Virus record (IMG/VR): IMGVR_UViG_2711768053_000012 | Coordinates: 1-12,001 of that record | Strand: one strand, 5' to 3' | DNA length: 12,001 nt | Source of the DNA: a virus | Taxonomy: Duplodnaviria > Heunggongvirae > Uroviricota > Caudoviricetes | Shown: positions 1 through 12,001 of the stretch, piece by piece | How the letters are laid out: each line of letters opens with the position of its first letter | Position numbering within the stretch: the stretch's first letter is position 1 | Translations under genes and position numbers: made by a program | Notes under the pieces: model-generated | Told to the model about the DNA's origin: nothing | The model's input: only the letters and a program-made list of their open reading frames with translations | Database searches by the model: none

Positions 1-256
1 TGTTGGTTCCCATTGTTTCAAGGTCGATCATCAGGTGGTACCACACTCTGCTGGTGGATGTGATAACGTGATGACCGTTCACCGCAATTAAGGAATCTGC
101 CGTCTCGCCAGTTTCATTATCGCTGGCGTGGTCCTGAGCGCTGCCAGCATTCTCCTTGTGTGGATGTTCAGCGCCTTCCATTTCCTCCGGATCATTTTCC
201 TGAACTTCAACCTGATTCTCTTCATCGAATGTTTCCTGGCATGTTGCGTCGCCCAT
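1..256 (-). CDS. Putative phage exonuclease, N-terminal 85 codons only (gene continues past left edge of window)
   Basis: Own translation of the minus strand: ATG at 256..254, open frame to position 2, giving [15 protein letters not shown]...[17 protein letters not shown]. The MIDLETMGT stretch resembles the Exo I motif of DnaQ-like 3'-5' exonucleases. Absent from the ORF track because there is no stop inside the window. The plus-strand ORF 128..397 is its antisense shadow. Confidence 0.4.
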
Positions 257-397
257 CACCGCACCACAATCAGGGCAGTTGCCGCCACCGATCTGACCGC
301 AGGCGGTGCAGACTTTTTTTGTTTTAACCTCATTACAGATTTAAGGGTGAACAAATCCCTGCCATTGCTGGCATATAAAAATGAAACCGGATATTAA

Positions 398-601
398 TTA
401 CGGTGCTGTTTTAAGTCCTGCCGGGATTTCGTTATTGTCCATGCGAATAACTTTATCAACCGGATAACAGTTGCCGGGAATTTTCTGTTCCGCTGCGGCA
501 GCCATGCATTCTTTCATTGAGTCATGTATACCAATAACAAGATCGACTGGTTCGCCAGTATTAAGAAAAACTGTCAGAACGAGTGCAAATGCTGTATTCA
601 T
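398..601 (-). CDS. Hypothetical small protein (67 aa) with hydrophobic N-terminus
   Basis: Internal Met of track ORF 398..655 chosen as start because of an AAGGA Shine-Dalgarno about 9 nt upstream on the minus strand. Product MNTAFALVLTVFLNTGEP... has a signal-peptide-like or membrane N-terminus. Its start lies 3 nt after the stop of the upstream gene 604..786. The longer start at 655 cannot be excluded. Confidence 0.4.
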   Translation of the reverse strand: MNTAFALVLTVFLNTGEPVDLVIGIHDSMKECMAAAAEQKIPGNCYPVDKVIRMDNNEIPAGLKTAP

Positions 602-603
602 TG

Positions 604-786
604 TCAGCGTCCTTTTTGCATCAGGCGTAAACGGGCCAGCATTGAAACAATGCATATTTGATTTAATAGCTCCCGTTCGTGTTTTCTCTTATTAATGGCA
701 TCTTCAGTAAATACAGGGTTACTGATTCTGACACCAATTTCAAAACAACCTTCAGACGTATTGACGTTTGGTAATAACGTTTCCAT
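604..786 (-). CDS. Hypothetical small early-left protein (60 aa)
   Basis: Track ORF with GAGGA Shine-Dalgarno 7 nt upstream of the ATG at 786 (minus strand); tightly packed with the next gene. No recognisable motif. Confidence 0.45.
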   Translation of the reverse strand: METLLPNVNTSEGCFEIGVRISNPVFTEDAINKRKHERELLNQICIVSMLARLRLMQKGR

Positions 787-803
787 TATCGCGTCCTCAA
801 CAA

Positions 804-967
804 TGAATTTTGTGATGCGGTGCCTGGTGCCTCCAGGTGACGTTAACCAGTTAACAATTAACGCCGGAATACAGGGAAACCAACTCCATAAAACAAATAC
901 GGAGTACCGATCACTTTTTTAACTGTTCCGCGTGCGCTGAGCCGCATTCACCGCATCACAAAATTCA
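804..967. repeat. Perfect 19-bp inverted repeat (TGAATTTTGTGATGCGGTG at 804-822, CACCGCATCACAAAATTCA at 949-967) flanking a 126-bp spacer
   Basis: Read directly from the sequence. Lies in a roughly 560-bp stretch (787-1345) with no convincing ORF on either strand. The spacer contains further palindromic elements (GTTAACCAGTTAAC, CCTGGTGCCTCCAGG). Confidence 0.8.
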
Positions 968-1354
968 CTTTAAAAAGGGCGGACATCAGCCAGCAATGAA
1001 ACTGATGCCGCCAAAAGGTAATCAACATGGGTTGTTGCAGCGGGGTTGTCACTCAGGCGTATGGTCAACCTGACAACCCGGTGTCCTCAACAGGGGGAAG
1101 GAATAACCCCGCCATACGTACCGCCGCGCCATTTCGCGGAGTGCCACAACCGGAAGCGCACGGTCGAATTAAATTTAACGACACCGTACAGTGAGACGAA
1201 CTTCGCCGTGCGCTTTCGCGTTATGCCCTGACTTTTCAGGGATATATCCTTTCAGTAAACTGTCAGTGCCGGATGCTCACCCGTGTCCGGCGCACGCACT
1301 CCACCTGACCCGCGGAGAACTCCTTAATTACCAACCCTCAGGAGGGTGAAATTT

Positions 1355-1546
1355 ATGACACAAGAAGAAAAAATAATGTTTCTTATGCGCCTGGCTGTGG
1401 AAACCTTTAACGCCCATTGCCAGGTGTCCATTTCACCATCTCACGCCATTTCTCTTGCTACCGAGCAAATGGGGGAGATTGACGTCATTTACGATAAATT
1501 TGAGGCATTCCTGGATAAGAAGCTTATGGCAGAGAAGCGTCAATAA
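1355..1546 (+). CDS. Hypothetical small protein (63 aa), plus-strand gene inside a leftward operon
   Basis: ATG at 1355 preceded by a consensus AGGAGG 9 nt upstream; the track start at 1346 is a GTG in the same frame. Product MTQEEKIMFLMRLAVETFNAHCQ... Its 3' end overlaps the 3' end of the convergent minus-strand gene 1524..2129 by 23 nt. Confidence 0.45.
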   Translation: MTQEEKIMFLMRLAVETFNAHCQVSISPSHAISLATEQMGEIDVIYDKFEAFLDKKLMAEKRQ

Positions 1547-2129
1547 TTCTCATTACCCATCGTAAATATACCGGAGTGGGCTTGACGTTGTGTTTTTCAA
1601 GCTCGCTCTTCATTACTTCCTGCAACTTTGAGCTGATAATAAACAAATCAGGTTTATCGTTATTATTTTTATCAGCATCGTCTTTTTTTGTTTTCGACTC
1701 TTGTGGTGAATGCTCGAAAGTAACTTGCAGGGTATTATTTTTAGCGTCCGCAGAGCCTAAAGTATGTGCATATGGATGTGCTATTGTGCGCCCCTGTAAA
1801 TTTGCATCGTTTTCTAAATCTTTTGATTTCAACAGAACATCAGCAAGACTCTGAATCATGCAGAGATAATCAAAAGCAGTTGCCGTTTCTGTTCTGATTG
1901 ATGAAAGAACATGGCCATTCACGCAAACAGAAATTACCCGTTCATTAACATCGCTTTCCTGCTTTTGATTATCAGAACCATATAACCCAGAAAAAGCATT
2001 GCGCACATTACGAACCATATTATCGATGGTTTCTTTTTTAGCGGATGCCGGGTCAATTTCCACCAGGCTATCACTGAGTGTCGTTGCAGCAATTGTCTGG
2101 ATTTCTTTTGGTAAATCTTTAAATTCCAT
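1524..2129 (-). CDS. Hypothetical protein (201 aa), AT-rich, hydrophilic
   Basis: Track ORF with GAGG Shine-Dalgarno 8 nt upstream of the ATG at 2129; follows the upstream gene (stop at 2152) after a 22-nt gap. Lys/Asp/Asn-rich; no recognised domain. Appears AT-richer than neighbours by eye. Confidence 0.6.
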   Translation of the reverse strand: MEFKDLPKEIQTIAATTLSDSLVEIDPASAKKETIDNMVRNVRNAFSGLYGSDNQKQESDVNERVISVCVNGHVLSSIRTETATAFDYLCMIQSLADVLLKSKDLENDANLQGRTIAHPYAHTLGSADAKNNTLQVTFEHSPQESKTKKDDADKNNNDKPDLFIISSKLQEVMKSELEKHNVKPTPVYLRWVMRIIDASLP

Positions 2130-2151
2130 TATTAGCCTCGTTGGTTAGCTA

Positions 2152-2370
2152 TTAACGCGGGTATGTAATCATTCTGGCAACGCTTAATGCCGCTGCCTTT
2201 GTCAGACTGGCGATATCCTGCTCCAGAGCGGACAGATTTTCAGCCTGCTTAGCCCTGGCTTCATTGGCCCATTTCAGATCCTGCGCTGCATTAATTTTCT
2301 GGCGCATCCACTCATAAAGTTCATCATCGGTATAGTCTGGCGCGATGATGACGGGTTCTCGTTTCTGCAT
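2152..2370 (-). CDS. Hypothetical small phage protein (72 aa)
   Basis: Track ORF; same orientation and tight spacing with flanking leftward genes. Product MQKREPVIIAPDYTDDELYEWMRQKINAAQ... Confidence 0.55.
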   Translation of the reverse strand: MQKREPVIIAPDYTDDELYEWMRQKINAAQDLKWANEARAKQAENLSALEQDIASLTKAAALSVARMITYPR

Positions 2371-2400
2371 ACTGAATTCCTCGCGGTGCTGTTTCGCTTA

Positions 2401-2529
2401 TCAGCCGTTAGATTTTGCCGAACTGGAAAGCGCCTGTTCAAATTCGCTGAAGCTGAGGACTTCTTCGCCTTCGGCAAGGCCTTCGAAGTATTCTTCGTAA
2501 GCCTTTTCCATGATTGTGTCGAAATCCAT
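2401..2529 (-). CDS. ydaG: YdaG-like small protein (42 aa)
   Basis: Below the size cutoff of the ORF track; found by my own reverse-complement translation: MDFDTIMEKAYEEYFEGLAEGEEVLSFSEFEQALSSSAKSNG. ATG at 2529, TGA at 2403-2401. Matches my recollection of E. coli Rac prophage YdaG. Start lies 2 nt after the ydaF-like stop. Confidence 0.6.
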   Translation of the reverse strand: MDFDTIMEKAYEEYFEGLAEGEEVLSFSEFEQALSSSAKSNG

Positions 2530-2530
2530 A

Positions 2531-2686
2531 TCACTCACCTGAGTTTCTTTCCAGCCAGCGACGGGCACCATTTTCGGTTTTAAACGTTTTGCTTATGGTA
2601 TACGTCATCGCGGTGAATGTGCCGTCCTGGTTGGGAAACACGCCGTATACCAGAGATTCGTTGTTGCCAAGATCGATAGTATCCAT
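2531..2686 (-). CDS. ydaF: YdaF-like small protein (51 aa, DUF1391-like)
   Basis: Internal Met of track ORF 2531..2764 with GAGG Shine-Dalgarno 5 nt upstream. Product MDTIDLGNNESLVYGVFPNQDGTFTAMTYTISKTFKTENGARRWLERNSGE matches my recollection of Rac prophage YdaF. The 77-aa extended form is less likely. Confidence 0.6.
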   Translation of the reverse strand: MDTIDLGNNESLVYGVFPNQDGTFTAMTYTISKTFKTENGARRWLERNSGE

Positions 2687-2864
2687 GCTGACCTCATTTC
2701 CCCTTAACGCCGGGGTAGCGGAACAAAAACCTGCTGCATAGTTAAAGTTGAACCCTGCCGTCATGTTCTTACGCCTCGGGCTGGCTACTTAACCCCTGAC
2801 CACTGCCTGGTAACTCGAAGTATTGCCCTGCATTCTGTGGGGCGGGGTGGGTTGGTATGCAATA

Positions 2865-2893
2865 AATCTAAAAGTATTTAGTTTTATAGTCAA
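2865..2893 (-). promoter_or_regulatory. pL-like leftward promoter with overlapping operator palindrome
   Basis: On the minus strand: -35 TTGACT (plus 2888-2893), 17-nt spacer, -10 TAGATT (plus 2865-2870). Overlaps the imperfect palindrome AATCTAA-AAGTAT-TTAGTTT at 2865-2884, which has the same 7-6-7 architecture as sites next to the cro-like gene. Confidence 0.45.
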
Positions 2894-2910
2894 GGAAAAT
2901 CTAAATTAAT

Positions 2911-2938
2911 TTAAAAAAAGGTCGGCATAACCGACCTT
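2911..2938 (-). terminator. Rho-independent terminator downstream of the repressor gene
   Basis: Minus-strand hairpin AAGGTCGG-ttatg-CCGACCTT followed by a 7-T run, immediately after the repressor stop at 2960. Confidence 0.6.
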
Positions 2939-2959
2939 AAGTTCAAGAACATGGCAGGG

Positions 2960-3607
2960 TTATAGGTTGAACTGTACACCTTTTGCTACGGCAACAATTT
3001 TACACTCTGGCGTAAGCAAGGATGATTGATAGCGCGGATTGAGAGGGCTTAAATACACAAGTTTTCCATCAATAACTAATTTTTTTATAGTCATAGACGG
3101 TTCATTTGTAAGAGGATCTGGAACTATTACAGCGACGATACTGCCATTTTTATAACTTTCTCCTGGTCTTAGGATCACAGTGGCACCAACTGGGATACTT
3201 GGCGACCCTGAGGGGTTATGCATAGTGTCATCAGGCATTGAAACGGCAAAATCACCTTCCACTACATCAAAGAATGTGGTGATCCTATCGACATTTCCCA
3301 TTGTTTTCTCTCCTTCTAAGATTAGGAAAGAAATCGCGTCACCCCACGAAAAGTAGGGGATCTTGGTGCCTGGATTGCTCTGCACAAAAGATAGTTCAGG
3401 AGACGATACTCCATACAGGAGATAGGACTCAGTAGTTCCTAATGCTTGGGCTAACTTACTTAGAGCTTTGCTGCCGGGTTCGTTTAGATCTTTCTCCCAG
3501 TACCCTATAGTAACCCCAGTCACGCCTGAAAGCTTACCCAGTTCTACTTGGGTGAGTCCCTTATCTTTTCTGAGTTTCTTAAGCCTGATGCCAAGGCTTT
3601 CCATCAT
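2960..3607 (-). CDS. CI-like prophage repressor (N-terminal HTH_XRE, C-terminal S24 LexA-type self-cleaving peptidase)
   Basis: 215 aa. N-terminal HTH (LTQVELGKLSGVTGVTIGYWE). C-terminal S24 signatures: Ser in AVSMPD and Lys in IKKLVIDGKLVYLSPLNPRYQ, the latter closely resembling lambda CI [27 protein letters not shown] Shine-Dalgarno upstream of the ATG at 3607. Divergent from the cro-like gene. Confidence 0.9.
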   Translation of the reverse strand: MMESLGIRLKKLRKDKGLTQVELGKLSGVTGVTIGYWEKDLNEPGSKALSKLAQALGTTESYLLYGVSSPELSFVQSNPGTKIPYFSWGDAISFLILEGEKTMGNVDRITTFFDVVEGDFAVSMPDDTMHNPSGSPSIPVGATVILRPGESYKNGSIVAVIVPDPLTNEPSMTIKKLVIDGKLVYLSPLNPRYQSSLLTPECKIVAVAKGVQFNL

Positions 3608-3623
3608 TTTCTCCCGCGAGTTG

Positions 3624-3690
3624 AATATAAATTATTTTAGATTGCATTGACCTAAAAAAAATTATCCTGTAATCTAAAAATACTTAGATT
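3624..3690. promoter_or_regulatory. Immunity-region operator/promoter (OR/pR-like): two 7-6-7 palindromic operators and a rightward promoter
   Basis: Perfect palindrome AATCTAA-AAATAC-TTAGATT at 3671-3690 and near-perfect AATATAA-ATTATT-TTAGATT at 3624-3643. Candidate pR: -35 TTGACC 3647-3652, 17-nt spacer, weak -10 TAATCT 3670-3675 overlapping the operator. Sits between the divergent repressor and cro-like genes. Confidence 0.5.
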
Positions 3691-3703
3691 TTAGGAGAGT
3701 GAA

Positions 3704-3931
3704 ATGCGAGTTGATGAACTTGTTCAGTTTTTTGGCTCTGTTCAGAGGGTCGCTGATTTTTATGGGATAACCCGCGAAGCTATTTACATGTGGCGTAAGC
3801 GCCCCGGTGAAATAGTTCCGAAAGGGAGAGCTGCGGAAGCTGCTGCATACTCCAAGGGAAAATTATCTTTGAACCCAGAGCTTTACAAAAAGAAGGATAC
3901 CACTCAGAGCGAAAGGAAGAGTGATTCATGA
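3704..3931 (+). CDS. Cro-like HTH regulator (75 aa)
   Basis: GGAGAG Shine-Dalgarno 6 nt upstream. The motif ELVQFFGSVQRVADFYGITREAIYMWRKRPGEIVP parallels P22 Cro (VIDHFGTQRAVAKALGISDAAVSQWKEVIPE, from memory). First gene rightward of the repressor. Confidence 0.8.
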   Translation: MRVDELVQFFGSVQRVADFYGITREAIYMWRKRPGEIVPKGRAAEAAAYSKGKLSLNPELYKKKDTTQSERKSDS

Positions 3932-4353
3932 AAATCAAGCATGAGCACATCCGCATGGCGATGAATGCCTGGGCGCATCCGGATGGTGAAAAAGTTCCGG
4001 CAGCTGAAATAACCCGGGCTTATTTTGAGCTGGGTATGACGTTCCCGGAACTGTATGACGACAGCCATCCGGAAGCCCTGGCTCGCAATACTCAGAAAAT
4101 TTTCCGCTGGGTGGAGAAAGACACCCCTGATGCGGTTAAAAAAATTCAGGCGTTGTTACCAGCGATCGAAAAAGCAATGCCACCTCTGCTGGTGGCCCGA
4201 ATGCGCAGCCACAGTTCAGCCTATTTTCGGGAGCTGGTGGAGACGCGGGAACGACTGGTGAGAGATGCTGATGATTTTGTCGCAGTGGCGATCGCTGGTT
4301 TCAATCAGATGAATCGTGGTGGTCCGGCGGGAAATGCCCTGGTGATGCACTAA
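3928..4353 (+). CDS. ydaT: YdaT-like protein (CII functional analogue family), 141 aa
   Basis: Start overlaps the cro-like stop (ATGA). N-terminus MKIKHEHI and C-terminal ...VMH match my recollection of Rac/CP-933P YdaT; it occupies the cII position after cro. AGGAAGAG Shine-Dalgarno upstream. Confidence 0.6.
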   Translation: MKIKHEHIRMAMNAWAHPDGEKVPAAEITRAYFELGMTFPELYDDSHPEALARNTQKIFRWVEKDTPDAVKKIQALLPAIEKAMPPLLVARMRSHSSAYFRELVETRERLVRDADDFVAVAIAGFNQMNRGGPAGNALVMH

Positions 4354-4376
4354 AAGCACGGTGTTCGGAGTTTTTT

Positions 4377-5324
4377 ATGAGCAGCAAGCTTCATGGTCTT
4401 GTCTGGGAAGGGTGCGCCTTCACCGGCATGATCTTATCCAGGGTGGCAGTAATGGCTCGCCTTGCAGATTACAGCAATGACGAAGGTGTGTCATGGCCTG
4501 CAGTGGAGACCATTCGTCGTCAGATTGGGGCAAAGAGTGAATCAACGGTTAAAGCTGCGATAGCGGAACTGGAAAAGAACGGCTGGCTGACGAAGGAGGA
4601 ACGTAAGGTCGGTGGGCGTAATGTAAGCAATATCTACCGCCTTAATGTGGAAAAACTCGAAGCAGCAGCAGCGGCGGCGCGTGAGGCATATAAACCGAAA
4701 AGAAAAATTAGCCAGGCAAAAAATGACCCGTCAAATATTGCCCCCTCAACGGTTGACCCCTCAAATTTTGATGGATCAACCATTGATAAAAAACAGTCGG
4801 ATAGGGGGGCGATGGTTGGCCCCGATCCGTCAGTATTAAAACCTGATCCGTCAGATAAAAGATCTTTTCGTCCGGACGCTTCGCAACCGGACCCGCAGAC
4901 GGCTGAACAGGATTTTTTAACCCGACACCCTGACGCGGTTGTGTTCAGTGCGAAAAAACGCCAGTGGGGCAGCCAGGAAGATTTGGCGTGTGCGCAGTGG
5001 ATCTGGGGACGAATCGTGAGTCTTTACGAGCAGGCTGCCAGCGATGATGGCGAAATCATGCGACCGAAAGAACCCAACTGGACTGCATGGGCCAATGATG
5101 TGCGCACAATGCGGATGCTGGATGGCAGAACTCACAGACAAATTTGCGAAATGTTTGGTCGGGTACAGCGGGATCCATTCTGGGTAAAAAACGTCATGAG
5201 CCCGTCAAAGCTTCGCGAAAAATGGGATGAGCTGGTTATTCGTCTGGGGCGTTCGCCTGTACAGCGTTGCGTGAATCACATTTCTGAACCGGATACCGAA
5301 ATTCCGCCGGGCTTCAGGGGGTAA
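4377..5324 (+). CDS. Phage replication initiation protein (N-terminal HTH DNA-binding domain, low-complexity linker, C-terminal domain; lambda O-like organisation)
   Basis: 315 aa. N-terminal region LSRVAVMARLADYSNDEGVSWPAVETIRRQIGAKSESTVKAAIAELEKNGWL is typical of phage replication-initiator HTH domains. The linker DPSNIAPSTVDPSNFDGS...PDPSVLKPDPSDK is encoded by iteron-like DNA repeats. Sits after the cro/cII-like genes. Confidence 0.7.
   Translation: MSSKLHGLVWEGCAFTGMILSRVAVMARLADYSNDEGVSWPAVETIRRQIGAKSESTVKAAIAELEKNGWLTKEERKVGGRNVSNIYRLNVEKLEAAAAAAREAYKPKRKISQAKNDPSNIAPSTVDPSNFDGSTIDKKQSDRGAMVGPDPSVLKPDPSDKRSFRPDASQPDPQTAEQDFLTRHPDAVVFSAKKRQWGSQEDLACAQWIWGRIVSLYEQAASDDGEIMRPKEPNWTAWANDVRTMRMLDGRTHRQICEMFGRVQRDPFWVKNVMSPSKLREKWDELVIRLGRSPVQRCVNHISEPDTEIPPGFRG
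4725..4905 (+). repeat. Iteron-like direct repeats (candidate replication origin) inside the replication initiator gene
   Basis: GACCCGTCAAATATTG (4725-4740), GACCCCTCAAATTTTG (4755-4770), GATCCGTCAGTATTAAA (4824-4840), GATCCGTCAGATAAAA (4845-4860), plus degenerate copies near 4741-4750 and 4890-4899. Consensus GAYCCNTCA followed by an A/T-rich tail. Confidence 0.55.
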
Positions 5325-5366
5325 GTGTTGATTTGAGGTTATGAAGTTATTTTCTCAGGAGAGTTT

Positions 5367-5768
5367 ATGGGGACTATTTATACCGAAGAACAGCGGGAAA
5401 GATTACAGCGTCATATCGTTGACCTTGTGCGTAAAAACGGGCGTATGACAATGCCACAACTGGCATCGGCAACATATGCTTCACATGATTCCATTCGCCG
5501 GTACCTGAAGATGCTGGTGAGCGAGGGCGAAGTGTATGTTGTCAGCGGAAAAGGGGTATTCCTTTCAGAGAGGGTTTACCGTGAATGGCTGGCAAGTTCG
5601 GCAAGAAAAGCAAGGGTTATCCGCAAACCAGCACAAAAACAGGGTAAGGCAGGAGCACAACCCTATGACCGGCACCAGAACATAATTTGCCGTGAGTGCC
5701 GGAAGAGTGAAGTTATGCAGCGTGTACTGGCGTTCTATCAGGGAGATTTTCAGGAGGTGATGGAGTGA
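5367..5768 (+). CDS. Hypothetical phage protein with probable winged-helix DNA-binding N-terminus (133 aa)
   Basis: AGGAGA Shine-Dalgarno 5 nt upstream of ATG. The segment NGRMTMPQLASATYASHDSIRRYLKMLVSEGEV is wHTH-like; basic C-terminal tail. No helicase-loader features. Confidence 0.6.
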   Translation: MGTIYTEEQRERLQRHIVDLVRKNGRMTMPQLASATYASHDSIRRYLKMLVSEGEVYVVSGKGVFLSERVYREWLASSARKARVIRKPAQKQGKAGAQPYDRHQNIICRECRKSEVMQRVLAFYQGDFQEVME

Positions 5769-6070
5769 GGGTGAGGGTTTATATCGCCGGTCCGATGACC
5801 GGGTATAAAAATTTCAACCGTGAGGCGTTCCACAAGGCGGAAGAGGAACTGAAACGGGAAGGGCATACAGTCTTAAACCCAGCAGTACTTCCGGACGGAC
5901 TGACGCAGCCACACTATATGGATATTTGCATGGCAATGATTCGTTGTGTGGATGCGATTTACATGCTGAAAGGCTGGCAGCGGTCAGCAGGTGCTAAGGC
6001 AGAACTGGCACTGGCGGAGAAGCTGGGGCATGCAGTTATTTTTCAGGAGGCAACCAGTGAGCAACATTAA
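5765..6070 (+). CDS. DUF4406-like protein (nucleoside 2-deoxyribosyltransferase-like fold), 101 aa
   Basis: GTG start at 5765 overlapping the upstream stop, AGGAGG 7 nt upstream. N-terminal VYIAGPMTGYKNFNREAFHKAEEELKREGHTVLNP matches my recollection of the DUF4406 signature (YIAGPMTG...NP). Confidence 0.65.
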   Translation: MRVRVYIAGPMTGYKNFNREAFHKAEEELKREGHTVLNPAVLPDGLTQPHYMDICMAMIRCVDAIYMLKGWQRSAGAKAELALAEKLGHAVIFQEATSEQH

Positions 6071-6611
6071 TTACCAGGCACTGCGAATGGCGGCAGAAAA
6101 TGCAACCCCTGGCGAATGGTGTTCTGATGATTATGGGGTAATTGCCGATGCCGGACTGAACGCAAATTACTACATAGCATCATGCTCAGGACCAGATAAT
6201 CGCGCCAATAAGCGATTCATAGCGGCAGCCAATCCGGCTACCGTGCTGGCAGTGCTTGATGAACGGGGAGCCCAAAGCAAACGCATTGCAGAGCTGGAAG
6301 CTAATCTTGTGGCGCTGGCGGCGGAGAATGCAGGGCTGAATAAATTTATCGCACAGAGTTGCTACGTGTTTGATGGCGAGCAGGATGAAATATCTGATGC
6401 GTATATCTGCGCAAGAGACGGAGGTATGCCGCAAACCACGGCTACAGATGCTCTCCTGGCTGATGTACGGGCGGTGGCGTTTGACGAACTTCGCGCGGCG
6501 TTTGTCAGGCACGCAAAAGTTGCAGGACTGGATGATGCCGATACCGTAACGCTTAAGGAAGTGACAGAAGCATTGTTGCATTGTGCGGAACAGATTCGCT
6601 CGCCTGAATAA
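6057..6611 (+). CDS. Ead/Ea22-like phage protein
   Basis: The track ORF starts at 5991 inside the previous gene. I prefer the in-frame GTG at 6057 (AGGAGG 6045-6050, 6 nt upstream); an ATG at about 6090 is an alternative. The N-terminal motif INYQALRMAAENATPGEW resembles the conserved start of Ead/Ea22-like proteins as I recall them. Confidence 0.6.
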   Translation: MSNINYQALRMAAENATPGEWCSDDYGVIADAGLNANYYIASCSGPDNRANKRFIAAANPATVLAVLDERGAQSKRIAELEANLVALAAENAGLNKFIAQSCYVFDGEQDEISDAYICARDGGMPQTTATDALLADVRAVAFDELRAAFVRHAKVAGLDDADTVTLKEVTEALLHCAEQIRSPE

Positions 6612-6705
6612 TTAAATTTAGTGTTGCAAATAAAATTTAATCCTTAACCGGAGGGATTCCTACACCCTCAGAACATCAGGAGGCCGCCCGAAAGGGCGGT
6701 AATGA

Positions 6706-6924
6706 ATGGTCACATTATTCAGAAAAAAATATCCACGAAAGAGTAGAACAACAGAATTCCTGTTTCTCATTCTGTTTATCGTGTTAATGATACCGATATC
6801 CCCGCTAATTTTTGTCTGGGCAATCGGGAAAATAATTGAGCCAGTTATTGAATTGTATAACGACGTGGTATGGGCGTCGTTCAACACACTGCACAATAAA
6901 ATTAATCCGTATAAGGAGAACTGA
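6706..6924 (+). CDS. Hypothetical small membrane protein (72 aa; basic N-terminus plus one transmembrane helix)
   Basis: Track ORF. Product MVTLFRKKYPRKSRTTEFLFLILFIVLMIPISPLIFVWAIGK... Stop at 6922-6924, 1 nt before the next gene's ATG. Region is AT-rich by eye. An AGGAGG at 6678-6683 is separated from the ATG by a GNRA-loop hairpin. Confidence 0.5.
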   Translation: MVTLFRKKYPRKSRTTEFLFLILFIVLMIPISPLIFVWAIGKIIEPVIELYNDVVWASFNTLHNKINPYKEN

Positions 6925-6925
6925 T

Positions 6926-7444
6926 ATGACCACTATTACCAGAGAAAACGCGGAGATTAAATCATTCATCACTGGTTTCCTGAGCGACCCGGCGCACGAT
7001 ATCCAATCTTCAGACAGCCTGCTTGCCAATGTGTTTCGTATCGCACTGGCGTCACTGGAAGCAGAGCCAGTGGCGTGGAAGGCAACCTTCACGCAAATTG
7101 ACAATGAATATAATACGTTCACTGCTCTGTATTCTGACAAAGCAGAAGTCGAACGGTGGGTGCGACTGCATGAAATAGGTGACTTTCGGGCAGAAATAAC
7201 ACCGCTTTACGCAGCGCCGTCAGCGCCGGTAGCTCCAGATGGTTGGATAAGCTGTAGTGAGCGAATGCCAAAAGATGGTCAGCACGTAATTATTTTATGT
7301 GATGGCGCATTCGTTCTTTATGCGCAATATCGGGACGGTGAGTTTTTTGATGTCGTCCGCAATGGTGAGGAATTCTTCGAAACGCAGAGCCGCAATGTAA
7401 CCCACTGGATACTGCTACCGGAGCCGCCGCAGGAGGTGAACTGA
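6926..7444 (+). CDS. Phage protein with C-terminal DUF551-like domain (172 aa)
   Basis: The track ORF starts at 6836 inside the previous gene; ATG at 6926 has an AAGGAGA Shine-Dalgarno 6 nt upstream. C-terminal ...THWILLPEPPQEV matches my recollection of the DUF551 C-terminal motif. Confidence 0.65.
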   Translation: MTTITRENAEIKSFITGFLSDPAHDIQSSDSLLANVFRIALASLEAEPVAWKATFTQIDNEYNTFTALYSDKAEVERWVRLHEIGDFRAEITPLYAAPSAPVAPDGWISCSERMPKDGQHVIILCDGAFVLYAQYRDGEFFDVVRNGEEFFETQSRNVTHWILLPEPPQEVN

Positions 7445-7836
7445 TGAATGAAGGCGACAATGTTATCACCCTGGTGCAGCCAAAATCAGAGGAGGAAGGG
7501 CTCCTTAACGTTGTGATAACCGACAGAAAAAGCGGCGAGCAAAAATACTGTCAGCATATCCGTACAACAATTTCAGAAGTGAAGCGTACGATTACCTGCA
7601 ACCGATGCGGATTGGCTTTAGAACCGTTCGAACTTGTTCTCGACCGTGCGAGAAACGGTGAAAACATCGTGTCAGAGATTAAATCACTCTATGCAAAGCG
7701 GGATGCTCTTCGTGAAGCTGTGGCAAAACTTGAACGTGAAGAGAAAAACGCCAAAGCCCGGTTGCGAGCAGCCAGGACTGCAATACTGTATGCGGAAAAT
7801 GACCTTAAAAATATTGGGCAGGAGGTGAATCGATGA
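7444..7836 (+). CDS. Hypothetical phage protein (130 aa) with Cys pair and C-terminal coiled-coil-like region
   Basis: ATG overlaps the upstream stop (TGATG), AGGAGG 7 nt upstream. CQH...C...CNRC residues and a heptad-like charged C-terminus (AKRDALREAVAKLEREEKNAKARLRAAR). Confidence 0.65.
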   Translation: MNEGDNVITLVQPKSEEEGLLNVVITDRKSGEQKYCQHIRTTISEVKRTITCNRCGLALEPFELVLDRARNGENIVSEIKSLYAKRDALREAVAKLEREEKNAKARLRAARTAILYAENDLKNIGQEVNR

Positions 7837-7916
7837 CCTGGCCTGAGGCATTTACTACGGTAGGAATTGCGATGGCGGTGGCGCTGGTGGTGTATTCGAT
7901 TTGCCGCTGGGGATAA
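7833..7916 (+). CDS. Small hydrophobic peptide (27 aa), translationally coupled
   Basis: Below the ORF-track cutoff; my own translation is MTWPEAFTTVGIAMAVALVVYSICRWG. ATG overlaps the upstream stop (ATGA), with a consensus AGGAGG (7820-7825) 7 nt upstream. Single predicted transmembrane segment. Confidence 0.45.
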   Translation: MTWPEAFTTVGIAMAVALVVYSICRWG

Positions 7917-8127
7917 AAACGGTTTGCGGGAAAAGGAGAGTTAAGTAGAATTGCTGCGGGTGCTTGAGGCTATCTGCCTCAGGCATGAACACCAAAAGGC
8001 AGATAGAGAAAAGCCCCAGTTAACATTACGCGTCCTGCAAGACGCTTAACATTAATCTGAGGCCCAATCTATGTCTCACAAATGTAGGTTAGCCTCTTAC
8101 GTGCCGAAAGGCAAGGAGAAGCAGGCT

Positions 8128-8283
8128 ATGAAGCAGCAAAAGGCGATGTTAATCGCCCTGATCGTCATCTGTTTAACCGTCATAGTGACGGCACTGGTAA
8201 CGAGGAAAGACCTCTGCGAGGTACGAATCCGAACCGGCCAGACGGAGGTCGCTGTCTTCACAGCTTACGAACCTGAGGAGTAA
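8128..8283 (+). CDS. hokD: Hok/Gef family type I toxin (51 aa)
   Basis: Product MKQQKAMLIALIVICLTVIVTALVTRKDLCEVRIRTGQTEVAVFTAYEPEE matches my recollection of E. coli HokD (RelF) and aligns closely with Gef/Hok. AAGGAGA Shine-Dalgarno 8 nt upstream of the ATG at 8128. The track ORF starts at an upstream in-frame ATG (8071) giving 70 aa. The upstream leader is highly structured and a terminator follows. Confidence 0.85.
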   Translation: MKQQKAMLIALIVICLTVIVTALVTRKDLCEVRIRTGQTEVAVFTAYEPEE

Positions 8284-8351
8284 GAGACCAGGCGGGGGAG
8301 AAATCCCTCGCCACCTCTGATGTGTCAGGCATCCTCAACGCACCCGCACTT

Positions 8352-8376
8352 AACCCGCTTCGGCGGGTTTTTTATT
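8352..8376 (+). terminator. Rho-independent terminator after hok
   Basis: Hairpin AACCCGC-ttcg-GCGGGTT followed by TTTTTTATT. The 21 bp TAACCCGCTTCGGCGGGTTTT (8351-8371) recur identically at 10186-10206. Confidence 0.75.
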
Positions 8377-8421
8377 GGTTGACAAAATTATGAATATGCA
8401 CCAATATCTTGGTTGACAAAA
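8375..8421 (+). promoter_or_regulatory. Tandem 13-bp direct repeats TTGGTTGACAAAA (8375-8387 and 8409-8421) containing a consensus -35 TTGACA; candidate promoter/operator of the cassette
   Basis: Read from the sequence; repeats are 34 bp apart. The first TTGACA (8379-8384) with a 17-nt spacer gives a weak -10 CAATAT (8402-8407), placing the second repeat near the predicted transcription start. Confidence 0.45.
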
Positions 8422-8456
8422 GTCGTTTTTTGCACGGATTAGGCGGAGAAGTGTCT

Positions 8457-9050
8457 ATGCAGAAGCATCCATTCCCTTGGGAGTTCTTTCCTGAGTTAAC
8501 AGAGGATCGTTTAACCATTATAGCTGAGGAGTTGCTCAGGATACAGGATATTACTCATGAGTTATTGTCATCGCCCTATGATGATAATTACACTCGTGGT
8601 GGTTGTACATTTGGGCGTCAGCGGCAGGCGTTGCTACAAATGTGCATACGAAAGACATATGACTGGTTAAGACTACTTAATCCTGGCATGGATCTTACGT
8701 TTTCAATTGGGAATGTCCCTATTCGTTTCTTTACTGATGACGCAGATAACCCCAAGAAACGCGGTTTTTTCAAAAGAAATGATGCTGATCGACTCTTTGA
8801 GTCAGAGGAGACCACTCCAACTATGCATCGCTTTGTGGTTGAAAAGCCTGAATTTGAAGGCGAGGGTGGTAGAGTCATTTTTAATGGCTATAACGTGTTT
8901 GGTGAGATCGTGTCAACTTGGACATATGGTGCGGACCGTGTTGTTATGCTGAACTCTGTCGATGATGTACCTCCAGCACCGGTACCTATCGAACTAGAAC
9001 CTATCAGTGCGTCTAAGACTGAGAAGGAAAAGAAACAAAATAGCAAATAG
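8457..9050 (+). CDS. Hypothetical protein, first gene of the cassette (197 aa from ATG 8457; 213 aa if ATG 8409 is used)
   Basis: Track ORF 8409..9050. I prefer the in-frame ATG at 8457 (GGAG about 10 nt upstream) because the 8409 ATG lies inside the direct-repeat/-35 element. No recognisable catalytic motif; acidic Pro-rich C-terminus and Lys-rich tail. AT-richer than the flanks by eye. Confidence 0.6.
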   Translation: MQKHPFPWEFFPELTEDRLTIIAEELLRIQDITHELLSSPYDDNYTRGGCTFGRQRQALLQMCIRKTYDWLRLLNPGMDLTFSIGNVPIRFFTDDADNPKKRGFFKRNDADRLFESEETTPTMHRFVVEKPEFEGEGGRVIFNGYNVFGEIVSTWTYGADRVVMLNSVDDVPPAPVPIELEPISASKTEKEKKQNSK

Positions 9051-9060
9051 TGGGTGAAAT

Positions 9061-10182
9061 GTGTTTAACGGTACTAATTTAAGACTTGCTCGTCTGTATC
9101 ACGAGCTATCTCTGGAGCAGGTTGCTGAGAAGGTTGAAAAAACACGCCAGTATGTACAGCGACTGGAGTCTGGTTCAGCTACTCCATCCCCAGAGCTTAT
9201 AAATAAATTAGCCGAGGTTTTGCGCGTGAAGCCCGCCTTTTTCGAAGGGCAGGAACATTCTCCTGTTAATGAAGAGATTGTACATTTTCGTAAACGCGCC
9301 TCGACAAGGATGTCAACGAAGCTATCAACACTCGCTAAGGCTGAGTTTTATCGTCGTTTTATTGATGTATTTGAAGATAACCTTAATTTGTCACCTGTTC
9401 GATTTCCTGAATTTCGTGTCCATACACAAGAAGATATCGAGCGAGCGGCAGAAAAATGTCGTATTGAGTGGGGCTTAGGCTTTGGCCCAATTGAAAATAT
9501 GACTCGCCTTGCCGAGAAACTTGGGGCGTTTGTTACTTCATTTGACTCCGTTTCGGATGAAGTAGATGCACTGTCTGTTCCTCTACGAAGGCCTTTTATT
9601 GTTCGAAATACAGCTAAAAATTCACCTTGTAGGCAACGCTTTGATATTGCTCATGAGGTTGCCCATTTGATTCTTCATGAAGGAATTTCTACTGGGGATA
9701 GATTAACTGAATCCCAGGCAAACCGCTTTGCCTCTGCTCTGTTGCTTCCCAGAACGTCGATGGCGAAATATTTTCCAAGACCTGTGGGGGGGAGGATAAA
9801 TTGGCAGGGACTAAGCCAATTTAAGTTGACATGGAAAGTAAGTAAGGCTGCCATTGTTTACAGGGCTCATCAATTAGGACTTTTGACTGATGAGCAGTAC
9901 AGAACTGCATTTATGGGGTTGAAACGGAAAGGGGAAGCTATTGATGAAAAAGAAGATTATCTAATCCCTCATGAGCGTCCTGAGTTATTCCGTCGGGCTT
10001 TATCGTTTTTATTTGAAGAGTTAGGATACGACCCACAGCGTATAGCTGATGAAATGGATATAGAAGTGGACATTTTTTATGAGTTAGTAGGAGATGATCT
10101 TCCTGCGGTTCATGAACTGCCAGGAAGTGGTGATGTTGTTTCACTACAATCTTACCGAACTCTTAGAGGCAAAATTCACTAG
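9061..10182 (+). CDS. Fused HTH_XRE DNA-binding domain plus ImmA/IrrE-family (DUF955/COG2856-type) HExxH zinc metallopeptidase, 373 aa
   Basis: GTG start at 9061, first start after an in-frame stop and 10 nt after the upstream gene's stop. N-terminal HTH (LSLEQVAEKVEKTRQYVQRLESGSATPSPELINKLAEVLRV); HEVAH (HExxH) at about 9652-9666 inside FDIAHEVAHLILHE, typical of ImmA/IrrE peptidases; about 120-aa C-terminal extension. A terminator follows immediately. Confidence 0.8.
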   Translation: MFNGTNLRLARLYHELSLEQVAEKVEKTRQYVQRLESGSATPSPELINKLAEVLRVKPAFFEGQEHSPVNEEIVHFRKRASTRMSTKLSTLAKAEFYRRFIDVFEDNLNLSPVRFPEFRVHTQEDIERAAEKCRIEWGLGFGPIENMTRLAEKLGAFVTSFDSVSDEVDALSVPLRRPFIVRNTAKNSPCRQRFDIAHEVAHLILHEGISTGDRLTESQANRFASALLLPRTSMAKYFPRPVGGRINWQGLSQFKLTWKVSKAAIVYRAHQLGLLTDEQYRTAFMGLKRKGEAIDEKEDYLIPHERPELFRRALSFLFEELGYDPQRIADEMDIEVDIFYELVGDDLPAVHELPGSGDVVSLQSYRTLRGKIH

Positions 10183-10186
10183 GCAT

Positions 10187-10214
10187 AACCCGCTTCGGCG
10201 GGTTTTGTTTTTTC
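10187..10214 (+). terminator. Rho-independent terminator after the cassette (sequence-identical to the hok terminator)
   Basis: Hairpin AACCCGC-ttcg-GCGGGTT followed by TTGTTTTTTCT, beginning 5 nt after the stop at 10182. Confidence 0.75.
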
Positions 10215-10285
10215 TGAGCATCCTGGTTTACAATTCGCACGTCAGCCTGAACACCTGACACCTGCTGCGCCAGCAGAGAAAACCG

Positions 10286-10558
10286 ATGGCGCACAATACC
10301 AAACATCACAATTCTGATACCGACCTTGCCAGCAGGCACGGGCGGCGTTCTCATACATTCAAATATGACTGGTTCCAGCATGATCCATGCACTGAAGAAC
10401 AGGCCGAATGGCTGATTCAGTGTTACCGCAGGCGCGGATGCGAGGTTAAAAAAGCCCTTAGCCTCGACTACCGACATTGGATAATTTCAGTCAGGCTCCC
10501 TTATTCCGAACGCCCGCCGCGTCCGTCCCGCACATTACAGCAACGGATCTGGAGGTAA
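10286..10558 (+). CDS. Hypothetical protein (90 aa), rem-like by position
   Basis: Track ORF ending 1 nt before the YdfU-like start; weak Shine-Dalgarno. Sits directly upstream of the DUF968 gene, as rem does relative to ydfU in E. coli K-12 Qin (recollection of gene order only, no sequence recognition). Confidence 0.4.
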   Translation: MAHNTKHHNSDTDLASRHGRRSHTFKYDWFQHDPCTEEQAEWLIQCYRRRGCEVKKALSLDYRHWIISVRLPYSERPPRPSRTLQQRIWR

Positions 10559-10559
10559 C

Positions 10560-11609
10560 ATGCGGGTATTGCTTCGACCTGTTCTGGTACCGGAACTCGG
10601 GCTGGTGGTCCTTAAGCCTGGTCGTGAATCCATGCAGGTATTTCATAATCCTCGAGTGCTGGTGGAGCCGGAACCGAAAAGCATGCGCAGTCTGCCGTCA
10701 GGAGCTGTTCCTGCCGTTCGCCAGCCGCTCGTGGAAGATAAATCATTACTGCCATTTTTCAGCGATGAGCGGGCGATTCGTGCTGCTGGCGGCGCTGGCG
10801 CATTGTCTGACTGGCTCCTGCGTCATGTTAAATCCTGCCAGTGGCCTCATGGTGACTATCACCACAGCGAAACCGTCATACATCGTTACGGTACCGGCGC
10901 AATGGTGTTGTGCTGGCACTGTGACAACCAGCTGCGCGACCAGACATCAGAATCACTCGGGCAACTTGCTCAACAAAACTTGTCAGCATGGATGATTGAC
11001 GTCATCCGTCACGCAATGAATGGCACACAGGAGCGGGAATTATCGCTAGCTGAATTATCCTGGTGGGCGGTCTGCAATCGGGTAGCGGACGCGCTACCGG
11101 AGGCAGTATTACGTCGTTCTCTGGGGTTACGTGCGGAAAAAATCCGTTCGGCGTACCGCGAAAGTGACATCGTACCGGGAGAGCAGACAGCCACCAGCAT
11201 ACTGAAGCAGCGCACAAAAAATATTGTGCTACCGCCTCACGCCCACCAGCAACAGAACCCACCACAGGAAAAGACGGTGGTCAGCATTGCCGTTGATCCG
11301 GAGTCTCCTGAATCTTTCATGAAACGACCTAAACGTCGCCGTTGGGTTAATAAGAAATACACGCGCTGGGTAAAGACACAGCCGTGTGCGTGTTGTGGTA
11401 AGCCAGCCGACGATCCCCATCACCTGATTGGTCACGGTCAGGGAGGGATGGGAACAAAGGCCCACGATATTTTCACGCTACCGTTGTGCCGGGAACATCA
11501 CAACGAACTTCATGCGGATCTGCTGGCGTTCGAAGAAAAGCATGGTTCTCAGGTTGATTTAATTTTTCGTTTTCTTGATCACGCCTTTGCAACCGGCGTG
11601 CTCGGGTAA
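10560..11609 (+). CDS. DUF968-like protein, YdfU-like (349 aa) with C-terminal Cys/His-rich region
   Basis: GGAGG Shine-Dalgarno 4 nt upstream of ATG. C-terminal CACCGKPADDPHHLIGHG...CREHHNELH looks like a zinc-binding/HNH-like motif. Length and position (after a hok toxin, before nin-region genes) match my recollection of Qin YdfU. Confidence 0.65.
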   Translation: MRVLLRPVLVPELGLVVLKPGRESMQVFHNPRVLVEPEPKSMRSLPSGAVPAVRQPLVEDKSLLPFFSDERAIRAAGGAGALSDWLLRHVKSCQWPHGDYHHSETVIHRYGTGAMVLCWHCDNQLRDQTSESLGQLAQQNLSAWMIDVIRHAMNGTQERELSLAELSWWAVCNRVADALPEAVLRRSLGLRAEKIRSAYRESDIVPGEQTATSILKQRTKNIVLPPHAHQQQNPPQEKTVVSIAVDPESPESFMKRPKRRRWVNKKYTRWVKTQPCACCGKPADDPHHLIGHGQGGMGTKAHDIFTLPLCREHHNELHADLLAFEEKHGSQVDLIFRFLDHAFATGVLG

Positions 11610-11621
11610 AAGAGGTTACTG

Positions 11622-11996
11622 ATGCGTATAGAGTTTGTTTTGCCTTACCCACCGACGGTGAACACCTACTGGCGACGTCGTGGCAGCACATATTTTGTAT
11701 CAAAAGCCGGTGAGCGTTATCGCCGGGATGTGGCACTTATTGTTCGCCAGCAGCGACTGAAATTAAACCTGTCCGGAAGGCTAGCGATAAAGATTATTGC
11801 AGAGCCACCGGATAAGCGCCGCCGCGACCTGGACAATATCCTGAAGGCACCACTGGATGCGCTGACGCATGCCGGACTACTTATAGACGACGAGCAGTTT
11901 GATGAAATCAATATTGTGCGCGGTCAGCTCGTTCCTGGTGGACGTCTGGGGGTGAAGATTTACCCCATAATGCATGAAGAGCAGGTCAAAAAATGA
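11622..11996 (+). CDS. rusA: RusA-family Holliday junction resolvase
   Basis: 124 aa. PPDKRRRDLDNILKAPLDALTHAGLLIDDEQ matches the RusA catalytic region (E. coli RusA [30 protein letters not shown], from memory). AGAGG Shine-Dalgarno upstream. An ATG overlapping its stop (11993) probably starts the next nin-region gene. Confidence 0.85.
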   Translation: MRIEFVLPYPPTVNTYWRRRGSTYFVSKAGERYRRDVALIVRQQRLKLNLSGRLAIKIIAEPPDKRRRDLDNILKAPLDALTHAGLLIDDEQFDEINIVRGQLVPGGRLGVKIYPIMHEEQVKK

Positions 11997-12001
11997 AGCT
12001 G

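Follow-up and report, generated by a model that had tools for sequence, protein, structure and literature searches.

The untranslated dicF-dicB region of a lambdoid prophage holds a conserved RNA domain related to STnc100

Positions 787-1345 of the window (the whole 12,001-nt stretch of viral DNA analysed here) are best explained, with good confidence on our part, as an untranslated, processed part of a dicBF-type early-left operon, in which a long helix, P1, formed by an inverted repeat is cut by RNase III. Inhibition of host cell division by the prophage-encoded DicF and DicB is a textbook case. The locus is a diverged member of the known dicF system with an RNase III-processed leader, and known biology explains most of it. 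Between the DicF terminator and dicB, positions 802-969 form a conserved structured RNA domain that is read from the minus strand. This domain is a promoter-less and terminator-less relative of the STnc100/PasD family that falls under the Rfam threshold. What the locus is, how the RNA folds and on which strand, how well it is conserved and its kinship with STnc100 are all direct observations, described below.

By gene order, 787-1345 belongs to the leftward (minus-strand) pL-type operon of a lambdoid prophage. The surrounding genes follow the lambdoid order expected for a dicBF-type operon: dicB itself (604..786, minus strand, 60 aa; Pfam DicB PF05358, E = 1.5e-37, 127.5 bits), which is the cistron downstream of the structured leader, a YdfD-like gene (398-601, minus strand), a cI-like repressor gene with HTH and S24 domains (2960-3607, minus strand) and a Cro-like gene (3704-3931, plus strand). 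Counterparts of 604..786 carry the DicB annotation in homologous phages and in K-12, and the record of phage Tritos has DicF annotated at the homologous place. Positions 787-1336 align at about 85% identity over 550 nt with the ydfC-dicF-dicB interval that E. coli K-12 carries in its cryptic prophage Qin, an interval reportedly studied by Faubladier et al. in 1990. The same K-12 interval was also studied by Balasubramanian et al. (2016) and Ragunathan et al. (2023). Homology to K-12 stops at 1336/1337, beyond which the window has a convergent plus-strand phrog_2605 gene (1355-1546) in place of the K-12 ydfC; across homologues, BLAST resolves junction classes at 1336, 1309, 1296 and 1236. Of 5426 complete E. 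coli genomes, 4718 (87%) have a match to the interval, at a median of two places per genome. Its position upstream of dicB, its homology to K-12 and the presence of both long helices described below place the stretch among the Qin-like dicBF operon leaders.

The original prediction had taken these roughly 560 bp for a single non-coding feature. They are indeed non-coding, but they comprise at least three features rather than one. The perfect 19-bp inverted repeat with a 126-bp spacer that it described is confirmed: TGAATTTTGTGATGCGGTG and CACCGCATCACAAAATTCA, at 804-822 and 949-967, are 100% complementary over 19 nt with 126 nt between the arms, whereas perfect inverted repeats reached at most 12 nt when 787-1345 was shuffled 500 times with dinucleotides preserved. 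Likewise, the internal palindrome cluster (CCTGGTGCCTCCAGG at 823-837 and GTTAACCAGTTAAC at 842-855) and the GC-rich hairpin GCCGGA-N12-TCCGGC (1268-1273 / 1286-1291) are both found where they had been placed. The stretch had been judged too structured for simple spacer DNA, and it does hold a DicF-type sRNA and a conserved hairpin domain. Among the explanations offered, a structured leader or non-coding RNA is the one that stands, the repeat being the closing helix of a conserved RNA domain in the dicB leader.

Read as minus-strand RNA, this domain spans 168 nt (802..969), with P1 enclosing four hairpins, H1 to H4. P1 consists of 21 continuous pairs (802-822 / 949-969), namely the 19 perfect pairs of the repeat plus one G.U and one A-U; inverted repeat, fold and alignment agree on its 5' arm (949..969, the right arm 949-967 plus 2 nt) and its 3' arm (802..822, the left arm 804-822 plus the G.U and A-U partners). 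H1 (930..945, GCGGC-ucagc-GC.CGC) shows little variation among the spacer copies, and the equivalent hairpin covaries in canonical STnc100 copies. H2 (866..929) is an insert of variable length closed by GGA/UCC; outside the conserved ACAGUUAAA and the closing pairs it comprises 20-45 nt with 81% identity among haplotypes, and a closing A-U pair is changed to C-G in five sequences. H3 (839..865) is a 10-bp hairpin, GGCGUUAAUU-guuaacu-GGUUAACGUC, that accounts for the GTTAAC palindromes noted earlier. Four loci (L007, L028, L030 and L036) have compensatory changes in it, with U-A replacing G-C, and G-C or G.U replacing U-A, and all 10 of its pairs covary across the wider STnc100 family. H4 (823..837, CCUGG-AGGCA-CCAGG) forms, together with the flanking CACC, the STnc100 signature motif, and the CCGGG/CCCGG of canonical STnc100 copies is a compensatory change at this hairpin. 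The left arm of the repeat was said to end just upstream of the ribosome-binding site of gene 604..786, and P1 does stop 3 nt before the dicB Shine-Dalgarno (SD) GAGGA read from the sequence (794..798), which lies 7 nt before the AUG (786-784) and is kept in all dicB-type loci of alignment A2.

Several measures support this fold and its strand. Folding of 780-1030 on the minus strand gives z = -6.75 against shuffles. A covariance model, R1, built from 15 diverse copies and a hand-drawn structure, scores 802-969 at 172.4 bits on the minus strand versus 38 on the plus strand. In the R1 alignment of 57 distinct copies, drawn from viral contigs and from phage or genome records, 98.9% of cells are paired, and double changes affect five pairs and 19 cells, which none of 500 shuffles matched, in an alignment of close relatives that is fitted to the model and in which H4 is fixed by the search pattern. 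One-sided changes in P1 that preserve G.U pairing are found in 10-18 of the 57 sequences, as against 1-5 for pair-breaking changes, and these G.U variants would be A.C mismatches if read on the other strand. Compensatory changes in P1 within the spacer family trace to a single lineage (L036, L088 and L090), and a scan of genome contigs yielded no further helix variants. When RNAalifold was run on the raw MAFFT alignment, bulge variants had thrown the 3' arm out of register and P1 was missed, so the hand-drawn structure and the covariance model were used in its place. Covariation of the stems among relatives, which the original prediction had proposed to look for, is thus present as compensatory changes both in the 57-copy alignment and in the wider STnc100 family. 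No promoter-like site was found on the minus strand of the stretch, nor an internal dicB promoter; Ragunathan et al. (2023) found no internal promoter for dicB either.

On the 5' side, the domain adjoins an sRNA gene with an intrinsic terminator at 972..1030 of the minus strand (5' boundary putative), delimited by Rfam, a terminator scan and the K-12 alignment. The terminator consists of a GGCGG...CCGCC hairpin (stem 982-1009) followed by a U-run (972-976). An Rfam search of the stretch, also among the earlier proposals, returned DicF and STnc100, both below their gathering scores. The DicF model (RF00039) aligns in full length (model positions 1-52) with 977-1027 on the minus strand at 34.1 bits (E = 2.2e-5), under its gathering score of 48 bits, and judged by its sequence the sRNA is a diverged DicF-family member. 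The original prediction had overlooked the DicF sRNA gene and the RNase III processing described for the K-12 operon.

Further upstream, the minus-strand RNA from 1345 to about 1031 is a leader of about 300 nt with a chain of conserved hairpins. The most prominent is a long imperfect helix at 1145..1225 (1145-1168 / 1201-1225), recognized as inverted repeat I6 and in the fold. Its K-12 homologue is the RNase III site at which the 190-nt DicF precursor acquires its 5' end. The conserved hairpin GGGUUGUCA...UGACAACCC (1043..1079), immediately 5' of the sRNA, shows a U-A to C-G change in three sequences (L121, L031 and L009). Another hairpin, CCCUGA-aaag-UCAGGG (1226..1241), appears in the fold and alignment, with weak support given its partial disruption in K-12-type sequences. 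The GC-rich hairpin GCCGGA-N12-UCCGGC (1268..1291) lies within a conserved distal untranslated leader (1237..1336), defined by the BLAST junction classes and alignment. It is nearly invariant in 28 distinct homologues and shows no covariation among them, and its pairing is unproven because of this invariance. As a whole, 1020-1350 folds no better than shuffles (z = -1.5), and claims for this part are restricted to individual helices.

[quoted passage not shown] P1 is perfect in the window and has two G.U pairs in K-12, and H2 is 16 nt longer in the window. [quoted passage not shown] 2023). By arithmetic from secondary statements, K-12 nt 72 falls between AAAGUGAAUUUUGU and GAUGUGGUG, in the middle of the P1 5' arm (K-12 nt 54-72 being UUUUUAAAGUGAAUUUUGU). 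With the 72-nt end in mid-P1, the inverted repeat would thus serve as the duplex at which RNase III parts the sRNA from dicB on transcripts that have read through the terminator. The equivalent of this end in the window lies between 958 and 957, in the P1 5' arm. Counted from the K-12 DicF 3' end, the 190-nt species starts between CCGUGCG and CUUCCGG, which lie in the 3' arm of the long helix further upstream; that arm is identical in the window, where the equivalent start lies between 1157 and 1156. Moreover, the 21 continuous pairs of P1 provide the uninterrupted helix of about two turns that characterizes RNase III sites. Transcriptome-wide RNase III maps in the literature examined do not mention the site and cite DicF only in passing.

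Taken along the transcript, these features suggest the following order of events. Transcription of 787-1345 would run from right to left from a pL-like promoter beside the cI-like repressor gene, passing first through about 300 nt of conserved hairpins, where an RNase III cut in 1145-1225 would generate the DicF precursor. The DicF-family sRNA would then end at its own intrinsic terminator (972-1030). Read-through of the terminator would add the 168-nt domain and allow P1 to close, and a cut by RNase III in P1 may then trim the sRNA side to the equivalent of the 72-nt K-12 DicF. Together with a matching cut in the 3' arm, at about 815-810, this would free the folded core and leave a dicB mRNA with a short leader beginning about 25-30 nt before the AUG. 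The two cuts in this prophage and their effect on dicB expression are what we infer from these correspondences. The dicBF operon is repressed in laboratory K-12.

The arrangement has precedents in phage early RNAs, such as those of lambda and T7, where the cutting of hairpins separates units and resets the 5' end beside a ribosome-binding site. As in the window, the RNase III signals of the lambda N leader, lambda sib and T7 R0.3-R1.3 consist of a long hairpin between units. The lambda and T7 signals are simple hairpins, however, some with an internal loop, whereas the helix in the window closes a conserved four-hairpin domain which, unlike those signals, has free-standing sRNA relatives. The amounts of DicF versus DicB depend on how the operon transcript is cut, and with the repeat placed on a known RNase III step, what had looked like an anonymous 'structured spacer' has an explanation.

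The domain keeps a constant setting across prophages. In nearly all elements examined, it lies between a DicF-type terminator, three A's away, and a gene start. The genes that follow are mostly DicB variants, with KilR, a 94-aa Zn-finger-like protein and a Rha-type gene as the others, and in Rac-type prophages the same domain is found between the sRNA KilS and kilR. Its 3' arm ends 3-25 nt ahead of the SD or AUG of the genes for DicB, KilR and the 94-aa protein. In Rha-type loci (L009), translation probably does not begin at the first AUG, and the Rha-family gene starts about 270 nt downstream. Four copies (L035, L045, L057 and L084) keep only the 3' half, behind unrelated upstream sequence. 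Among species representatives, the domain with the H1 block of the window is confined to Escherichia and Shigella. The comparison of related prophages that had been suggested for the 804-967 unit therefore shows 802-969 present as a block ahead of different genes (dicB, kilR and others).

Conservation within this setting is uneven. Mean pairwise identities over 61 DicF-to-dicB haplotypes reach 97.5% in the 5' block of the domain and 96.9% in its 3' block, compared with 87% for DicF, 82% for dicB, 81% for H2 and 75% for the third codon positions of dicB. H1, H3, H4 and the junctions are thus about 97% identical, above both DicF and dicB. Processing by RNase III accounts for the helix without explaining this core: RNase III needs only the helix, which leaves the conservation of H1, H3, H4 and the junctions unexplained by it. 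This unexplained conservation is the basis of two further readings, discussed below, which are not mutually exclusive.

The core is not confined to dicBF-type operons. The Rfam STnc100 model (RF02076) matches the domain at 33.7 bits (E = 2.4e-5; gathering score 47 bits) over model positions 21-154 of 206, with the inverted repeat as its outer stem. Detection is reciprocal, since R1, although built from spacer copies only, finds canonical STnc100 copies at 30-67 bits, and the copies so detected include ones above the Rfam STnc100 threshold, with scores of up to 67 bits. Copies with the CACCnGGAGGCACCnGGCACC signature are abundant in viral contigs and pass that threshold as well. Both families share one order of elements, in which a closing helix ending GGUG/CACC is followed by AAU, a first hairpin, variable hairpins and an invariant CACCnGGAGGCACCnGGCACC hairpin; the copy in the window has the signature GGUGAAU and CACCnGGAGGCACCnGGCACC together with the common fold. 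Covariation backs this single fold: over 79 distinct canonical sequences, the shared structure is 93.9% paired versus 39-45% with slid partners, and compensatory changes are seen at 34 of the 44 pairs. In 33-61 of these 79 copies, gaps stand in place of the outer 11 P1 pairs, so a helix of RNase III length goes with embedding in the operon.

The two forms differ in their surroundings. Canonical STnc100 RNAs, prophage-borne in Enterobacteriaceae like the copy in the window, are free-standing genes with a further 3' part. They often form tandem arrays beside tRNA genes in the late region, on the opposite strand and 11-15 kb from dicF, and several have predicted promoter-like sequences directly upstream. 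The copy in the window has neither promoter nor terminator of its own, has its closing helix lengthened to 21 bp and lacks model positions 1-20 and 155-206, the latter being the canonical 3' part beyond P1. It is not a free-standing sRNA gene, its 5' side adjoining the DicF terminator and its 3' side the dicB SD. STnc100, EPEC PasD and EHEC EcOnc27/sRNA103 are known as Hfq-associated prophage sRNAs of the late region with no function assigned. In the literature examined, no STnc100 relative is placed in the dicF-dicB or kilS-kilR spacer, and the MG1655 annotation has nothing in either. The link to STnc100 and the use of one domain in both the DicF-dicB and KilS-kilR pairs, neither of which was found in that literature, are modest additions. 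Since both Rfam families miss these copies at curated thresholds, routine annotation leaves such intervals blank.

What the conserved core does beyond closing P1 can be read in two ways, both compatible with processing of the leader by RNase III. One possibility, which we rate as appreciable while leaning against it, is that P1 and the core control translation initiation or 5'-end stability of dicB (of kilR in Rac-type prophages), with RNase III cleavage acting as the switch or being incidental. The 21-bp helix ends 3 nt from the SD, the element adjoins the start region in nearly all elements examined, and most of the downstream genes are division inhibitors. Additionally, the SD has a predicted accessibility of 0.18 in the full-length transcript but 0.78 when the RNA starts at the inferred cut. 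This shift, however, relies on pairing of the SD with the window-specific DicF 5' region, which is absent in K-12, and the AUG is locked in a local hairpin in all models. The modelling is suggestive for the SD only, and we do not rely on it.

The other reading, which we regard as doubtful but worth keeping, is that the core, once excised (about 150 nt), makes up an RNA of the STnc100/PasD/EcOnc27 kind that acts in trans or binds protein, so that the operon would deliver two regulatory RNAs plus DicB. Its fold and signature sequences are those of STnc100, canonical members of which are abundant as Hfq-associated sRNAs in EHEC and EPEC, and its conservation is far above that of its neighbours. 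Against this, the copy in the window lacks both ends of the STnc100 model and has no promoter-like site, and an RNA of such a size is unreported from the dicF-dicB or kilS-kilR spacer, where MG1655 annotates nothing. In either form, we only tentatively propose that the spacer is more than an RNase III hairpin, namely an operon-embedded STnc100/PasD member that has its own role, either as a regulatory RNA after excision or as a gate that binds a protein or the ribosome. Such a function would be tied to division inhibitors given that Qin-type phages have the domain ahead of DicB and Rac-type ones ahead of KilR. If true, it would explain a core that stays about 97% identical amid drifting sRNA and protein genes, and the STnc100 family, which is without an assigned function, would gain a first testable context. 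The sharing of the domain by DicF-dicB and KilS-kilR, together with the kinship to STnc100, points to a concrete experiment on the conserved core.

Other accounts of the stretch fare much worse. An antiterminator RNA of the HK022 put type, letting early-left transcription pass terminators downstream of dicB, would likewise be nascent RNA from a pL-type operon with several conserved hairpins, and some of the phages show no N gene in the stretch examined, a purely positional argument. It is nevertheless quite improbable, as the domain comes after, not before, the sole strong terminator seen here, is also found in phages annotated with N, and has relatives that are free-standing sRNA genes with promoter-like sequences of their own. 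Even less credible is a feature acting at the DNA level, either the remains of a miniature inverted-repeat element or a pair of sites where a DNA-bending protein binds, both of which the original prediction had raised. Perfect terminal inverted repeats, the recurrence of a block at 802-991 before different genes and the four loci that retain just the 3' half would fit such a feature. The flanks (AAAG and TTGT), however, show no target-site duplication, and the block is never dispersed, having a DicF-type terminator before it and a gene start after it in nearly all copies. Furthermore, the G.U-type variation of the arms is strand-specific, fits minus-strand RNA only and would have no bearing on duplex DNA, two pairs change on both sides, and the internal hairpins covary. 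Both DNA-level readings were rejected on the flanks, the constant context and the strand-specific variation.

A decayed protein-coding gene or hidden small ORF, to which we give next to no credence, was rejected although plus-strand ORFs of 52-61 codons are present (two of them annotated as hypothetical proteins in one phage record) and a 29-codon minus-strand AUG ORF lies within 802-969, because the ORFs lack family matches and ribosome-binding sites, 1-nt indels among close homologues break the frames of the plus-strand ORFs 1027-1194 and 1046-1231, the internal ORF varies from 12 to 47 codons with unrelated C-termini across the 57 variants (one of which lacks its AUG), and the curated K-12 annotation has the interval untranslated too. 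The judgement of the original prediction that the stretch has no credible ORF, with ORF 1046..1231 looking like frame noise, holds. The disrupted protein gene that it had named as a sign against itself is among the readings rejected here, and the repeat is conserved in homologues.

The sRNA of the window is more variable than the domain that follows it. Its 5' seed is AUGUUGAUUACC, as opposed to UUUCUGGUGACG in K-12 DicF, and its loop differs too. Of the complementarity to the ftsZ ribosome-binding site, only GUUUC:GAAAC is left, and the predicted duplex of -31.7 kcal/mol is matched by 52% of shuffles, in a crude test that puts K-12 DicF itself at 13%. DicF, KilS and the sRNA of the window are all short, carry the GGCGG...CCGCC terminator, are followed directly by AAAG and the structured spacer, and each lie upstream of a division-inhibitor gene. 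In viral contigs, three seed classes precede this common terminator type: that of K-12 DicF, the Rac type, identical with the sRNA KilS of the MG1655 annotation, which a northern blot has verified, and the window type, the rarest of the three in the contigs examined.

Copies of the structured spacer that lies between the DicF-type terminator and dicB (window 802-969, minus strand; an STnc100-class RNA domain) accompany DicB and DicF in many sequenced phages, among them Tritos, mEp460, the vB_Eco series and Stx2 converting phages. No such case had turned up in a 2016 survey that covered about 2,000 phage genomes (PMC5069750). Metagenome-assembled genomes assigned to Veillonella, Collinsella, Nanosynbacter and 'Proteobacteria' also hold exact copies of the element (loci L257, L260, L262 and L263); the most likely explanation is that E. 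coli prophage contigs were mis-binned there. Four viral contigs (L035, L045, L057 and L084) carry the 3' half of the domain only, comprising H3, H4 and the 3' arm of the closing helix P1, preceded by unrelated sequence; these copies are probably products of recombination or insertion.

The arrangement extends to the MG1655 Rac prophage (L249), where the DicF position is taken by the annotated sRNA KilS (L249 1006-1103, minus strand), followed by the same structured spacer (831-1005, minus strand) and then kilR. Beside H4, the K-12 Rac copy has CCAGACACC in place of CCAGGCACC. In the window, the DicF-like sRNA (972-1030, minus strand) differs from both K-12 DicF and Rac KilS in its seed, AUGUUGAUUACC, and its loop, and its seed class is the rarest of three among the viral contigs examined; it may therefore have targets other than ftsZ.

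Unlike the operon-embedded window copy, canonical STnc100 RNAs are free-standing and often form tandem arrays, here of four to six copies (for example, L136 2265-3380; L186 4349-5513 and 8357-8555), adjoining phage tRNA genes in loci L136 and L128 and isrI-like RNAs in L186, L152 and L135. In a further phage type (L129 8036-8320), an STnc100-like domain with an H1 identical to that of the window copy is followed downstream by a DicF-like terminator hairpin and then, before the next gene, by a 13-bp inverted repeat (AAAACAGAGAAGA / TCTTCTCTGTTTT).

At the dicB start (window 770-790, minus strand), a local hairpin, GAUAAUGGAAACGUUAUU, hides the AUG in all predicted folds, regardless of upstream structure. 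Elsewhere in the leftward operon, a small convergent phrog_2605 gene (1355-1546, plus strand) takes the place held in K-12 by ydfC. Its ribosome-binding site falls exactly on the homology junction at 1336/1337, and at the 3' end it shares 23 nt with the next leftward gene (1524-2129, minus strand). Further along the window, a match to sok antitoxin RNA (7958-8133, plus strand; Rfam, 121.7 bits) indicates that the prophage carries a hok/sok-type module; an ORF at 8071-8283 (plus strand) overlaps this RNA.

Follow-up and report, generated by a model that had tools for sequence, protein, structure and literature searches.

A Reverse-Oriented Small Gene of a Qin/dic-Type Prophage and Its Convergent Partner Domain: A Tentative Antagonistic Pair in a Hypervariable Slot

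Organization of the Locus

The window (the whole stretch of 12,001 nucleotides of phage DNA analyzed here) comes from a lambdoid prophage of the Qin/dic type and covers its immunity and early-left region. Reading leftward, a CI-like repressor gene is followed by a PL-like promoter match, ydfA, a ydfB-like ORF, ydfC, a gene for a 201-aa protein, the dicF leader, a DicF-like sRNA, dicB, and ydfD (Table 1). On the other strand lies a small gene, here termed gene A, which runs from the ATG at 1355 to the TAA ending at 1546 and comprises 63 codons and a stop. As a preliminary description of this DNA had stated, the ORF is embedded in the leftward operon and converges on the 201-aa gene, with overlapping 3′ ends. 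It is flanked by the 201-aa gene and by dicF/dicB, and the overlap measures 23 nt (1524-1546).

Table 1. Features of the gene A locus, in window coordinates.
Feature	Position	Strand	Basis
Gene A; 63-aa protein with two predicted helices, phrog_2605	1355-1546	+	ORF list
Translation start region of gene A, CTCAGGAGGGTGAAATTT; on the cassette side	1337-1354	+	Read from the sequence
Best candidate, a weak one, for a gene A promoter, TTTTCA-17-TAAACT	1233-1261	+	8/12 consensus matches, own scan
Possible anti-SD/SD stem, CTCCT (1320-1324) with AGGAG (1340-1344)	1320-1345	+	
CI-like repressor	2960-3607	-	HTH_3 and Peptidase_S24 match
Terminator of the repressor gene	2938-2918	-	Terminator/promoter scan
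PL-like promoter (TTGACT-17-TAGATT) for the leftward operon	2865-2893	-	Scan match, downstream of both the CI-like repressor gene and the terminator of that gene
ydfA/DUF1391	2531-2764	-	
ydfB-like ORF	between ydfA/DUF1391 and ydfC	-	
ydfC	2152-2370	-	
201-aa ORF	1524-2129	-	
Domain B, residues 160-201 of the 201-aa gene, PDLFIISSKLQEVMKSELEKHNVKPTPVYLRWVMRIIDASLP	1527-1652	-	Conserved partner of gene A
dicF leader, untranslated part (~310 nt) of the leftward operon; abuts the cassette	1028-1336	-	Near-identical to the K-12 ydfC-dicF spacer
DicF-like sRNA and terminator hairpin	977-1027	-	Rfam RF00039; terminator match 1009-982
dicB	604-786	-	
ydfD/DUF1482	beyond dicB, reading leftward	-	

The operon to which the dicF leader belongs has been described previously (PMC5069750). 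The DicF-like sRNA scored 34.1 bits (E = 2.8e-5) against a gathering score of 48 for Rfam RF00039; its 5′ half has diverged, and its terminator hairpin and position agree with DicF. After this sRNA and upstream of dicB, a sub-threshold STnc100-like element was seen at 809-965 (-), and other prophages have the same tandem of DicF and an STnc100-like element upstream of their kilR genes. Within the GC-rich dicF leader of one genome (L009, 391-672, +), PGAP places a 93-aa “hypothetical protein” on the plus strand. This call is probably spurious, as the corresponding frame of the window (about 1029-1310) is split into ORFs of 52-61 aa.

Expression Signals of Gene A

Gene A was said earlier to carry a perfect AGGAGG at ideal spacing. 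The motif is present at 1340-1345; the spacing is less favorable than described, since the spacer to the ATG (GTGAAATTT) measures 9 nt, toward the upper limit of workable lengths. A GTG that lies in frame at 1346 is unlikely to serve as the start because it abuts the Shine-Dalgarno (SD) sequence.

A standard sigma-70 scan of the window found nothing upstream of gene A at 9/12 or better. The candidate listed in Table 1 ends 94 nt before the ATG, and its site is conserved, with TGgTAAACT in locus L014; because the site lies within the conserved leader, this conservation is uninformative. Another promoter-like match, at 761-789 (+), falls within dicB codons and was judged to be due to chance. A stem in the 5′ UTR that would sequester the SD sequence is suggested by one compensatory variant of the anti-SD/SD pairing, again in L014 (CCCCT..AGGGG). 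The recurrent stems around the SD sequence show one or two compensatory changes, and in some variants the pairing is better on the minus strand, through G-U pairs, than on the plus strand. The folding z-scores (-2.1 to +0.8) are not significant, so the stem is a tentative candidate.

A Hypervariable Slot Behind Two Leaders

Escherichia coli K-12 has neither gene A nor the 201-aa gene: there, ydfC lies directly against the leader, and the resemblance to the window stops at 1336. “Empty” loci of the K-12 type diverge exactly after the CCAACC that ends at this position. When the leader end (CACCCGYGGAGAACTCCT) was used for a scan, 118 stretches were returned, about 84 of them empty and K-12-like. 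In the remaining stretches with a dicF-type leader, CCAACC is followed by CTCAGGAGGGTGA(A)-ATG and then by differing ORFs of at least four families, namely phrog_10348 (n = 13), gene A (n = 8), a 91-aa family (n = 9), and a 73/74-aa family (n = 3). Each of these cargos converges, with an overlap of 11-32 nt, on a gene beginning with MEFKDLP, the C-terminal part of which varies with the cargo.

A second type of leader precedes gene A in SfII, EPP-1, and prophages of Klebsiella and Salmonella. It has the form GCCTGTCTTTTCACCACATCAGGCTCGGTGGTATCTTGG-N13-CCAAGAAGGA-N8-ATG and is nearly invariant, though the A proteins encoded behind it share only 40-50% identity. Its exact 21-mer TCAGGCTCGGTGGTATCTTGG occurs 81 times in IMG/VR, and at least ten unrelated ORF families follow it, always 28-33 nt on and in the same orientation (leader and cargo loci: IMG/VR L109-L188 and L199-L318; window 1296-1354). 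This fixed distance between leader and ORF argues for the second leader as a plus-strand expression signal. An extended -10 element, TGnTAnnnT, is invariant in 20 variants of the second leader, 33-36 nt before the ATG; the window and the dicF-leader group have no extended -10 of this kind. The leader variant of L106 (TGATACCCT ... CCAGGA) retains the TG, the TA, and the final T of the putative element and carries a compensatory T-A to C-G change in the flanking inverted repeat. Neither type of leader next to gene A is covered by an Rfam family, and a literature search on antisense transcription at dicF found nothing specific.

The slot of gene A is a hypervariable accessory-gene slot. Ten alternative cargos gave matches only to PHROGs of unknown function in searches of Pfam, NCBIfam, PADLOC, and PHROGs, and one cargo family of the same slot, of 148 aa, has no convergent partner.

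The Gene A Family and Its Selection

Gene A matches phrog_2605, a PHROG of unknown function that comprises a small family from temperate phages of Enterobacterales (E = 2.8e-22, residues 1-59 against profile positions 1-59 of 69; a 69-aa relative matches with E = 2.8e-44). A word-indexed search of 5.8e9 proteins placed the family in 20 clusters, and an exhaustive HMM search of 1.84e9 proteins retrieved 18 representatives; the motif of the family is MTxEEKVMFLMRLAVxTxN ... IYxKFExFLDKKL. Members are present in viable phages, including SfII (SfII_36), Edwardsiella phage EPP-1, phiSTEC1589-Stx1c, and PhiR5_2, and among RefSeq entries (WP_001297794, WP_052931385, WP_001678557, and WP_000189937). 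The ORF itself is not new, since its family has already been catalogued as a hypothetical protein; the PHROG, RefSeq, and SfII_36 entries give no function, partner, or context.

The preliminary description had suggested looking for conservation and codon-level selection among related prophages, and both were found. An intact frame was seen at 103 loci, and the 38 unique DNA sequences among them give a pN/pS of 0.33. Between L017 and L019, 25 differences fall on 40.5 synonymous sites and 10 on 148.5 non-synonymous sites (dN/dS 0.05, NG86), and deeper pairs give a dN/dS of 0.24-0.38 by the same method. In the first 20 codons, which are nearly invariant, variable sites are distributed 6/3/13 over the three codon positions. 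Eight complete E. coli genomes have this allele, and PGAP annotates gene A as a “hypothetical protein” in seven of them; the eighth copy is frameshifted, and frameshifts also occur in several database variants.

A chance frame lying antisense to the dicF-operon transcript, and kept only through conservation of the RNA on the opposite strand, could account for the position of the ORF beside a highly conserved non-coding leader, the occurrence of the allele in just 8 of 5426 complete E. coli genomes, and the existence of frameshifted copies. Set against this are the saturation of synonymous sites while the protein is kept, the third-position wobble pattern, the large number of loci with an intact frame, and the end of the conserved leader at 1336, before gene A begins. 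A chance ORF was rejected on the basis of this codon-level selection and is extremely improbable; that gene A is a real protein gene is almost certain.

Direct reading of the gene A protein shows an acidic net charge and no hydrophobic stretch. AlphaFold2 (AF2) models helices at residues 3-23 and 28-62 (pLDDT 77, pTM 0.33), and the product is predicted to be an acidic, two-helix cytoplasmic protein. No match was found in Pfam (E ≤ 0.1), NCBIfam, or PADLOC, nor in the PDB, whether by sequence profile or by Foldseek. A relationship to the Rop/Rom RNA-binding hairpin was considered on account of the 63-aa length and the MTxxEK start, and was rejected: BLASTP gave an E value of 0.20 over 11 residues only, and Pfam, PDB-profile, and Foldseek searches likewise lent the Rop reading no support. 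Searching the literature by protein accession and PHROG identifier found no paper on gene A.

Correspondence to the sieB Position

The left half of the second leader is identical at 33 of 35 nt to lambda 34394-34428 and to P22-like phages. In lambda, this block lies just upstream of a reverse-oriented ORF (34482-35036) that abuts the N stop and that we take to be sieB; the same position is annotated as sieB in the P22-like phage UAB_Phi20. Because the leader of its relatives matches the block upstream of a reverse-oriented sieB, gene A appears to sit in the sieB slot of lambda and P22. A block of the sieB type is not recognizable in the window itself, the leader of which is of the dicF type.

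According to two reports, the P22 sieB locus encodes an exclusion protein and its inhibitor Esc, with the sas antisense RNA switching between them (Ranade and Poteete, 1993, as cited in PMC12197685 and PMC7067206). The paradigm is an exclusion factor coupled to a self-immunity determinant that needs PL transcription (PMC12197685; PMC7067206). Like gene A, the sieB gene lies inside the PL operon, opposite to it, and converges on an early-left gene. The two systems differ in their products, as SieB is a membrane protein of 184-192 aa that aborts superinfecting phage and the 63-aa product of gene A has no hydrophobic segment and an unrelated sequence; they differ also in the source of the antagonist, which is an in-frame internal product in P22 and would be a separate opposite-strand gene in the case of gene A. 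Pfam (E ≤ 0.1) and NCBIfam gave no homology of gene A to SieB, and among the five records matched by tblastn in 50,697 phage records there was no sieB gene.

Gene A belongs to a known sort, that of reverse-oriented prophage accessory genes in the sieB position. The earlier suggestion of a lysogen-expressed accessory gene of the exclusion-factor type is partly supported: gene A is a real gene, oriented against the early-left operon, in a swap-prone slot. Its protein is unrelated to SieB, a third of the size, and devoid of a hydrophobic segment.

The Chimeric 201-aa Gene

According to PHROG assignment by segment and alignments, the 201-aa gene is made up of three parts: a phrog_1363-like part (residues 1-128), a low-complexity linker, and a C-terminal domain, here termed domain B. 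The first part includes the MEFKDLP N-domain, which is common to many families. The gene is AT-rich, as previously noted, with 37-42% GC compared with 55% in the neighboring leader. Its phrog_1363-like N-terminal half occurs in about 980 E. coli genomes, and the complete module (1337-2135) in 8 of the 5426 complete ones. The chimera carries the partner part of the phrog_10348 cargo, which the window itself lacks.

In all eight E. coli genomes (L003-L010), PGAP labels the 201-aa gene a pseudogene with a “missing C-terminus.” This label is probably wrong, because the frame is intact in every copy seen (9 of 9 genomes) and selection is evident along all parts (pN/pS 0.1-0.5 in each). What PGAP took for a truncation is a fusion of domains in frame.

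A Conserved Partner Domain for Gene A

Domain B, of about 45 aa, has the motif PDLxIISSxxLxxLKSELxxxGVKPTPxxLRWVMxxIxxSLP and is found on the converging gene in 101 of the 103 loci with an intact gene A. The pair spans phages of E. coli, Shigella, Edwardsiella, Klebsiella, Salmonella, and Kluyvera, with a 3′ overlap of 23-39 nt in all A-B loci examined. The domain is mostly free-standing, in proteins of 56-71 aa (45 clusters from Klebsiella, Salmonella, Kluyvera, and E. coli), and look-ups that started from B found gene A converging on it in four of four cases (Klebsiella, Salmonella, Kluyvera, and one further genome). Domain B is under purifying selection, with a pN/pS of about 0.3. AF2 models it confidently as a helix-loop-helix of two helices (core pLDDT > 90), for which no significant structural neighbor or fold match was found; searches of Pfam, NCBIfam, PADLOC, and PHROGs linked B to nothing beyond PHROGs of unknown function.

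The 201-aa gene had been put forward, along with gene A, as a candidate for a host-benefit function. It is not a second, independent gene of the lysogen: it shares the orientation of the repressed leftward operon, and the last ~42 aa that it encodes are the partner domain of A. In SfII, the partner gene is unannotated; it encodes 68 aa (L020 3654-3860, -, corresponding to KC736978 about 28147-28353) and overlaps SfII_36 by 39 nt.

In a Salmonella prophage (L106 2501-2848; Logan ERR1840417_93), A and B lie between the head-tail joining genes and the tail tube gene, with B co-oriented with the late genes, A opposite, and the internal arrangement kept. The pair therefore moves as a unit. Recombinants are also found in which B stays with A while the N-terminal part is exchanged. 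Each partner can nevertheless occur alone: L066 and L067 have gene A, with its own terminator, and no B, and in the Shigella Stx phages 75/02 and POCJ13 a deletion of ~300 bp took the dicF-type leader together with the 5′ half of A and left B in place. Neither partner is thus essential to the other or to viability. The 75/02 locus (L023, about 2595-2960) retains a 43-codon remnant of A and a DicF-like hairpin. A type II toxin-antitoxin module was rejected because the genes are convergent and not co-directional and because orphan A and orphan B both exist.

Together, A and B probably form a functional pair, and linkage alone could also produce their adjacency. On the latter footing, A would be, as first proposed, a stand-alone exclusion or host-benefit factor expressed in the lysogen and the converging gene a chance neighbor. 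Such a reading would suit the orientation of A against the leftward operon in the sieB position, its solitary occurrence with its own terminator in L066 and L067, and the 148-aa cargo family that lacks a convergent partner. It is distinctly unlikely in view of the recurrence of B beside A across the hosts listed above and in two different genome regions, the matching partners of the other cargos, and, from direct reading of the sequence, the lack of a membrane segment in A, unlike SieB and most exclusion proteins.

The same pairing bears on a role in anti-defense, in which A would be a small acidic inhibitor of host immunity housed in a diversifying counter-defense slot. Its small size, acidity, and helical character would fit, as would a hypervariable slot in which a conserved leader is followed by numerous small ORFans. 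Such a role would leave the strict pairing with B unaccounted for, A runs opposite to the early operon, from which anti-defense proteins would normally be delivered at infection, and searches of Pfam and PADLOC gave no similarity to known families; this possibility is very unlikely.

Comparison With Nested and Convergent Phage Modules

Noncontiguous operons offer an architectural parallel. In TaiEcA/AtiEcA of phi80 (PMC11364771) and Tha/Ith of the Staphylococcus aureus prophage 80alpha (PMC11087260), a gene with a promoter of its own lies antisense inside the phage operon for its cognate antagonist, and the two are expressed reciprocally between lysogeny and lytic growth. Gene A, nested on the opposite strand between the 201-aa gene and dicF/dicB, has the orientation that defines such operons and, as in these systems, the pair travels together. 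TaiEcA (26 kDa) and Tha (a HEPN RNase) are unrelated and much larger, whereas A and B are predicted helical hairpins of ~45-65 aa that overlap at their 3′ ends. PADLOC, Pfam, and PHROG searches revealed no link of gene A to Tai, Ati, Tha, or Ith.

Operons for pore-forming colicins combine an SOS-controlled toxin gene with a constitutive immunity gene on the opposite strand and a lysis gene downstream. The window has in common with them a repressed, SOS-inducible operon, a small opposite-strand gene after a gene with a variable C-terminus, and, further downstream, the division-inhibition and lysis genes dicB and ydfD. The likeness is architectural only; homology is lacking, and the immunity proteins of colicins are membrane proteins.

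A Tentative Model and the Question of Polarity

The best overall explanation, a tentative one that falls somewhat short of an even chance, takes A and B as cognate antagonists in a noncontiguous operon, with A made in the lysogen and B on induction. Gene A and domain B constitute a mobile two-gene cassette, B being fused in the window to the 201-aa gene of an SOS-inducible operon of the PL type. In the lysogen, the leftward operon is repressed; hence, A would be the sole product and would act as an effector of the accessory or exclusion type. Upon induction, leftward transcription would yield B, which would neutralize A, probably via a helical heterocomplex. B is co-oriented with the repressor-controlled lytic operon, the transcript of which must cross A in antisense. 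Because this transcript would cover the whole of A in antisense, collision or duplex RNA may also silence A.

The polarity of the pair, with A as the effector and B as the antidote, is tentative too and is held with slightly less assurance. It is mildly favored because B persists without A in the viable phages 75/02 and POCJ13, because the window chimera tolerates an orphan phrog_1363 part (the partner part of phrog_10348) without harm, and because the reversed gene is the effector in the sieB and Tai precedents.

The polarity may instead be reversed, with B as a harmful effector encoded in the lytic operon (e.g., a small host-takeover inhibitor) and A as a constitutive immunity or antidote protein. 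Polymorphic toxin-immunity modules typically have a shared N-domain and a variable C-terminus that co-varies with a small downstream gene; the MEFKDLP N-domain is likewise shared, and the variable C-terminus attached to it co-varies with the small gene that follows on the opposite strand. The layout also recalls the pore-forming colicin operons, and the orphan A of L066 and L067 would become an orphan immunity gene. Moreover, the small antisense gene of the 80alpha noncontiguous operon, Tha/Ith, is the inhibitor (PMC11087260). This arrangement is considered rather unlikely, and it is still a rival to be taken seriously.

If A acts as the effector and B as its antidote, as preferred here, the pair would be a minimal module of two small proteins among the prophage systems that shield lysogens while sparing their own phage. 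It is possible, and on balance doubtful, that the ORF belongs to a wider, hitherto undescribed class of convergent, 3′-overlapping pairs of tiny proteins that act as lysogeny-coupled immunity/counter-immunity switches and are swapped in lambdoid prophages as cassettes behind a conserved leader of the sieB or dicF type. In such a class, each cargo of 57-94 aa would have a matched partner of ~45-65 aa, either free or fused to the MEFKDLP N-domain. The slot would then be a ready catalogue of a dozen or more phage-phage conflict systems, and the conserved leaders, if the proposal is true, would be a sequence handle for finding more unannotated cargos in Enterobacterales prophages.

Four aspects appear to be undescribed so far: the seemingly obligate partner domain, the cassette behavior, the two leaders with a dozen cargos, and the homology of one leader to the sequence upstream of sieB. 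No paper on these points was found when the literature was searched by protein accession, PHROG identifier, and related topics. For annotation, the 201-aa “pseudogene” is corrected to an intact gene under selection, and a partner gene missing from the annotation of SfII is supplied. For work on dicBF, the “long untranslated region” upstream of dicF is seen to border a variable slot for reverse-oriented genes, the cargo of which is absent in K-12.

Other Accessory Genes in the Window

Two further loci of the window may be recorded. A full-length hok/sok type I toxin-antitoxin locus is present at 7958-8133 (+) and 8071-8283 (+), with a sok match of 121.7 bits (RF01794) and a Hok/Gef ORF (PF01848, E = 3e-23). 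A 213-aa ORF with no Pfam match (8409-9050, +) is followed by a gene for a 373-aa protein with HTH_3 and Peptidase_M78 (ImmA/IrrE-like) domains (9061-10182, +); this pair of genes lies in the replication/nin-like region and resembles a further accessory insertion.

Follow-up and report, generated by a model that had tools for sequence, protein, structure and literature searches.

Two predicted operators and a predicted early-left promoter of a previously uncharacterised immunity specificity in a Qin/Rac-like prophage of Escherichia coli

The segment at 2865–2917 very probably comprises two operators, OL1 and OL2, and the early-left promoter of a previously uncharacterised lambdoid immunity specificity, under the control of the repressor encoded next to it. 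The 12,001 nt stretch in which it lies (the window) comes from a lambdoid E. coli prophage of the Qin/Rac-like type and covers its early region. The original prediction, of a pL-like promoter with an operator matching the OR sites, agrees with the layout, conservation and repressor co-occurrence seen on comparison. This predicted pL/OL arrangement is supported by four independent comparative lines, and the direct observations comprise sequence features, a statistical excess, a pattern of conservation and co-variation with repressor type. The switch is of an ordinary, well-known kind, and what is new is the immunity specificity: for an immunity group of which literature searches, including those with the exact operator strings, found no description, both the layout of the switch and its operator code (AAWCTAA-N6-TTAGWTT) are defined here.

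The genes that flank the segment, or lie downstream of it on the leftward side, are as follows.

2960–3607, minus strand: repressor gene, 215 aa, with HTH_3 and Peptidase_S24-like domains (Pfam)
3704–3931, plus strand: cro-like gene (P22_Cro family, DicC-like), by family match
3928–4353, plus strand: YdaT-like gene (CII analogue)
2531–2686, minus strand: ydfA (DUF1391), which heads the annotated genes of the leftward operon
2401–2529, minus strand: ydfB, from the RefSeq annotation of a 98% identical locus
2152–2370, minus strand: ydfC, from the RefSeq annotation of a 98% identical locus
604–786, minus strand: dicB, cell division inhibitor (NCBIfam CellDivInhibDicB, 126.5 bits against a cutoff of 100)

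Read along the minus strand, the order is repressor gene (2960–3607), terminator, promoter (2893..2865), ydfA, ydfB, ydfC, a 201-aa ORF of no assigned family, and dicB; at the 98% identical locus of ATCC 43886 (NZ_CP024256.1, where the promoter falls near 2874713–2874799), exonuclease, xis and int come after these on the leftward side. The predicted left promoter is placed immediately 5' of a Qin-type ydfA-ydfB-ydfC...dicB operon, and is the positional counterpart of Qin dicBp. The operon had been described as ydaF/ydaG-like, which holds loosely through the paralogy of YdaF and YdfA but not for the genes themselves, since these are of the Qin type. The region 2400–4000 (at least 80% of its bases, at 97–98% identity) was found in 474 of 5426 complete E. 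coli genomes (~9%), and also in two induced phages, vB_EcoS-689R5 and vB_EcoM-606R7. A megablast search with an 86-nt OL query returned only 78 genomes, a figure limited by word size and not usable as a prevalence. At the Rfam gathering threshold, the whole window contained sok (7958–8133) and no DicF.

The promoter and terminator features are listed below.

2888–2893, minus strand: −35 hexamer TTGACT of pL (dicBp analogue), from the promoter scan
2865–2870, minus strand: −10 hexamer TAGATT after a 17-nt spacer, from the promoter scan, inside the proximal half-site of OL1
2856–2860, minus strand: predicted start, G2860 to A2858, placed 5–8 nt after the −10
2911–2938, minus strand: intrinsic terminator of the repressor transcript, a nine-pair stem and T run
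3648–3675, plus strand: rightward promoter pR (TTGACC, 16 nt, TAATCT), read from the sequence

A promoter scan of 2400–4000 returned a single sigma-70-like site on the minus strand, and this is the TTGACT-17-TAGATT promoter that had been proposed to overlap the operator (2893..2888 and 2870..2865). Its proposed position downstream of the repressor terminator is likewise borne out, a hairpin (2938..2918) and T run being found after the repressor stop codon, and the scan gave no other promoter-like site in the interval from terminator to leader. The promoter match alone (9/12) is not above chance, with four promoter-like sites found against 2.7 expected from shuffles, so it is comparison that carries the functional case for the promoter. 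On the other side of the repressor gene, the hexamers of pR (TTGACC and TAATCT) are those of Qin dicBp; the pR −10 matches the consensus at only 3/6 positions and was not called by the scan.

Five predicted operators, which are not assigned to a strand, lie in the two intergenic regions beside the repressor gene.

2865–2884, unstranded: OL1, the main left operator, minus strand AAACTAA-ATACTT-TTAGATT, 1 mismatch to the OR palindrome
2898–2917, unstranded: OL2, a weaker upstream operator, minus strand TTTTTAA-ATTAAT-TTAGATT, 3 mismatches
3671–3690, unstranded: OR1, a perfect palindrome, AATCTAA-AAATAC-TTAGATT, 0 mismatches, overlapping the −10 and start of pR
3650–3669, unstranded: putative OR2, weak, GACCTAA-AAAAAA-TTATCCT, overlapping the −35 of pR
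3624–3643, unstranded: OR3, AATATAA-ATTATT-TTAGATT, 1 mismatch, adjoining the repressor start

On the strand shown, OL1 reads AATCTAA (2865–2871), AAGTAT (2872–2877) and TTAGTTT (2878–2884), and the third 7-6-7 site that had been reported here proved exact in both sequence and coordinates. Within one mismatch, AATCTAA-N6-TTAGATT occurs at three sites in the window (2865, 3624 and 3671), all of them flanking the repressor gene, while 200 dinucleotide shuffles gave 0.00 sites by the same criterion and the analytical expectation is 0.003. Across the whole 12 kb, the best four matches to the palindrome, with 0, 1, 1 and 3 mismatches, all fall in the two intergenic regions beside the repressor, and the fourth of these is OL2, which is identical to the OR3 site (3624–3643) at 16/18 positions. 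The best-kept bases, CTAA-N6-TTAG, are separated by one helical turn, and every spacer is A/T-rich, like those of P22 and 434 operators. Putative OR2 matches 9/14 of the specified bases (hand count) and is not significant alone, OR3 overlaps a possible pRM −10 (TATATT, minus strand), and no third operator was found at OL. The centres of OL and OR are 806 bp apart.

OL1 fills the promoter spacer and the −10. With +1 near 2858, it would run from about −26 to −7, the −35 hexamer from −35 to −30, and OL2 from about −59 to −40, the distal half of OL2 overlapping the T run of the terminator. The region is ~71% A+T, which lends some colour to the view that the promoter is real but the likeness of 2865–2884 to the OR sites incidental, the operon being constitutive or under host factors of the H-NS/Rho type. 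Even at this local composition, however, the 101-nt spacer between repressor and leader is expected to hold only 2.4e-4 sites with one mismatch or fewer, and together with the conservation and co-occurrence described below this makes an incidental likeness very unlikely.

Conservation was assessed in a close set of 47 IMG/VR loci (repressors 93–100% identical), which with the window give 37 distinct sequences 3' of the repressor. In all 37, the TTGAC of the −35 is unchanged and AAAACTAAAT, which includes the distal half-site, is invariant. That half-site, AAACTAA, is not part of any promoter hexamer, and its invariance in these 37 relatives, together with its presence in other genera, argues against a fortuitous resemblance. 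The proximal half-site/−10 varies only to TTATATT (a better −10) or TTAGTTT. Hypervariable positions lie between OL2 and the −35 (2895–2897), between the −35 and OL1 (2886–2888) and at the operator centre (2872–2874), and the stretch downstream of the −10 (2855–2864) is highly variable, with indels in relatives at 2852–2859. Substitutions in the terminator stem all keep pairing, as G-U or C-G (hand reading, per-position counts). The pattern is consistent with the footprint expected for a promoter overlapped by the operator of a dimeric HTH protein, with an uncontacted centre.

The same arrangement is present in more distant bacteria. Repressors from Arsenophonus nasoniae, Ca. Phlomobacter and two Xenorhabdus species are 45–50% identical to that of the window and keep the recognition helix GV[TS]GVT[IV]GYWEKDLNEP, and in these relatives the motif flanks the repressor gene on either side. 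Xenorhabdus and Arsenophonus have three cro-side sites 24–25 bp apart, so spaced that middle sites equivalent to OR2 lie 24–25 bp from their neighbours, and on the far side there are two sites, 33–35 bp apart, with OL2 equivalents 33–35 bp upstream of OL1 in L013, L014 and L015. Because of these paired far-side sites we read 2898–2917 as a weak second operator, OL2. The original prediction had placed a fourth, isolated half-site AATCTAA at 2898–2904; the half-site is there, but it is not isolated, being the promoter-proximal half of the 3-mismatch site at 2898–2917. Both OL2 (3 mismatches) and OR2 (5 mismatches) are weak sites, assigned by positional conservation only. The register of promoter and operator is likewise kept: TTGCAT-tta-AAACTAA-gttaac-TTAGATT in X. 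hominickii, TTGAAT-tta-AAACTAA-gttatc-TTAGATT in X. santafensis and TTGCAA-tat-AAACTAA-gttatt-TTATATT in Arsenophonus have the same layout as TTGACT-ata-AAACTAA-atactt-TTAGATT in the window.

Homology with many other prophages covers ~2697–2858 of the window and ends at the predicted start site. With the conserved leader as anchor, 120 IMG/VR loci were obtained and the 90 nt upstream of it compared. These sequences form 30 clusters, in which at least 13 unrelated promoter/operator types are represented, among them Rac (TTAGGC palindromes, TTGACA-17-TATAGT), HK022-like, Evi-like and 640R1-like types, and each type has its own −35/−10 that ends 5–8 nt before a common "...ACCAACCC...". The predicted start coincides with this mosaic joint, where immunity-specific DNA meets the shared leader. 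Among these mosaic relatives, operators co-vary with repressor specificity. In an OL-by-OR matrix of seven phages, the best 18-mer match of each OL was its own OR, or a tie, and the motif (two mismatches or fewer) was found in the pL zone of 4/4 loci with this repressor against 1/109 without it (Fisher p = 8e-7), the motif in the single exception not overlapping the promoter. The panel therefore represents a set of natural orthogonal repressor/operator pairs, in which more than 12 cassettes are fused to one leader at the same nucleotide.

These figures bear again on whether a constitutive or host-silenced promoter could have acquired its operator-like letters by chance. TAGATT also serves as the −10 in types with unrelated operators (clusters L175, L179 and L215, and copy 1 of L093), and Rho, H-NS and OxyR are known to silence genes of Rac and Qin (see also PMC11879457), but the pL zones of 108/109 loci lacking this repressor do not carry the motif.

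The immunity-specific segment would begin at about the +1 of pL (~2859) and reach roughly as far as cro ends (~3935, an estimate from coverage figures), its limits being set by the heteroimmune homology, which stops at the predicted start, and by the promoters and operators, which differ upstream. The classical lambdoid immunity region is a segment of such extent. Its gene content is relevant to the question of which protein recognises the palindromes, as these might instead be the operators of another regulator of the module, either the Cro-like protein (3704–3931) or the YdaT/CII-like protein (3928–4353). The YdaT of Rac binds 18-bp inverted repeats (ATGATT-N6-AATCAA) in its own immunity region (PMC11879457). 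In the window, however, the ydaT-like gene is outside the segment, heteroimmune homology appearing to resume at ~3940, its 5' end, despite different operators, and on this ground we judged YdaT an unlikely operator ligand. The Cro-like gene lies within the segment and is homologous in Xenorhabdus and Arsenophonus, so it co-varies with the motif as the repressor gene does, and for that reason comparison does not separate repressor from Cro as the main OL ligand. Against assigning the sites to another regulator, conservation of the repressor HTH goes exactly with conservation of the motif, and binding by Cro would supplement that of the repressor, not supplant it. To our knowledge, Cro and repressor use the same operators in every lambdoid switch that has been studied. 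Taken together, a different regulator as the owner of the palindromes seems unlikely, and we retain the repressor as their probable ligand.

Binding by the repressor, its cooperativity, repression itself and the precise start site are predictions, and the switch may be pictured as follows. In a lysogen, dimers of the 215-aa HTH repressor would bind the 20-bp palindrome OL1 and, probably cooperatively, the weaker OL2, which is centred 33 bp upstream and abuts the −35 and the T run. A distance of 33 bp is about three helical turns, which would place both dimers on the same face of the DNA, and the second dimer could block upstream contacts. Occupancy of OL1 would occlude the −10 and spacer, exclude RNA polymerase and silence the leftward transcript starting near 2858. 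The same repressor, and probably the Cro-like protein too, would act on OR1–OR3 (3624–3690), so that a single repressor could silence the two early operons together, in the manner of lambda OL/OR and Qin dicCp/dicBp. Once repression was lost, transcription would proceed via the structured leader into ydfA-ydfB-ydfC...dicB and then recE, xis and int. As the switch gates an operon for the DicB cell-division inhibitor, it is relevant to filamentation caused by prophages and to superinfection immunity.

A different division of labour can be drawn by analogy with lambda, in which OL would be mainly a distal anchor for looping to OR, tuning repressor autoregulation, in the way that lambda OL acts on pRM, with little direct effect on the left promoter. 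Two OL and three OR operators fit the lambda octamer/looping layout (by analogy only), but OL1 lies between the −35 and −10, where steric repression is greatest, and it has the same place in other genera. Looping could coexist with direct repression, and an OL that worked mostly through looping is very unlikely.

The nearest solved relatives of the repressor are P22 C2, for the HTH (E = 3e-7), and lambda cI, for the C-terminal domain, and no other repressor in the phage collection is more than 36% identical to it. The Pfam S24 domain matches at 41 bits. No Ala-Gly or Cys-Gly dipeptide occurs anywhere in the 215 aa, and the lambda GNSM aligns with DDTM, so that Thr replaces Ser149, while the Lys of TFKKL is retained as TIKKL. 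In a hand alignment of the linker with the lambda and P22 sequences, the Ala-Gly position probably corresponds to Ala-Ile here, and to Ala-Ile or Ala-Leu in relatives. The repressor departs from the self-cleaving LexA/cI type in that the scissile bond is absent and the Ser nucleophile replaced by Thr. The comparison with lambda OL/OR made at the outset thus holds for the operator logic but probably not for induction. The missing canonical self-cleavage site points to an antirepressor or another non-SOS route of induction, as in Qin, and in many hosts the prophage may be cryptic and not inducible.

Of known systems, Qin has the same gene order: cro-like gene, OR, repressor, promoter and ydfA-ydfB-ydfC...dicB. 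Its dicBp consists of TTGACC, a 17-nt spacer that includes TGTTAGTCATGGC, and TAATCT, and the operator that overlaps this promoter, between its −35 and −10, recurs between the repressor and cro-like genes. DicA represses dicBp, which lies between dicA and ydfA, by about 22-fold, and the promoter belongs to a DicA/DicC switch with bistable behaviour (PMC10448788). The regulators differ, in that DicA is 135 aa long, whereas the window repressor has 215 aa with an S24-like C-terminal domain, and only the HTH is similar. The operators differ too, being CTAA-N6-TTAG in the window and TTAG-N6-CTAA in Qin. Control by DicA via DicA operators was rejected, as the match of the window repressor to the DicA family reaches only 44.9 bits (cutoff 101) and the operators are different. 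Homology with K-12 begins only ~40 nt before ydfA, and the Qin of K-12 is without most of the leader.

Lambda shares with the window the use of common operators at two divergent early promoters beside the repressor, apparently multiple adjacent operators, a terminator after the repressor transcript, and a left operon that leads to kil, recombination, xis and int functions. The window sites are 20 bp long (7-6-7), compared with 17 bp in lambda, and OL has two recognisable sites, 33 bp apart, where lambda has three; the N gene and nutL are absent, and another conserved leader occupies their place. P22 C2 has the closest solved HTH and palindromic operators with an A/T-rich central spacer, and in both P22 and 434 this central spacer is not known to be contacted by protein. 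Identity to C2 is 32%, the helix is GVTGVTIGYWE here and GVSNVAISQWE in C2, and the operators differ in sequence and length.

Rac has a homologous leader and, at the identical position (the racR-ydaG spacer), TTGACA-17-TATAGT bracketed by RacR-type palindromes. Lowered expression or silencing of racR derepresses ydaG, ydaF and kilR (PMC6765115; bioRxiv 10.64898/2026.09.06.749655), with increases of ~40-fold for ydaF and ydaG and more than 70-fold for kilR (PMC6765115). It differs from the window in its repressor (RacR, 158 aa, of an unrelated family), its operators (TTAGGC-type) and its first genes, which are ydaG-ydaF and not ydfA-ydfB.

The more unusual element is the conserved, covarying leader just downstream of the promoter, which is absent from Rfam.

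2761–2856, minus strand: structured 5' leader, with a four-segment hairpin (2848..2792) and a small hairpin (2785..2773)

Its apical segment is CAAUACUUCGAGUUA, and an invariant SD-AUG follows, with the AUG at 2764..2762. The leader, ~100 nt long, would begin within a few nt of +1. It is common to the at least 13 heteroimmune promoter types, including K-12 Rac, and is kept, with compensatory changes, by four divergent lineages of Enterobacterales: A (E. coli, including K-12 Rac), B (L307), C (Arsenophonus-like) and D (L169). The same four-segment hairpin forms in all four, with CAAUACYYCGAGUUA conserved at its apex, and 3' of the hairpin is the invariant AAGUAGCCAGCCYGAGGCRUAHGAACAUGA, which holds the SD and AUG of a short ORF that encodes no conserved peptide. 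A variable-gap scan for divergent leaders gave matched segments of which 75/92 distinct ones correspond to chance, and these were filtered by SD context.

A covariance model was built from lineage A and 33 instances were realigned to it, by which the alignment is fitted to the structure of the model. In this alignment, paired cells amount to 89.5%, compared with 73.3% in shuffles (0/500 as high), compensatory changes occur in 13/20 pairs, and the covariation score is 0.352, compared with 0.126 for shuffles and no more than 0.11 when partners are slid. Given a plain MAFFT alignment, RNAalifold recovered the apical pairs only, because the lower stems are shifted between lineages. The fold of the 181-nt leader is no more stable than those of shuffles (z = +1.25), and the element is revealed by covariation across lineages, not by stability alone. 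A structure that is strand-specific and contains G-U pairs would imply transcription of the minus strand, and since the covariation is strand-specific and no other promoter-like site lies in front of the leader, a leftward transcript from the predicted promoter is indicated. Rfam at E ≤ 10 on 2600–2960 gave chance-level matches only and no family for the leader, and literature searches with the leader strings found no description. The anti-sRNAs AgvB and AsxR, considered for the C/A-rich 5' end, were set aside, being encoded at the pR' moron site and not here.

We propose tentatively, at somewhat less than even odds, that the leader is a cis-acting regulatory RNA of a new kind, belonging to lambdoid phages that lack N. 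It may act as a put-like factor-independent antiterminator or as a Rho- and translation-coupled attenuator of leaky transcription into the toxic kil and dicB genes, and a third candidate role may be translational control of the first gene. In common with put RNAs, which are ~70 nt long and occur as L and R copies, it lies right after pL and has a covarying structure. An RNA of the HK022 put type was nevertheless rejected: there is no sequence similarity to putL, the architecture differs, with one long and one small hairpin here compared with two ~35-nt stem-loops in HK022 putL, and a search of the window for a second (putR-like) copy found none. HK022 resembles the window in having structured RNA right after the promoter and no N-like gene, and the 666R9/Tritos types carry HK022-like operators upstream of the leader. 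At HK022 pL, the structured RNA starts within a few nt of +1 (PMC9378689). Transcription from that promoter, as the cryo-EM work on put shows, starts 6 nt after the −10, and the promoter closely resembles the 666R9/Tritos type, which sits at the position of the window's promoter.

The RNA that would be made from the predicted leftward early promoter, pL (2893 to 2865, minus strand), begins with a conserved and structured leader, which lies directly downstream of the promoter and ends in an upstream AUG (uAUG). The corresponding features are:

~2687-2858, minus strand: whole 5' UTR
2761-2856, minus strand: leader RNA, conserved and structured
2762-2764, minus strand: uAUG with a good Shine-Dalgarno sequence (SD; GAGG, 9 nt), its frame running to 2687

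The leader folds as a four-segment hairpin with the apex CAAUACYYCGAGUUA, followed by a tail that carries the invariant SD-AUG, and covariation is seen in 13 of the 20 base pairs. It is common to no fewer than 13 promoter types of heteroimmune prophages, and is also found in the K-12 prophage Rac, where it lies in the racR-ydaG spacer. Searches of Rfam and of the literature gave no match to it.

Clustering of the 120 IMG/VR loci gathered via the leader (L100-L219) revealed at least 13 unrelated operator/promoter cassettes joined to the one leader at the same junction nucleotide (about +1). These cassettes are a natural library, and the mosaic joint at the leader is very sharp. Such a joint suggests a role for the leader as a recombination linker, connecting immunity modules with early-left operons. 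In Arsenophonus-type contigs (L093/L013, and also L257, L273 and L284) the leader occurs twice on the same strand, the copies being 1.7–2.7 kb apart. In L093/L013 the copies are:

417-516: leader, first copy
2253-2352: leader, second copy, same strand as the first

The first copy in L093, the sole one for which the upstream region was read, is preceded by its own promoter (TTGACA, 17-nt spacer, TAGATT) and a different palindrome. The immunity modules of the two-copy contigs seem to be in tandem or to have been rearranged.

The SD-AUG context of the leader is invariant across types, and the encoded peptide is not conserved. In the window, the uAUG is fused in frame with ydfA as a single ORF of 77 aa, while the uAUG opens an 18-codon uORF in the Rac leader and a 7-codon uORF in the Arsenophonus-type leaders.

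On the other side of the repressor gene, a putative middle site, which has counterparts in the Arsenophonus and Xenorhabdus relatives, would give the OR region three operators, spaced 21 and 26 bp apart:

3650-3669: putative middle operator, weak (9/14 bases match), overlapping the pR -35

An S24-like domain is present in the repressor itself (2960-3607, minus strand), but its sequence lacks Ala-Gly and Cys-Gly dipeptides throughout. What we take to be the position of the lambda/P22 cleavage site, from a hand alignment with the lambda and P22 sequences, is Ala-Ile. The catalytic Ser is replaced by Thr (DDTM, versus GNSM in lambda) and the Lys is retained. RecA-dependent self-cleavage is probably absent, and induction may for that reason require an antirepressor, by analogy with DicA/Rem.

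A repressor 100% identical to that of the window, with matching operator sites flanking the gene on both sides, is present on a 1797-nt contig labeled 'MAG: Collinsella sp.' (metagenome-assembled genome; L011, JAIHTM010000357.1). Most likely this contig comes from an E. coli prophage and was misbinned.

Two further features of the window are:

1524-2129, minus strand: 201-aa ORF, filling part of the ydfC-dicB interval
7958-8133, plus strand: sok antisense RNA (Rfam RF01794, 121.7 bits)

The 201-aa ORF has no match in Pfam or NCBIfam. In K-12 Qin and in phage Tritos, dicF is found at the site corresponding to 787-1523, between this ORF (or ydfC) and dicB, whereas the Rfam search of the window detected no DicF sRNA there. 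The sok RNA marks a toxin-antitoxin locus of hok/sok type (hokD-like), located in the prophage's rightward part. In GenBank phage records, the ydfA/ydaF gene of one phage (L002, 5132-5368) and its equivalents in two others (L007 and L008) are labeled 'head-DNA stabilization protein D'. This looks like an annotation error, because the gene lies in the early-left operon and matches DUF1391.

Follow-up and report, generated by a model that had tools for sequence, protein, structure and literature searches.

Two palindromic copies of a 20-bp motif lie between a leftward repressor gene and a rightward cro-like gene of a Caudoviricetes genome, in a stretch of 12,001 nucleotides hereafter referred to as the window, and they raise the question of whether they constitute operators, which proteins would read them, and to which immunity system they would belong. 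According to a first-pass annotation of this DNA, the pair represents the operators of an immunity region organized as a lambda-like bistable switch, with a spacing that would fit cooperative repressor binding. In this work, we present a comparative analysis of the window with ten related loci, with characterized phages and with complete Escherichia coli genomes. The two palindromes are part of a set of five sites, three of which (OR2, OL1 and OL2) had been overlooked, and we consider it highly probable, on the basis of sequence comparisons, that the five correspond to putative P22/lambda-type operators for the repressor and Cro of a lambdoid prophage immunity cassette. The immunity type appears uncharacterised, and the operator system is the known P22/lambda type, of which this is an ordinary variant.

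Genes of the immunity region

The repressor and cro-like genes are divergent and separated by a spacer of 99 bp, as in lambdoid phages (Table 1). The repressor gene begins at 3607, the first ATG, in the open reading frame listing; we adopted the second ATG, which gives a product of 214 aa, the length of database cluster P0001, and relatives begin MES... The repressor is 30-32% identical to P22 C2 and about 32% identical to the 434 repressor (cI), and its N-terminal domain matches the solved P22 C2 domain with an E value of 3e-7; other repressors of the phage collection reach at most about 35% identity among the matches listed, which are a sample down the ranking. A literature search combining AATCTAA/TTAGATT with repressor and operator retrieved only unrelated papers and none on the motif, and a search by the names of two phage records that carry the region, vB_EcoM-606R7 and vB_EcoS-689R5, found nothing. 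Given the low repressor identity and the lack of a paper in these searches, we treat the region as an uncharacterised immunity type.

Downstream of cro, the ydaT gene is followed by a gene for an O-like replication initiator, and the leftward operon past the repressor gene includes DUF1391 (YdfA-like) and YdfC-like genes. YdaT is known from footprinting to recognise the operator TTGATT-N6-AATCAA, which in prophage CP-933P is found at the end of ydaS (PMC9986795). The window has a predicted site of this kind at the end of cro, which agrees with the YdaT operator OM in 17 of 18 bases, in its syntenic place and in the adjoining ydaT gene; this assignment concerns 3921-3938 only. In a search against Rfam at the gathering threshold, sok (7958-8133) was the only hit and nothing was detected near the operators; DicF was not found in the window by the same search, though related prophages show a dicB-type left operon.

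Table 1. Genes, operator sites and transcription signals of the immunity region, by position in the window.
Feature	Position	Strand	Description
OL1	2865-2884		AATCTAAAAGTATTTAGTTT; one mismatch; left arm supplies the leftward -10 (TAGATT) when read on the minus strand
Leftward early promoter (PL-like)	2865-2893	-	TTGACT (2893-2888), 17-bp spacer, TAGATT (2870-2865); predicted by promoter scan
OL2	2898-2917		AATCTAAATTAATTTAAAAA; three mismatches; directly upstream of the -35 of the leftward promoter
Putative intrinsic terminator 3' of the repressor gene	2918-2938	-	9-bp stem with 5 G-C pairs, then TTTTT
CI/C2-like repressor gene	2960-3604	-	HTH_3 and Peptidase_S24; 214 aa from the second ATG
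OR3	3624-3643		AATATAAATTATTTTAGATT; one mismatch; shares bases with the candidate -10 for leftward transcription of the repressor gene
Candidate -10 of the leftward repressor-maintenance promoter	3624-3629	-	TATATT, outer arm of OR3
Rightward promoter (PR-like)	3647-3675	+	TTGACC (3647-3652), 17-bp spacer, TAATCT (3670-3675)
OR2	3649-3668		GACCTAAAAAAAATTATCCT; weak central site; 7/8 core positions of CTAA-N6-TTAG; overlaps the rightward -35 and spacer
OR1	3671-3690		AATCTAAAAATACTTAGATT; perfect palindrome; covers the -10 and predicted start of the rightward promoter, about -12 to +8
cro-like gene	3704-3931	+	75 aa; P22_Cro family, E 1.2e-9; N15 Cro (PDB 2hin), E 2.8e-4
Predicted YdaT site	3921-3938		GTGATTCATGAAAATCAA; one mismatch (17/18) from TTGATT-N6-AATCAA; at the cro stop/ydaT start
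ydaT gene	3928-4353		3C4R, about 97% identical (printed alignment); 8BT1, E 7e-81

The palindrome pair and the five-site set

The letters at 3671-3690 (AATCTAAAAATACTTAGATT) read AATCTAA-AAATAC-TTAGATT, a perfect 7-6-7 inverted repeat as originally annotated, and those at 3624-3643 (AATATAAATTATTTTAGATT) read AATATAA-ATTATT-TTAGATT, the sole mismatch of this copy, C to A at position 4, being likewise as described. Apart from the repeat at 3671-3690, no perfect 7-N6-7 inverted repeat occurs in the 12-kb window, where the pattern with up to three mismatches gives four matches versus 0.69 expected, all four located in the two non-coding stretches flanking the repressor gene. As the spacer has just 27% GC, it was shuffled separately as its own null, using 20,000 dinucleotide-preserving shuffles of the intergenic stretch alone. 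Of these local shuffles, 1.7% contained a perfect 7-6-7 repeat, whatever its sequence, and 27% one with up to one mismatch, but a perfect repeat together with a second copy (up to one mismatch) was never obtained (0/20,000). The paired palindromes are real, and composition does not explain them. Both the intergenic regions and the operator motif are AT-rich, which calls for caution with the operator reading.

The position of the perfect site with respect to the rightward signals was also read correctly in the first-pass annotation: it overlaps a conserved -10 (TAATCT, 3670-3675) and ends 2 nt before the cro ribosome-binding site (AGGAGAG, 3693-3699). The pair is joined by the weak OR2 between the two copies, and by OL1 and OL2, which bracket the leftward promoter past the repressor gene and terminator. 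Measured between centres, neighbouring sites are 25 bp (OR3-OR2), 22 bp (OR2-OR1) and 33 bp (OL1-OL2) apart, and 806 bp separate the right cluster from the left. The set resembles lambdoid operators in that imperfect palindromes of a common consensus occur repeatedly, neighbouring sites being separated by about two helical turns (OR2 is weak), and in having extra copies at the leftward early promoter past the repressor gene. Conversely, the 47-bp distance between the two annotated copies does not support cooperative binding as originally proposed, since it is equivalent to about 4.5 helical turns and places OR3 and OR1 on opposite sides of the double helix. Cooperative binding would more likely involve adjacent sites, by analogy with P22, where the corresponding distances are 25 and 23 bp.

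The rightward promoter is conserved and overlaps both OR1 and OR2, and its transcript would start near 3682. The candidate leftward repressor promoter is placed on the basis of its sequence and of the analogy with the left promoter, whose outer operator arm doubles as the -10. Its candidate -10 (TATATT) is good, but the -35 at the matching position (GGTCAA, 3647-3652) is poor, suggesting that the promoter may depend on an activator. On the minus strand, starts are predicted near 3617 and 2858.

Conservation among related loci

The comparison set consisted of ten loci with repressors 42-68% identical to that of the window, from Salmonella, Yersinia, Symbiopectobacterium, Arsenophonus, Phlomobacter, Xenorhabdus, a 208-aa enterobacterial family and others. 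All ten display a spacer of roughly 100 bp containing three right-hand sites with the core CTAA-N6-TTAG in the same relative positions, including a syntenic OR1 (10/10). Counting the window, 10 of 11 loci have OR3 and OR2 25 bp apart, the exception being L003 (30 bp), and the OR2-OR1 distance is 22 or 24 bp. The rightward promoter TTGAYN-17-TA(A/T/G)nAT has an exact 17-bp spacer in each of the ten relatives, and its -10 is a perfect TATAAT in L040 and L003. On the left side, OL1 is kept in seven loci (L037, L038, L040, L041, L042, L004 and L005), and syntenic OL2 sites are located 33-36 bp from OL1 in relatives; most relatives have OL1 and OL2 around the leftward promoter, L036 and L006 being without a clear OL. 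The leftward promoter arrangement is repeated in L037 (TTGACA-17-TAGATT), L038 and L040.

A matrix was derived from 38 sites of the relatives, with no window sites (consensus AATCTAAATTAATTTAGATT), and its top five scores among about 12,000 window positions fell at 3624, 3671, 2865, 2898 and 3649, a result that is not fully independent because the relatives' sites were picked with a core pattern derived from the window. By relatives-only matrices, OR1 ranks first or second in the window. When the matrix was built without any OR2 sites, OR2 of the window ranked sixth with a weak score of 3.5 bits, which is reached by 1.2% of shuffled spacers. The equivalent of OR2 is strong in L037 and L005. 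That TTA(T/G) is kept inside the promoter spacer argues that OR2 is something beyond promoter sequence; part of the conservation of OR2 could nevertheless come from its role as -35 and promoter spacer.

Variation at closer range follows the sites as well. Across four E. coli alleles (86-100% identical overall), the operators vary at 5 of 60 positions and their core at 1 of 24, with OR3 invariant, and 14 of the 39 other intergenic positions vary in the same alleles. The proteins predicted to read the sites display a similar pattern, as the recognition helices, GV[TS]GV[TAS][IV]GYWEKD in the repressor and T-x-E-A-[IV]-[YS]-[MTQ]-W in Cro, hardly vary over the loci while the rest of each protein diverges. 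At the level of sequence, these near-invariant helices match the invariant CTAA/TTAG core. The 'evolutionary code' described for Cro (PMC6649833) says little here: the Ala at helix position 3 fits the A at half-site position 5, but the binary code does not cover the Arg at position 1 or the Met at position 6. Judged from the comparison, the sites track the repressor and Cro and not YdaT, because L038, L040 and L042, which have no ydaT gene, keep the operators.

Comparison with known immunity systems

The closest layout was found in P22, whose operator consensus (ATTTAAGATATCTTAAAT) has TTAAG half-sites around a 4-bp centre, with Val33 of the repressor packing on the TpA step of TTAA (PMC5175364). 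In the P22 genome, OR3 (AGTTAAGTCATCTTAAAT), OR2 (ACTAAAGATTCCTTTAGT) and OR1 (ATTTAAGTGTTCTTTAAT) have centres 25 and 23 bp apart, compared with 25 and 22 bp in the window. In both, the rightward -35 (TTGACT in P22, TTGACC in the window) overlaps OR2 and co-aligns; OL1 is followed by the leftward -35, the two OL1 sites co-aligning; and a divergent gene for a helix-turn-helix and S24 repressor faces a cro of the P22_Cro family. The sites share the same register, CTAAR-N4-YTTAG in the window versus TTAAG-N4-CTTAA in P22, with a 4-bp centre and half-sites one turn apart. For instance, OR1 of the window reads CTAAA-AATA-CTTAG in the P22 register, so that the first half-site base changes from T to C and the TpA step is kept. 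The window repressor aligns without gaps to the N-terminal domain of C2 and keeps the Val on TpA, whereas the recognition helix differs (TGVTIGYW versus SNVAISQW in P22). With C in place of T in the half-site and no fixed G, P22 and the window type are expected to be heteroimmune. Unlike P22, just two left-hand sites were found in the window, the CII function is assigned to a YdaT protein instead of C1, and the repressor has no counterpart to the Ser and Ala-Gly self-cleavage residues of C2. Membership in the homoimmune P22 group was considered and discarded, as the half-site is ATCTAAR compared with ATTTAAG-N4-CTTAAAT, the helix differs and the repressors are 30-32% identical. The '7-6-7 palindrome' of the first-pass annotation is, as far as the letters indicate, better described as a P22-type operator of different specificity.

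The window also resembles lambda in its three-part right operator over predicted back-to-back promoters, in a weak middle site beside the -35 of the candidate repressor promoter (centred at about -41), and in a second operator cluster at the leftward promoter, which in the window is 806 bp away; further, the repressor and lambda CI have homologous C-terminal domains (E 1e-5). In contrast, lambda sites span 17 bp, are symmetric about a base pair and are unrelated in sequence, and lambda cI is leaderless, whereas the repressor gene of the window carries a Shine-Dalgarno sequence. The operators of phage 434 are 14-bp ACAA-N6-TTGT sites, and thus have the 4-6-4 geometry of the CTAA-N6-TTAG core; they differ in the bases recognised and are not known to have a conserved outer AAT/ATT flank such as that of the window sites.

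Prophage CP-933P of E. coli O157:H7, which encodes PaaR2, YdaS and YdaT (PMC8630535, PMC9986795), has essentially the same YdaT module, with the YdaT site at the cro/ydaT junction, and a lambdoid layout with a leftward dicB-type operon. Nevertheless, its repressor is PaaR2, associated with a toxin-antitoxin pair, and its Cro is of the YdaS type, unlike those of the window. The footprinted 18-bp repeats, bound by PaaR2 and YdaS, have the consensus GTTTAGTAA (PMC8630535, PMC9986795). These operators were considered as candidates owing to the common ydaT module and were rejected, because the motif is not AATCTAA and the repressor and Cro families differ. On sequence grounds, the window combines the ydaT module of CP-933P with a different immunity cassette, the joint being at about 3920.

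Cassette boundaries and distribution

Homology with other prophages delimits the region on both sides. The left joint (2857-2866) corresponds to the outer edge of OL1, where homology stops: about 2,500 E. coli genomes, including the Rac region of K-12, match the left side only up to this point, and so do 8 of 10 phage records, the other two carrying the whole cassette. The right joint is at 3919-3923, from which prophages with other cro types match only rightward. The two joints, at about 2860 and 3920, enclose the sites along with the repressor and cro genes, so that all are passed on jointly; the homology pattern indicates that OL, repressor, OR and cro (about 2865-3920) behave as a single inherited unit, a classical immunity region. 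The earlier identification of immunity-region operators is thereby sustained by the divergent repressor/P22_Cro context, the promoter overlap, the recurrence in ten relatives, the low variation and the inheritance as a cassette, with the correction that the left copies had been overlooked.

Matches covering at least 80% of the region were found in 474 of 5,426 complete E. coli genomes (about 9%), including O157:H7 strains, and the region occurs at 98% identity in the deposited phage records vB_EcoM-606R7 and vB_EcoS-689R5. Strain JP538 harbors a copy 99.7% identical, in a complete-looking lambdoid prophage next to ompW.

Alternative explanations

That the symmetry arose by chance or from promoter composition, out of -10-like hexamers and A/T tracts, or that the sites belong to a host nucleoid protein, is very unlikely in our assessment. 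The low GC content and the shuffle frequencies of single repeats given above (1.7% perfect, 27% with up to one mismatch) speak for such an origin, as does the fact that the outer arms double as the -10-like hexamers TAGATT and TATATT. Five copies of one motif, however, occur only in the stretches on either side of the repressor gene, the combination of a perfect repeat and a second copy did not occur in the shuffles, motif and spacing are conserved across genera while neighbouring bases drift, and the sites co-align with the experimentally established operators of P22. As for a host protein, the IHF consensus is WATCAR-N4-TTR, which the motif does not fit in a comparison by eye. Highly improbable, in turn, is that the perfect palindrome acts as an RNA hairpin (3665-3696) that sequesters the Shine-Dalgarno sequence of cro and controls translation, rather than as a protein-binding DNA site. 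The RNA of 3662-3700 does fold to -11.3 kcal/mol (z = -3.45; 0/200 shuffles as good), with an extended stem that pairs UCCUG with UAGGA of the ribosome-binding site, but any perfect DNA palindrome folds well by construction, and a start near 3682, inside the palindrome, would leave the 5' arm of the hairpin untranscribed. Moreover, the OR3 copy does not fold (-0.1 kcal/mol), the OL copies are at a promoter and not at a ribosome-binding site, and the extended pairing is lost in a 92%-identical O157 allele and in L037.

Binding of the sites by YdaT, encoded just downstream, in place of the repressor and Cro would be suggested by the similar letters and 6-bp gap of its known site (PMC9986795) and by the closeness of the window protein to the characterised ones (Table 1), yet we regard it as exceedingly improbable. 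The arms of the two motifs are everted relative to each other (AATCTAA...TTAGATT in the operators, TTGATT...AATCAA for YdaT), and the YdaT pattern with up to two mismatches is found only at 3921-3938 and 5328-5345, neither of which coincides with the five sites. Besides the relatives that keep the operator set without a ydaT gene, prophages with the same ydaT and other cro genes diverge left of 3919. We therefore retain the reading of the five sites as probable operators for the repressor and Cro.

Self-cleavage residues of the repressor

In an alignment with lambda CI, the window repressor has Thr at the position of Ser149 (DDTM versus GNSM) and keeps the catalytic Lys, and in an alignment with P22 C2 and the sister clade, Ala-Ile replaces the Ala-Gly scissile bond, which is Ala111-Gly112 in lambda. 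The protein thus has neither the Ala/Cys-Gly site nor the Ser-Lys pair of the SOS-inducible, self-cleaving LexA/CI repressors. Among 119 homologues, 106 have Ser with Ala-Gly, and all members of the window's clade (11/11) have Thr with a non-Gly residue. Within this clade, with hosts including E. coli, Salmonella, Yersinia, Symbiopectobacterium, Sodalis and Arsenophonus, every member has Thr at the Ser position and one of Ile, Thr, Met or Val in place of the scissile Gly, with the catalytic Lys and the remainder of the fold retained. The strict conservation of DDTM across genera does not look like simple decay.

As the canonical self-cleavage residues are missing, lambda-style SOS induction should not be assumed. 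The lambda-like bistable switch of the first-pass annotation is a reasonable analogy that may not extend to the mode of induction. Tentatively, and with somewhat less than even confidence, we propose that the repressor may not undergo RecA-stimulated self-cleavage and that the switch may be flipped by a non-SOS route, with the operators as its read-out. An antirepressor, another protease or a Thr-based cleavage at a new site would be candidates for such an induction. No annotated antirepressor was found in the 41-kb prophage stretch of JP538, from the integrase into the tail genes. LexA boxes, which would hint at an antirepressor under SOS control, were limited in the window to one-mismatch matches (8 versus 3.8 expected), none of them convincing. 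The apparent loss of the self-cleavage residues could prove of greater consequence than the operators themselves.

Proposed switch

In the model that we propose, dimers of the repressor and of Cro would bind the 20-bp sites through the core CTAAR-N4-YTTAG, with half-sites one helical turn apart. The repressor on OR1 and, cooperatively, on the weak OR2 would block the rightward promoter and keep cro and the early genes off, and from OR2, centred some 41 bp upstream of the presumed leftward start, it could stimulate its own weak promoter. Occupation of OR3 by Cro or by excess repressor would turn repressor synthesis off. OL1 and OL2 would control the leftward early promoter likewise, and the right and left clusters, at their distance of 806 bp, could loop. 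YdaT, as the CII equivalent, would act at 3921-3938, the cro/ydaT junction, to establish repressor synthesis. The sequence comparisons show the five sites with their statistics, their conservation, their overlap with promoter hexamers, their behaviour as a cassette and the layout common to P22; from these we infer the identity of the binding proteins, the order of occupancy, cooperativity, activation and looping, and our confidence in the individual steps (the role of OR2, the repressor promoter, cooperativity and looping) is lower than in the identity of the operators.

With five sites, three predicted promoters and the cassette boundaries, these results provide a map for this immunity type, which predicts homoimmune prophages. 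They also illustrate how one P22-type layout may be re-specified by a one-base change of the half-site, from TTAAG to CTAAR, together with an altered recognition helix. The apparent loss of the self-cleavage residues bears on the induction of these prophages, some of them in pathogenic strains, and if the non-SOS proposal holds true, a widespread P22-type switch, present in 474 of 5,426 E. coli genomes, would be induced by another route.

Features flanking the immunity cassette

The site at the cro/ydaT junction differs at one position from the footprinted YdaT operator TTGATT-N6-AATCAA (PMC9986795), and it is exactly here (3919-3923) that homology to prophages carrying other cro types begins. 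The neighbouring gene encodes YdaT, the CII equivalent, a protein with about 97% identity to PDB 3C4R; its match to 8BT1, which is the characterised YdaT of prophage CP-933P, has E 7e-81. On the left side, the leader is common to about 2,500 E. coli genomes at 94-100% identity, the K-12 Rac region included, and is recognisable in part at the Arsenophonus, Symbiopectobacterium and L041 loci, which encode related repressors; an Rfam search of it gave no match, and its fold prediction was unremarkable (z = 0.36).

Features mapped in and around the immunity cassette
Feature	Position	Strand	Remarks
Leader, roughly 100 nt	2760-2862	leftward transcription	leftward promoter to DUF1391 (YdfA-like) gene
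Repressor gene	2960-3604	-	
In-frame ATG pair	3604-3607	-	start of repressor ORF
Extended OR1 palindrome	3665-3696		13-nt arms TCCTGTAATCTAA / TTAGATTTTAGGA
YdaT-operator-like site	3921-3938		GTGATTCATGAAAATCAA; spans cro stop / ydaT start
sok antisense RNA	7958-8133	+	Rfam RF01794, 121.7 bits
373-aa ORF	9061-10182	+	N-terminal helix-turn-helix, metalloprotease-like region

Further to the right, in the early-right region of the prophage, sok indicates the presence of a toxin-antitoxin locus of the hok/sok type. The 373-aa ORF, which matches PHROG 2439 ('transcriptional regulator') and PHROG 87 ('metallo-protease'), is an ImmA/IrrE-like fusion; since it has no annotated counterpart in phage vB_EcoM-606R7, bearer of the same immunity cassette, a connection with repressor inactivation is unlikely.

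Repressor start and OR1 palindrome

Of the two ATGs that open the repressor ORF, the second (3604) is better spaced from the GGAG Shine-Dalgarno sequence and yields a 214 aa protein, the length of the database cluster; the repressors of its relatives begin MES. Unlike λ cI, the gene is not leaderless. The palindrome of OR1, the predicted operator between the repressor and cro genes, can be extended to arms that take in part of the cro Shine-Dalgarno sequence, with a predicted fold of -11.3 kcal/mol as RNA; this extension is kept neither in the O157 allele nor in locus L037.

Self-cleavage residues and operator specificity

In the repressor, the catalytic Lys is retained, the catalytic Ser149 of λ CI is replaced by Thr (DDTM), and the Ala-Gly cleavage site of P22 C2 and of a sister repressor clade reads Ala-Ile (WGDAISF). 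Among 119 homologues compared, Ser and Ala-Gly occur together in 106, and Thr with a non-Gly residue in all 11 members of the clade of this repressor. Both replacements, and the pairing of these residues across the homologues, suggest that RecA-stimulated self-cleavage may be non-canonical or absent.

The sister clade (L042 and proteins P0014-P0120) is a 208 aa repressor family very common in enterobacteria, found on hundreds of contigs from Salmonella, Klebsiella and Citrobacter, and retains the canonical GDSM and Ala-Gly. Its recognition helix is nearly identical to that of the repressor studied here, and its predicted operators likewise carry the CTAA-N6-TTAG core, with G/C at the outer arm positions in place of A/T. 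Immunity specificity may depend on this outer-arm difference.

What the first reader, a model, noticed from the sequence alone, without database searches (positions are those of the whole stretch)
4725..4905. Iteron-like repeats inside the replication initiator gene: probable origin of replication
At least four copies of a GAYCCNTCA-plus-A/T-tail motif occur in two pairs (4725/4755 and 4824/4845), with degenerate copies nearby. They lie in the DNA encoding the low-complexity Pro/Asp/Ser linker between the N-terminal HTH domain and the C-terminal domain of the initiator. This mirrors lambda, where ori iterons sit inside gene O and are bound by the O N-terminal domain.
Basis: partly seen in the sequence, partly recalled or inferred. 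Interest (0 to 1): 0.5.

Follow-up and report, generated by a model that had tools for sequence, protein, structure and literature searches.

The report
Prophage replication origin inside initiator gene
The short DNA repeats inside this E. coli prophage's replication-initiator gene are conserved as DNA rather than as protein, and are most likely the phage's replication origin, built like the textbook phage lambda origin but with a different repeat sequence.

Summary
GAYCCNTCA has 5 exact hits in 12 kb, all within 4725-4853, against 0.67 expected. The repeat unit is a 12-bp element, TTGAYCCNTCAA. It forms a 15-bp-period array (4723-4794), with one copy inverted, followed by two 21-bp GATCCGTCAG repeats (4824-4865).

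The repeats lie in a predicted disordered linker (aa 109-167) of a lambda-O-like initiator with a winged-helix N-domain and an O-type C-domain.

They are DNA-level elements, not a by-product of a peptide repeat:
- Across 80 distinct genes from many Enterobacterales genera, Ser in DPS is TCA in 97% of cases, against 14% elsewhere.
- The unit occurs in both orientations (DPS versus EGS/DGS/KGS) and in another reading frame.
- It is several hundred-fold enriched in the linker.
- Copy number varies by 15-nt steps.

The motif follows the N-domain and not the neighbouring genes. The same C-domain fused to a different N-domain carries different repeats, with a 23-nt period in three frames.

The stretch 4833-4868 (69% AT) is the positional homologue of the lambda/phi80 AT-rich segment.

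Verdict: a probable lambda-type origin, and a new member of a known kind. Initiator binding and origin activity are inferred, not shown. The window has no helicase-loader gene.

The parts
4377..5324 (+). Lambda-O-like replication initiator gene (315 aa). Winged-helix N-domain aa 1-104, disordered linker aa 109-167, O-type C-domain aa 173-290, DnaT-like tail aa 296-315.
   Evidence: PHROG 391 'replication initiation O-like', E 4e-113. Pfam HTH_36, E 5e-8. BLASTP to lambda O C-domain 2e-25 and to phi80 gp15 2e-26. AlphaFold2 model.
4688..4723 (+). A-rich, purine-skewed tract immediately left of the repeat array (ATATAAACCGAAAAGAAAAATTAGCCAGGCAAAAAA).
   Evidence: One of the three least stable 40-bp stretches in the gene. 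AT skew is about 0.5-0.65. It is absent in PhiR49_1, so it is not a conserved element.
4723..4734 (+). Iteron unit 1, ATGACCCGTCAA.
   Evidence: Its 15-nt register with units 2-5 is shown.
4738..4749 (+). Iteron unit 2, TTGCCCCCTCAA. It has one mismatch to the consensus and reads TTGACCCCTCAA in the common E. coli allele.
4753..4764 (+). Iteron unit 3, TTGACCCCTCAA, which matches the consensus.
4768..4779 (-). Iteron unit 4 in inverted orientation. TTGATGGATCAA on the + strand equals TTGATCCATCAA on the - strand. With unit 3 it forms a 41-nt palindrome (4746-4786).
   Evidence: Minus-strand hit at 4769-4777. Inverted repeat I1. Inverted units are conserved in Erwinia, Morganella, Edwardsiella and Kosakonia relatives. 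The ssDNA fold z-score is -3.1.
4783..4794 (+). Degenerate fifth unit, TTGATAAAAAAC, with only the left half-site kept. It is in 15-nt register.
4801..4827 (.). Degenerate inverted unit ATAGGGGGGCGA (4801-4812) and half-unit TTGGCCCCGATC (4816-4827). They correspond to TTAAGGGGTCAA...TTGACCCCGATC in relatives.
   Evidence: Comparison with L086, L088, L091 and L092.
4824..4865 (+). Two 21-bp repeats, GATCCGTCAGTATTAAAACCT and GATCCGTCAGATAAAAGATCT. They share the core motif, carry Dam GATC sites, and have the two-helical-turn spacing seen in lambda and phi80.
   Evidence: They are conserved as 21- or 24-bp repeats across sub-families, with three copies in L155.
4833..4868 (.). Candidate AT-rich unwinding segment (69% AT). 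It is the positional homologue of the AT-rich part of the lambda and phi80 origins.
   Evidence: The least stable 40-bp stretch in the gene is 4829-4868. It aligns with lambda and phi80 just left of the shared landmark. AT percentages were counted directly from the sequences.
4857..4874 (+). Landmark AAAAGATCTTTTCGTCCG at the right edge of the origin. It also marks the recombination junction between the N-domain-plus-repeats module and the C-domain module.
   Evidence: Megablast matches to genes with other N-domains start at query 481, which is window 4857. The landmark aligns with phi80, lambda, PhiR49_1 and HannyBb.

Best explanation
The segment at about 4723-4868 is most likely the replication origin of this lambdoid (Qin/dicB-type) E. 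coli prophage. It sits inside the gene of its own initiator, as the lambda origin sits inside gene O.

Shown here:
- The repeats are conserved as DNA, independently of the peptide they encode.
- The unit is a 12-bp element, TTGAYCCNTCAA, with palindromic TTGA/TCAA ends. There are four to five copies at a 15-bp period, one of them inverted, followed by two 21-bp GATCCGTCAG repeats embedded in the most AT-rich, least stable part of the gene.
- The array lies in a disordered, indel-tolerant linker of a protein whose C-domain is homologous to lambda O.
- The array is always inherited with the winged-helix N-domain and is replaced by other repeats when the N-domain is replaced.

Inferred:
- Dimers of the N-terminal winged-helix domain bind the units and build an O-some-like nucleoprotein complex.
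- The complex destabilises the adjacent AT-rich stretch (about 4833-4868).
- The C-domain, and possibly the DnaT-like C-terminal tail, then brings in the host DnaB helicase. Because this window has no P or DnaC-like gene, that step would have to use the host loader.
For: Statistics: 5 hits against 0.67 expected, all within 129 bp.

DNA-level constraint:
- Ser in linker DPS motifs is TCA in 207 of 213 cases across 80 distinct genes, against 14% TCA outside the linker. The conserved Ser33 control uses six codons.
- All DPS serines are TCA in 68 of 74 genes.
- The 10-mer occurs at 4.33 per kb in the linkers against 0.005 per kb in 391 kb of flanking DNA. Reverse-complement copies occur at 1.07 against 0.005 per kb.
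- Forward copies encode DPS. Reverse copies encode EGS, DGS or KGS. One copy sits in another frame and encodes LRG.
- Synonymous to non-synonymous changes are 2:7 in the repeats against 49:16 elsewhere, Fisher p = 0.003.
- Natural alleles are 933, 948 or 963 nt long, differing by whole 15-nt units.

Association with the N-domain:
- At least 2 copies are present in 76 of 80 loci chosen for the N-domain alone. In those loci YdaT is present in 1 of 80, DUF977 in 0 of 80 and the O-type C-domain in 18 of 80.
- Genes with the same C-domain (about 90% DNA identity) but another N-domain have no copy. They carry instead five CATCRGGTCAAAATG repeats at a 23-nt period in three frames.
- The module junction lies at 4857, right after the last repeat.

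Homology to known origins:
- The C-domain matches lambda O and phi80 gp15.
- Annotated lambda and phi80 iterons occupy the same place in their genes.
- A landmark sequence is shared on the right of the AT-rich segment.
- The literature places the lambdoid origin (iterons plus an AT-rich tract) in the middle of O, and reports that extra iterons add residues to O (PMC7466680).

Structure: a winged-helix N-domain, a disordered segment at aa 109-167, and a folded C-domain.
Against: - There is no binding or replication experiment.
- The AT-rich segment is modest: 69% AT and z of about 1.8 within the window. That is similar to phi80 but weaker than lambda.
- The 15-bp spacing puts neighbouring units on nearly opposite faces of the helix. 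Lambda and phi80 use 20-24-bp spacing.
- No P-like or DnaC-like loader gene follows the initiator in this window, although about half of close relatives have one. The prophage may therefore be replication-defective, or may depend on host factors.
- All copies in the window itself are in one reading frame. The frame and orientation argument therefore rests partly on relatives.
- The 80 comparison loci were selected on the N-domain, so the association has been tested in one direction mainly.
Confidence: 0.72

Rival explanations
1. The DNA repeats are only the footprint of a repetitive Asp-Pro-Ser peptide linker, with selection acting on the protein, or of replication slippage in a low-complexity coding region. 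They have no cis-acting role.
For: In the window every + strand copy is in the same frame and encodes DPS. The periods, 15 and 21 nt, are multiples of three. DPS-like peptides recur in distant homologues. Copy number changes by whole units, as slippage would produce.
Against: The Ser wobble base is fixed as TCA in 97% of cases against 14% background, with a variable Ser33 control. Inverted copies encode EGS, DGS or KGS, and one copy is in another frame. Non-synonymous changes exceed synonymous ones in the repeats. The sister N-domain type has repeats in three frames. AlphaFold2 predicts the peptide to be disordered.
Confidence: 0.03
2. The repeats are initiator-binding sites, but their main role is regulatory rather than origin firing. 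They might titrate or handcuff the initiator, or form a transcriptional roadblock or autoregulatory element inside the pR operon. Replication would then start elsewhere.
For: Iterons in plasmids also act in copy control, which is established knowledge of iteron plasmids. There is no strongly AT-rich unwinding element next to the array. The 15-bp spacing is unlike the lambda and phi80 origin iterons.
Against: The position and flanks are homologous to the lambda and phi80 origins. No other repeat cluster or copy of the motif exists in the 12-kb window. The least stable DNA of the gene coincides with the array.
Confidence: 0.1
3. The repeats are DNA sites for a different factor: a neighbouring phage protein such as the DUF977 winged-helix protein or the YdaT/CII-like protein, or a host protein. 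Alternatively they act as recombination hotspots that promote module exchange at the N/C junction.
For: A DUF977 winged-helix gene lies directly downstream. The mosaic junction sits at the end of the array. GATC sites cluster there, which could point to SeqA or Dam.
Against: The motif is conserved in 76 of 80 loci from other genera that lack DUF977 (0 of 80) and YdaT (1 of 80). It disappears when only the N-domain is exchanged.
Confidence: 0.05
4. The segment is a genuine origin sequence but is vestigial here. The prophage has lost its helicase loader and no longer replicates autonomously.
For: No P-like or DnaC-like gene lies within the window. DUF977 follows the initiator directly, whereas 39 of 80 close relatives carry a DnaC-like gene and Erwinia, Morganella and Edwardsiella relatives carry a lambda-P-like gene.
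Against: The initiator ORF is intact and the repeats are close to consensus. The loader-less arrangement is itself common, found in 39 of 80 relatives, and the gene is present at 80% or greater coverage in 1515 of 5426 complete E. coli genomes. The DnaT-like tail could recruit the host machinery.
Confidence: 0.25

Closest known systems
Phage lambda origin (four iterons plus an AT-rich tract inside gene O)
   Same: The origin lies inside the initiator gene, between the DNA-binding N-domain and the C-domain. The first repeat is 347-348 nt into the gene in both. The C-domains are homologous at 36% identity, E 2e-25. The units have palindromic ends. The repeats code for a flexible linker, so copy-number changes add or remove residues (PMC7466680). 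The gene order cI, cro, cII-like, O-like is the same.
   Different: The unit is 12 bp (TTGAYCCNTCAA) at a 15-bp period, with mixed orientation. Lambda has 18-19-bp dyad-symmetric units in one orientation at 20-24 bp. The N-domain is not detectably similar to lambda O by BLASTP. The AT-rich part is weaker. There is no P gene. A DnaT-like tail is present.
Phage phi80 origin (four gp15-binding sites inside gene 15)
   Same: The architecture is the same. The AT-rich segment has similar composition, about 67% against 69% AT. It is followed by the nearly identical landmark AAAAGATCTTCGTCCG. The C-domains are homologous, E 2e-26.
   Different: The phi80 sites are TTCCCGAAAACGG-type at 20-21 bp spacing. 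A lambda-P-like gene 14 follows.
Stx-phage replication types Eru8, Eru11 and Eru13 (a YdaT-like gene plus an HTH_36 protein next to cI)
   Same: The gene content is the same type: cro, a YdaT-like gene, and an HTH_36 initiator (PMC8951638).
   Different: Those types were defined by gene content only. The paper contains neither the word 'iteron' nor the phrase 'origin of replication'. Sequence identity to the window was not tested here.
Iteron-regulated plasmid replicons (pPS10 RepA, R6K pi, F RepE)
   Same: A winged-helix initiator is paired with tandem short DNA repeats next to AT-rich DNA. This works in a similar way.
   Different: Plasmid iterons are 17-22 bp, in helical phase, and lie outside the rep gene. 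Those Rep proteins have tandem WH1-WH2 domains. This protein has a single winged-helix domain plus an O-type C-domain. It is not a member of that group.

Membership tests
Lambda-type origin (origin embedded in an O-family initiator gene) | A repeat array located inside the initiator gene, between the parts coding for the N-terminal DNA-binding domain and the C-terminal domain. | tested here: met
   The array at 4723-4865 corresponds to codons 116-163. The winged-helix domain is aa 1-104 and the C-domain is aa 173-290. The offset matches lambda.
Lambda-type origin (origin embedded in an O-family initiator gene) | The repeats are conserved as DNA (cis-acting) rather than as peptide. | tested here: met
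   Wobble fixation, both orientations, a second reading frame, and several hundred-fold local enrichment.
Lambda-type origin (origin embedded in an O-family initiator gene) | Three or more iterons of about 18-19 bp with internal dyad symmetry, spaced about two helical turns apart (20-24 bp). | tested here: inconclusive
   The units have palindromic TTGA/TCAA ends, but they are 12 bp long at a 15-bp period and in mixed orientation. Only the 4824/4845 pair has the 21-bp spacing.
Lambda-type origin (origin embedded in an O-family initiator gene) | An AT-rich unwinding segment directly to the right of the iterons. | tested here: inconclusive
   The stretch 4833-4868 is 69% AT, is the least stable 40-mer in the gene (z = 1.8), and is the positional homologue of the lambda and phi80 segment. 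It overlaps the 21-bp repeats and is weaker than in lambda.
Lambda-type origin (origin embedded in an O-family initiator gene) | The repeat type is specific to the initiator's N-domain (type specificity). | tested here: met
   The motif is present with this N-domain in 76 of 80 loci, whatever the neighbouring genes or C-domain. It is absent and replaced by other repeats when the N-domain differs but the C-domain is the same.
Lambda-type origin (origin embedded in an O-family initiator gene) | The initiator binds the iterons and forms an O-some. | not testable with these tools
   This needs EMSA or footprinting.
Lambda-type origin (origin embedded in an O-family initiator gene) | The fragment supports initiator-dependent autonomous replication. 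| not testable with these tools
   The only hint is anecdotal. PLSDB record NZ_CP148542.1 is a 16-kb circular record made up solely of such an early region.
Lambda O / P replication module | An O-type C-terminal domain. | tested here: met
   BLASTP 2e-25 to lambda O aa 155-270. PHROG 391 matches over the full length.
Lambda O / P replication module | An adjacent P-type, or other, helicase-loader gene. | tested here: not met
   tblastn with lambda P and a DnaC-like protein finds nothing in the window. DUF977 follows the initiator.
Pfam HTH_36 (PF13730) | A score above the gathering threshold. | tested here: met
   33 bits against a cut-off of 25, over aa 25-71.
Iteron plasmid Rep family (WH1-WH2 initiators) | Two tandem winged-helix domains, with iterons outside the rep gene. 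| tested here: not met
   The model shows a single winged-helix domain, and the repeats lie inside the gene.

The most novel reading that the evidence does not exclude
This O-type initiator may start replication without any phage-encoded helicase loader. In this reading, an array of alternately oriented TTGA/TCAA half-sites at a 15-bp period builds a nucleoprotein complex geometrically different from the lambda O-some. The protein's C-terminal 20 residues, a near copy of the C-terminal tail of host DnaT, plug the origin directly into the host PriA/PriB/DnaT-DnaC replication-restart pathway to load DnaB.
Probability: 0.12. Interest if true: 0.65.

Novelty: new member of a known kind. Interest (0 to 1): 0.35.

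Why it matters
This initiator type is very common. Sequence covering at least 80% of the gene is found in 1515 of 5426 complete E. coli genomes. Relatives occur in Shigella phages SfII and SfIV and in many Enterobacterales genera. RefSeq calls the protein only 'helix-turn-helix domain-containing protein', and no origin is annotated or described in the literature I could search.

Knowing the iteron sequence, the copy-number polymorphism and the module boundaries would give three things:
- a ready-made origin annotation for a large class of prophages, including relatives of the Stx-phage 'Eru' replication types
- a defined fragment for building mini-replicons
- a clear example for gene finders and selection scans that apparent relaxed protein constraint combined with frozen wobble bases marks an embedded cis element.

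It does not change the concept. An origin embedded in the initiator gene has been known for lambdoid phages since about 1980.

Tried and rejected
- Peptide-repeat by-product: rejected on codon, orientation and frame evidence.
- Structured RNA: Rfam finds nothing in the gene; its only hit is sok at 7958-8133. The RNA fold z-score is only -1.9, and the orientation of units differs between relatives, so no conserved RNA structure is plausible.
- DnaA boxes: 3 one-mismatch hits against 2.6 expected. The only one inside the initiator gene (4646-4654) lies about 70 bp upstream of the array.
- Relaxed 10-mer with 2 mismatches: not enriched window-wide, 51 against 55 expected. Only the strict motif is informative.
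- Binding by DUF977 or YdaT: rejected because these genes are absent from loci that keep the motif.
- Fold search of the model: returned only generic winged-helix regulators (ArsR, MarR, PadR types) with E above 1e-3, which gives no specific initiator relative.
- First protein search with the N-domain alone: returned mostly partial proteins and was of limited use.
- Literature searches for the repeat sequences, for HTH_36 with iterons, and in the SfIV genome paper: no description of this origin was found.
- 16-kb circular PLSDB record: noted but not used as evidence, because its initiator gene is frameshifted, probably by long-read errors.

Full report
**Context**

The window is the early-right region of a lambdoid E. 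coli prophage. Its gene order is:
- a LexA/CI-type repressor (2960-3607, minus strand)
- a P22-Cro-like gene (3704-3931)
- a YdaT/CII-like gene (3928-4353)
- a 315-aa protein (4377-5324)
- DUF977 (5367-5768) and DUF4406 (5765-6070)
- nin-region genes, DUF968 and RusA.

The closest complete genome copy is 99.3% identical and sits between dicB/exonuclease and hokD/Q genes. RefSeq names the protein only 'helix-turn-helix domain-containing protein'. The 315-aa protein matches PHROG 391 'replication initiation O-like' over its full length (E 4e-113). It carries Pfam HTH_36 at aa 25-71. Its aa 161-288 align with the C-terminal domain of lambda O (36% identity, 2e-25), and its aa 178-299 align with phi80 gp15 (2e-26). 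It is therefore an O-family initiator with a different N-terminal domain.

**The observation**

GAYCCNTCA has five exact matches in 12 kb, all between 4725 and 4853. Four are on the + strand and one is on the - strand at 4769-4777. The expectation is 0.67, and none of 200 shuffles reached five. Tandem Repeats Finder reports a 15-nt period over 4724-4771.

Read in register, the array is:
- ATGACCCGTCAA (4723-4734)
- TTGCCCCCTCAA (4738-4749)
- TTGACCCCTCAA (4753-4764)
- TTGATGGATCAA (4768-4779), the reverse complement of the unit
- TTGATAAAAAAC (4783-4794), degenerate.

Degenerate remnants follow at 4801-4827. After them come two 21-bp repeats that start with GATCCGTCAG, at 4824 and 4845.

**DNA or peptide?**

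In the window all + strand copies encode Asp-Pro-Ser in one frame. The window alone therefore cannot decide whether the repeats are selected as DNA or as peptide, so I collected relatives:
- 80 close relatives from viral contigs
- 80 loci from different species that carry the same N-domain family at 53-77% identity. These include Erwinia, Mixta, Morganella, Edwardsiella, Kosakonia, Yersinia, Providencia, Rahnella and others.

Four results point to DNA-level selection.

1. Wobble fixation. Across 80 distinct full-length genes, the Ser codon of linker DPS motifs is TCA in 207 of 213 cases. TCA is 14% of Ser codons outside the linker. The invariant Ser33 of the N-domain uses six different codons in the same genes. 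All DPS serines are TCA in 68 of 74 genes.
2. Local enrichment. The 10-mer TGAYCCNTCA occurs at 4.33 per kb in the linker windows against 0.005 per kb in the other 391 kb of those loci. Its reverse complement occurs at 1.07 against 0.005 per kb.
3. Both orientations and a second frame. In the window's own sub-family, TTGACCCCTCAA and TTGAGGGGTCAA alternate in the same 15-bp register. They encode DPS in one orientation and EGS, DGS or KGS in the other. In two loci a reverse copy lies in another reading frame and encodes LRG.
4. Substitution pattern. Between the two main E. coli alleles (90% identical), the repeat region has 2 synonymous and 7 non-synonymous codon changes, against 49 and 16 in the rest of the gene (Fisher p = 0.003). 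The peptide is therefore free to vary while certain bases are not.

Natural alleles are 933, 948 or 963 nt long and differ by whole 15-nt units. AlphaFold2, run with a 42-sequence alignment, predicts a winged-helix domain (aa 1-104), no structure for aa 109-167 (pLDDT below 50) and a confident helical C-domain (aa 173-290). The repeats therefore code for a disordered, indel-tolerant linker.

**Who goes with the repeats?**

In the 80 species-level loci, at least two copies of the core are present in 76. A YdaT homologue is present in 1 of those 80 loci, DUF977 in 0, and the O-type C-domain in only 18.

The converse also holds. E. coli prophages and phage HannyBb carry the same C-domain (about 90% DNA identity from window position 4857 onward) fused to another N-domain. 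They have no copy of the motif. At the same place they carry five CATCRGGTCAAAATG repeats at a 23-nt period, so in all three frames, followed by an AT-rich ACAGAGAATACA triplet.

The recombination junction lies immediately after the last repeat. The N-domain and the repeats thus travel together as one module. This is the classical signature of initiator-origin type specificity in lambdoid phages.

**Comparison with characterised origins**

The lambda and phi80 records annotate four initiator-binding sites inside O and gene 15. They begin 348 and 364 nt into the gene and are spaced 20-24 bp apart. The first unit here begins 347 nt into the gene.

To the right of the phi80 sites lies a stretch of about 67% AT that ends in AAAAGATCTTCGTCCG. 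The window has AAAAGATCTTTTCGTCCG at 4857-4874, preceded by 4833-4868 at 69% AT. Lambda aligns there too. That stretch contains the least stable 40-mer of the gene, although it is not extreme for the window as a whole (z = 1.8).

The literature confirms that the lambdoid origin consists of iterons plus an AT-rich tract in the middle of O. It also reports that extra iterons lengthen the O protein (PMC7466680). By HHpred, the N-domain of lambda O is itself HTH_36-like (PMC5509034).

Papers that classify Stx-phage replication regions list YdaT plus HTH_36 types (Eru8, 11, 13) but never mention iterons or an origin (PMC8951638). Searches for the repeat sequences themselves, and of the SfIV genome paper, found no description.

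**Mechanism**

Shown: a DNA-level repeat array specific to the N-domain, placed where lambda and phi80 have their origins, in an O-family initiator gene.

Inferred:
- Winged-helix dimers bind the palindromic-ended units.
- The resulting complex opens the neighbouring AT-rich DNA.
- The C-domain recruits the helicase.

**Weak points**
- Nothing has been tested by binding or replication experiments.
- The 15-bp spacing places adjacent units on nearly opposite faces of the helix.
- The AT-rich element is modest.
- This window lacks a helicase-loader gene. In contrast, 39 of 80 close relatives have a DnaC-like gene, and Erwinia, Morganella and Edwardsiella relatives have a lambda-P-like gene.

The last 20 residues of the protein (QRCVNHISEPDTEIPPGFRG) nearly copy the C-terminal tail of E. 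coli DnaT. This hints at a route to the host loader, but I did not pursue it.

**Verdict**

The interpretation as a lambda-type origin is well supported by comparative evidence, and the rival 'peptide by-product' explanation is rejected. It is a new member of a known kind: common, unannotated, and ordinary in concept.

Noticed in passing
window 5262-5321: The last 20 residues of the initiator (QRCVNHISEPDTEIPPGFRG) match the extreme C-terminal tail of E. coli DnaT ([20 protein letters not shown]; PDB 2ru8, 6aep, 9zbt; E about 1e-4). The same tail ends an otherwise unrelated 'primosomal protein I' of Stx phage POCJ13, so it behaves as a third mobile module.
   Followed up: partly
window 5324-6100; loci L006-L165: No helicase-loader gene follows the initiator. 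DUF977 (called 'Ren-like' in PHROGs) comes next. Among 80 close relatives, 39 have a DnaC-like gene nearby and 39 have only DUF977. Erwinia, Morganella and Edwardsiella relatives have a lambda-P-like gene.
   Followed up: partly
window 4774-4864: Four Dam GATC sites lie within 91 bp, three of them within 41 bp. The whole 12-kb window has 33, which is below the shuffle expectation of 46. This is the densest cluster and lies in the putative origin.
   Followed up: no
window 4746-4786: A 41-nt near-perfect palindrome is formed by head-to-head units 3 and 4. The 4715-4870 strand folds as ssDNA with a z-score of -3.1, so hairpin or cruciform formation is possible.
   Followed up: partly
L170 (NZ_CP148542.1, whole record): A 15,977-bp circular PLSDB 'plasmid' consists only of a lambdoid early-right region, from cI to the lysis genes. 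It has this initiator type plus a DnaC-like gene and no typed plasmid replicon. The initiator is frameshifted in the C-runs of the repeats, probably through long-read errors. It could be a lambda-dv-like replicon or an assembly product.
   Followed up: partly
window 7958-8133: Rfam sok antisense RNA (122 bits). This indicates a hok/sok-type toxin-antitoxin module in the nin region.
   Followed up: no
window 9061-10182: A 373-aa ORF matches a phage 'transcriptional regulator' family over its full length (phrog_2439) and has weaker matches to metalloprotease and repressor families. It looks like an ImmA/IrrE-like HTH-protease regulator in the late-early region.
   Followed up: no
L149, L155, L164 (gene nt 330-540): More distant N-domain sub-types carry variant repeats built on a CCAGAATCTGG / GTCAGAATCTGAC palindrome (HPPESG peptides). 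They also have up to three 24-bp GATCCACAAGTAAATTCAAAACAT repeats. This suggests graded divergence of the site along with the N-domain.
   Followed up: partly

Follow-up and report, generated by a model that had tools for sequence, protein, structure and literature searches.

A portable Shine-Dalgarno and hairpin leader in Escherichia and Shigella prophages with the predicted layout of a split ribosome-binding site

The gene for a small DUF4014 protein in a prophage sequence from IMG/VR poses a problem of geometry. A consensus Shine-Dalgarno (SD) sequence stands directly before a GC-rich hairpin, and the gene begins just beyond that hairpin, such that the SD and the start codon are 22 nt apart. 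In linear mRNA, a spacing of more than about 13–15 nt is too long for an SD to function. How, then, could this gene be translated, and what is the role of the hairpin? We analyzed the site within a stretch of 12,001 nt (IMGVR_UViG_2711768053_000012:1-12001), the whole of which is referred to below as the window, and compared it with its relatives in other prophages.

The window is a lambdoid E. coli prophage. Beyond a cI-like repressor gene on the − strand, the + strand encodes, in order, a replication-type gene product and DUF977, DUF4406, Ead/Ea22-like, DUF4014 and DUF551 proteins. The features of the locus are as follows.

2960–3607, − strand: cI-like repressor (HTH and S24 peptidase)
5991–6611, + strand: upstream Ead/Ea22-like gene, 206 aa, stop codon TAA at 6609–6611 (Pfam PF13935, E 5e-18)
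6612–6640, + strand: AT-rich inverted repeat (TTAAATTT...AAATTTAA) just after the Ea22-like stop codon; weak hairpin, −1.5 kcal/mol
6641–6649, + strand: conserved TCCTTAACC, nearly invariant in 134 leaders
6651–6669, + strand: leader hairpin 1, GAGGG / 9-nt loop / CCCTC, −5.8 kcal/mol (predicted fold)
6670–6677, + strand: variable single-stranded spacer, AGAACATC, AAATCATC or AAAACATC (comparison of copies)
6678–6683, + strand: consensus Shine-Dalgarno sequence AGGAGG (sequence)
6684–6699, + strand: hairpin 2, CCGCCC-GAAA-GGGCGG, six G-C pairs and a GNRA tetraloop (predicted fold, variant spectrum)
6700–6705, + strand: A/U-rich 6-nt spacer TAATGA from the hairpin base to the start codon (sequence, comparison)
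6706–6924, + strand: DUF4014 gene, 72 aa (Pfam PF13198, 89.9 bits, full length)
6926–7444, + strand: downstream gene with a DUF551 domain (Pfam)

At the center of the locus, AGGAGG (6678–6683) abuts the 5′ arm CCGCCC (6684–6689), which is followed by the loop GAAA (6690–6693), the 3′ arm GGGCGG (6694–6699), TA (6700–6701) and ATGAATG (6702–6708), the whole reading ...CATC AGGAGG CCGCCC GAAA GGGCGG TA ATGA ATG GTC... on the + strand. The first-pass annotation had placed these elements correctly to the base. A repeat search returns the two arms as a 6+6 inverted repeat with no mismatch and a gap of 4 nt. The 22-mer formed by the SD and the hairpin occurs once in the window, and was absent from 200 of 200 dinucleotide-preserving shuffles, even when 3 mismatches were allowed. 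As RNA, hairpin 2 has a predicted energy of −12.4 kcal/mol, or −14.4 kcal/mol if a G6683-U6700 pair lengthens it to 6683–6700, and the predicted pairing probability is ~1.0 for all of its stem bases in a 149-nt context. Subtraction of the 16-nt hairpin reduces the distance from the end of the SD to AUG 6706 from 22 nt to 6 nt, and no other SD-like motif is present in the spacer (6700–6705). By sequence and predicted fold, the site combines the features of a split ribosome-binding site (RBS): a distant SD, a hairpin that could set the spacing, no alternative SD, and a start codon after the hairpin. Two aspects of the predicted fold count against this reading, as the SD is partly paired with upstream TCCT or CCTC, and the DUF4014 start codon sits inside a weak local AU-rich stem. 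The downstream DUF551 gene has an ordinary, contiguous RBS (AAGGAG at 6914–6919, 6 nt, ATG 6926).

The geometry depends on which codon is used as the start. The match to the DUF4014 family in Pfam covers positions 1–72 of 72, with the gene running from ATG 6706 to a TGA stop codon at 6922–6924; its product has a basic N-terminus followed by a hydrophobic segment. Two classes of leader precede the DUF4014 genes of IMG/VR. Class A carries the hairpin and has the form [A/G]GGAG[G/A/T]-CCGCCCGAAAGGGCGG-TAA[T/G][G/A]A-ATG, while class B lacks it and reads AAAGGAG-AGTGAT-ATG/GTG at the identical first codon. This shared codon in hairpin-less relatives indicates that, on comparative grounds, 6706 is the start codon of the DUF4014 gene. 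The choice of this in-frame ATG in the first-pass annotation is thus upheld, both by the hairpin-less relatives and by the full-length family match from residue 1. The distance to the start codon is 6 nt in both classes, measured from the SD in class B and from the base of the hairpin in class A. The two classes may be regarded as a natural swap experiment, compatible with a hairpin that is looped out of the mRNA path.

Two other reading frames at the site were considered and set aside. A mini-ORF from the overlapping ATG at 6702 is out of frame and has only 14 codons; its frame is not conserved, and the ATG at 6702–6704 is replaced by AAG or AAA in many class A relatives. An upstream ORF ending at the conserved UAA after the hairpin would lie in a frame without any start codon from the stop at 6631 to position 6700.

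The site is not a property of the DUF4014 gene. We searched IMG/VR for GGAGN followed by the hairpin and read the sequence after each match. At least six types of ORF follow the identical SD and hairpin, to which the upstream leader TCCTTAACCGGAGGGATTYCTNCACCCTCANNNCATC is usually joined; three of these types can be assigned to Pfam families, and two have no Pfam match. The distance from the hairpin to the start codon is characteristic of each type.

DUF4014: 6 nt
DUF7167, a 60-aa acidic protein: 7 nt
Ea22-like/DUF551 proteins beginning MTELTKE or MAELTKE (ATG or GTG): 9 nt
related MAELTKEW-type ORF, short or truncated in the fetched loci: 8 nt
ORF without a Pfam match, beginning MQDIKEN: 9 nt
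Q-antiterminator-like protein: 11 nt

The Q-like gene is the sole family at 11 nt, and also the sole one with a GGAG of its own after the hairpin. Elsewhere, the spacers are A/U-rich and contain neither GGAG nor GAGG. Dereplication left 152 contexts, 130 of which have a called start and no SD of their own. The start codon lies 5–9 nt past the hairpin in every one of these (130/130; 7 nt in 50, 9 nt in 40, 6 nt in 34, 8 nt in 5 and 5 nt in 1), and the orientation of the element is always that of the downstream gene. The distance to the upstream stop codon varies, from 66 nt in the window to 4 nt in a shortened form of the leader, while the distance to the start remains fixed. In samples that were not chosen by GGAG, this core is maintained in functional copies, with G, A or T as the sixth SD base. 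A generic scan for an SD, a hairpin and a start codon in 2.6 Mb of related lambdoid DNA returned other arrangements as singletons and this element hundreds of times.

Three further matches illustrate how the element decays and how it can be mimicked. In one remnant (L062, 2499–2559), the SD is mutated to AGGAAG and no gene follows the hairpin; in another (L162, 12025–12055), an intact SD and hairpin are fused directly to unrelated sequence. Both look like decayed or freshly recombined joints. An exact copy of the 21-mer GGAGGCCGCCCGAAAGGGCGG in IMG/VR contig 3300009036_000333 (L121, 11455–11477) was rejected as a chance match, as it falls within the coding region for the small terminase subunit of a P2-like phage (...QEAARKGGNE...). 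It serves as a caution against calls made on pattern alone.

The proposal in the first-pass annotation, that the SD is too distant in linear sequence and that the hairpin mends the spacing, is partly supported by these comparisons. In its favor are the reduction from 22 to 6 nt by a stably predicted fold, the spacer free of any SD, the uniform distances across contexts, the AAGGAG-N6 arrangement of hairpin-less relatives, and the layout of a phage T4 site described below; together they suggest that the hairpin would bring the SD and ATG 6706 to a working spacing. The part of the proposal that tied the arrangement to a small membrane protein gene did not survive, as what was seen there is the core of a portable leader common to several unrelated genes.

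If hairpin 2 acts as RNA, its variants should reflect base pairing. Sampling with an anchor outside the hairpin gave 297 copies. The consensus hairpin is identical over all 16 nt in 205 of the 297, and the loop is GAAA in most. The common variants are sense-strand C-to-T changes that keep a G-U pair (CCGTCC in 29 copies, CCGCCT in 19, CCGCTC in 3, GGGTGG in 2 and CTGCCC in 2), while variants that break a pair are rare, mostly singletons, and often located at the closing or terminal pair. In the haplotype CTGCCA-GAAA-TGGTGG, all six pairs survive four changes, among them a replacement of C-G by A-U. On the sense strand, C-to-T changes far exceed G-to-A changes among these 297 copies, which are not phylogenetically independent, and the excess could partly reflect strand-biased mutation. 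The substitution bias and the four-change haplotype are suggestive of selection on the stem as RNA. A formal covariation count (94.7% of cells paired, one two-sided change; observed measures reached by 114 to 287 of 500 shuffles) is not significant; the copies are too alike, with a mean column identity of 93%. Broken stems occur in 13 of 145 contexts without an SD of their own versus 2 of 7 with one, a difference in the direction predicted for a spacing hairpin but not significant (Fisher p = 0.14).

The loop tolerates some change. The downstream gene keeps its called start behind loops of GGAA, GGCA and TAAA, and behind a GAAAA insertion. In a metagenomic copy of the last kind (L253, ~1613–1640), an inserted A gives a GAAAA pentaloop on a stem with two G-U pairs, and the DUF7167 gene that follows is intact, indicating that loop size is not strictly fixed. 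Overall, the sequence is conserved beyond the fold, loop included, and more than a mere spacer requires. This points to an added constraint, for example recombination homology or recognition by a protein.

The SD and hairpin 2 form the core of a conserved leader of 66 nt (6640–6705). Hairpin 1 is nearly invariant in 134 leaders; one copy (L145) has a compensatory change to GAGTG/CACTC, in which a G-C pair becomes U-A. The TCCT at 6641–6644, within the conserved block that precedes hairpin 1, is complementary to the AGGA of the SD, and their predicted pairing probability is ~0.5. The same UCCU and the loop of hairpin 1 (AUUCCU or AUUUCU) are each complementary to the SD. According to this folding model, the leader could fold back onto its own SD about half of the time. 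A short form of the leader, found in 66 of 334 copies, keeps only ~5 nt on the 5′ side of the SD. Upstream of the leader, the AT-rich inverted repeat at 6612–6640 hints at a conserved weak hairpin or a stretch prone to RNase E cleavage; a promoter scan of this stretch found none. On reading other upstream contexts, we observed a different sequence here, but again one with an AT-rich inverted repeat, whose loop in one case is GAAG. An imperfect inverted repeat of 27 nt (6593–6619 with 6633–6659, 70% complementary) joins the last bases of the Ea22-like coding sequence to the 5′ portion of the leader, GGAGGG among them, and is particular to this upstream neighbor.

Of 5,426 complete E. coli genomes, 2,153 carry the 66-nt leader, which occurs up to five times in a genome and at 2,770 places in all; among the matches listed, no annotated feature lies beneath it. 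In strain EC5654 (NZ_CP095086), the element is 100% identical over the 66 nt. A scan of species-representative genomes detected it only in E. coli and Shigella flexneri. Distant DUF4014 homologs (49–62% identical) in Escherichia phages D6 and HK225 and in Salmonella phages g341c, epsilon15 and ES18 have no such leader. Four of these five leaderless homologs are in phages of, or named for, Salmonella, and in all five phages the DUF4014 gene abuts or overlaps the preceding gene. In Stx phages, 933W and ArgO145 among them, the gene block itself occupies the leftward early region; in other prophages it is in the rightward region. One record, PP818812.1 (vB_Apl-pPE4, 11348–11417), contains the leader at 97% identity and gives Actinobacillus pleuropneumoniae as host; the element is otherwise limited to Escherichia and Shigella, and the host assignment or purity of this record may be doubtful. 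A literature search for the hairpin sequence, the leader family and "DUF4014" did not find them.

To our knowledge, split RBSs are textbook curiosities from a handful of genes, chiefly genes 38 and 25 of phage T4. These two are split, or noncontiguous, sites at which destabilization of the stem reduces translation (PMC3014915; PMC7297116). The hairpin of gene 38 shortens the SD-AUG spacing from 22 to 5 nt, and that at the junction of genes 26 and 25 (Nivinskas et al. 1999; Malys and Nivinskas 2009) shortens it from 27 to 11 nt; both are backed by mutational evidence, and the gene 25 arrangement is kept only within a close group of phages and is missing from distant relatives (PMC3014915). A broader literature search for additional split-RBS cases found none.

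The gene 38 site, which we read from the T4 sequence as AAGGAG-AGGGGC-UUCG-GCCCUUCU-AAAU-AUG (22 nt from SD to AUG; −16.7 kcal/mol), is the closest parallel. At both sites the SD directly abuts the GC stem, which ends in an extra-stable tetraloop; SD and AUG are separated by 22 nt of linear sequence, and there is no other SD. Both are intercistronic within a phage operon and have a short A/U-rich link between stem and start codon (4 nt in T4 and 6 nt here). The sequences, however, are unrelated: the T4 loop is UUCG instead of GAAA, and its 8-bp stem overlaps two bases of the SD. Furthermore, gene 38 is a single late gene of a lytic phage, whereas the element described here is known from sequence alone and is multi-copy, portable, and found in temperate prophages before several gene families. 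The gene 25 site resembles the leader in being taxonomically confined (the leader to Escherichia and Shigella prophages) and missing from distant homologs, but it belongs to one gene junction and has an effective spacing of 11 nt, whereas the leader moves between genes and has a spacing of 5–9 nt.

We lean toward the interpretation that hairpin 2 is the spacer of a portable split RBS. In this mechanism, CCGCCC-GAAA-GGGCGG on the rightward early transcript would be folded almost always. The AGGAGG next to its 5′ base would pair with the 3′ end of 16S rRNA, and the folded hairpin would be kept out of the mRNA track, allowing AUG 6706, 6 nt past the 3′ base, to reach the P site. The leader (6640–6705) is reused by E. 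coli and Shigella prophages before unrelated accessory genes at the joints where modules are exchanged; given this reuse and position, it would act as a ready-made translation start for any gene that lands behind it. From the anatomy, the comparisons and the T4 precedent, we infer that ribosomes read the SD with the hairpin folded, and that initiation is enhanced, rather than merely permitted, by it. The conservation of the sequence beyond the fold leaves room for a second role, in recombination homology or protein binding. More speculatively, and at odds that we would put rather low, the leader may be a plug-and-play adaptor that combines a homology patch for gene swaps with an insulated split RBS, whose rigid hairpin would shield the SD from the incoming coding sequence and give a new gene immediate translation at a preset level, and possibly also with the operator of one regulator of the whole set.

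The strongest competing explanation is that the leader is exclusively a recombination linker, whose conservation is maintained by homologous exchange at 25–66 nt, and that the downstream genes are translated weakly through SD-independent, A/U-rich initiation or through coupling. To assess the junctions, we clustered the flanks of 334 copies, taking 300 nt from the downstream side and 300 nt from well upstream. The upstream flanks fall into 25 clusters and the downstream flanks into 32; these occur in 77 combinations, and a single upstream cluster is paired with 18 downstream ones. Homology ends ~3 nt past the hairpin on the 3′ side, and on the 5′ side at TAATCC or, in the short form, ~5 nt before the SD; these limits define the SD and hairpin as the minimal shared core. 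A short conserved stretch with non-homologous modules on both sides and in many combinations is what characterizes a lambdoid boundary, and short conserved boundary sequences have been proposed as joints of lambdoid mosaicism (PMC3029335, citing Clark et al. 2001). The position of the leader is compatible with such joints, and conservation of the sequence, rather than of the fold alone, is also as expected for a linker. The boundary sequences (Susskind and Botstein; Clark et al. 2001, as cited in PMC3029335) resemble the leader in being short and lying between non-homologous modules, but are defined at the DNA level with no RNA fold required, whereas the leader contains an SD and a stable RNA hairpin and keeps a constant distance to the start.

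Several observations are left unexplained by a linker. These are the placement of a consensus SD exactly at the 5′ base of the stem, the constant distance of 5–9 nt to starts that have no other SD, the large excess of C-to-T changes (G-U in RNA) over G-to-A, and the loss of the gene behind the mutated SD of L062. Nor does a linker account for an orientation that always follows the downstream gene. We consider the exclusive form unlikely; as a second role, recombination is compatible with a split RBS. HNH endonuclease genes often adjoin DUF4014 genes (upstream in g341c and HK225, downstream in ArgO145), and homing-type mobility possibly contributes to reshuffling of the region. As for the element itself being the target of an HNH homing endonuclease, most of its copies have no neighboring HNH gene.

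The conservation of stem and loop beyond the needs of a spacer would also be expected if the hairpin were the operator of an RNA-binding protein, such as a phage translational repressor or an N-like factor, that switches a set of accessory genes. The presence of several copies per phage before different genes is in keeping with this idea. GNRA-type hairpins are known to bind proteins, as in lambda boxB, which is bound by N, a protein that also represses translation of its own gene. Like boxB, hairpin 2 has a short GC stem and a GNRA-type loop and lies on an early phage transcript, but boxB has a 5-nt loop on a 5-bp stem, whereas hairpin 2 has a 4-nt loop on 6 bp, abuts an SD and occurs in several copies per phage. 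We looked for a lambda-type nut site and rejected it: reading by eye shows no boxA (CGCUCUUA-like), >3 kb separate the site from the upstream repressor/cro region that holds the early promoters, and the element recurs up to five times in a genome. Against an operator in general are the tolerance of the loop for GGAA, GGCA, TAAA and GAAAA, the failure to identify a candidate binding protein, and the lack of an Rfam match. In Rfam 15, searched to E 10, only sok passes its gathering score in the window, and hits around the site are at chance level (E > 1). An operator is quite improbable.

We give equally little credence to a role in mRNA stability or processing, in which the hairpin would be a barrier to 3′-5′ exonucleases protecting the upstream cistron or, in a variant included in the same estimate, would, together with hairpin 1, shield the 5′ end of the downstream cistron as a stem-loop once the transcript had been cut in the AU-rich 6612–6640. 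A very stable GC stem with a tetraloop in a polycistronic early transcript, just downstream of an AU-rich and weakly structured stretch, would suit either function, and in the short form the hairpin lies 10 nt past the upstream stop codon. Yet the geometry follows the downstream start codon and not the upstream stop, and a stabilizer does not need an abutting consensus SD. RNase III substrates need a much longer stem than that of hairpin 2, which is far too short. A stabilizing effect could nevertheless exist alongside a split RBS.

An intrinsic terminator, whether it ended the Ea22-like gene or preceded the accessory gene (the latter an option raised in the first-pass annotation), has only a GC-rich intergenic stem-loop to recommend it and is highly improbable. 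Neither UAAUGAAUGG, which comes after the stem on the + strand, nor CCUCCUGAUG, its counterpart on the − strand, is a U-tract, and a terminator scan of 5500–8000 does not list the site. The flanking genes are co-oriented and closely packed, and copies of the element are found within operons, up to five in one genome.

The split-RBS layout itself is already known from T4; what appears to be new here is an unannotated, portable leader that serves multiple genes. If the split RBS is confirmed, this type of site would be far more widespread than its known examples, occurring in ~40% of complete E. coli genomes, Shiga-toxin phages included, and it would be a movable module instead of a one-gene oddity. 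It would also link translation signals to the mechanics of phage mosaicism, and would offer synthetic biology a compact natural RBS insulator. There is a practical consequence for annotation, as gene callers that demand an SD 5–10 nt upstream will score such starts as lacking one, and may choose the wrong start codon.

Annotations of nearby genes deserve comment. DUF4014 records in RefSeq and GenBank are labeled "released from the phage upon host infection", "acetyltransferase inhibitor" or "putative sugar acetyl transferase inhibitor". We saw no supporting evidence for these names, which look like labels spread from record to record. Farther downstream, the sok antitoxin RNA matches the window at 7958–8133 on the + strand (Rfam, 121.7 bits; gathering score 59) and overlaps a 70-aa ORF of the mok/hok kind at 8071–8283. 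The region 7958–8283 looks like a hok/sok-type type I toxin-antitoxin module within the prophage, and mok and hok are annotated at the corresponding place in a related Rac-type phage record.

Follow-up and report, generated by a model that had tools for sequence, protein, structure and literature searches.

The stretch of DNA analysed here (the window, 12,001 nucleotides) is a lambdoid prophage of the Escherichia type. After its cI-like repressor gene, the rightward operon carries cro/cII-like ORFs and genes for a replication protein, DUF977 and an Ead/Ea22-like protein. Past the replication genes of this operon and ahead of the nin/Q region we found a 27-codon reading frame, referred to below as the small ORF. 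Its setting and start signals are made up of the following features:

2960-3607, minus strand: cI-like repressor gene (HTH_3 and Peptidase_S24)
6926-7444, plus strand: DUF551 gene, preceding the 130-aa ORF
7444-7836, plus strand: 130-aa ORF (PHROG 1621, a function-unassigned family), directly upstream of the small ORF
7820-7825, plus strand: Shine-Dalgarno sequence AGGAGG, within the 3'-terminal codons of the preceding gene and separated from the ATG by 7 nt (7826-7832)
7833-7836, plus strand: ATGA start/stop overlap of the small ORF with the upstream ORF, a junction of the termination-reinitiation type
7833-7916, plus strand: the small ORF, a 27-codon membrane microprotein gene with the product MTWPEAFTTVGIAMAVALVVYSICRWG and a TAA stop at 7914-7916
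7848-7904, plus strand: predicted transmembrane helix, codons 6-24 (AFTTVGIAMAVALVVYSIC), from hydropathy, with an invariant G11 and a near-invariant A15
8457-10179: RosmerTA defence pair, 3' of the hok/sok locus

The gene for a DUF968 protein is listed last in the gene order, after the RosmerTA pair. The small ORF is the last translationally coupled gene of this string of early accessory genes. No lysis genes were found near it, its neighbours being DUF551, Ead/Ea22, hok/sok and RosmerTA, and this is not the position of a holin gene.

The initial annotation had described a 27-codon ORF with a perfect AGGAGG 7 nt 5' of its ATG and an ATGA overlap with the preceding stop, and each of these elements is present on the plus strand, the small ORF taking its ATG from 7833-7835 and the 130-aa ORF its TGA from 7834-7836. 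Upstream in the same frame there are two stops (...K*P*KYWAGGES-M), and no alternative start was found in frame upstream of 7833, which is therefore the sole possible start. The DUF551 gene, which in other phages usually stands just before the small ORF, here meets the 130-aa ORF in a near-identical CAGGAGGTGAA..TGATG junction (7430-7447). ATGA overlaps are a recognised termination-reinitiation arrangement (cited for this: Nat Commun 10:4006, PMC6728339).

A consensus scan of both strands from 7300 to 8500 found no promoter-like sites. The folding energy of the RNA around the small ORF was equal to that of shuffled sequences (z=0.17), and the only Rfam match over the window was sok/hok at 7958-8133, outside the small ORF.

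The small ORF is widespread. Full-length homologues were detected by tblastn in 94 phage records at 59-100% identity, and the carriers include the Stx phages 933W, VT1-Sakai and VT2-Sakai together with ArgO145, POCJ13, the P1-like SJ46 and the Vequintavirinae phage Av-05. The 80-nt stretch that follows the overlap was found in 1594 of 5426 complete E. coli genomes (about 29%). Up to 7 copies occur per E. coli genome, with roughly 3000 E. coli copies in all, 159 places lie on plasmids, and a strict codon pattern matched at least 120 IMG/VR viral contigs. Searched against one genome per species, the codon pattern was confined to Escherichia and Shigella, plus two tiny contigs; the matches in Xanthomonas and Acinetobacter assemblies (contigs of 431 and 369 bp) look like contamination. 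An exhaustive phmmer (HMMER) search of 1.84 billion representative proteins returned 25 matches, of which 24 belong to the small ORF's own enterobacterial family, some of them being read-through, repeat-expanded or mis-started versions. The odd match out was an unrelated repeat protein, and no distant relative of known function was found in this set. The lambdoid cryptic prophages of K-12 MG1655 (DLP12, e14, Rac and Qin) hold no homologue, and the peptide is therefore not expected in K-12 catalogues.

This distribution is scarcely reflected in the databases. In RefSeq the small ORF was unannotated at all 60 of the E. coli places sampled, and likewise in 10/10 of the phage records inspected. 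The initial annotation's view of it as unannotated holds for these sources but not throughout GenBank, where the exact 27-aa sequence appears in a few submissions as a ‘hypothetical protein’ or ‘bacteriophage protein’ (for example AOM45384.1, ASL59396.1 and ETI78407.1), and where entries of the peptide sometimes bear spurious N-terminal extensions. No family match was obtained in Pfam, NCBIfam, PHROGs or PADLOC (three variants), nor in profile searches of the PDB. Sub-threshold matches to KdpF (14.7 bits), the DUF883_C glycine zipper (14 bits) and phrog_4612 (E=0.019) were driven by composition and were set aside. A full-text literature search with peptide prefixes gave no match, and substrings of the peptide were absent from the accessible portions of the supplements to the Sakai RIBOseq and ‘Cryptic Bacterial Microproteome’ papers. 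The RIBOseq survey of small genes in EHEC Sakai excluded ORFs of fewer than 30 aa by design.

The evidence that the small ORF is coding comes mainly from a codon-pattern sample, which contained 133 copies among the matches listed, representing 56 distinct DNA alleles and 33 peptide variants. The pattern fixed codons 1, 3-6 and 25-26, the 27-codon length and the ATGA and left codons 7-24 free, and conservation at the fixed positions rests on smaller, pattern-free samples, namely the tblastn search, the loci fetched from it and a hok-anchored sample. Among the matches listed, the 56 alleles differ by up to 38% of their DNA; the frame of the small ORF has no internal stop in any of them (0/56), and both the +1 and the +2 sense frames have stops in 56/56. 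For codons 7-24 in the same matches listed, column entropy was 0.52, 0.30 and 0.96 at positions 1, 2 and 3, and Fitch parsimony on the tree gave 40, 32 and 91 changes at these positions (chi-square p=6.5e-9). The ratio pN/pS in the matches listed was 0.41 in frame, compared with 0.75 in the +1 and 1.87 in the +2 frame.

Other comparisons agree with this picture. The copy in Av-05 has kept 13 of 18 residues, and 11 of its 16 differences are at third positions (P=0.0016). In five of six divergent pairs, hydrophobicity was kept in comparison with randomised substitutions (P=0.0001-0.026). In the hok-anchored sample, 41-42 of 45 copies of the small ORF were intact. A nonsense change at codon 3 (TGG to TAG) was seen in three backgrounds, and its recurrence indicates that some prophages can do without the small ORF. 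Deletions and expansions of 6 nt that keep the frame also exist and were dropped as evidence of selection, since they sit in period-3 or period-6 repeats. The initial annotation had proposed a tblastn comparison across related prophages with a measure of synonymous-site bias, and had held that a peptide lost where the surrounding DNA is conserved would speak against a gene; we found a peptide that is kept even where the surrounding DNA is not. Judged on its codon patterns, the small ORF is a true coding gene whose protein product is under purifying selection.

That the small ORF should instead be no gene at all, only a chance open frame in DNA conserved as a recombination junction, an RNA element or an antisense gene, is barely credible. 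Its lack of annotation in RefSeq and in the inspected phage records would fit such an origin, the POCJ13 record annotates an antisense ORF across the small ORF, and the wobble-aligned antisense frame is open in 55/56 alleles among the matches listed, with a ratio similar to that of the sense frame. However, the third-position bias and the pattern of pN/pS fit the sense frame, the 46-aa antisense ORF of the window is broken by stops in 40/56 alleles among the matches listed, and any ORF in the wobble-aligned antisense frame of the window is shorter than 20 codons. Because TTA, CTA and TCA codons are rare, we regard the openness of that frame as a mirror by-product. The small ORF also has no Rfam match over it and no excess of RNA structure.

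A further alternative grants that the frame is translated and holds that the act of translation alone matters, for example by keeping ribosomes on the transcript up to the accessory hotspot and so preventing Rho termination, the peptide itself being functionless. The position of the small ORF as the last coupled ORF of the early string, often followed by a terminator or a separately transcribed insert, is compatible with such a role. Yet amino-acid properties, length, both termini (W-P-E-A and R-W-G) and G11 are kept across DNA divergence of up to 38%, and a spacer ORF need not stay a hydrophobic helix; we consider this alternative very improbable.

The start signals travel with the small ORF. 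Of 136 homologous copies, 126 have AGGAG or GGAGG at a distance of 4-16 nt in front of the small ORF, and a start/stop overlap occurs in essentially all copies, as ATGA or, in the VT1-Sakai type, as ATGATGA. The ATGA was required by the codon pattern, and independent support for the overlap comes from the loci derived by tblastn. Shine-Dalgarno sequence and overlap persist behind at least four unrelated upstream C-termini (PPQEVNQ, SVEDILR, IEQEVNR and KKKGMNQ), the upstream genes being DUF551 in most copies or members of several families without a Pfam entry. In one copy class a separate intergenic Shine-Dalgarno sequence (TGATAAGCGTGGAGGAT...) had been proposed, wrongly: the upstream gene reads through (…LISVEDILR*) and ends in ATGA too. 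Flanking homology breaks at the borders of the ORF. At least eight different downstream contexts were found, and the downstream sequence differs from the first base past the stop, where the hok promoter, a DUF4222 gene, other genes or hairpin-plus-T terminators may follow. These borders of homology and the variety of contexts indicate a mobile unit that consists exactly of Shine-Dalgarno sequence, 27 codons and stop. On these alignments, the small ORF evidently behaves as a self-contained mobile module.

The constant junction raises the question of a partner encoded upstream. The peptide could serve the soluble early protein encoded upstream, of the DUF551 or Ead/Ea22 type, as a separable membrane anchor or as a partner subunit, with the ATGA coupling ensuring that the two are produced together. 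The overlap with the upstream gene in essentially all copies and the DUF551-type protein upstream in most of them would suit such a pairing, and some loci do carry the peptide fused in frame to the C-terminal end of an upstream protein (L011, and P0062 and P0065 with two different alleles). However, an upstream gene drawn from at least four or five unrelated families leaves no single partner, the fusions are rare (1-3 contigs each) and resemble plain frameshifts towards the 3' end of the upstream gene, and the same junction of Shine-Dalgarno sequence and overlap at 7430-7447 joins genes unconnected with the peptide. We therefore regard a dedicated anchor as doubtful. Some ‘DUF551 proteins’ that cluster with the peptide are artefacts of partial mis-frame calls and not fusions.

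Immediately downstream in the window lies a hok/sok locus, with these features:

7924-7929 (-35) and 7946-7951 (-10, TAGAAT): likely hok promoter, from reading the sequence; the consensus scan did not call it
7958-8133, plus strand: start of the hok/sok locus (hok mRNA leader and sok region; Rfam RF01794, 121.7 bits), a separate transcription unit
8071-8283, plus strand: mok
8128-8283, plus strand: hok

The gap from the stop of the small ORF to the hok/sok element at 7958 is 41 nt, and the small ORF is outside the hok transcript. The initial annotation had placed it immediately upstream of the hok locus; this is true of the window, but it does not amount to a functional dependency, as most copies sit elsewhere. 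Among the matches listed, 41-52 of about 133 copies adjoin hok (about 30-40%), and most adjoin other genes or a terminator instead. The hok-anchored sample, which was built on the hok promoter and leader only and was blind to the state of the small ORF, gave the complementary view: 45 of 127 hok loci carry the small ORF, 28 nt 5' of the hok -10, and most hok loci are without it. The link of the small ORF to hok is positional only, frequent and not obligatory. Codons 3-6 (7841-7850) and the hok leader (7975-7984) share a perfect 10-nt complementarity that is peculiar to the window; it was put down to chance, because both halves are kept in only 1 of about 41 hok-adjacent alleles. A 9-residue match, ‘LGLFSICRW’, antisense to the hok leader falls in a closed frame with dissimilar DNA and was likewise put down to chance.

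The peptide has the features of a single-pass membrane protein. Residues 6-24 (A6-C24) form an uncharged 19-residue stretch, which bears out the single transmembrane helix predicted by the initial annotation and is conserved in the variants. Mean Kyte-Doolittle hydropathy is 2.1 over residues 7-24 of the window peptide and 1.7-2.8 over residues 6-24 in the 33 variants among the matches listed, and in nearly all variants the helix is without a charged or amphipathic face. As a separate observation, a pN/pS of 0.41 is only moderate, and the constraint behind it is mostly one of staying hydrophobic, as any membrane peptide would show, a toxin included. The helix is flanked by W3, P4 and E5 at its N-terminal end and by R25 and W26 at its C-terminal end. 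In an alignment of 18 variants that takes in forms outside the pattern (25-aa deletion alleles, the 24-aa form of SJ46, and W3R and P4S alleles), M1, A6, G11 and W26 are invariant and W3, P4, A15 and R25 near-invariant. The picture is one of a helix that would begin at P4 with a tryptophan at both membrane interfaces. The acidic residue at the N-terminal end and the arginine at the C-terminal end suggest, by the positive-inside rule, that the N-terminus is out and the C-terminus in. A Gly-xxx-Ala face (G11/A15) fits a possible role in helix-helix packing.

The initial annotation named toxins, exclusion factors and regulators of host membrane proteins as frequent roles of small prophage membrane peptides, and no observation made here separates these roles decisively. 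Such a peptide next to hok/sok invites comparison with the type I toxins (Hok/Gef, TisB, DinQ, ShoB and Ibs), which are also short hydrophobic membrane peptides. The small ORF could encode a membrane-damaging toxin, type I toxin-like or holin-like, that is made early and depolarises or permeabilises the inner membrane, for instance in host shut-down or phage exclusion. In length, strong hydrophobicity and single-helix size it resembles TisB, DinQ, ShoB and Ibs, it often lies in accessory hotspots beside toxin-antitoxin or defence genes (hok/sok, ParDE, Doc and RosmerTA), and selection against a harmful product could account for the repeated appearance of the nonsense allele at codon 3. Several observations nevertheless make a toxin unlikely. 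No match to Hok/Gef PF01848 or another toxin family was obtained in Pfam and NCBIfam at an E-value limit of 10 or in PADLOC at 0.01. Unlike the type I toxins, the small ORF showed neither an antisense RNA nor its own promoter nor an inert folded or unusually structured mRNA in our searches, and it is translationally coupled in a polycistronic early operon, with most copies lying away from hok. Its strong Shine-Dalgarno sequence would make it stoichiometric with ordinary early genes, whereas type I toxins are tightly silenced. The lack of a charged or amphipathic helix face in nearly all variants, the tolerance of up to 7 copies per genome and a location outside any lysis cassette also speak against a toxin.

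Taken together, these data firmly support a real, selected gene for a predicted single-helix membrane microprotein coupled to early genes. We consider it probable, though well short of certain, that the product is a delayed-early, coupled, single-pass inner-membrane microprotein that modulates another membrane protein by helix binding; translation, timing, topology and binding mode are the parts of this account that we infer, and the mechanism through a binding partner is proposed from composition alone. In outline, the small ORF would be transcribed within the delayed-early operon, and termination on the 130-aa ORF would deliver ribosomes to it, those ending on the upstream gene at the ATGA starting on the small ORF with the help of the AGGAGG. 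Coupled in this way to an early gene, the peptide would be made together with it, after infection or induction, and not in the repressed lysogen. A chain of 27 residues is released before it can emerge from the ribosome and so must insert post-translationally, probably with the N-terminus (W3-P4-E5) out and the C-terminus (R25-W26) in. The G11/A15 face, of the small-xxx-small kind, may then bind the transmembrane region of another membrane protein, of host or phage, and modulate it. A self-assembling depolarising pore is less likely. More speculatively, and we think rather unlikely as a whole, phages of widely differing lifestyle (lambdoid, P1-like and rV5-like) may add the small ORF to the end of their early accessory strings as a dedicated mobile module. 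Its product would then either tether DUF551/Ead-type proteins to the inner membrane or disable one particular inner-membrane protein of the host, for which a phage receptor, a defence effector and FtsH are examples. An interaction of the peptide with Hok in the membrane could in that case explain why the small ORF so often lies directly upstream of hok/sok.

The small ORF is at once widespread and nearly invisible: about 29% of complete E. coli genomes carry it, as do the reference Stx phages, P1-like phage-plasmids and Vequintavirinae phages, and its 27 codons fall short of the minimum lengths set by gene callers and by the EHEC ribosome-profiling survey. Small membrane proteins control transporters, sensors and proteases, and a phage-borne membrane microprotein made early is a plausible factor in host takeover, exclusion or anti-defence. 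If the more speculative reading given above is true, the small ORF would represent a new class of phage microprotein for host takeover or anti-defence. It is medically adjacent through the Stx phages. Genetics should be easy, with a tiny family, clear conserved residues (W3, P4, G11, A15, R25 and W26) and natural nonsense, deletion and repeat-expansion alleles, and the locus offers a clean example for better annotation of small ORFs in phage genomes.

Among known systems, the closest in form are the single-pass inner-membrane proteins of E. coli. KdpF (29 aa), MgtS (31 aa), CydX (37 aa) and AcrZ (49 aa) bind larger membrane proteins, and YohP (27 aa) provides a precedent in size. The peptide shares with KdpF, MgtS, CydX and AcrZ its size class, one hydrophobic helix flanked by interfacial tryptophan and charged residues, the expected post-translational insertion, and Gly/Ala at i and i+4 on one helix face, and by analogy it may act in the same mode. 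It has no sequence relationship to these proteins; the match to the KdpF family TIGR02115 reached 14.7 bits against a cutoff of 26.85 and covered 12 residues only, and the small ORF lies in a phage early operon and not in kdp. Unlike these chromosomal proteins, it is phage-borne and mobile and is not a member of an operon beside its partner.

Phages also encode proteins that act at the inner membrane, among them T4 Imm, P22 SieA and HK97 gp15, which block superinfection, and phage receptors of the inner membrane are inhibited by DicB, a prophage protein of the cytoplasm. The small ORF resembles these in being phage-encoded, with early expression in most of them and a presumed place of action at the inner membrane, and like Imm it also occurs in virulent-type phages. 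In contrast to the small ORF, they are larger (62-160 aa), some have several helices, DicB is cytoplasmic, and there is no homology. Prophage exclusion factors normally have their own promoter active in the lysogen, whereas the consensus scan found none for the small ORF. In its genomic habit it is close to small non-essential lambdoid ORFs from the exo-xis, b and nin regions (orf60a, orf61, orf63, orf73, ea8.5 and ea22), which share early strings with Ead/Ea22-like and DUF551 genes, are accessory and mosaic, and occur as it does in Stx phages of the 933W and Sakai types; it differs from them in that its sequence is unrelated, much smaller and predicted to be membrane-embedded. The small ORF belongs among the small membrane proteins of phages and prophages, a kind already known.

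The small ORF (a 27-codon gene predicted to encode a single-helix membrane microprotein) and the 130-aa ORF that precedes it are each joined to their upstream neighbor at a junction in which the same CAGGAGGTGAA motif precedes a start/stop overlap:

7430-7447: CAGGAGGTGAA motif, then overlap TGATG, linking the DUF551 gene with the 130-aa ORF
7819-7836: CAGGAGGTGAA motif, then overlap ATGA, linking the 130-aa ORF with the small ORF

Together, motif and overlap form a junction that can be reused for coupling and recombination between mosaic early genes. The 130-aa protein (7444-7836, plus strand) belongs to PHROG 1621, lacks a Pfam domain, and carries a cysteine cluster (C36…C53-x2-C56) with a tail behind it that resembles a coiled coil. 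In 933W-type phages, the small ORF and hok move with the final ~100 nt of its gene, about 33 codons, attached.

Several variant alleles of the small ORF occur outside the window. A nonsense change at codon 3 (TGG to TAG) is found in three different backgrounds, namely POCJ13 (L003, 1501-1584) and the loci L160 and L184, and could reflect either repeated inactivation or recombination of a 5' segment. The helix also varies in length, both among protein matches from the phmmer search (P0049, P0051 and P0053) and in the loci L134 and L135 (at about 1197-1271). Peptides of 31-35 aa arise from (Ala-Met)n or (Ala-Val)n expansions and those of 25 aa from 6-nt deletions, and all of the length changes originate in period-3 or period-6 repeats within the transmembrane segment. 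In rare alleles (L011, on the minus strand, and the matches P0062 and P0065) the upstream protein carries the peptide as an in-frame C-terminal fusion and gains a membrane anchor from it. In POCJ13, RefSeq places a 42-aa "hypothetical protein", gp73, antisense over the small ORF (1506-1634, minus strand); since this antisense frame is not conserved elsewhere, gp73 is probably a mis-annotation.

In a different hok context, found at L049 and at many loci of the hok-anchored sample, a 68-aa ORF (about 7770-7976 in L049) with a hydrophobic C-terminal segment (…LKCALAIAAVMAIYCLVIVLMEHLSD in L049) ends just 5' of the hok promoter. It is a second membrane ORF at the position before hok, unrelated to the small ORF. 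Codons 3-6 of the small ORF (window 7841-7850) show perfect 10-nt complementarity to the hok mRNA leader (7975-7984), but this is not conserved in other hok-adjacent alleles; it was therefore judged to be due to chance.

After hok/sok, the window carries the following features:

8375-8387 and 8409-8421: perfect 13-nt direct repeat TTGGTTGACAAAA, two copies 34 nt apart
8457-9047, plus strand: RmrT match (E=1e-92)
9061-10179, plus strand: RmrA match with HTH_3 and Peptidase_M78 domains (E=4e-201)

The RmrT/RmrA pair (8457-10179), immediately downstream of hok/sok in the nin region, corresponds to the anti-phage defense system RosmerTA. The TTGGTTGACAAAA repeat falls in the interval bounded by the hok terminator (8352-8369) and the RmrT start, and may serve this defense pair as a promoter or operator.

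Follow-up and report, generated by a model that had tools for sequence, protein, structure and literature searches.

A very probably intact hok/mok/sok type I toxin–antitoxin cassette of the hokD/hokW lineage in a lambdoid prophage

The hok/sok "host-killing" module consists of a small membrane toxin that is restrained by an antisense RNA and by the folding of its own mRNA. A 12,001-nt stretch of viral DNA (Caudoviricetes; IMG/VR record IMGVR_UViG_2711768053_000012, positions 1 to 12,001), here called the window, contains a short Hok-like reading frame behind a strongly structured leader, which raises the question of whether a whole module is preserved here, antisense RNA included, or only a remnant of one. 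We conclude that the region from about 7905 to 8377 is, with high probability, an intact and self-contained hok/mok/sok type I toxin–antitoxin cassette of the hokD/hokW lineage. Every element of the regulatory set described for plasmid R1 can be placed in it (tac, the metastable 5′ hairpin, ucb, the Sok-target hairpin, the mok SD and ATG, dcb, the hok SD, the protective 3′ hairpin, fbi and the terminator; Table 1), and the analysis directly provides the sequence elements, their pairing potential, their covariation and their identity to tested relatives. The locus is an ordinary full copy of a textbook module and is already known. It is 99.4% identical over 484 nt to RefSeq loci annotated hokD, an annotation already present in thousands of E. 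coli genomes, and a copy covering at least 80% of the query is kept in 3907 of 5426 complete E. coli genomes. The cassette carries no IS element, frameshift or truncation, in contrast to several decayed copies in the same data set, in which tac is mutated (L007), the leader deleted (L008 and L029), fbi lost (L017) or the frame shifted (L049).

Table 1. Features of the hok/mok/sok cassette, in window coordinates
Feature	Position	Strand	Description and basis
Putative hok promoter	7923..7951	+	Weak −35 TTTGCG (7923–7928), 17-nt spacer, −10 TAGAAT (7946–7951); read from sequence
Full-length hok mRNA (predicted)	7958..8374	+	About 417 nt, from conserved GGGUGC 5′ end to terminator T-run
tac (translational activator element), GGGUGCUUGAGGC	7958..7970	+	Partner is fbi in full-length mRNA, ucb in processed mRNA
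Metastable 5′ hairpin of nascent transcript	7960..7986	+	11 bp, arms 7960–7970/7976–7986, loop UAUCU
Upper 10-bp helix of tac stem, with loop	7970..8006	+	7970–7979 with 7997–8006
Sok antisense RNA (predicted)	8009..8079	−	About 71 nt, 8079→8009; ends mapped from 933W sokW annotation by alignment
ucb (anti-SD box), AAGCCCCAG	8011..8019	+	Sequesters mok SD in full-length mRNA; taken over by tac once the 3′ end is processed
Long hairpin between ucb and mok SD	8018..8058	+	Body of Sok-complementary region; its complement is the Sok stem-loop
mok SD, GAGG	8059..8062	+	8 nt before mok ATG; counterpart of R1 GAGG mok SD (PMC9841398)
mok reading frame	8071..8283	+	70 aa, in frame with hok, common stop codon
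Sok promoter	8086..8114	−	−35 TTGCCT (8114→8109), 17-nt spacer, −10 TAACCT (8091→8086)
dcb (downstream complementary box), GCCUC	8092..8096	+	Pairs with mok SD region 8059–8063 in processed mRNA; Rfam structure mapping
hok SD, AAGGAG	8113..8118	+	9 nt before hok ATG; sequence, conserved in alignments
hok toxin gene	8128..8283	+	51 aa, MKQQKAMLIALIVICLTVIVTALVTRKDLCEVRIRTGQTEVAVFTAYEPEE; Pfam, K-12 identity, RefSeq hokD annotation
GC-rich 3′ UTR hairpin	8291..8312	+	Likely 3′ end protector of processed mRNA; role inferred from R1 (PMC9841398)
fbi (fold-back inhibitory element), CCUCAACGCACCC	8333..8345	+	Pairs with tac in MFE
Intrinsic terminator of hok mRNA	8352..8375	+	AACCCGC-UUCG-GCGGGUU then T-run; −11.8 kcal/mol, z −3.7

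The original prediction had assigned the toxin to the Hok/Gef family, and this assignment holds. The protein matches Pfam HOK_GEF (PF01848) at 82.9 bits over the whole model (1–42 of 42) against a cut-off of 22 bits, the coding sequence shows no nucleotide difference from E. coli K-12 hokD and the protein is identical to K-12 HokD. Residues 11–30 match the core pattern [LIVMA]4-C-[LIVMFA]-T-…-L-[CY], which we take to be the PROSITE Hok signature; a departure from Hok at the conserved Cys/Thr positions had been raised as a concern, and the conserved core is present. The NCBIfam Hok-family and HokA models score only below their cut-offs (48.5 bits versus 73 and 40.2 versus 89); these models are built on other Hok subgroups, and their scores are uninformative for the hokD subgroup. 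The in-frame ATG at 8071, which had been proposed to open a Mok-like frame, is by its sequence context the mok start: it lies 19 codons upstream of hok, the same geometry as in R1 and in mokW of phage 933W, its SD is invariant in 36 homologous loci from five genera (Escherichia, Kluyvera, Photorhabdus, Pantoea and Citrobacter), and a public annotation of this very contig calls the 70-aa version. By analogy, hok translation would be coupled to that of mok.

The leader itself reads as the hok 5′ UTR. A match to Rfam RF01794 extends over 7958–8133 of the plus strand (121.7 bits, E 6e-28, gathering score 59), covers the full model without truncation and begins, like the conserved block of homologous loci, at 7958; no other Rfam family reaches threshold in the window. 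In the alignment of hok loci that have kept their leader, a TAnAAT-like hexamer stands 6–7 nt upstream of the conserved GGG start, and the hok +1 would lie at about 7958. The mRNA from 7958 to 8373 folds at −171.5 kcal/mol (z −8.3), with none of 100 shuffles as good. Two stems had been pointed out within this leader. The TGAGGC/tatct/GCCTCA stem exists and forms the core of an 11-bp hairpin (−19.6 kcal/mol, z −5.1; none of 200 shuffles folds as well), although its true coordinates are 7965–7981, one base away from the 7964–7980 first given. The helix between CTATCTGCCT (7970–7979) and AGGCAGATAG (7997–8006) pairs exactly as described; it belongs to a 63-nt fold of −28.5 kcal/mol (z −4.4, 1 of 200 shuffles), in which the 10-bp helix is stacked under a 7-bp helix of 7958–7965 with 8011–8017, and its pairs are kept or compensated in the 36 loci (82% of cells paired). 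The two stems are not nested, as had been thought, but are mutually exclusive alternatives, since 7970–7979 is common to both: one is the co-transcriptional metastable hairpin, which competes with the tac stem for the same bases, and the other is part of the tac stem of the processed mRNA. By analogy with R1 (PMC9841398), the metastable hairpin would block both co-transcriptional translation and Sok binding.

Further downstream in the leader, the full-length MFE pairs 8013–8019 with 8057–8063, that is, ucb with the mok SD, while the Rfam consensus structure pairs 8011–8017 with 7958–7965, and the ucb columns are invariant in the 36 loci. Over the 36 loci, this independent consensus for the processed leader is 74% paired, versus at most 44% when slid. 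In the long hairpin between ucb and the mok SD, 5 of 10 pairs change on both sides among these loci, and on the minus strand G·U pairs take the place of two C·A/A·C mismatches of the plus strand. The pairs between dcb and the mok SD are invariant in all 36, and the corresponding hairpin (8059–8096) folds at −12.1 kcal/mol (z −3.4). A UACG-motif hairpin, considered as a site of TadA editing, folds weakly (−2.5 kcal/mol, z −0.2) and was set aside, the sequence motif alone being supported.

Folding of the whole transcript, which had been suggested as a check for 5′/3′ complementarity, does reveal the fold-back that characterizes hok mRNAs. The MFE pairs 7958–7969 of tac with fbi at 8333–8345, and this pairing is maintained in 90.7% of cells over the 36 loci, versus no more than 57% in slid controls; two positions show compensatory changes (U-A to C-G in 11 sequences and G-C to A-U in 5), and none of 500 shuffles reaches the covariation score. 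Constrained folding puts the cost of forcing tac onto ucb at +12.4 kcal/mol with fbi and +2.4 kcal/mol without it, and the controls show the same drop on fbi loss (R1, from +11.6 to +2.0; 933W, from +10.0 to +1.3 kcal/mol). In the MFE of the truncated RNAs 7958–8334 and 7958–8318, the tac/ucb fold is absent; the metastable hairpin is kept and tac/ucb lies 2.4 kcal/mol above the MFE. The truncated R1 RNA likewise has no tac/ucb MFE, so the missing fold may be a limit of the method and, judging from the R1 and 933W controls, may reflect a general property of the energy model rather than a defect of this locus. Compared with 933W, the hairpin at 8291–8312 (−18.8 kcal/mol, z −3.4) differs by G-C/G·U changes that preserve its structure; it could halt a 3′ exonuclease and, by analogy, is likely to be the protector of the truncated mRNA.

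On the opposite strand, the sequence predicts a Sok RNA of about 71 nt running from 8079 to 8009, its first 14 nt (8079→8066) being left unpaired as a 5′ tail, followed by a long hairpin (8065→8011) and a closing UUUUCUCU tail, and folding at −29.2 kcal/mol (z −5.3). Both the Sok and the hok transcripts are predictions from the contig sequence. The Sok promoter is, base for base, that of sokW in 933W/Sp5, where the promoter-less mutant of Takada et al. was made with a primer (YO-421) that replaces the −10 hexamer (PMC8621323). Its −35, 17-nt spacer and TAAYCT are conserved in most of the 36 loci. The interval originally suggested for a minus-strand search, 8040–8130, takes in this promoter and most of Sok but leaves the last ~30 nt (8009–8039) outside. 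A consensus scan of both strands of 7800–8500 for promoters and terminators called no sigma-70 promoter and only one terminator, that of hok. The scanner requires 4/6 consensus matches, and the hok and Sok promoters went uncalled because the hok −35 and the Sok −10 each have 3/6. We therefore do not read its silence as proof that promoters are absent, with both just below the rule and the Sok promoter identical to a tested one. Disruption of the antisense promoter or of the hok translation signals had been named as what would speak against a functional locus; on alignment, the Sok promoter, both SDs, both start codons and the conserved Cys/Thr core are all intact. The most variable part of the locus is a 22-nt patch at 8064–8085, which encodes the Sok 5′ tail together with the first mok codons and is flanked by highly conserved or invariant boxes.

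Within a lambdoid prophage, the cassette lies in the nin-like region, flanked by the replication genes on one side and the Q antiterminator on the other. Its neighbours are DUF551, HTH/M78 peptidase, DUF968, RusA and Q genes, and further upstream come cI/cro/YdaT and replication genes. In a whole-window megablast, coverage by any complete E. coli genome or phage stays within 65%; the prophage is a mosaic, while the hok cassette itself is standard. A close, experimentally tested relative is hokW-mokW-sokW of 933W/Sp5, with 94.5% nucleotide identity over 7917–8355 and all three genes annotated in 933W. The two share tac, ucb, the Sok hairpin, the Sok promoter, the SDs, the 3′ hairpin and fbi, both are prophage-borne, and both are preceded by the same conserved 27-aa ORF and upstream gene. 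In Sp5, hokW-sokW is experimentally a toxin/antisense-antitoxin (type I TA) pair, with sokW RNA seen by northern blot (PMC8621323). The differences are a Hok C-terminus of …FTAYEPEE here versus …FVDYESEK in HokW (48 of 51 residues identical), 7 positions of the 22-nt patch, the absence from 933W of the AACCCGC…GCGGGTT terminator, homology stopping just past fbi, and a different place of the cassette in the 933W genome.

K-12 hokD (relF), in the Qin cryptic prophage and hence also prophage-borne, has the identical coding sequence and the same 3′ UTR, fbi and terminator, but its homology begins only at 8114, inside the Sok −35, and it is fused behind relBE. K-12 is thus missing the hok promoter, the tac and ucb boxes, the Sok gene with its −10 and the mok start, and by this sequence comparison the window carries the complete ancestral form. 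The R1 prototype agrees in element order, in the 19-codon mok extension, in the 5′ motif GCUUGAGGCU(U/A)UCUGCCUCA, in the tac/fbi MFE pairing with the same energetic switch on fbi loss, and in the layout of the Sok promoter (−10 TATCCT in R1 versus TAACCT here). Outside the conserved boxes, however, the similarity to R1 is distant (mean column identity of 75% in a five-way alignment including R1); HokW, three residues away from this Hok, is reported to share 44% identity with the R1 toxin (PMC8621323). In the Sok region, the hairpin here exceeds the Rfam consensus by 16 nt. R1 is a plasmid rather than a prophage, and among these systems post-segregational killing has been shown for R1 only. 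In hokC (gef)/sokC, the Hok peptide is about 80% identical and the tac, ucb and fbi boxes and the layout of the Sok promoter match those here, whereas hokC-type loci have a short Sok-region hairpin (an 18-nt alignment gap), a −35 of TTGACC and another −10 region. hokC is also chromosomal and not prophage-borne, and its K-12-like copy (L017) is disrupted downstream.

The mechanism that we propose for the cassette is transferred from plasmid R1. A stable hok mRNA of about 417 nt would be made from the weak promoter, its 5′ end being trapped in the metastable hairpin during transcription. In the finished RNA, tac would pair with fbi and ucb would cover the mok SD, and this full-length fold would permit neither translation nor binding of the antisense RNA. 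Slow 3′ exonucleolytic trimming, as far as the hairpin at 8291–8312, would then remove fbi, tac would capture ucb and the mok SD would shift into a hairpin with dcb, so that mok becomes translatable and hok is translated through coupling to it. While the element is retained and its promoter fires, the short-lived Sok would use its unpaired 5′ tail to bind the region around the mok start, blocking mok and hence hok and marking the duplex for RNase III. Once the supply of Sok stops, Hok would insert into the inner membrane and collapse it. In R1 (PMC9841398), and in part in hokW-sokW (PMC8621323), Sok is known to be unstable, the duplex to be cleaved by RNase III and the loss of Sok to kill, and HokD is among the previously characterised toxic controls in bioRxiv 10.1101/2025.08.07.668861. 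For the present locus, we infer the transcription starts, 3′ processing, RNase III cleavage and toxicity in this host; its biological role would be prophage retention and/or help with lysis at induction. Chromosomal hokA, hokB and hokC are reported to be without post-segregational killing (summarised in bioRxiv 10.1101/2025.08.07.668861), and an intact sequence is thus no guarantee of R1-like behaviour.

The cassette might be structurally complete and yet physiologically silent, a hitch-hiking relic that has ceased to kill or stabilise, comparable to the hok loci in the chromosome of laboratory E. coli. Decayed copies such as those listed above are common in the same data set and, by consensus, the hok and Sok promoters are both weak, but we consider silence unlikely here. 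The known inactivating lesions are all absent, conservation and covariation of the regulatory elements across genera speak for ongoing selection, hokW-sokW at 94.5% identity is active in its native prophage (PMC8621323), and the 3907 E. coli genomes that retain a copy point the same way. It is barely credible, on the other hand, that the leader stems form an independent cis-regulatory RNA (an attenuator or riboswitch), or that the plus-strand Rfam match is the antitoxin gene itself. The family is indeed named 'sok antitoxin', its match lies on the plus strand and the leader is strongly structured. At 176 nt, however, the match is 2.5 times as long as Sok, takes in the hok SD and stops 3 nt beyond the hok AUG, and is thus the hok-mRNA-sense leader; sokW is annotated opposite the hokW strand in 933W, a promoter-like −35/17/−10 and a hairpin with U-tail are found on the minus strand, and the leader stems pair and covary with the 3′ UTR, which is hok-specific rather than attenuator-like. 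On these grounds we reject both readings.

There is some chance, well short of an even one, that the same hok/mok/sok cassette serves as an induction-fired helper of lysis timing and not in plasmid-style post-segregational killing: transcripts reading through from early phage genes upstream on the same strand would run into the convergent Sok promoter, Sok would be lost and Hok would help to open the membrane. [quoted passage not shown] (PMC8621323). In the window, the upstream ORFs (6836–7916) are all on the hok strand, the scan calls no terminator between them and the cassette, and the same upstream gene pair lies ahead of hokW in 933W, but the step of transcriptional interference is one that we infer, for a prophage known here from a 12-kb contig fragment. 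We regard as rather doubtful two linked ideas taken together: that the patch at 8064–8085 is an exchangeable specificity cassette, and that same-strand early-gene read-through at induction silences the convergent Sok promoter, so that Hok would aid lysis at the time of induction instead of serving as a stabiliser.

As a discovery, the locus carries little weight, the module being well characterised, with hokD in most E. coli genomes and hokW/mokW/sokW in Stx phages. Its uses are modest. Genome annotation is usually limited to the toxin ORF and passes over Sok, mok and the elements of the RNA switch, and matches of the Rfam 'sok' model mark the hok-sense strand, opposite to the one on which Sok is encoded. 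As a clean example of the complete ancestral form of K-12 hokD (relF), the cassette pinpoints what the laboratory strain has lost, namely everything upstream of 8114. If the idea of an exchangeable patch is true, its alleles could let near-identical prophage hok/sok copies share a cell without cross-neutralisation by Sok.

The hok/mok/sok locus at ~7905-8377 is intact and belongs to a thoroughly known family; public genomes already carry its annotation. The 51-aa ORF that had been assigned to the Hok/Gef toxins is indeed present on the plus strand (sequence and ORF list) and matches Pfam HOK_GEF over the whole model at 82.9 bits (cut-off 22 bits), and the upstream ATG, proposed to open a Mok-like frame, lies in frame 19 codons 5' of it and gives a product of 70 aa (ORF list). 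The leader (7958-8133) matches Rfam RF01794 ('sok') over its full length at 121.7 bits (E 6e-28; gathering score 59), and this is the sole Rfam family above threshold within the window. The hok CDS shows 0 nucleotide differences from E. coli K-12 hokD/relF. Of 5426 complete E. coli genomes, 4728 match 7917-8400 by megablast and 3907 do so over at least 80% of the query; the top matches are 99.4% identical and annotated hokD. Matches also occur in 102 phage records, including the Stx2 phage 933W, whose locus is 94.5% identical to the window's and whose annotation includes mokW, hokW and the antisense sokW. The original prediction is confirmed as an observation and supported in its interpretation.

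With element names following the summary of plasmid R1 in Le Rhun et al. 2022 (PMC9841398), all elements of the R1 prototype can be placed in the window locus, which also shows identity to tested relatives.

Elements of the hok/mok/sok cassette, in window coordinates
Element	Position
Putative hok promoter, weak -35 TTTGCG and -10 TAGAAT	7923-7928 and 7946-7951
mRNA start	~7958
tac (5' translational activator element)	7958-7970
Metastable hairpin	7960-7986
Upper tac-stem helix	7970-7979 with 7997-8006
ucb (anti-SD box)	8011-8019
Sok-region hairpin	8018-8058
mok SD (GAGG)	8059-8062
mok ATG	8071
dcb (downstream complementary box, GCCUC)	8092-8096
hok SD (AAGGAG)	8113-8118
hok	8128-8283
GC-rich 3' hairpin	8291-8312
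fbi (3' fold-back inhibitory element)	8333-8345
Terminator	8352-8375

Two leader stems had been described as nested. The TGAGGC/tatct/GCCTCA hairpin exists but sits one base rightward of its first placement (7965-7981, not 7964-7980), in the middle of an 11-bp hairpin (7960-7970 with 7976-7986) of -19.6 kcal/mol (z -5.1, 0 of 200 shuffles as good), and the pairing of CTATCTGCCT (7970-7979) with AGGCAGATAG (7997-8006) is exact. Both stems use 7970-7979, however, and are thus alternative, mutually exclusive folds. The full-length hok RNA folds at -171.5 kcal/mol (z -8.3 against shuffles); the predicted 5'/3' complementarity is found in its MFE structure as a tac/fbi pairing, and ucb there covers the mok SD.

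The energetic effect of removing fbi was followed by constrained folding of the full-length RNA and of an RNA truncated to 361 nt. Forcing the tac/ucb pairing costs +12.4 kcal/mol in the full-length and +2.4 kcal/mol in the truncated window RNA, compared with +11.6 and +2.0 kcal/mol for R1-type hok, the experimentally characterised prototype, and +10.0 and +1.3 kcal/mol for hokW of 933W. Given the similar drop in the window and R1, the modelled window switch is quantitatively like the prototype. In none of these three truncated RNAs is tac/ucb the strict MFE, which is taken as a limit of the energy model.

A genome scan with the Hok peptide yielded 53 loci; the alignment took in the 36 distinct ones that retain tac as well as fbi, which come from Escherichia, Kluyvera, Photorhabdus, Pantoea, Citrobacter and relatives. 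Standard pairs make up 90.7% of the tac/fbi cells; sliding the 3' partner by 1-3 columns lowers this to 32-57%. The count understates the Photorhabdus pairing, whose helix is without the one-base bulge and is misaligned by one column. Compensatory switches occur at position 4 of the helix (U-A to C-G, 11 sequences) and at position 12 (G-C to A-U, 5 sequences), and the observed covariation score was reached by 0 of 500 shuffles. For the processed leader, the Rfam consensus structure, derived independently of the window, is 74.4% paired in the 36 loci versus at most 44% when slid, and 5 of 10 Sok-hairpin pairs are changed on both sides.

Mapping the 933W sokW annotation through a five-way alignment that includes R1 places the predicted Sok on the minus strand at 8079->8009. 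Its candidate promoter on that strand comprises a -35 TTGCCT (8114->8109), a 17-nt spacer and a -10 TAACCT (8091->8086); the stretch is identical in the window and in 933W/Sp5, and Takada et al. made their 'promoter-less' sokW mutant with primer YO-421, which swaps out exactly the -10 hexamer (PMC8621323). The 36 related loci conserve the -35 (TTGCCT or TTGACC) and the 17-nt spacer, and most of them retain TAAYCT as the -10. The predicted Sok, 71 nt in length, begins with an unpaired 5' tail of 14 nt, continues as a long hairpin (-29.2 kcal/mol, z -5.3) and ends in a UUUUCUCU tail; two plus-strand C·A/A·C mismatches become G·U pairs on the minus strand. At 176 nt, on the plus strand and running through the hok SD to stop just beyond the hok AUG, the RF01794 match marks the sense-strand leader of hok and gives neither the strand nor the extent of Sok; automated annotation from this 'sok antitoxin' match would assign the antitoxin to the wrong strand.

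A 22-nt patch (8064-8085) encodes the first codons of mok on one strand and the Sok 5' tail on the other. Nowhere else does the locus vary as much (mean entropy 1.02 bits versus 0.18-0.71 elsewhere). The patch holds 7 of the 11 differences from the Shigella locus L009, which is nearly identical otherwise (Fisher p = 2e-7), and 7 of the 23 from 933W; on its two sides lie the mok SD, which is invariant, and the Sok -10, which is conserved. It may set Sok/hok specificity between co-resident copies. Within hok, UUACGAA (8265-8271) contains the TACG motif recognised by TadA, an A-to-I editing enzyme; editing at A8267 would change Tyr47 into Cys. All 36 aligned loci keep TACGAA unchanged, synonymous third codon base included, and R1 hok also carries it; folding around the motif gives a weak hairpin (-2.5 kcal/mol, z -0.2). 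Editing of ~6% is reported for K-12 hokD mRNA (PMC12214031).

Alignment to hokD/relF and other hok loci, which might have exposed an inactivated copy, reveals no known lesion in the window locus. K-12 hokD, in the Qin prophage, differs in that its homology to the window holds from 8114 onward only, with near-every-base matching through the terminator and relE upstream; the truncation breakpoint thus falls inside the Sok -35. Other relatives have decayed through a mutated tac box with an intact ORF (L007), leader replacement of the K-12 truncation type (L008 and L029), loss of fbi (L017) or a hok frameshift (L049, Shigella), and none of these lesions occurs in the window locus.

Homology to other contexts begins at ~7905-7911 and ends at ~8372-8377, edges that mark the cassette as a discrete mosaic unit of ~470 bp. 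The window is the entire 12,001-bp contig CXXT01000097.1 (GCA_001268445.1), a Rac/Qin-like lambdoid early region with cI/cro/YdaT, replication genes and DUF551 upstream of hok and HTH/M78 peptidase, DUF968 and RusA downstream, Q being next in relatives; coverage of it by any single complete genome or phage is at most 65%. A 27-aa hydrophobic ORF, MTWPEAFTTVGIAMAVALVVYSICRWG (7833-7916, plus strand), overlaps the preceding gene's stop codon (ATGA) and is conserved directly 5' of the cassette in 933W (21 of 26 residues identical) and in the loci L006/L011, L024 and L058. It is a candidate small membrane protein, without annotation in the two annotated records examined (933W and L058) and with no Pfam or NCBIfam match. 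Between the hok terminator and a 197-aa ORF (8457-9050) lie two exact plus-strand copies of TTGGTTGACAAAA (8375-8387 and 8409-8421), 34 bp apart and each holding a consensus -35 TTGACA, which could be tandem promoters or operator sites; the chance control allowing 2 mismatches is not striking, with at least 2 matches in 20 of 200 shuffles. The 197-aa ORF precedes a gene two ORFs 3' of hok (9061-10182, plus strand), encoding an HTH_3 and Peptidase_M78 (ImmA/IrrE-like) protein by Pfam, a module more usual beside phage repressors.

By analogy with R1 and Sp5, transcription would start at the corresponding sites, the hok mRNA would be slowly trimmed from its 3' end back to the GC-rich hairpin, mok and hok translation would be coupled, Sok would be unstable with RNase III cleavage involved, and killing would occur at the membrane. 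That transcription reading through from the upstream genes on the same strand might interfere with the convergent Sok promoter is speculation. For the sister phage Sp5, Takada et al. 2021 established by experiment that hokW-sokW is a type I toxin-antitoxin pair and detected both RNAs; mitomycin C triggers a RecA-dependent response in which sokW RNA is lost and HokW appears, and without the locus phage release falls to half (PMC8621323). Possible biological roles of the window cassette are prophage retention and, as in Sp5, help with lysis at induction.

Follow-up and report, generated by a model that had tools for sequence, protein, structure and literature searches.

The window analysed here, a stretch of viral DNA (Caudoviricetes) of 12,001 nucleotides, carries the same 21-bp hairpin, TAACCCGCTTCGGCGGGTTTT, on both sides of a pair of accessory genes. 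The question raised by this locus is whether the two hairpins are terminators only, or also the joints through which such genes enter and leave phage genomes. A sequence-only reading had noted one hairpin after hok and the other after an HTH-peptidase gene, and had proposed a duplicated insertion junction or a portable recombination site. The two copies are exact matches on the + strand, at 8351-8371 and 10186-10206, and the interval between them holds the two-gene cassette only, as that reading had stated.

The hairpin and its surroundings

The hairpin is referred to as T, with the conserved core CCCGCTTCGGCGGGTTTT. On folding, both copies form a 7-bp stem, AACCCGC/GCGGGTT, that is capped by a UUCG loop and followed by a U-run, with energies of -14.4 and -16.0 kcal/mol, and both have been called by a terminator scan; a good U-run is missing on the reverse strand. 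As a GC-rich stem-loop and U-run situated 3' of a gene on the same strand, T is predicted to be an intrinsic (Rho-independent) terminator. No further copy was found in the window with up to three mismatches allowed. The chance expectation for the 21-mer is 0, and 0 of 200 dinucleotide-preserving shuffles gave a match. The sequence 3' of the 21-mer differs between the copies, with TTTTTTATT after the first and TTTTGTTTT after the second. The features of the locus are as follows.

7833..7916, + strand: 28-aa ORF MTWPEAFTTVGIAMAVALVVYSICRWG (translation); its stop codon is the left edge of the variable slot
7958..8133, + strand: sok antitoxin region (hok/sok regulatory RNA), up to the hok start codon; Rfam RF01794, 121.7 bits, E 6e-28
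8071-8283, + strand: 70-aa ATG ORF at the mok position, in the hok frame with a common stop codon (ORF list)
8128..8283, + strand: hokD, 51-aa Hok/Gef toxin; Pfam HOK_GEF 1.2e-23; annotated hokD in locus L001
8351..8371, + strand: T1, left hairpin copy (folding, terminator scan); the sole copy in empty-site relatives
8375..8421, + strand: cassette 5' control region; two exact TTGGTTGACAAAA boxes, 8375-8387 and 8409-8421 (repeat search)
8457..9050, + strand: rmrT, RosmerTA toxin, 197 aa; PADLOC RmrT PDLC03929, E 1.2e-92, profile positions 1-197 of 198
9061..10182, + strand: rmrA, RosmerTA antitoxin, 373 aa; PADLOC RmrA PDLC03943, E 4e-201
10186..10206, + strand: T2, right hairpin copy (folding, terminator scan), followed by the empty-site flank
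10207..10269, + strand: backbone flank X (36 nt) and conserved box CAGCCTGAACACCTGACACCTGCTGCG (box at 10243), just 5' of the 90-aa gene
10286-10558, + strand: 90-aa ORF of the backbone, first gene 3' of the slot
10560-11609, + strand: DUF968/YdfU, backbone; Pfam DUF968 2e-76
11622-11996, + strand: RusA resolvase, backbone; annotation of L001 (98% identical)

This accessory slot of E. coli lambdoid prophages belongs to the early rightward operon, with replication/nin-type genes on one side and ydfU-rusA-Q on the other; the antiterminator Q is found downstream of rusA in relatives. In the window the slot is filled by two tandem units, hok-T and RosmerTA-T. The first has the components of a hok/sok type I toxin-antitoxin system, namely the Hok/Gef peptide, the ORF at the mok position and the sok region. 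Matches to the hok module mostly start at about window position 7910-7938, and in locus L130 a Phd/Doc unit replaces hok directly after a homologue of the 28-aa ORF. T1 starts 67 nt past the hokD stop codon; it is the left joint of the cassette, and the hok mRNA is predicted to end there. T2 begins 3 nt past the stop codon of rmrA, the HTH-peptidase gene, and is the predicted terminator of the cassette as well as its right joint.

The two cassette genes are encoded on the same strand with a gap of 10 nt. RmrA comprises an XRE-type HTH domain (Pfam HTH_3, 1.5e-12) and an ImmA/IrrE Zn-peptidase domain (Peptidase_M78, 8e-17), and no Pfam family has been found for the rmrT product. RosmerTA systems are defined by a toxin and an adjacent Zn-peptidase antitoxin in one operon, and the family has been validated experimentally (Millman et al. 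2022). Judged by its toxin and antitoxin profile matches, the cassette is a RosmerTA anti-phage system; protection by the window's own allele is predicted from the family. Its GC content is 42-45% as against 49-57% in the flanks. The TTGGTTGACAAAA boxes contain TTGACA and are candidates for a -35 element and an RmrA operator, and a sigma-70 scan of 8372-8456 called no promoter. Boxes follow T1 in two other Rosmer alleles also, TGGTTGAC twice in L203 and TGGTTGAC with the variant TGGTTTAC in L004.

Empty and occupied sites

If the cassette had been inserted at the hok terminator, relatives with a single hairpin are to be looked for, and they have been identified in thousands of E. coli prophages, in which hok is followed by one T and the common downstream sequence. 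In strain JB2 (L002), for example, hok is followed by CACTTAACCCGCTTCGGCGGGTTTT joined directly to GTTTTTTCCTGGC, which corresponds to the left flank of the window, one hairpin and the right flank of the window. The window's cassette is present in 23 of 5426 genomes. Of 110 hok loci in IMG/VR that extend 2.2 kb or more downstream, 87 show one T and 17 a cargo bracketed by T. A near-isogenic pair of prophages with and without the cassette was not found; the best empty-site match to the window sequence from which the cassette had been deleted in silico is 93.7% identical.

When loci are anchored on the right (n=121), the end of T lies mostly 33-36 nt 5' of the conserved box. This spacing is seen in 66 of the 80 hok-preceded loci and in all T-ended cargo units bar one. 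Other hok loci have a longer spacer between T and the box, and about 20 loci are without any T.

Other cargoes at the same site

Different cargo between two copies of T at the same site, the other arrangement that an exchange of accessory genes should leave behind, is represented by at least five further examples after hok: two more Rosmer subtypes, Phd/Doc, a lipoprotein gene and a split HTH + M78-peptidase module. The families of T-bracketed cargo after hok number six. For every cargo the empty-site flank restarts after T2 at the offset found after a single T (backbone landmarks X at +38, Y at +27/28 and Z at +32). Both joints of every cargo type are within a few nt of the hairpin edges, and the full backbone spacer is kept after T2. 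Restriction-modification and Doc units with T plus the flank at their end, and no hok upstream, have also been identified. The T-ended units of the slot include hok/sok, three Rosmer subtypes, Phd/Doc, lipoprotein, HTH + peptidase and two restriction-modification systems, and the 14-nt stem-loop core is identical across at least eight unrelated cargo units.

Cassettes and backbones occur in different combinations. One Doc cassette is joined via T2 to six different right flanks, and at least nine different partners are found to the left of the T-X flank, including the restriction-modification and Doc units without hok upstream. The sequences diverge at the A-tract and within the U-tract, so that what is shared is exactly the hairpin, 18-23 bp. 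The 5' edge of the T2 copies is slightly unlike that of T1 (ATACCCGC versus TAACCCGC), the T2 edge CATA is seen in four cargo types, and T1 is decayed in some arrays. The Doc cassettes are mosaic in their own 5' regions, where joints lie at the start codon of phd. The locus is polymorphic for insertion, its cassettes are identified, and they form a combinatorial matrix with the backbones in which T is at the joints.

A second T was looked for beside the rem, W-type and L014-type cargoes of the slot and none was found. These cargoes lie between T and the CAGCCTGAACA box and represent a different kind of replacement. In the sampled loci no arrays of three or more units and no T-bracketed cargo behind units other than hok were found; arrays were seen only with hok first. 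The isolated phage Tritos has a T-Rosmer-T array, and arrays therefore exist in phages recovered as isolates.

Occurrence of T outside the slot

T could have been brought in by Rosmer or could belong to hok, and both possibilities have been rejected. Of 80 Rosmer loci in other species, not one has a T-like hairpin next to the cassette, and these homologues use different terminators; weak matches with three mismatches elsewhere in two of the 80 loci look like chance. The hokW of VT2-Sakai is without T, its homology stopping exactly at the left edge of T, and the matches to plasmid hok end before T, which is apparently absent there as judged from the match ends. As the other-species Rosmer loci, hokW and apparently plasmid hok lack it, T is not an inherent part of any of the cargoes.

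Across 1.82 Mb of lambdoid DNA with hok, T is found only at cassette joints, apart from one variant in the loop that occurs at one further site. This confinement indicates that T is not a generic lambdoid terminator. The sequence-only reading had reasoned that the same hairpin after many unrelated genes, with no link to variable cargo, would point to a common terminator sequence rather than an insertion scar. The first part of that description holds, since 90 of 122 occurrences of a 20-mer of T follow many unrelated genes in unrelated viral contigs, which makes it a recurrent 'good' terminator; the second part does not, the linkage to cargo being tight at this locus.

Origin and spread of the T-bracketed cassettes

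We consider it fairly probable that T is a terminator and insulator which doubles as a short-homology joint for the gain, loss and exchange of cassettes. The earlier proposal of a duplicated terminator as insertion junction or portable recombination site is supported to that extent, the positions of the junctions suggesting that T is itself the recombination site. The two hairpins of the window would be copies of one conserved intrinsic terminator that mark the edges of a swappable accessory slot. T1 would end the hok mRNA, and T2 would block transcription from the cassette promoter from entering ydfU-rusA-Q in the lysogen. Recombination inside the 18-23 bp of T identity, for which phage Red/RecET-type or host RecA functions are the likely agents, would allow cassettes to be gained, lost and moved between backbones. 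An unequal crossover in which T2 of an array phage pairs with the lone T of a second phage would place the cassette on a new backbone. A crossover between T1 and T2 would delete the cassette and release a circle of cassette plus T, which could re-insert at any resident T and restore the order T-cassette-T. Terminator activity, the recombination pathway and the manner in which each cargo was first captured are inferred.

Some observations count against a crossover at T. Identity over 18-23 bp does not exceed the minimal processing segment usual for RecA and is low for Red too. The crossover covers spread and loss of a cassette, and not the initial placement of a T-less foreign cassette between two copies of T. 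The differences between the 5' edges of T1 and T2, the decayed T1, the rem, W and L014-type cargoes without T-bracketing and the occurrence of arrays with hok first only are further points of this kind. The search for a near-isogenic pair that came up empty and the negative sigma-70 scan also count here, and neither a circle nor a fresh deletion was observed.

An explanation that we regard as unlikely leaves T without a role in recombination: random illegitimate recombination (moron accretion), followed by selection for an intact hok mRNA and for strong termination ahead of Q. The two hairpins would be identical as a backbone terminator used again, or the result of convergence on an optimal sequence. 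Selection for a terminator 5' of Q is expected in lambdoid biology, and the 20-mer after unrelated genes indicates that convergence on the exact sequence does happen. The joints of the rem, W and L014-type cargoes away from a second T and the mosaic Doc 5' regions agree with accretion too. Re-use of the backbone terminator, however, accounts for a single T and not for a duplicated one. Accretion is also at odds with the identical 14-nt core in so many unrelated units at one slot, with the joints that hug the edges of the hairpin whatever the cargo type and the backbone spacer always intact after T2, with the Rosmer loci elsewhere that never have T and use other terminators, and with the restriction of T to joints in the lambdoid DNA.

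Another explanation is hairpin-stimulated template switching (copy-choice), which would duplicate T around a cargo that had none and which is quite unlikely. A strand would pause past the hairpin, switch by microhomology at the T-run, copy the cargo and return 5' of the hairpin at the A-tract. Such steps would account for the bracketing of cassettes whose homologues elsewhere are T-less and whose three alleles are non-monophyletic, for hairpin-edge joints with 1-3 nt of common A/T and a duplication that varies from 18 to 23 bp, and for the recombinase gene being in no cassette. The same rare event would be needed independently for at least six cargoes, and the recurrence of the CATA edge of T2 in four cargo types is not predicted. 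One cassette on six backbones is left unexplained by copy-choice; a crossover at T or in hok explains it simply.

A decidedly unlikely extension of these ideas considers T as an attC-like 'address', whose hairpin or cruciform would be read by a phage enzyme (RusA and NinB/NinG-type proteins are candidates) or used via template switching, so as to capture T-less defence systems actively. If it were true, the nin-region slot would be an integrase-less integron-like platform that duplicates T with each capture. The stricter form, in which T is a dedicated site that an enzyme would recognise through its hairpin or cruciform shape, similar to attC of integrons, repeat duplication in CRISPR or target-site duplication of transposons, appears very improbable. 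It draws on the precise, palindromic and conserved element on both sides of unrelated cargoes, the layout of successive unit-T blocks and the structure-specific nucleases encoded nearby (RusA, and NinB/NinG-type genes in relatives). The slot resembles an integron in the tandem order of cargo and 3' hairpin site, and the predicted product of excision is a circle with one site. The attC sites of integrons are imperfect hairpins of 60-140 bp; T, by contrast, is a perfect terminator hairpin of 21 bp, the promoters are putatively cargo-borne, and no more than two units have been seen in an array. No integrase or transposase is encoded in the cassettes or the neighbouring genes examined, and no recombinase was found among the scanned window ORFs (6836-11609) or among the annotated genes of the 20-kb L001 neighbourhood, nor the IntI/attI of an integron. 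The variable duplication length and 5' edge are unlike a fixed staggered cut. A transposon with target-site duplication has been ruled out, as the cassette has no terminal inverted repeats, the shared length varies over 18-23 bp and there is no transposase in any cargo.

A single ancient insertion of Rosmer at the hok terminator, with divergence in place and hairpins held identical by selection or gene conversion, is given practically no credence: the TGGTTGAC-type boxes, two after T1 in all three Rosmer alleles, suggest homologous 5' ends, but the identity matrix and NJ tree speak for its rejection, the three alleles being non-monophyletic, with RmrA only 32-40% identical and interleaved with T-less homologues of Pseudomonas, Halomonas, Acinetobacter, Photobacterium and others, next to a hok module that is about 90-97% identical and with non-Rosmer cargoes bracketed likewise.

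Comparison with known systems

The promoter-early stem-loop elements known as PeSL in T4-type phages are the nearest precedent for T as a terminator that serves in exchange. Shuffling in these phages has been proposed to use the stem-loop motif as its stretch of homology (Arbiol et al. 2010, PMC2839356; Comeau et al. 2014, PMC4122927), and the detection of PeSL mini-circles provides a precedent for regulatory stem-loops as recombination linkers with circular intermediates (PMC2839356). In both cases a repeated terminator stem-loop flanks non-essential variable genes in a hyperplastic region, and indels and replacements end at the motif; PeSL motifs insulate transcription, as T is predicted to do. 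The slot differs from PeSL in that its hosts are temperate lambdoid phages, that it is one locus as against about 50 motifs per genome, and that it carries defence or toxin-antitoxin systems of several genes as cargo. What is repeated is limited to the terminator of 18-21 bp: the composite of sigma-70 promoter and stem-loop is not found here, the hairpin alone being common and the promoter part, in the sequence after T1, being specific to the cargo. Mini-circles have been detected for PeSL, whereas for the slot circles are predicted from the anatomy of the junctions. By analogy, the T slot would be a lambdoid counterpart of PeSL shuffling.

The cassette shares with the morons of lambdoid phages (Juhala/Hendrix 2000; Cumby et al. 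2012, PMC3594210) its layout as a putatively autonomous unit, with a control region, genes and a terminator of its own, between genes that are adjacent in relatives (L002 and thousands of genomes), a GC content unlike that of the flanks and probable expression from the prophage. As for a promoter and terminator of its own, the terminator is predicted, and on the side of the promoter the two TTGACA boxes after T1 stand against a sigma-70 scan that called none. In the summary given in PMC2839356, moron accretion is described without conserved flanking sequence and by way of illegitimate recombination; the T-ended units are instead bounded by one hairpin, with joints at its edges. The 'linker' model of Botstein and Campbell, as summarised in the same paper, considers conserved short inter-module sequences as crossover points that keep modules placed and regulated. 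That model is framed for functional modules of the core genome, while the linker here is the terminator of accessory cassettes and can be duplicated into tandem units.

The defence hotspots of P2 and P4 (Rousset et al. 2022, PMC9122126; PMC13586616) are comparable as fixed positions in temperate phages at which alternative anti-phage or toxin-antitoxin systems are swapped fast among phages that are alike in other respects. They are set by flanking core genes, whereas a repeated hairpin defines the limits of the lambdoid slot to the nucleotide; the 2026 P2/P4 paper (PMC13586616) makes no mention of a terminator or hairpin. An incomplete literature search, which does not prove absence, returned no prior description of hok-terminator-bracketed cassettes or of a lambdoid nin-region defence hotspot.

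Implications for prophage-borne immunity

How accessory and defence genes come to be placed cleanly is an old and unsettled argument, between linker-mediated homologous exchange and random illegitimate recombination with selection. The slot described here provides a case at nucleotide resolution in the best-studied group of phages, with one 18-21 bp terminator at the joints of a matrix of cassettes and backbones that spans at least nine accessory units, the majority of which serve defence or are toxin-antitoxin systems. Existing strains and the isolated phage Tritos make it directly testable in E. coli. Should the crossover take place at the hairpin, this would explain the rapid turnover of prophage-borne immunity, would point to the interval between copies of T after hok as a place to look for new defence systems, and would offer a simple design rule for insulated cargo in temperate phages.

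Layout of the region and the duplicated hairpin

The window corresponds to the early-right region of a lambdoid prophage of E. coli, its closest record being strain 401651 (98.3% identity over 7900-10700). The features of relevance are as follows.

7833-7916, + strand: 28-aa ORF
7958-8133, + strand: sok of the hok/sok locus (Rfam match)
8128-8283, + strand: hokD of the hok/sok locus (Pfam HOK_GEF)
8351-8371, + strand: T1, the left copy of the terminator hairpin T, after hokD
8375-8387 and 8409-8421, + strand: control region with two exact TTGGTTGACAAAA boxes, between T1 and the 197-aa gene
Between T1 and T2, + strand: 197-aa gene, then 373-aa HTH and M78-peptidase gene
10186-10206, + strand: T2, the right copy of T, after the 373-aa gene
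Right of T2, + strand: 36-nt spacer, then a conserved box, CAGCCTGAACA..
Right of the conserved box, + strand: 90-aa ORF, DUF968/ydfU and rusA (Pfam), followed in relatives by Q

The 21-mer TAACCCGCTTCGGCGGGTTTT is present in two exact copies, T1 and T2, with no further match in the window at up to 3 mismatches and none in 200 shuffles. For both copies the predicted fold is a 7-bp stem capped by a UUCG tetraloop, with a U-run behind it (-14.4 and -16.0 kcal/mol), and a terminator scan picks up both. The reverse strand has no good U-run, and T is therefore predicted to be a one-way terminator of rightward transcription.

The cargo and its empty sites

On the basis of PADLOC matches to RmrT (1e-92) and RmrA (4e-201), the two genes between the hairpins are assigned to the RosmerTA family of defence systems (Millman et al. 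2022). The GC content of the cassette is 42-45%, against 49-57% in the flanks.

Of 5426 complete E. coli genomes, 4769 match some part of the hok-to-ydfU region (chiefly hok and ydfU), but just 23 contain the cassette of the window. Empty sites such as that of JB2 comprise the left flank of the window (97.1% identity), a single T and the right flank (88.1%), and these bear out the proposal of the sequence-only reading that the cassette was inserted at the hairpin. A search for near-isogenic prophages that differ by the cassette found none, so no recent event is documented. In strain 401651 (NZ_CM129040.1) one prophage carries the Rosmer array (1486799-1489576), while a second has a hok-T-ydfU site that is empty and 92.8% identical (1119060-1120604); both substrates for exchange at T are thus present within one cell.

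Other cargoes between two copies of T

A search for different cargoes between two copies of the hairpin had also been suggested as a check, and such cargoes do occur. A second Rosmer allele, bracketed by TAACCCGC..TTTT on the left and ATACCCGC..TTTT on the right, occupies the same place in 237 genomes including BEN2908 (L004). Its RmrT and RmrA share 24% and 43% amino-acid identity with those of the window, and its genes encode 216 and 367 residues as against 197 and 373. IMG/VR scans anchored on T, the hok tail, the right-hand box and the Doc-T joint have revealed a third T-bracketed Rosmer subtype, present also in the isolated phage Tritos, as well as a Phd/Doc toxin-antitoxin pair, a 130-aa lipoprotein gene, and a split HTH and M78 peptidase with a Cys-rich ORF, all bracketed by T. 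Of the 110 hok loci in IMG/VR that extend 2.2 kb or more downstream, 87 contain a single T and 17 a T-bracketed cargo; in the other 6, T is variant or missing.

The T-to-T period is exactly 1835 bp in the first two Rosmer alleles (window 8351-10206; L004 5414-7269) despite the unequal gene lengths and 24-43% identity, which may reflect coincidence or a size constraint. Right after T1, all three alleles carry a pair of TGGTTGAC-type boxes spaced about 32-36 bp apart, although their proteins are only 24-43% identical. Those of the window are exact 13-nt repeats; those of L004 lie at ~5446-5490, one being the variant TGGTTTAC, and those of L203 and L368 directly follow T1. The pair is probably an operator/-35 region for the RmrA HTH.

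The split cargo (L082 and L257, period 1348 bp) encodes the HTH (119 aa) and the HEXXH M78 peptidase (158 aa) as separate proteins, together with a Cys-rich ORF of 49 aa. It resembles an RmrA split in two, but an RmrT cannot be recognised in it; it may represent a toxin-antitoxin or defence module that is still uncharacterised. In E. coli O104:H4 FDAARGOS_349 (L128, 2257-3934), hok-T-Phd/Doc-T is directly followed by an opposite-strand HTH/RelE-ParE pair, so that three toxin-antitoxin systems of different types are adjacent in the nin region of this prophage.

Anatomy of the joints

Backbone flanks to the right of T include X (that of the window), Y and Z, and in every case T2 and a lone T are at the same distance from the backbone landmark that follows (X +38, Y +27/28, Z +32). 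The Y flank follows the right T of the second Rosmer allele and also the single T of K-12 Qin (hokD-T-rem). When loci anchored on the right-hand box were compared, the left partners of the T-X flank included hok and each T-bracketed cargo, and, with no hok upstream, Phd/Doc, a C5-methyltransferase unit, and a pair made up of a methyltransferase and an NgoMIV-type restriction enzyme, the T of this pair being a variant with a loop one base shorter (AACCCGCTTCGCGGGTTTT). The Doc cassette and its T, in turn, adjoin six different right flanks; in 39 of 46 loci, hok-T lies 834-841 bp upstream. The shared sequence starts at an A-tract and ends 4-7 nt into the U-run; the few bases before CCCGC are specific to the unit and the continuation of the U-run to the backbone. 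The outcome is a matrix of cassettes and backbones with T at every joint.

T1 is decayed and T2 intact in the lipoprotein arrays and in one Doc array (AACCCGCTTCGGCGTTTTTT; AACCTACTTCGGCGGTTTTT), these being the L143-type (8 loci), phage vB_EcoM-606R7 (L370) and L129. Such decay would block deletion between T1 and T2 and might permit read-through from hok into the cargo. Four IMG/VR hok loci (L153, L188, L220 and L194) have a small palindromic insert inside the T loop, as in AACCCGCTTC[AGCGCTGATTTATGGGGATCCCTCAGCGC]TTCGGCGGG with TTC duplicated, which looks like a MITE or the footprint of an element targeting the hairpin loop.

Is T a common terminator?

The possibility that T is merely a common terminator holds in part. 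The 20-mer of T is found behind numerous genes that have nothing in common, in viral contigs that are themselves unrelated (90 of 122 among the matches listed), and the exact hairpin therefore arises or spreads widely. Against this, across hok-bearing lambdoid loci totalling 1.82 Mb, sequences within 2 mismatches of T are confined to T1/T2, except for one loop variant, AACCCGCTCAGGCGGGTTTT, which recurs in L111, L141, L174, L192 and L213 at a single further homologous site, 3.7-5.7 kb downstream of hok. Nor is T intrinsic to the units of the slot, a reading rejected on T-less Rosmer loci elsewhere and a T-less hokW. No T-like hairpin adjoins the cassette in 80 Rosmer loci of other species, the five inspected having different terminators, and the three hot-spot RmrA alleles (32-40% mutual identity) are interleaved with T-less homologues in the identity matrix and NJ tree. 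For hok loci on plasmids, too, the matches end before T. In phage VT2-Sakai (L369, NC_000902, ~1951) hokW has no T, and its homology with the window breaks off at ..CGCGCTT, precisely where T begins, so that the left edge of T is also a mosaic joint; a YgiW/YdeI-family gene comes next. These comparisons indicate that T is a property of the slot, neither of the cargo nor of lambdoid terminators generally.

Possible mechanism

Structure and position suggest that T1 ends the hok mRNA and that T2 shields ydfU-rusA-Q against transcription from a cassette promoter, presumably active in the lysogen. Shielding accounts for selection of some terminator, but not of the same terminator each time. The junction anatomy fits best with recombination within the 18-23 bp that are identical between T copies. 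If T2 of an array phage crossed over unequally with the single T on a different backbone, the same cassette would end up on a new backbone, exactly the products observed, and crossover between T1 and T2 would yield the empty site. Crossover at T does not explain the first bracketing of T-less foreign cassettes, for which template switching stimulated by the hairpin, or an enzyme that acts on it, may be responsible. A transposon or integron is unsupported, there being no recombinase, inverted repeats or fixed-length duplication.

Relation to known systems

RosmerTA, hok/sok, morons, prophage defence hotspots and PeSL shuffling are already known. The proposed crossovers at T follow the same logic as the older linker model and the motif-mediated recombination of PeSL in T4-type phages, for which circles have been detected (PMC2839356). 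In the literature searched, no account was found of a single terminator hairpin that forms the invariant 3' boundary of at least 9 different units in a lambdoid accessory slot and is duplicated there, bracketing tandem cassettes. The question of linkers versus illegitimate recombination thus becomes testable in E. coli at this slot.

What the first reader, a model, noticed from the sequence alone, without database searches (positions are those of the whole stretch)
8375..10214. Two-gene cassette (unknown 197-aa protein plus HTH_XRE/ImmA-IrrE metallopeptidase fusion) inserted between hok and the rem/ydfU-like genes: candidate undescribed defence or abortive-infection module
Seen in sequence: two co-oriented genes 10 nt apart with their own promoter-like region and terminator, AT-richer than the flanks, in a prophage accessory position. 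The second gene fuses an XRE-type HTH to an HExxH peptidase of the ImmA/IrrE type; the first has no motif I recognise. Established knowledge: ImmA/IrrE peptidases cleave partner repressors on DNA damage or stress (ImmA/ImmR of ICEBs1, IrrE/DdrO of Deinococcus, CapP/CapH of CBASS), and XRE-COG2856 pairs have been predicted as toxin-antitoxin-like modules. Inference: a self-contained stress-sensing regulator controlling an unknown effector, next to a hok toxin, which would benefit the lysogen rather than the phage. The window also holds a second, independent peptidase switch in the CI-like S24 repressor.
Basis: partly seen in the sequence, partly recalled or inferred. Interest (0 to 1): 0.85.

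Follow-up and report, generated by a model that had tools for sequence, protein, structure and literature searches.

The report
Known RosmerTA toxin–antitoxin prophage cassette
The two genes are real and form a self-contained cassette in a prophage, but it is already described: a RosmerTA-type toxin–antitoxin/defence module whose antitoxin is identical to one studied in E. coli E101, where the module makes the ClpP protease essential.

Summary
A 1,835-bp, AT-richer cassette lies between hok/sok and the DUF968 (ydfU-like) gene of a lambdoid prophage. It consists of a promoter, a 197-aa gene, a 373-aa HTH_XRE + M78 (ImmA/IrrE) peptidase gene 10 nt downstream, and a terminator. Only 23 of 5,426 complete E. 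coli genomes carry it; thousands have the empty site.

It is not undescribed. PADLOC models call the genes RmrT (E 1e-92, full length) and RmrA (E 4e-201), which is the RosmerTA defence family. The window's RmrA is 373/373 identical to WP_000481765.1. That is the "antidote" E101_02644 of the prophage toxin–antitoxin module that Rousset et al. showed makes clpP essential in E. coli E101.

The toxin is unrelated in sequence to the phage-tested RosmerTA toxin of E. coli OLC-716. I found no phage test for this subtype, and its biochemical activity is unknown.

- Two operator-like TTGACAAA-N10-TGCAC units overlap the promoter, and they are conserved in all 26 distinct upstream regions of homologous loci.
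- Homologues recur in the P2 gpA–portal defence hotspot.
- The toxin has only a weak restriction-endonuclease-like fold and no conserved catalytic triad.

Verdict: a real feature, already known, low interest.

The parts
8351..8371 (+). Terminator hairpin of hok and left copy of the 21-bp direct repeat TAACCCGCTTCGGCGGGTTTT. This is the left junction of the insertion; sequence diverges from empty-site prophages at 8372.
   Evidence: 7-bp GC stem, UUCG loop, -14.4 kcal/mol.
8379..8407 (+). Cassette promoter: -35 TTGACA (8379-8384), 17-nt spacer, -10 CAATAT (8402-8407). Inferred start of transcription is near 8414.
   Evidence: in the 22 Enterobacterales-type upstream regions (of 26 distinct ones) the first TTGACA is followed after 17 nt by CA(A/T)(C/T)AT, with A2 and T6 kept. 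The four most divergent loci have other hexamers at that position. The generic scan did not list it (3 of 6 matches in the -10). Function is inferred.
8379..8401 (+). Operator-like unit O1, TTGACAAA-N10-TGCAC, overlapping the -35 and spacer.
   Evidence: present in all 26 distinct upstream regions of homologous loci. There are only two exact matches in the 12-kb window. Binding by the RmrA HTH is inferred, not shown.
8413..8435 (+). Operator-like unit O2, TTGACAAA-N10-TGCAC, 34 bp after O1 and covering the inferred transcription start. Unlike O1, it is not followed by a conserved -10.
8457..9050 (+). rmrT, the toxin (197 aa). It is identical to WP_053272765.1 and differs at 3 residues from WP_001179381.1. 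The conserved motif D42-D-N-Y-T46-R-G holds the position (T46) whose T46S change suppressed toxicity in E. coli E101.
   Evidence: PADLOC RmrT PDLC03929, E 1.2e-92, 1-197/198; phrog_5786.
9061..10182 (+). rmrA, the antitoxin and probable autorepressor (373 aa, GTG start). XRE HTH at residues 7-61 (nt 9079-9243). M78 peptidase at residues 151-269 (nt 9511-9867). HEVAH at nt 9652-9666, and the invariant E217 probably completes the zinc site (inferred from the IrrE family). The remainder is a helical C-terminal domain.
10186..10211 (+). Cassette terminator (hairpin 10187-10204 plus T-run) and right copy of the 21-bp direct repeat (10186-10206). This is the right junction; from here on the sequence matches empty-site prophages.
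   Evidence: -16 kcal/mol, z -5.3; the same hairpin ends the 86%-identical cassette of L025, which sits in a different context.

Best explanation
This is a RosmerTA-type toxin-antitoxin module (rmrT-rmrA). It is carried as a promoter-to-terminator 'moron' in the early-right operon of a lambdoid prophage.

**Shown**
- Gene A belongs to the catalogued RmrT family, and gene B to the RmrA family of HTH + Zn-peptidase antitoxins.
- The RmrA protein is identical to the antidote of the E. coli E101 module.
- The pair is kept together in all 44 untruncated homologous loci.
- The cassette is a rare insertion.

**From the literature, for this same module**
- The upstream protein is the toxic component.
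- It becomes lethal when ClpP is depleted.
- Prophage loss or a T46S change in the toxin relieves the lethality.
- The phenotype transfers to K-12.

**Inferred mechanism**
- RmrA binds through its XRE HTH to two tandem TTGACAAA-N10-TGCAC sites. These overlap the -35 and the transcription start, so RmrA represses its own operon.
- RmrA also neutralises RmrT. Because its HExxH/E site is invariant, it probably does so by proteolysis, and with the help of ClpXP/ClpP rather than by simple sequestration.
- When neutralisation fails, free RmrT arrests or kills the cell. Failure could come from phage infection, from overload or inhibition of Clp proteolysis, or from loss of the prophage.
- The result would be abortive-infection-type protection of the lysogen population and/or prophage maintenance.

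**Unknown**
RmrT's molecular target is unknown. It is a soluble two-helix plus beta-sheet protein with only a weak restriction-endonuclease-like fold and no conserved acidic triad. It may act by binding a target rather than by cleaving nucleic acid.
For: **Family assignment**
- PADLOC RmrT PDLC03929, E 1.2e-92, over 1-197/198; RmrA PDLC03943, E 4e-201.
- All 66 sampled distant relatives of the toxin (19-44% identity) also hit PDLC03929.
- RmrA has HTH_3 + Peptidase_M78.
- H198, E199, H202 and E217, and the HTH residues R29 and Q30, are invariant in 41 sequences of 50-92% identity.

**Identity with the E101 module**
- Window RmrA is 373/373 identical to the CDS annotated WP_000481765.1. That is the accession Rousset et al. 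give for antidote E101_02644.
- Their toxin accession is WP_001179380.1. The toxin at this locus is annotated WP_001179381.1 or WP_001179382.1.

**Linkage and mobility**
- An RmrA orthologue lies 9-61 nt downstream of the toxin in 44 of 46 loci. The other two loci are cut by contig ends.
- The cassette is present in 23 of 5,426 genomes, with exact junctions.
- The same promoter-to-terminator unit occurs in another context in L025.
- 24 of 46 loci lie between gpA and portal in P2-like prophages. Rousset et al. 2022 describe that position as an antiviral hotspot.

**Autoregulation**
- Two TTGACAAA-N10-TGCAC units, 32-34 bp apart, occur in 26 of 26 distinct upstream regions, down to 32% toxin identity.

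**Family precedent**
- The OLC-716 RosmerTA protects against phages, and a ΔrmrA mutant could not be obtained.
- The Kita RmrTA defends against phages.
- Neutralisation in RipAB needs ClpX.
- In the three Pectobacteriaceae strains that carry RosmerTA, rmrA is essential, and clpX is essential only in those strains.
Against: - In the literature held here, no phage-protection assay was found for this toxin subtype.
- The phage-tested toxin (OLC-716) maps to a different model pair, PDLC03935/PDLC03949. It shows no sequence relationship to this toxin (BLASTP E 7; hhalign probability 0.45%).
- Direct neutralisation of this toxin by RmrA, RmrA binding to the repeats, and any peptidase substrate are all untested.
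- The toxin accession of E101 (WP_001179380.1) was not itself recovered in the 11 genomes I inspected. Toxin identity with E101 therefore rests on the identical partner, the same gene order and neighbouring accession numbers.
- Two genomes carry a 1-nt deletion that truncates RmrA at about residue 244 while the toxin stays intact. If that deletion is real, the full-length antitoxin is not always required.
Confidence: 0.85

Rival explanations
1. A pure addiction or stabilisation module. On this reading, the toxin-antitoxin pair only stabilises the prophage (post-segregational killing on loss or excision) and has no anti-phage role.
For: - The only experiments on this exact module show toxicity linked to ClpP depletion, and suppression by prophage excision. 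They do not show phage protection.
- No phage test of this subtype was found.
- The cassette sits beside another killer locus, hok/sok.
Against: - Homologues are concentrated in the P2 gpA-portal hotspot, which holds old, tin and other validated defence systems.
- Two other RosmerTA systems with different toxins do protect against phages.
- The two roles are not mutually exclusive.
Confidence: 0.2
2. An ImmA/ImmR- or IrrE/DdrO-type induction switch of the prophage. On this reading, gene B is an anti-repressor protease or regulator that controls lysogeny or other prophage genes in response to damage, and gene A is merely a co-transcribed accessory gene.
For: - The peptidase fold matches CapP and IrrE, and the HTH matches ImmR, DdrO and CapH.
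- PADLOC capP/capH models match weakly.
Against: - The prophage has its own CI-like repressor with an S24 autopeptidase domain, and a Cro.
- The cassette is absent from the great majority of prophages that share these flanks.
- The same pair occurs in unrelated P2-like phages and in non-phage contexts.
- The conserved operator-like motif occurs only at the cassette's own promoter in this window.
- In E101, the upstream gene is the toxic determinant.
Confidence: 0.03
3. A previously undescribed defence system.
For: Gene A has no Pfam or NCBIfam family, and genome records annotate it as 'hypothetical protein'.
Against: - Full-length matches to the PADLOC RmrT/RmrA models of 2023.
- An identical antitoxin was published as part of the E101 toxin-antitoxin module.
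- Later papers treat the E101 module as RosmerTA.
Confidence: 0.02

Closest known systems
E. coli E101 prophage toxin-antitoxin module E101_02645 / E101_02644 (Rousset et al., bioRxiv 10.1101/2020.05.25.114553; Nat Microbiol 2021)
   Same: - The antitoxin protein is identical (WP_000481765.1 = window RmrA, 373/373).
- Same gene order: toxin first.
- Carried by a prophage.
- The toxin has no predicted domain.
- The T46 position lies in the family's most conserved motif.
   Different: - Nothing demonstrable.
- The E101 toxin accession (WP_001179380.1) was not retrieved, so a few substitutions are possible. The window's toxin already differs at 3 residues from WP_001179381.1.
RosmerTA of E. coli OLC-716 (Millman et al. 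2022), the phage-validated type system
   Same: - Two-gene architecture with the toxin upstream.
- RmrA is an HTH + Zn-peptidase, 31% identical over 311 residues (E 2e-38).
- The antitoxin could not be deleted.
   Different: - The toxin is unrelated in sequence and length: 239 aa against 197 aa.
- It falls under different PADLOC sub-models, PDLC03935/03949 against 03929/03943.
- Phage protection has been shown only for OLC-716.
RipA/RipB (Spr1630/Spr1629) of Streptococcus pneumoniae (PMC12795458)
   Same: - A Rosmer-family pair with an XRE + ImmA-like antitoxin.
- Neutralisation depends on the Clp system (ClpX there, ClpP in E101).
- The NCBIfam 'spr1629 family repressor/antitoxin' model matches window RmrA at E 4e-51, below its cut-off.
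   Different: - The RipA toxin acts on the sliding clamp DnaN and induces competence.
- No relationship between RipA and this RmrT was tested here.
- The host is Gram-positive and the module is chromosomal.
Gordonia phage Kita RmrT(D5)/RmrA (Ernits et al. 2023, PMC10440598)
   Same: An ImmA-protease antitoxin paired with a toxin of no known family. The module is phage-borne and gives narrow anti-phage defence.
   Different: The Kita toxin has a predicted membrane segment and depolarises the membrane. The window's RmrT model is soluble, with no predicted transmembrane helix.
CapH/CapP (CBASS), ImmR/ImmA (ICEBs1) and DdrO/IrrE (Deinococcus) repressor-protease pairs
   Different: - There, the two functions are separate proteins, and the protease cleaves the repressor to induce an operon.
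- Here they are fused in one polypeptide that acts as the antitoxin of an adjacent toxin.
- No cleavage event is known.
PD-λ-2 (Vassallo et al. 2022)
   Same: An E. coli anti-phage system that contains an Xre/IrrE component.
   Different: Its toxin is HigB, and the system layout is different. It is not this module.

Membership tests
RosmerTA (Rosmer) toxin-antitoxin / defence family | Antitoxin RmrA: an N-terminal XRE-type HTH fused to an ImmA/IrrE (M78) Zn-peptidase with an intact HExxH | tested here: met
   - Pfam HTH_3 and Peptidase_M78.
- PADLOC RmrA PDLC03943, E 4e-201, over 1-368/370.
- H198, E199, H202 and E217 invariant.
- Fold matches CapP and IrrE.
RosmerTA (Rosmer) toxin-antitoxin / defence family | An adjacent, co-oriented small gene of variable family (RmrT) forming a conserved two-gene unit with RmrA | tested here: met
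   - 10-nt gap in the window.
- An RmrA orthologue follows the toxin in 44 of 44 untruncated loci.
- PADLOC RmrT PDLC03929, E 1.2e-92, full length.
RosmerTA (Rosmer) toxin-antitoxin / defence family | Toxin homologous to the experimentally validated RmrT of E. coli OLC-716 | tested here: not met
   - BLASTP E 7.
- hhalign probability 0.45%.
- Different PADLOC sub-model.
- The literature defines the family by RmrA with diverse toxins, so this does not exclude membership.
RosmerTA (Rosmer) toxin-antitoxin / defence family | RmrT is toxic and RmrA counteracts it | not testable with these tools
   Literature on the module with the identical antitoxin shows toxin-dependent lethality on clpP knock-down, a T46S suppressor, and transfer of the phenotype to K-12. 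Direct neutralisation by RmrA was not reported there.
RosmerTA (Rosmer) toxin-antitoxin / defence family | Protection against phage infection | not testable with these tools
   - No report for this subtype was found.
- Indirect support only: 24 of 46 homologous loci lie in the P2 gpA-portal antiviral hotspot.
Type II toxin-antitoxin operon | Autoregulated bicistronic operon with operator sites at its own promoter | tested here: inconclusive
   Two conserved TTGACAAA-N10-TGCAC units overlap the promoter in 26 of 26 upstream regions, and the HTH recognition residues are invariant. Binding and repression are not shown.
ImmA/ImmR - IrrE/DdrO - CapP/CapH protease-repressor switch | A separate XRE repressor that is cleaved by the M78 protease to induce a target operon | tested here: not met
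   HTH and peptidase are fused in one 373-aa protein, and no separate small XRE repressor gene lies in the cassette. Cleavage is not testable here.
PD-(D/E)xK restriction-endonuclease-like nucleases (for RmrT) | Alpha/beta core fold with a conserved acidic and lysine catalytic motif | tested here: inconclusive
- Across the wider family, D94, D95 and E129 are poorly conserved, while D42, R54, R90, R125, W124 and W155 are conserved.
- RmrT is therefore not filed as a member.
Phage 'moron' (independent accessory transcription unit) | Own promoter and terminator, deviant base composition, and presence/absence polymorphism between otherwise collinear prophages | tested here: met

The most novel reading that the evidence does not exclude
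The module may act as a guard of cellular Clp proteolysis. On this reading, RmrA (a protease-antitoxin) together with ClpXP/ClpP continuously disposes of RmrT. A phage that inhibits, saturates or redirects ClpXP would then release the toxin and abort infection. That would explain why Clp dependence recurs in E. coli E101, S. pneumoniae RipAB and Pectobacteriaceae, which have unrelated toxins. A second open point is that this RmrT family (about 440 representative clusters, no Pfam family) may have a new, non-nucleolytic mode of toxicity built on a degenerate endonuclease-like fold.
Probability: 0.15. Interest if true: 0.6.

Novelty: already known. Interest (0 to 1): 0.22.

Why it matters
For a genome scan, this finding should be closed as a correct detection of a catalogued system. 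DefenseFinder or PADLOC would label it Rosmer, and the very same antitoxin protein has been studied in E. coli E101.

Some value remains for specialists:
- This subtype has no published phage phenotype and no known toxin target.
- It is one of three unrelated Rosmer-type toxins whose control depends on the Clp system. That makes it a convenient E. coli model for asking how an HTH-metallopeptidase 'antitoxin' works.
- The conserved double operator and the exact cassette boundaries reported here give ready-made constructs for such work.

Tried and rejected
- **Phage database:** a megablast of the cassette against 50,697 phage records found nothing.
- **Toxin against solved structures:** a sequence search with the toxin profile gave no hit even at E 10.
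- **Toxin against Pfam:** no family for the window protein or for 65 distant relatives.
- **Relationship to the validated OLC-716 toxin:** none by BLASTP or profile-profile comparison.
- **Nuclease hypothesis for RmrT:** only weak fold hits, and the putative acidic residues are not conserved in the wider family. Kept only as a lead.
- **AlphaFold-database fold search:** the library was unavailable.
- **A retracted argument about the second TTGACA box:** I first argued that the box in Proteus lies too close to the start codon to be a promoter. That rested on a mis-called start codon in L008. tblastn and the related locus L037 put the start 21 nt downstream, so I withdrew the argument. I replaced it with the observation that the -10 is not conserved after unit 2.
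- **Millman supplementary tables:** I searched for the E. coli strains and IMG genomes that carry this cassette. Nothing was found, but the stored files are truncated.
- **Toxin accession WP_001179380.1:** looked for in 11 of the 23 genomes. Only WP_001179381.1, WP_001179382.1 and WP_053272765.1 were seen.
- **PD-λ-2 of Vassallo et al.:** checked and rejected as the same system, because its toxin is HigB.
- **Generic sigma-70 scan:** it did not list the cassette promoter. The promoter call rests on cross-locus conservation.
Full report
**1. What is in the sequence**

The window is the early region of a lambdoid (Rac/Qin-like) prophage. In order, it holds:
- a CI-like repressor, HTH_3 + Peptidase_S24, at 2960-3607(-);
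- a P22-type Cro and a YdaT-like protein;
- a replication protein, then DUF977, DUF4406, Ead/Ea22, DUF551 and a phrog_1621 protein;
- hok/sok;
- the cassette;
- a 90-aa phrog_1212 ORF, then DUF968 (ydfU-like) and RusA.

Within the finding's coordinates:
- Gene A runs from ATG 8457 to 9050 (197 aa).
- Gene B runs from GTG 9061 to 10182 (373 aa). The two are 10 nt apart.
- Gene B has HTH_3 (residues 7-61) and Peptidase_M78 (151-269), with HEVAH at 198-202.
- Gene A has no Pfam or NCBIfam match.
- The cassette has GC 0.428, against 0.485 and 0.529 in the flanks.
- A GC-rich hairpin plus T-run ends it at 10187-10211.

**2. It is an insertion with exact boundaries**

- Against 5,426 complete E. coli genomes, the cassette occurs in 23. 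In all of them it is at least 99.6% identical and sits at this same site. Many of the carriers bear ETEC-type strain names (TW11681, TW10598, UMNF18, ETEC4090).
- Thousands of genomes have the same hok and DUF968 flanks directly adjacent, or with rem in between.
- Alignment with two empty sites shows identity up to the hok terminator, divergence from 8372, and resumption at the second copy of the terminator.
- The insert is 1,835 bp. It is bounded by a perfect 21-bp direct repeat, TAACCCGCTTCGGCGGGTTTT, at 8351-8371 and 10186-10206.
- An 86%-identical cassette sits in an unrelated context (L025). It shares sequence with the window only from the promoter (about 8377) to just after the same hairpin.
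- The mobile unit is therefore promoter + two genes + terminator, a classical moron. The terminator homology is a plausible recombination point; that is inference.

**3. What it is**

- The PADLOC library identifies gene A as RmrT (PDLC03929, E 1.2e-92, 1-197 of 198 profile positions). It identifies gene B as RmrA (PDLC03943, E 4e-201). These are the two components of RosmerTA.
- RosmerTA was named by Millman et al. [quoted passage not shown]
- Ernits et al. 2023 describe RosmerTA as a family in which diverse toxins are paired with the ImmA-protease antitoxin.
- Rousset et al. give exactly that accession for E101_02644. It is the putative antidote of a prophage toxin-antitoxin module in E. coli E101, whose upstream partner is E101_02645 (WP_001179380.1, 'no predicted domain').
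- At this locus the upstream gene is annotated WP_001179381.1, WP_001179382.1 or WP_053272765.1. The window equals the last and differs at 3 residues from the first.
- I did not see WP_001179380.1 itself, so the toxin's identity with E101 is inferred from the identical partner, the same layout and the neighbouring accessions.

Rousset et al. showed four things about the module:
- clpP is essential in E101 because of it.
- Suppressors had lost the prophage or carried T46S in the toxin.
- Knock-down of the toxin gene partly rescued growth.
- Moving the module to K-12 made clpP knock-down deleterious, unless the toxin carried T46S.

A later preprint treats the E101 toxin as an RmrT. So the cassette is both catalogued and partly characterised.

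**4. How far 'known' goes**

- The phage-validated RosmerTA of E. coli OLC-716 is a different subtype. Its proteins hit PADLOC RmrT PDLC03935 and RmrA PDLC03949.
- Its RmrA is 31% identical to the window's.
- Its 239-aa toxin shows no relationship to the window's toxin by BLASTP or by profile-profile comparison of the two families (probability 0.45%).
- PD-λ-2 of Vassallo et al. pairs an Xre/IrrE component with HigB and is not this system.
- I found no paper that tests this subtype against phages, and none on its toxin's activity.

**5. The toxin family**

- A word-indexed search finds 81 clusters of 197-208 aa, in Enterobacterales and Aeromonas, all annotated as hypothetical.
- An exhaustive profile search finds 438 representative clusters at E ≤ 0.001. 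Nearly all are stand-alone proteins of about 200 aa.
- All 66 sampled members hit PDLC03929, and none hits Pfam.
- In the close family, D42, Y45, R54, R90, F92, D94, D95, P99, D111, L113, R125, F126 and W155 are invariant.
- In the wide family, only D42, G48, R54, R90, P99, W124, R125 and W155 stay well conserved.
- T46, the E101 suppressor position, lies in the D-D-N-Y-T-R-G motif. Serine occurs there naturally in some homologues, so T46S is probably a hypomorph.
- The AlphaFold model (pLDDT 82, pTM 0.74) has two long helices followed by six strands and a disordered tail. It has no membrane segment.
- The acidic residues a PD-(D/E)xK enzyme would need are not conserved. I therefore do not call the toxin a nuclease. 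A binding-type toxin, as with RipA on DnaN, is equally possible.

**6. The antitoxin**

- 968 clusters match RmrA at E ≤ 1e-20.
- In 41 sequences of 50-92% identity, H198, E199, H202 and E217 are invariant. These are the zinc and catalytic site by analogy with IrrE. The HTH residues R29 and Q30 are also invariant.
- The model is confident and compact (pLDDT 91, pTM 0.87).
- RmrA is more conserved than RmrT in every locus pair, for example 70-76% against 55-62%.

**7. Linkage, context and regulation**

- In 46 loci fetched through the toxin, an RmrA orthologue follows within 9-61 nt in 44. The other two loci end at the contig edge.
- By context:
  - 10 loci are the lambdoid hok|DUF968 site.
  - 24 lie between the replication gene gpA and the portal/terminase genes of P2-like prophages, in Proteus, Xenorhabdus, E. 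coli and others.
  - 12 are elsewhere, including an Aeromonas island with helicase, HNH and methyltransferase genes.
- Rousset et al. 2022 describe the gpA-gpQ interval of P2-like phages as an antiviral hotspot that holds old and tin. This is independent, though indirect, support for a defence role.
- Upstream of the toxin gene, all 26 distinct regions carry two units of TTGACAAA-N10-TGCAC, 32-34 bp apart.
- The first unit is followed by CA(A/T)(C/T)AT at the correct distance for a -10 in all but the four most divergent loci. The second is not.
- In the window these units are at 8379-8401 and 8413-8435. They are the only exact matches in 12 kb.
- I read the first unit as promoter plus operator, and the second as an operator over the transcription start. 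Their conservation, together with the invariant HTH recognition residues, argues for autorepression by RmrA. That is inferred, not shown.

**8. Most likely mechanism**

RmrA represses its own operon and keeps RmrT harmless. It probably uses its conserved peptidase site, and it depends on ClpP/ClpX.

The Clp dependence rests on three published observations:
- clpP in E. coli E101;
- clpX in pneumococcal RipAB, where overexpressing the antitoxin makes ClpX dispensable;
- in the three Pectobacteriaceae strains that carry RosmerTA, rmrA is essential, and clpX is essential only in those strains.

When this control fails, RmrT stops growth. Whether phage infection is the natural trigger for this subtype is untested.

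Rivals:
- The module only stabilises the prophage (possible, and not exclusive).
- It is an ImmA/ImmR-like induction switch. This is unlikely, because the prophage has its own S24 repressor, the cassette is dispensable and promiscuous, and the operators are only at its own promoter.
- It is undescribed (refuted).

**9. Verdict**

Novelty: already known.

The remaining open questions are the toxin's target, the phage spectrum, the role of the peptidase and the link to Clp. They are real, but they belong to an already named family.

Noticed in passing
window 9780-9790 (G-run in rmrA); L053 (ETEC4090) 962-2082: In ETEC4090, a 1-nt deletion in the run of G's at window 9786 splits rmrA into 245-aa and 118-aa ORFs while the toxin gene stays intact. 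Strain 2011EL-1370-2 has the same 1,785-nt match length and probably the same deletion. This is either a homopolymer sequencing error or a natural C-terminally truncated antitoxin that still suffices.
   Followed up: partly
window 8351-8371 and 10186-10206; L025 5733-5750: The hok terminator and the cassette's own terminator are the same 21-bp sequence. The same hairpin ends a related cassette in an unrelated context. Identical terminators may serve as recombination points for moron exchange.
   Followed up: partly
window 7958-8283: A complete hok/sok type I toxin-antitoxin locus lies immediately upstream of the cassette: Rfam sok at 121.7 bits (7958-8133) and the 51-aa Hok ORF at 8128-8283. 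Several cassette-carrying genomes annotate this hok as a partial pseudogene (UMNF18, 99-3165, ETEC4090).
   Followed up: partly
window 3928-4353 (+): The gene in the cII position, just after cro, carries a YdaT_toxin domain (Pfam E 1e-9). This is the Rac-type cro-ydaT arrangement.
   Followed up: no
window 1524-2129 (-): A 201-aa ORF with no Pfam match lies in an AT-rich stretch (GC 0.38-0.41) about 0.8 kb beyond the end of the CI-like repressor gene. Lambdoid phages often carry exclusion or accessory genes in this kind of position.
   Followed up: no
L004-L006 (Aeromonas), 1-8609: The Aeromonas homologue of the cassette sits between a DNA_pol_A-like gene cluster on one side and an HNH protein, a methyltransferase and a 1,732-aa DEAD/UvrD helicase on the other. 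This may be another defence island or mobile element.
   Followed up: no
L011-L013, 3586-4864: In E. coli P2-like prophages, the homologous cassette lies directly after a ParM/StbA-like and Plasmid_stab_B pair, inside the gpA-portal hotspot.
   Followed up: no
protein searches: RmrA-like proteins of this subfamily are much more numerous (968 clusters at E ≤ 1e-20) than the toxin's close relatives (81 clusters). RmrA is also consistently more conserved than RmrT within loci. Both points fit partner swapping and faster toxin evolution.
   Followed up: partly
window 10286-10558 (+): The 90-aa ORF between the cassette and DUF968 is phrog_1212 (unknown function), not Rem. In Qin-type prophages, rem is an additional gene at this same variable site.
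   Followed up: partly

Follow-up and report, generated by a model that had tools for sequence, protein, structure and literature searches.

Tandem -35-like boxes at the promoter of a prophage RosmerTA cassette as putative operators of its HTH-peptidase antitoxin

A two-gene RosmerTA moron in a lambdoid prophage

The 12,001 nucleotides analysed here (the window) are the nin-like region of a lambdoid E. coli prophage, in which a two-gene moron is flanked by the hokD terminator and a ydfU-like gene. To its left are the sok RNA (7958-8133), a hok/mok gene (Pfam HOK_GEF; 8071-8283) and the hokD/mokW intrinsic terminator on the + strand (8352..8373; 8352-8369 in the terminator scan), whose stem-loop AACCCGCTTCGGCGGGTT and T tract form the left border of the cassette. 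The right border is a terminator of the cassette itself (10187..10212, + strand), which repeats the hokD terminator sequence; it was located by terminator scan and empty-site alignment, and downstream of it follow the ydfU-like ORF, a DUF968 gene and RusA. In two empty sites (L001 and L002) the flanks are joined directly and homology to the left flank ends at 8372; the insert spans 8373 to ~10186, between two copies of the terminator sequence TAACCCGCTTCGGCGGGTTTT (a 21-bp duplication) at 8350-8372 and 10185-10207, of which the empty sites carry one (1569-1586 in L001/L002). The layout of promoter, genes and terminator is that of a classic moron and, since the cassette lies directly behind the hokD terminator, it needs a promoter of its own.

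RosmerTA is a widespread anti-phage system, and PADLOC assigns the two-gene cassette to it as a toxin-antitoxin pair. Two elements of the PADLOC/DefenseFinder definition, an RmrA and an adjacent, co-oriented RmrT, were found, encoded on a common strand 10 bp apart. The toxin candidate, rmrT (8457..9050, + strand), encodes 197 amino acids and matches PADLOC RmrT model PDLC03929 over its full length (E=1.2e-92), with no match to a Pfam family. Its AF2 model (pLDDT 81) has a pair of long helices and then a beta sheet, and a fold search with it returned no significant solved structure, the best being the ThaI restriction endonuclease (3ndh; E=0.11, TM 0.38). D94 and D95 (consensus FxDDP) are among its invariant residues, as is E129 (consensus VVEKP), and a nuclease-like fold is possible on the model.

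The antitoxin candidate, rmrA (9061..10182, + strand), encodes a 373-amino-acid protein with an N-terminal XRE-type helix-turn-helix (HTH), an M78 (ImmA/IrrE) zinc peptidase and a helical C-terminal part, and is the only product of the cassette with a recognisable DNA-binding domain. Pfam finds HTH_3 (1.5e-12) and Peptidase_M78 (8.4e-17), and PADLOC finds RmrA PDLC03943 (4.3e-201 over 368/370 positions) together with matches to its capH and capP models; the HExxH motif (H198 E199 H202) is invariant in the alignment. The AF2 model (pLDDT 90) has an N-terminal HTH of five helices, which superimposes on the CapH HTH with an rmsd of 1.3 A. Foldseek matched RmrA to CapP (7t5t), IrrE (3dti), the CapH HTH (7t5u), DdrO (6jq1/6rnz), SinR (3zkc) and restriction-modification C proteins (1y7y/2b5a, C.AhdI); all these fold neighbours are members of repressor or repressor-plus-peptidase switches. 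Model confidence is lower in the linker between HTH and peptidase (residues 62-80), where an invariant H75-F76-R77 on a short strand is a candidate docking or self-cleavage site.

Of 5426 complete E. coli genomes, 23 carry the cassette, in each case within this prophage context, the flanks of which are common to thousands. Several of the hosts (TW10598, TW11681, B2C, WS1933D, UMNF18 and ETEC4090) we take, from their names, to be enterotoxigenic E. coli. INPHARED phage records held no copy of this RosmerTA subtype, the best RmrA match there being 41% identical. Phage Tritos carries another RosmerTA subtype (RmrA 32% identical, different RmrT family) in the same slot between hokD and ydfU (L200, 1750-1767), and with two subtypes in one slot the junction looks like a defence-moron hotspot of lambdoid phages.

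Two bipartite units upstream of rmrT and their conservation

Immediately inside the left border, the preliminary description had noted two perfect 13-bp direct repeats 34 bp apart with a TTGACA in each. These proved to be exact + strand copies of TTGGTTGACAAAA at 8375-8387 and 8409-8421, 34 bp apart from start to start and separated by a 21-bp gap, with the hexamers at 8379-8384 and 8413-8418. They are the only two copies in the window and its longest local direct repeat. Among 300 sequences of 12 kb simulated with a first-order Markov model, 3 had a perfect local repeat of at least 13 bp within 60 bp (p ~0.01); the pair by itself is therefore modestly unusual, and its reality rests on conservation in related loci. 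We collected these by RmrT homology (35-100% identity) from one genome per species, viral contigs and metagenomes, retaining 144 loci with at least 120 bp upstream of rmrT, 90 of which are non-redundant and were used for bit values and period. Two tandem units precede rmrT in 140 of the 144, which come from Enterobacterales, Burkholderiales and Xanthomonadales (gamma- and beta-proteobacterial chromosomes), prophages and metagenomes, and the period from unit to unit is 33-34 bp in 84 of the 90 non-redundant loci.

The alignment showed that the 13-mer is the left box of a longer bipartite unit of 23-25 bp, the second box of which is TGCA; this box and GTTGACAAA are near-invariant. In the window, GTTGACAAA-N10-TGCA occurs at 8378-8400 and 8412-8434, with no further exact copy in the 12 kb. 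Extended to GGTTGACAAA-N10-TGCA on the + strand, unit 1 (O1, 8377..8401) includes repeat 1, a -35 TTGACA and the TGCA box at 8397-8400, and unit 2 (O2, 8411..8435), some three helical turns downstream, includes repeat 2 and the TGCA box at 8431-8434. With position 0 set at the first T of TTGACA, the consensus unit is (G)GTTGACAAA at -2 to 7, a variable A/T-rich spacer and TGCA at 18-21, the internal spacing being fixed. Among the 90 loci, positions 0-7 carry 1.2-2.0 bits (1.4-2.0 in unit 1) and G19 and C20 2.0 bits, while spacer and flanks vary.

XRE-type HTH dimers usually recognise inverted repeats, and the earlier remark that direct repeats are unusual for such a dimer still stands. A dyad within the unit is best centred on position 11, with a mean of 3.7 (unit 1) and 4.4 (unit 2) of 8 matches against 0.7-2.9 of 8 at centres off the peak; this weak internal dyad is TTGACAAA-N7-TTTTGCAA, and the boxes themselves are direct repeats. 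A perfect 5+5 palindrome, ACCAA-TATC-TTGGT (8400-8413), spans the -10 region and the start of repeat 2. As a candidate classical XRE operator it was rejected, not being conserved in other loci, and is treated as coincidental.

Unit 1 is predicted to be the sigma-70 promoter of the cassette. Its TTGACA matches the -35 consensus at 6/6 positions and is followed, after a 17-bp spacer (16-18 being required), by CAATAT on the + strand at 8402..8407. The latter matches TATAAT at 3/6 positions, below the per-hexamer threshold, and the consensus scan consequently made no promoter call. The assignment comes instead from the 90 loci, in which a -10 signature is conserved 17 bp downstream of the hexamer: A24, A27 and T28, equivalent to A2, A5 and T6 of a -10 element, carry 1.5, 1.1 and 1.6 bits, in hexamers such as CAATAT, CAACAT, GATTAT and GATCAT. 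Since the box is also the sigma-70 -35 consensus, RNA polymerase alone accounts for part of the conservation of unit 1. The predicted transcription start, ~8414-8416, falls inside repeat 2, as had been proposed, so that unit 1 covers the -35 element and spacer and unit 2 covers ~+1 to +22 of the predicted transcript, positions suited to an autoregulatory operator. The ATG that had been placed at 8409 is in fact the TTG of repeat 2, merely the first start-like codon of a mechanical ORF (8409-9050). Translation of rmrT is assigned to the ATG at 8457-8459 behind a Shine-Dalgarno GGAG at 8445-8448 (8445..8459, + strand), as in the RefSeq annotation of a 99.8% identical locus (L003, position 3174 of which is 8457 of the window).

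Other assignments for parts of the unit were discarded. For TTGCA to be the -12 element of a sigma-54 promoter, a TGGCAC would be needed 4-5 nt before it, and there is none; as an extended -10, TGCA would be out of register (-17 to -14), and it is present in unit 2 too; and an NtrC half-site, TGCACCA, is confined to the enterobacterial clade, beta-proteobacterial loci having TGCAAGA.

Two departures from the two-unit arrangement were seen among the related loci. One Providencia prophage contig (L076, the same as L339) has just one unit, a hybrid, a stretch of exactly one period (34 bp) between the repeats being deleted relative to L023, L075 and L343. The deletion removes the conserved -10, changing CATCAT to CATCAA; this is a natural promoter-down variant with one operator, or else a collapse in the assembly. 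A metagenomic locus (L120) has three tandem units ~130 bp upstream of rmrT, GGTTTACAAA..CGCAAG, GTTGACAAA..TGCAGG and GGTTGACAAA..TGCAAG.

We also searched viral contigs in reverse, from the pattern GTTGACAAA-N21-25-GTTGACA to the genes around it. Among the 120 matches listed, at least 14 have an RmrA gene downstream on their own strand, at a distance of 635-742 bp, and another (L319) lies upstream of an RmrT homologue, with no RmrA match at that threshold. At least 15 belong to coding repeats of two families of phage proteins, and at least four are orphan look-alikes; the rest we assumed to be chance. Orphan look-alikes that have both units complete with TGCA arms (L213 744-783(-), L238 787-826, L263 2405-2444 and L294 8433-8472(-)) lie in GC-rich viral contigs; neither RmrT nor RmrA follows them, and a clear -10 is missing. 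All four fall within long open frames, in which they would be read as an 11-residue VDKxxN[LM]Q-like repeat, and they could be orphan operators or coding coincidences.

Covariation of the units with each other and with the RmrA recognition helix

The two units of a locus vary together. At low-information positions they match much more frequently than by chance: position 22 is the same in both in 65 of 90 loci against an expected 30.5, and position 23 in 62 of 90 against 25.9. The right arms differ by clade: enterics have TGCACC, beta-proteobacteria TGCAAG or TGCAGG, xanthomonads TGCATAA and other clades TGCCAG or AGCAA. The left box varies with the recognition helix of RmrA. Where the box is TTGACA, the helix KTRQY[ILV][HQ][KR]LE is almost invariant, and TTGACG in both units occurs only in a clade with the helix KSKQFLSRVE or VSKQFLSRVE.

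The arrangement extends to at least five other RmrA subfamilies (26-50% identical), in which a box lies at -35 and again just after the -10 with a period of 30-34 bp. Their toxins are non-homologous or distantly related, belonging mostly to other RmrT families (PDLC03933/34, PDLC03938 or none). Helices of the [ST]RQ type go with TT(G/T)ACA: ISRQAISSFE with GGTTGACA twice in the phage Tritos type (L200, L376, L362 and L364), VSRQAISQFE with GTTGACA twice on a Zymomonas plasmid (L203), VSRQSVHSFE with TGGTTTACA twice (L363) and VTRQAVSRYE with GGTTTACA and GGTTACA (L375). The [ST]HQ type goes with TTGC(C)A in three loci: VSHQMISKYE with GGTTGCCA and GGTTGCA (L385), VTHQMISNYE with GGTTGCA and AGTTGCA (L361) and ISHQMISKYE with GGTTGCCA and GGTAGCA (L407). 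An SDS helix, YSDSMISRWE, goes with TATGCAA, in the form of TTATGCAA twice (L365). Subfamilies with a TSK helix have a palindrome adjoining the -10, ACATCAAATGATGT in L377 and ACCTCAAATGAGGT in the E. coli OLC-716 system, from which it follows that RosmerTA subfamilies use either palindromic or direct-repeat sites.

These box pairs in diverse loci were identified by curated reading, automated scoring being too noisy in AT-rich DNA (a pair appeared in up to 129 of 200 shuffles). Searches with single proteins for relatives of two other subfamilies added one informative locus (L407), and a search of viral contigs for KTRQY-type HTHs accompanied by other toxins returned only the known RmrT loci. 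Drawn from few independent clades and with no phylogenetic correction, the covariation of helix and box is suggestive and points to RmrA as the reader of the units.

This covariation bears on whether a host factor might bind the units instead, either a global regulator or region 4 of sigma-70 on a -35-like decoy at +1. The identity of the box with the -35 consensus in most subfamilies speaks for such a reading, but we consider it unlikely, because the box variants track the cassette's own recognition helix and the site accompanies the cassette across host classes and phage contigs. Within the window, moreover, the motif is found at the cassette only and, by inspection of the sequence, it is unlike the LexA, CRP, FNR and sigma-54 consensus.

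A second possibility is that the repeats are merely the -35 elements of two tandem sigma-70 promoters (P1 and P2) and that no repressor is involved. Tandem promoters are frequent upstream of morons and both copies of TTGACA are perfect, yet the sequence behind the second copy argues against a promoter there. At -10 spacing from it the window has GGATTA (17 bp) or GATTAG, and the positions equivalent to A2, A5 and T6 carry 0.4, 0.2 and 0.1 bits in the 90 loci, as opposed to the conserved signature after unit 1. The start codon of rmrT lies ~24-45 nt past the TTGACA of unit 2 in most related loci and, in most beta-proteobacterial ones, only 24-31 nt past it, upstream of any P2 start; in the window a P2 start (~8449) would come after the Shine-Dalgarno sequence. 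Tandem promoters would also leave the invariant TGCA and the concerted TTGACG, TTGCA and TATGCAA variants unexplained, and we regard them as improbable. With the -10 signature absent and the start codon too near, unit 2 is better described, from these comparisons, as operator-like than as a second promoter.

Because unit 2 is predicted to be transcribed and contains a self-complementary CAAAA/TTTTG stretch, it could in principle be an RNA element in the 5' UTR that serves rmrT translation or stability. We find this very improbable. The fold of the rmrT 5' UTR is no better than that of shuffled sequences (z=-0.54), there being no sign of unusual RNA structure, and no Rfam family was found at the 5' UTR; furthermore, unit 1, which is not transcribed, carries the identical motif, and this speaks for a site that is recognised as DNA. 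Least credible of all is that the repeats are a by-product of mobility (a target duplication, att-like site or recombination scar) with no regulatory role: the cassette is indeed an insertion between duplicated 21-bp terminator sequences, but what is duplicated is the terminator rather than the 13-mer, the two 13-mers are both within the insert and on the same side, the empty sites are without any 13-mer copy, and the repeats keep a constant distance from rmrT across unrelated genomic contexts.

Proposed autoregulation and comparison with known systems

Taking together the observed repeats, their conservation, the promoter signature, the identity of the cassette and the way in which the units covary with one another and with the HTH, we propose that 8375-8435 is a self-contained control region for RosmerTA, in which unit 1 would be the promoter and both units operators for RmrA in a negative autoregulatory loop. 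We give this reading a probability of about 0.72. The preliminary description had suggested a promoter plus a probable autoregulatory operator, and this remains the best reading of the comparative data, through the conserved -10 and the covariation of unit and helix; autoregulation is supported by these data, whereas RmrA binding, its stoichiometry, repression and the peptidase step are what we infer by analogy. In the proposed scheme both units would be recognised by the N-terminal XRE-type HTH of RmrA, which, probably as a pair of dimers or a higher oligomer, would occupy them on one face of the helix and block the -35 element, the spacer and the start site. Expression of the toxin-first operon would thereby be kept low and self-limited. 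A cue from phage infection would then activate the fused M78 peptidase, the HTH would be removed or inactivated, and its loss would derepress the operon and release RmrT, a step modelled on CapH/CapP, DdrO/IrrE and ImmR/ImmA.

A bolder extension, which we put forward tentatively and regard as rather doubtful, is that RmrA-type antitoxins read -35-like, head-to-tail boxes at -35 and +1 in a non-palindromic mode as large oligomers, that this design is ancestral to many RosmerTA subfamilies, with box and helix co-evolving, and that self-cleavage of the HTH couples derepression to toxin release in a single step. In the literature searched, cleavage of the RmrA HTH is a matter of speculation only (PMC10440598), and no publication dealing with a promoter or operator of RosmerTA was found. 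RosmerTA itself is known and autoregulation by HTH antitoxins is textbook knowledge; the promoter/operator element described here is undescribed in that literature. If confirmed, -35-like direct repeats at -35 and +1, kept across subfamilies, would be a modest surprise. The analysis supplies a precise cis element for the control of RosmerTA, GTTGACAAA-N10-TGCA occurring twice, which is predicted to act as a compact, strong and self-repressed promoter module of a prophage moron. Natural variants with which specificity can be addressed are available in the TTGACG, TTGCA and TATGCAA boxes, the Providencia one-unit deletion and the three-unit locus, and autoregulation by RmrA with derepression on peptidase activation is a directly testable hypothesis.

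Several characterised switches share parts of this design. In DdrO/IrrE of Deinococcus and ImmR/ImmA of ICEBs1, as proposed here, an M78 peptidase inactivates a promoter-bound repressor of the XRE family. Repressor and peptidase are separate proteins in both, however, and the genes regulated are those of DNA repair or element excision; the DdrO site (RDRM) is a 17-bp palindrome. The fold neighbours of the RmrA HTH also include SinR and the restriction-modification C proteins, which are small proteins with an XRE-type HTH. They bind two adjacent promoter sites as tetramers, and SinR takes tandem as well as inverted half-sites, but their sites are 10-20 bp apart and they have neither a peptidase fusion nor a toxin-antitoxin pairing. 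HTH antitoxins of type II toxin-antitoxin systems, such as HipB, MqsA (noted in PMC10440598) and HigA, bind multiple operators across their own bicistronic promoter. RmrA would resemble them in being an HTH antitoxin with several operators over the promoter of its own operon. Their operators are clear palindromes, whereas the boxes here are arranged head to tail three helical turns apart; in addition, the box itself is the -35 consensus and RmrA also carries a peptidase.

Within RosmerTA, the systems examined experimentally for neutralisation of RmrT by RmrA and for phage protection are those of E. coli OLC-716 and Gordonia phage Kita, the toxins of which differ from the RmrT described here. 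The OLC-716 system was verified experimentally after cloning with its native promoter (Millman et al. 2022, 10.1101/2022.05.11.491447). It has the same gene order, rmrT then rmrA, and an RmrA with HTH and M78 domains, but its RmrT has 239 amino acids and was judged unrelated in sequence, and the helix of its RmrA is LTSKTISNYEK. Its ACCTCAAATGAGGT is a 14-bp palindrome adjoining the -10, and TTGACA direct repeats are absent (10.1101/2022.05.11.491447, supplementary file 11).

The closest parallel in domain content is CapH/CapP, in which an XRE-type HTH repressor and an M78 (ImmA/IrrE) zinc peptidase preside over a defence operon (CBASS and others). CapH has been proven to repress its operon, and the M78 peptidase CapP, whose trigger is ssDNA, cleaves it (Lau et al. 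2022, bioRxiv 10.1101/2022.04.27.489752). CapH binds a conserved 22-bp promoter site, for which oligomerisation (as a tetramer) is required (bioRxiv 10.1101/2022.04.27.489752). Its site lies upstream of the -35, whereas the RosmerTA units here cover the -35 and spacer and the +1. RmrA, moreover, fuses both activities in one ORF and is encoded 3' of the toxin in the same operon, unlike the separate repressor and peptidase genes, divergent and upstream, that define CapH/CapP, and the cassette is therefore not a member of that class. The homology at the level of domains nevertheless suggests that RmrA may work in a similar way without being a member.
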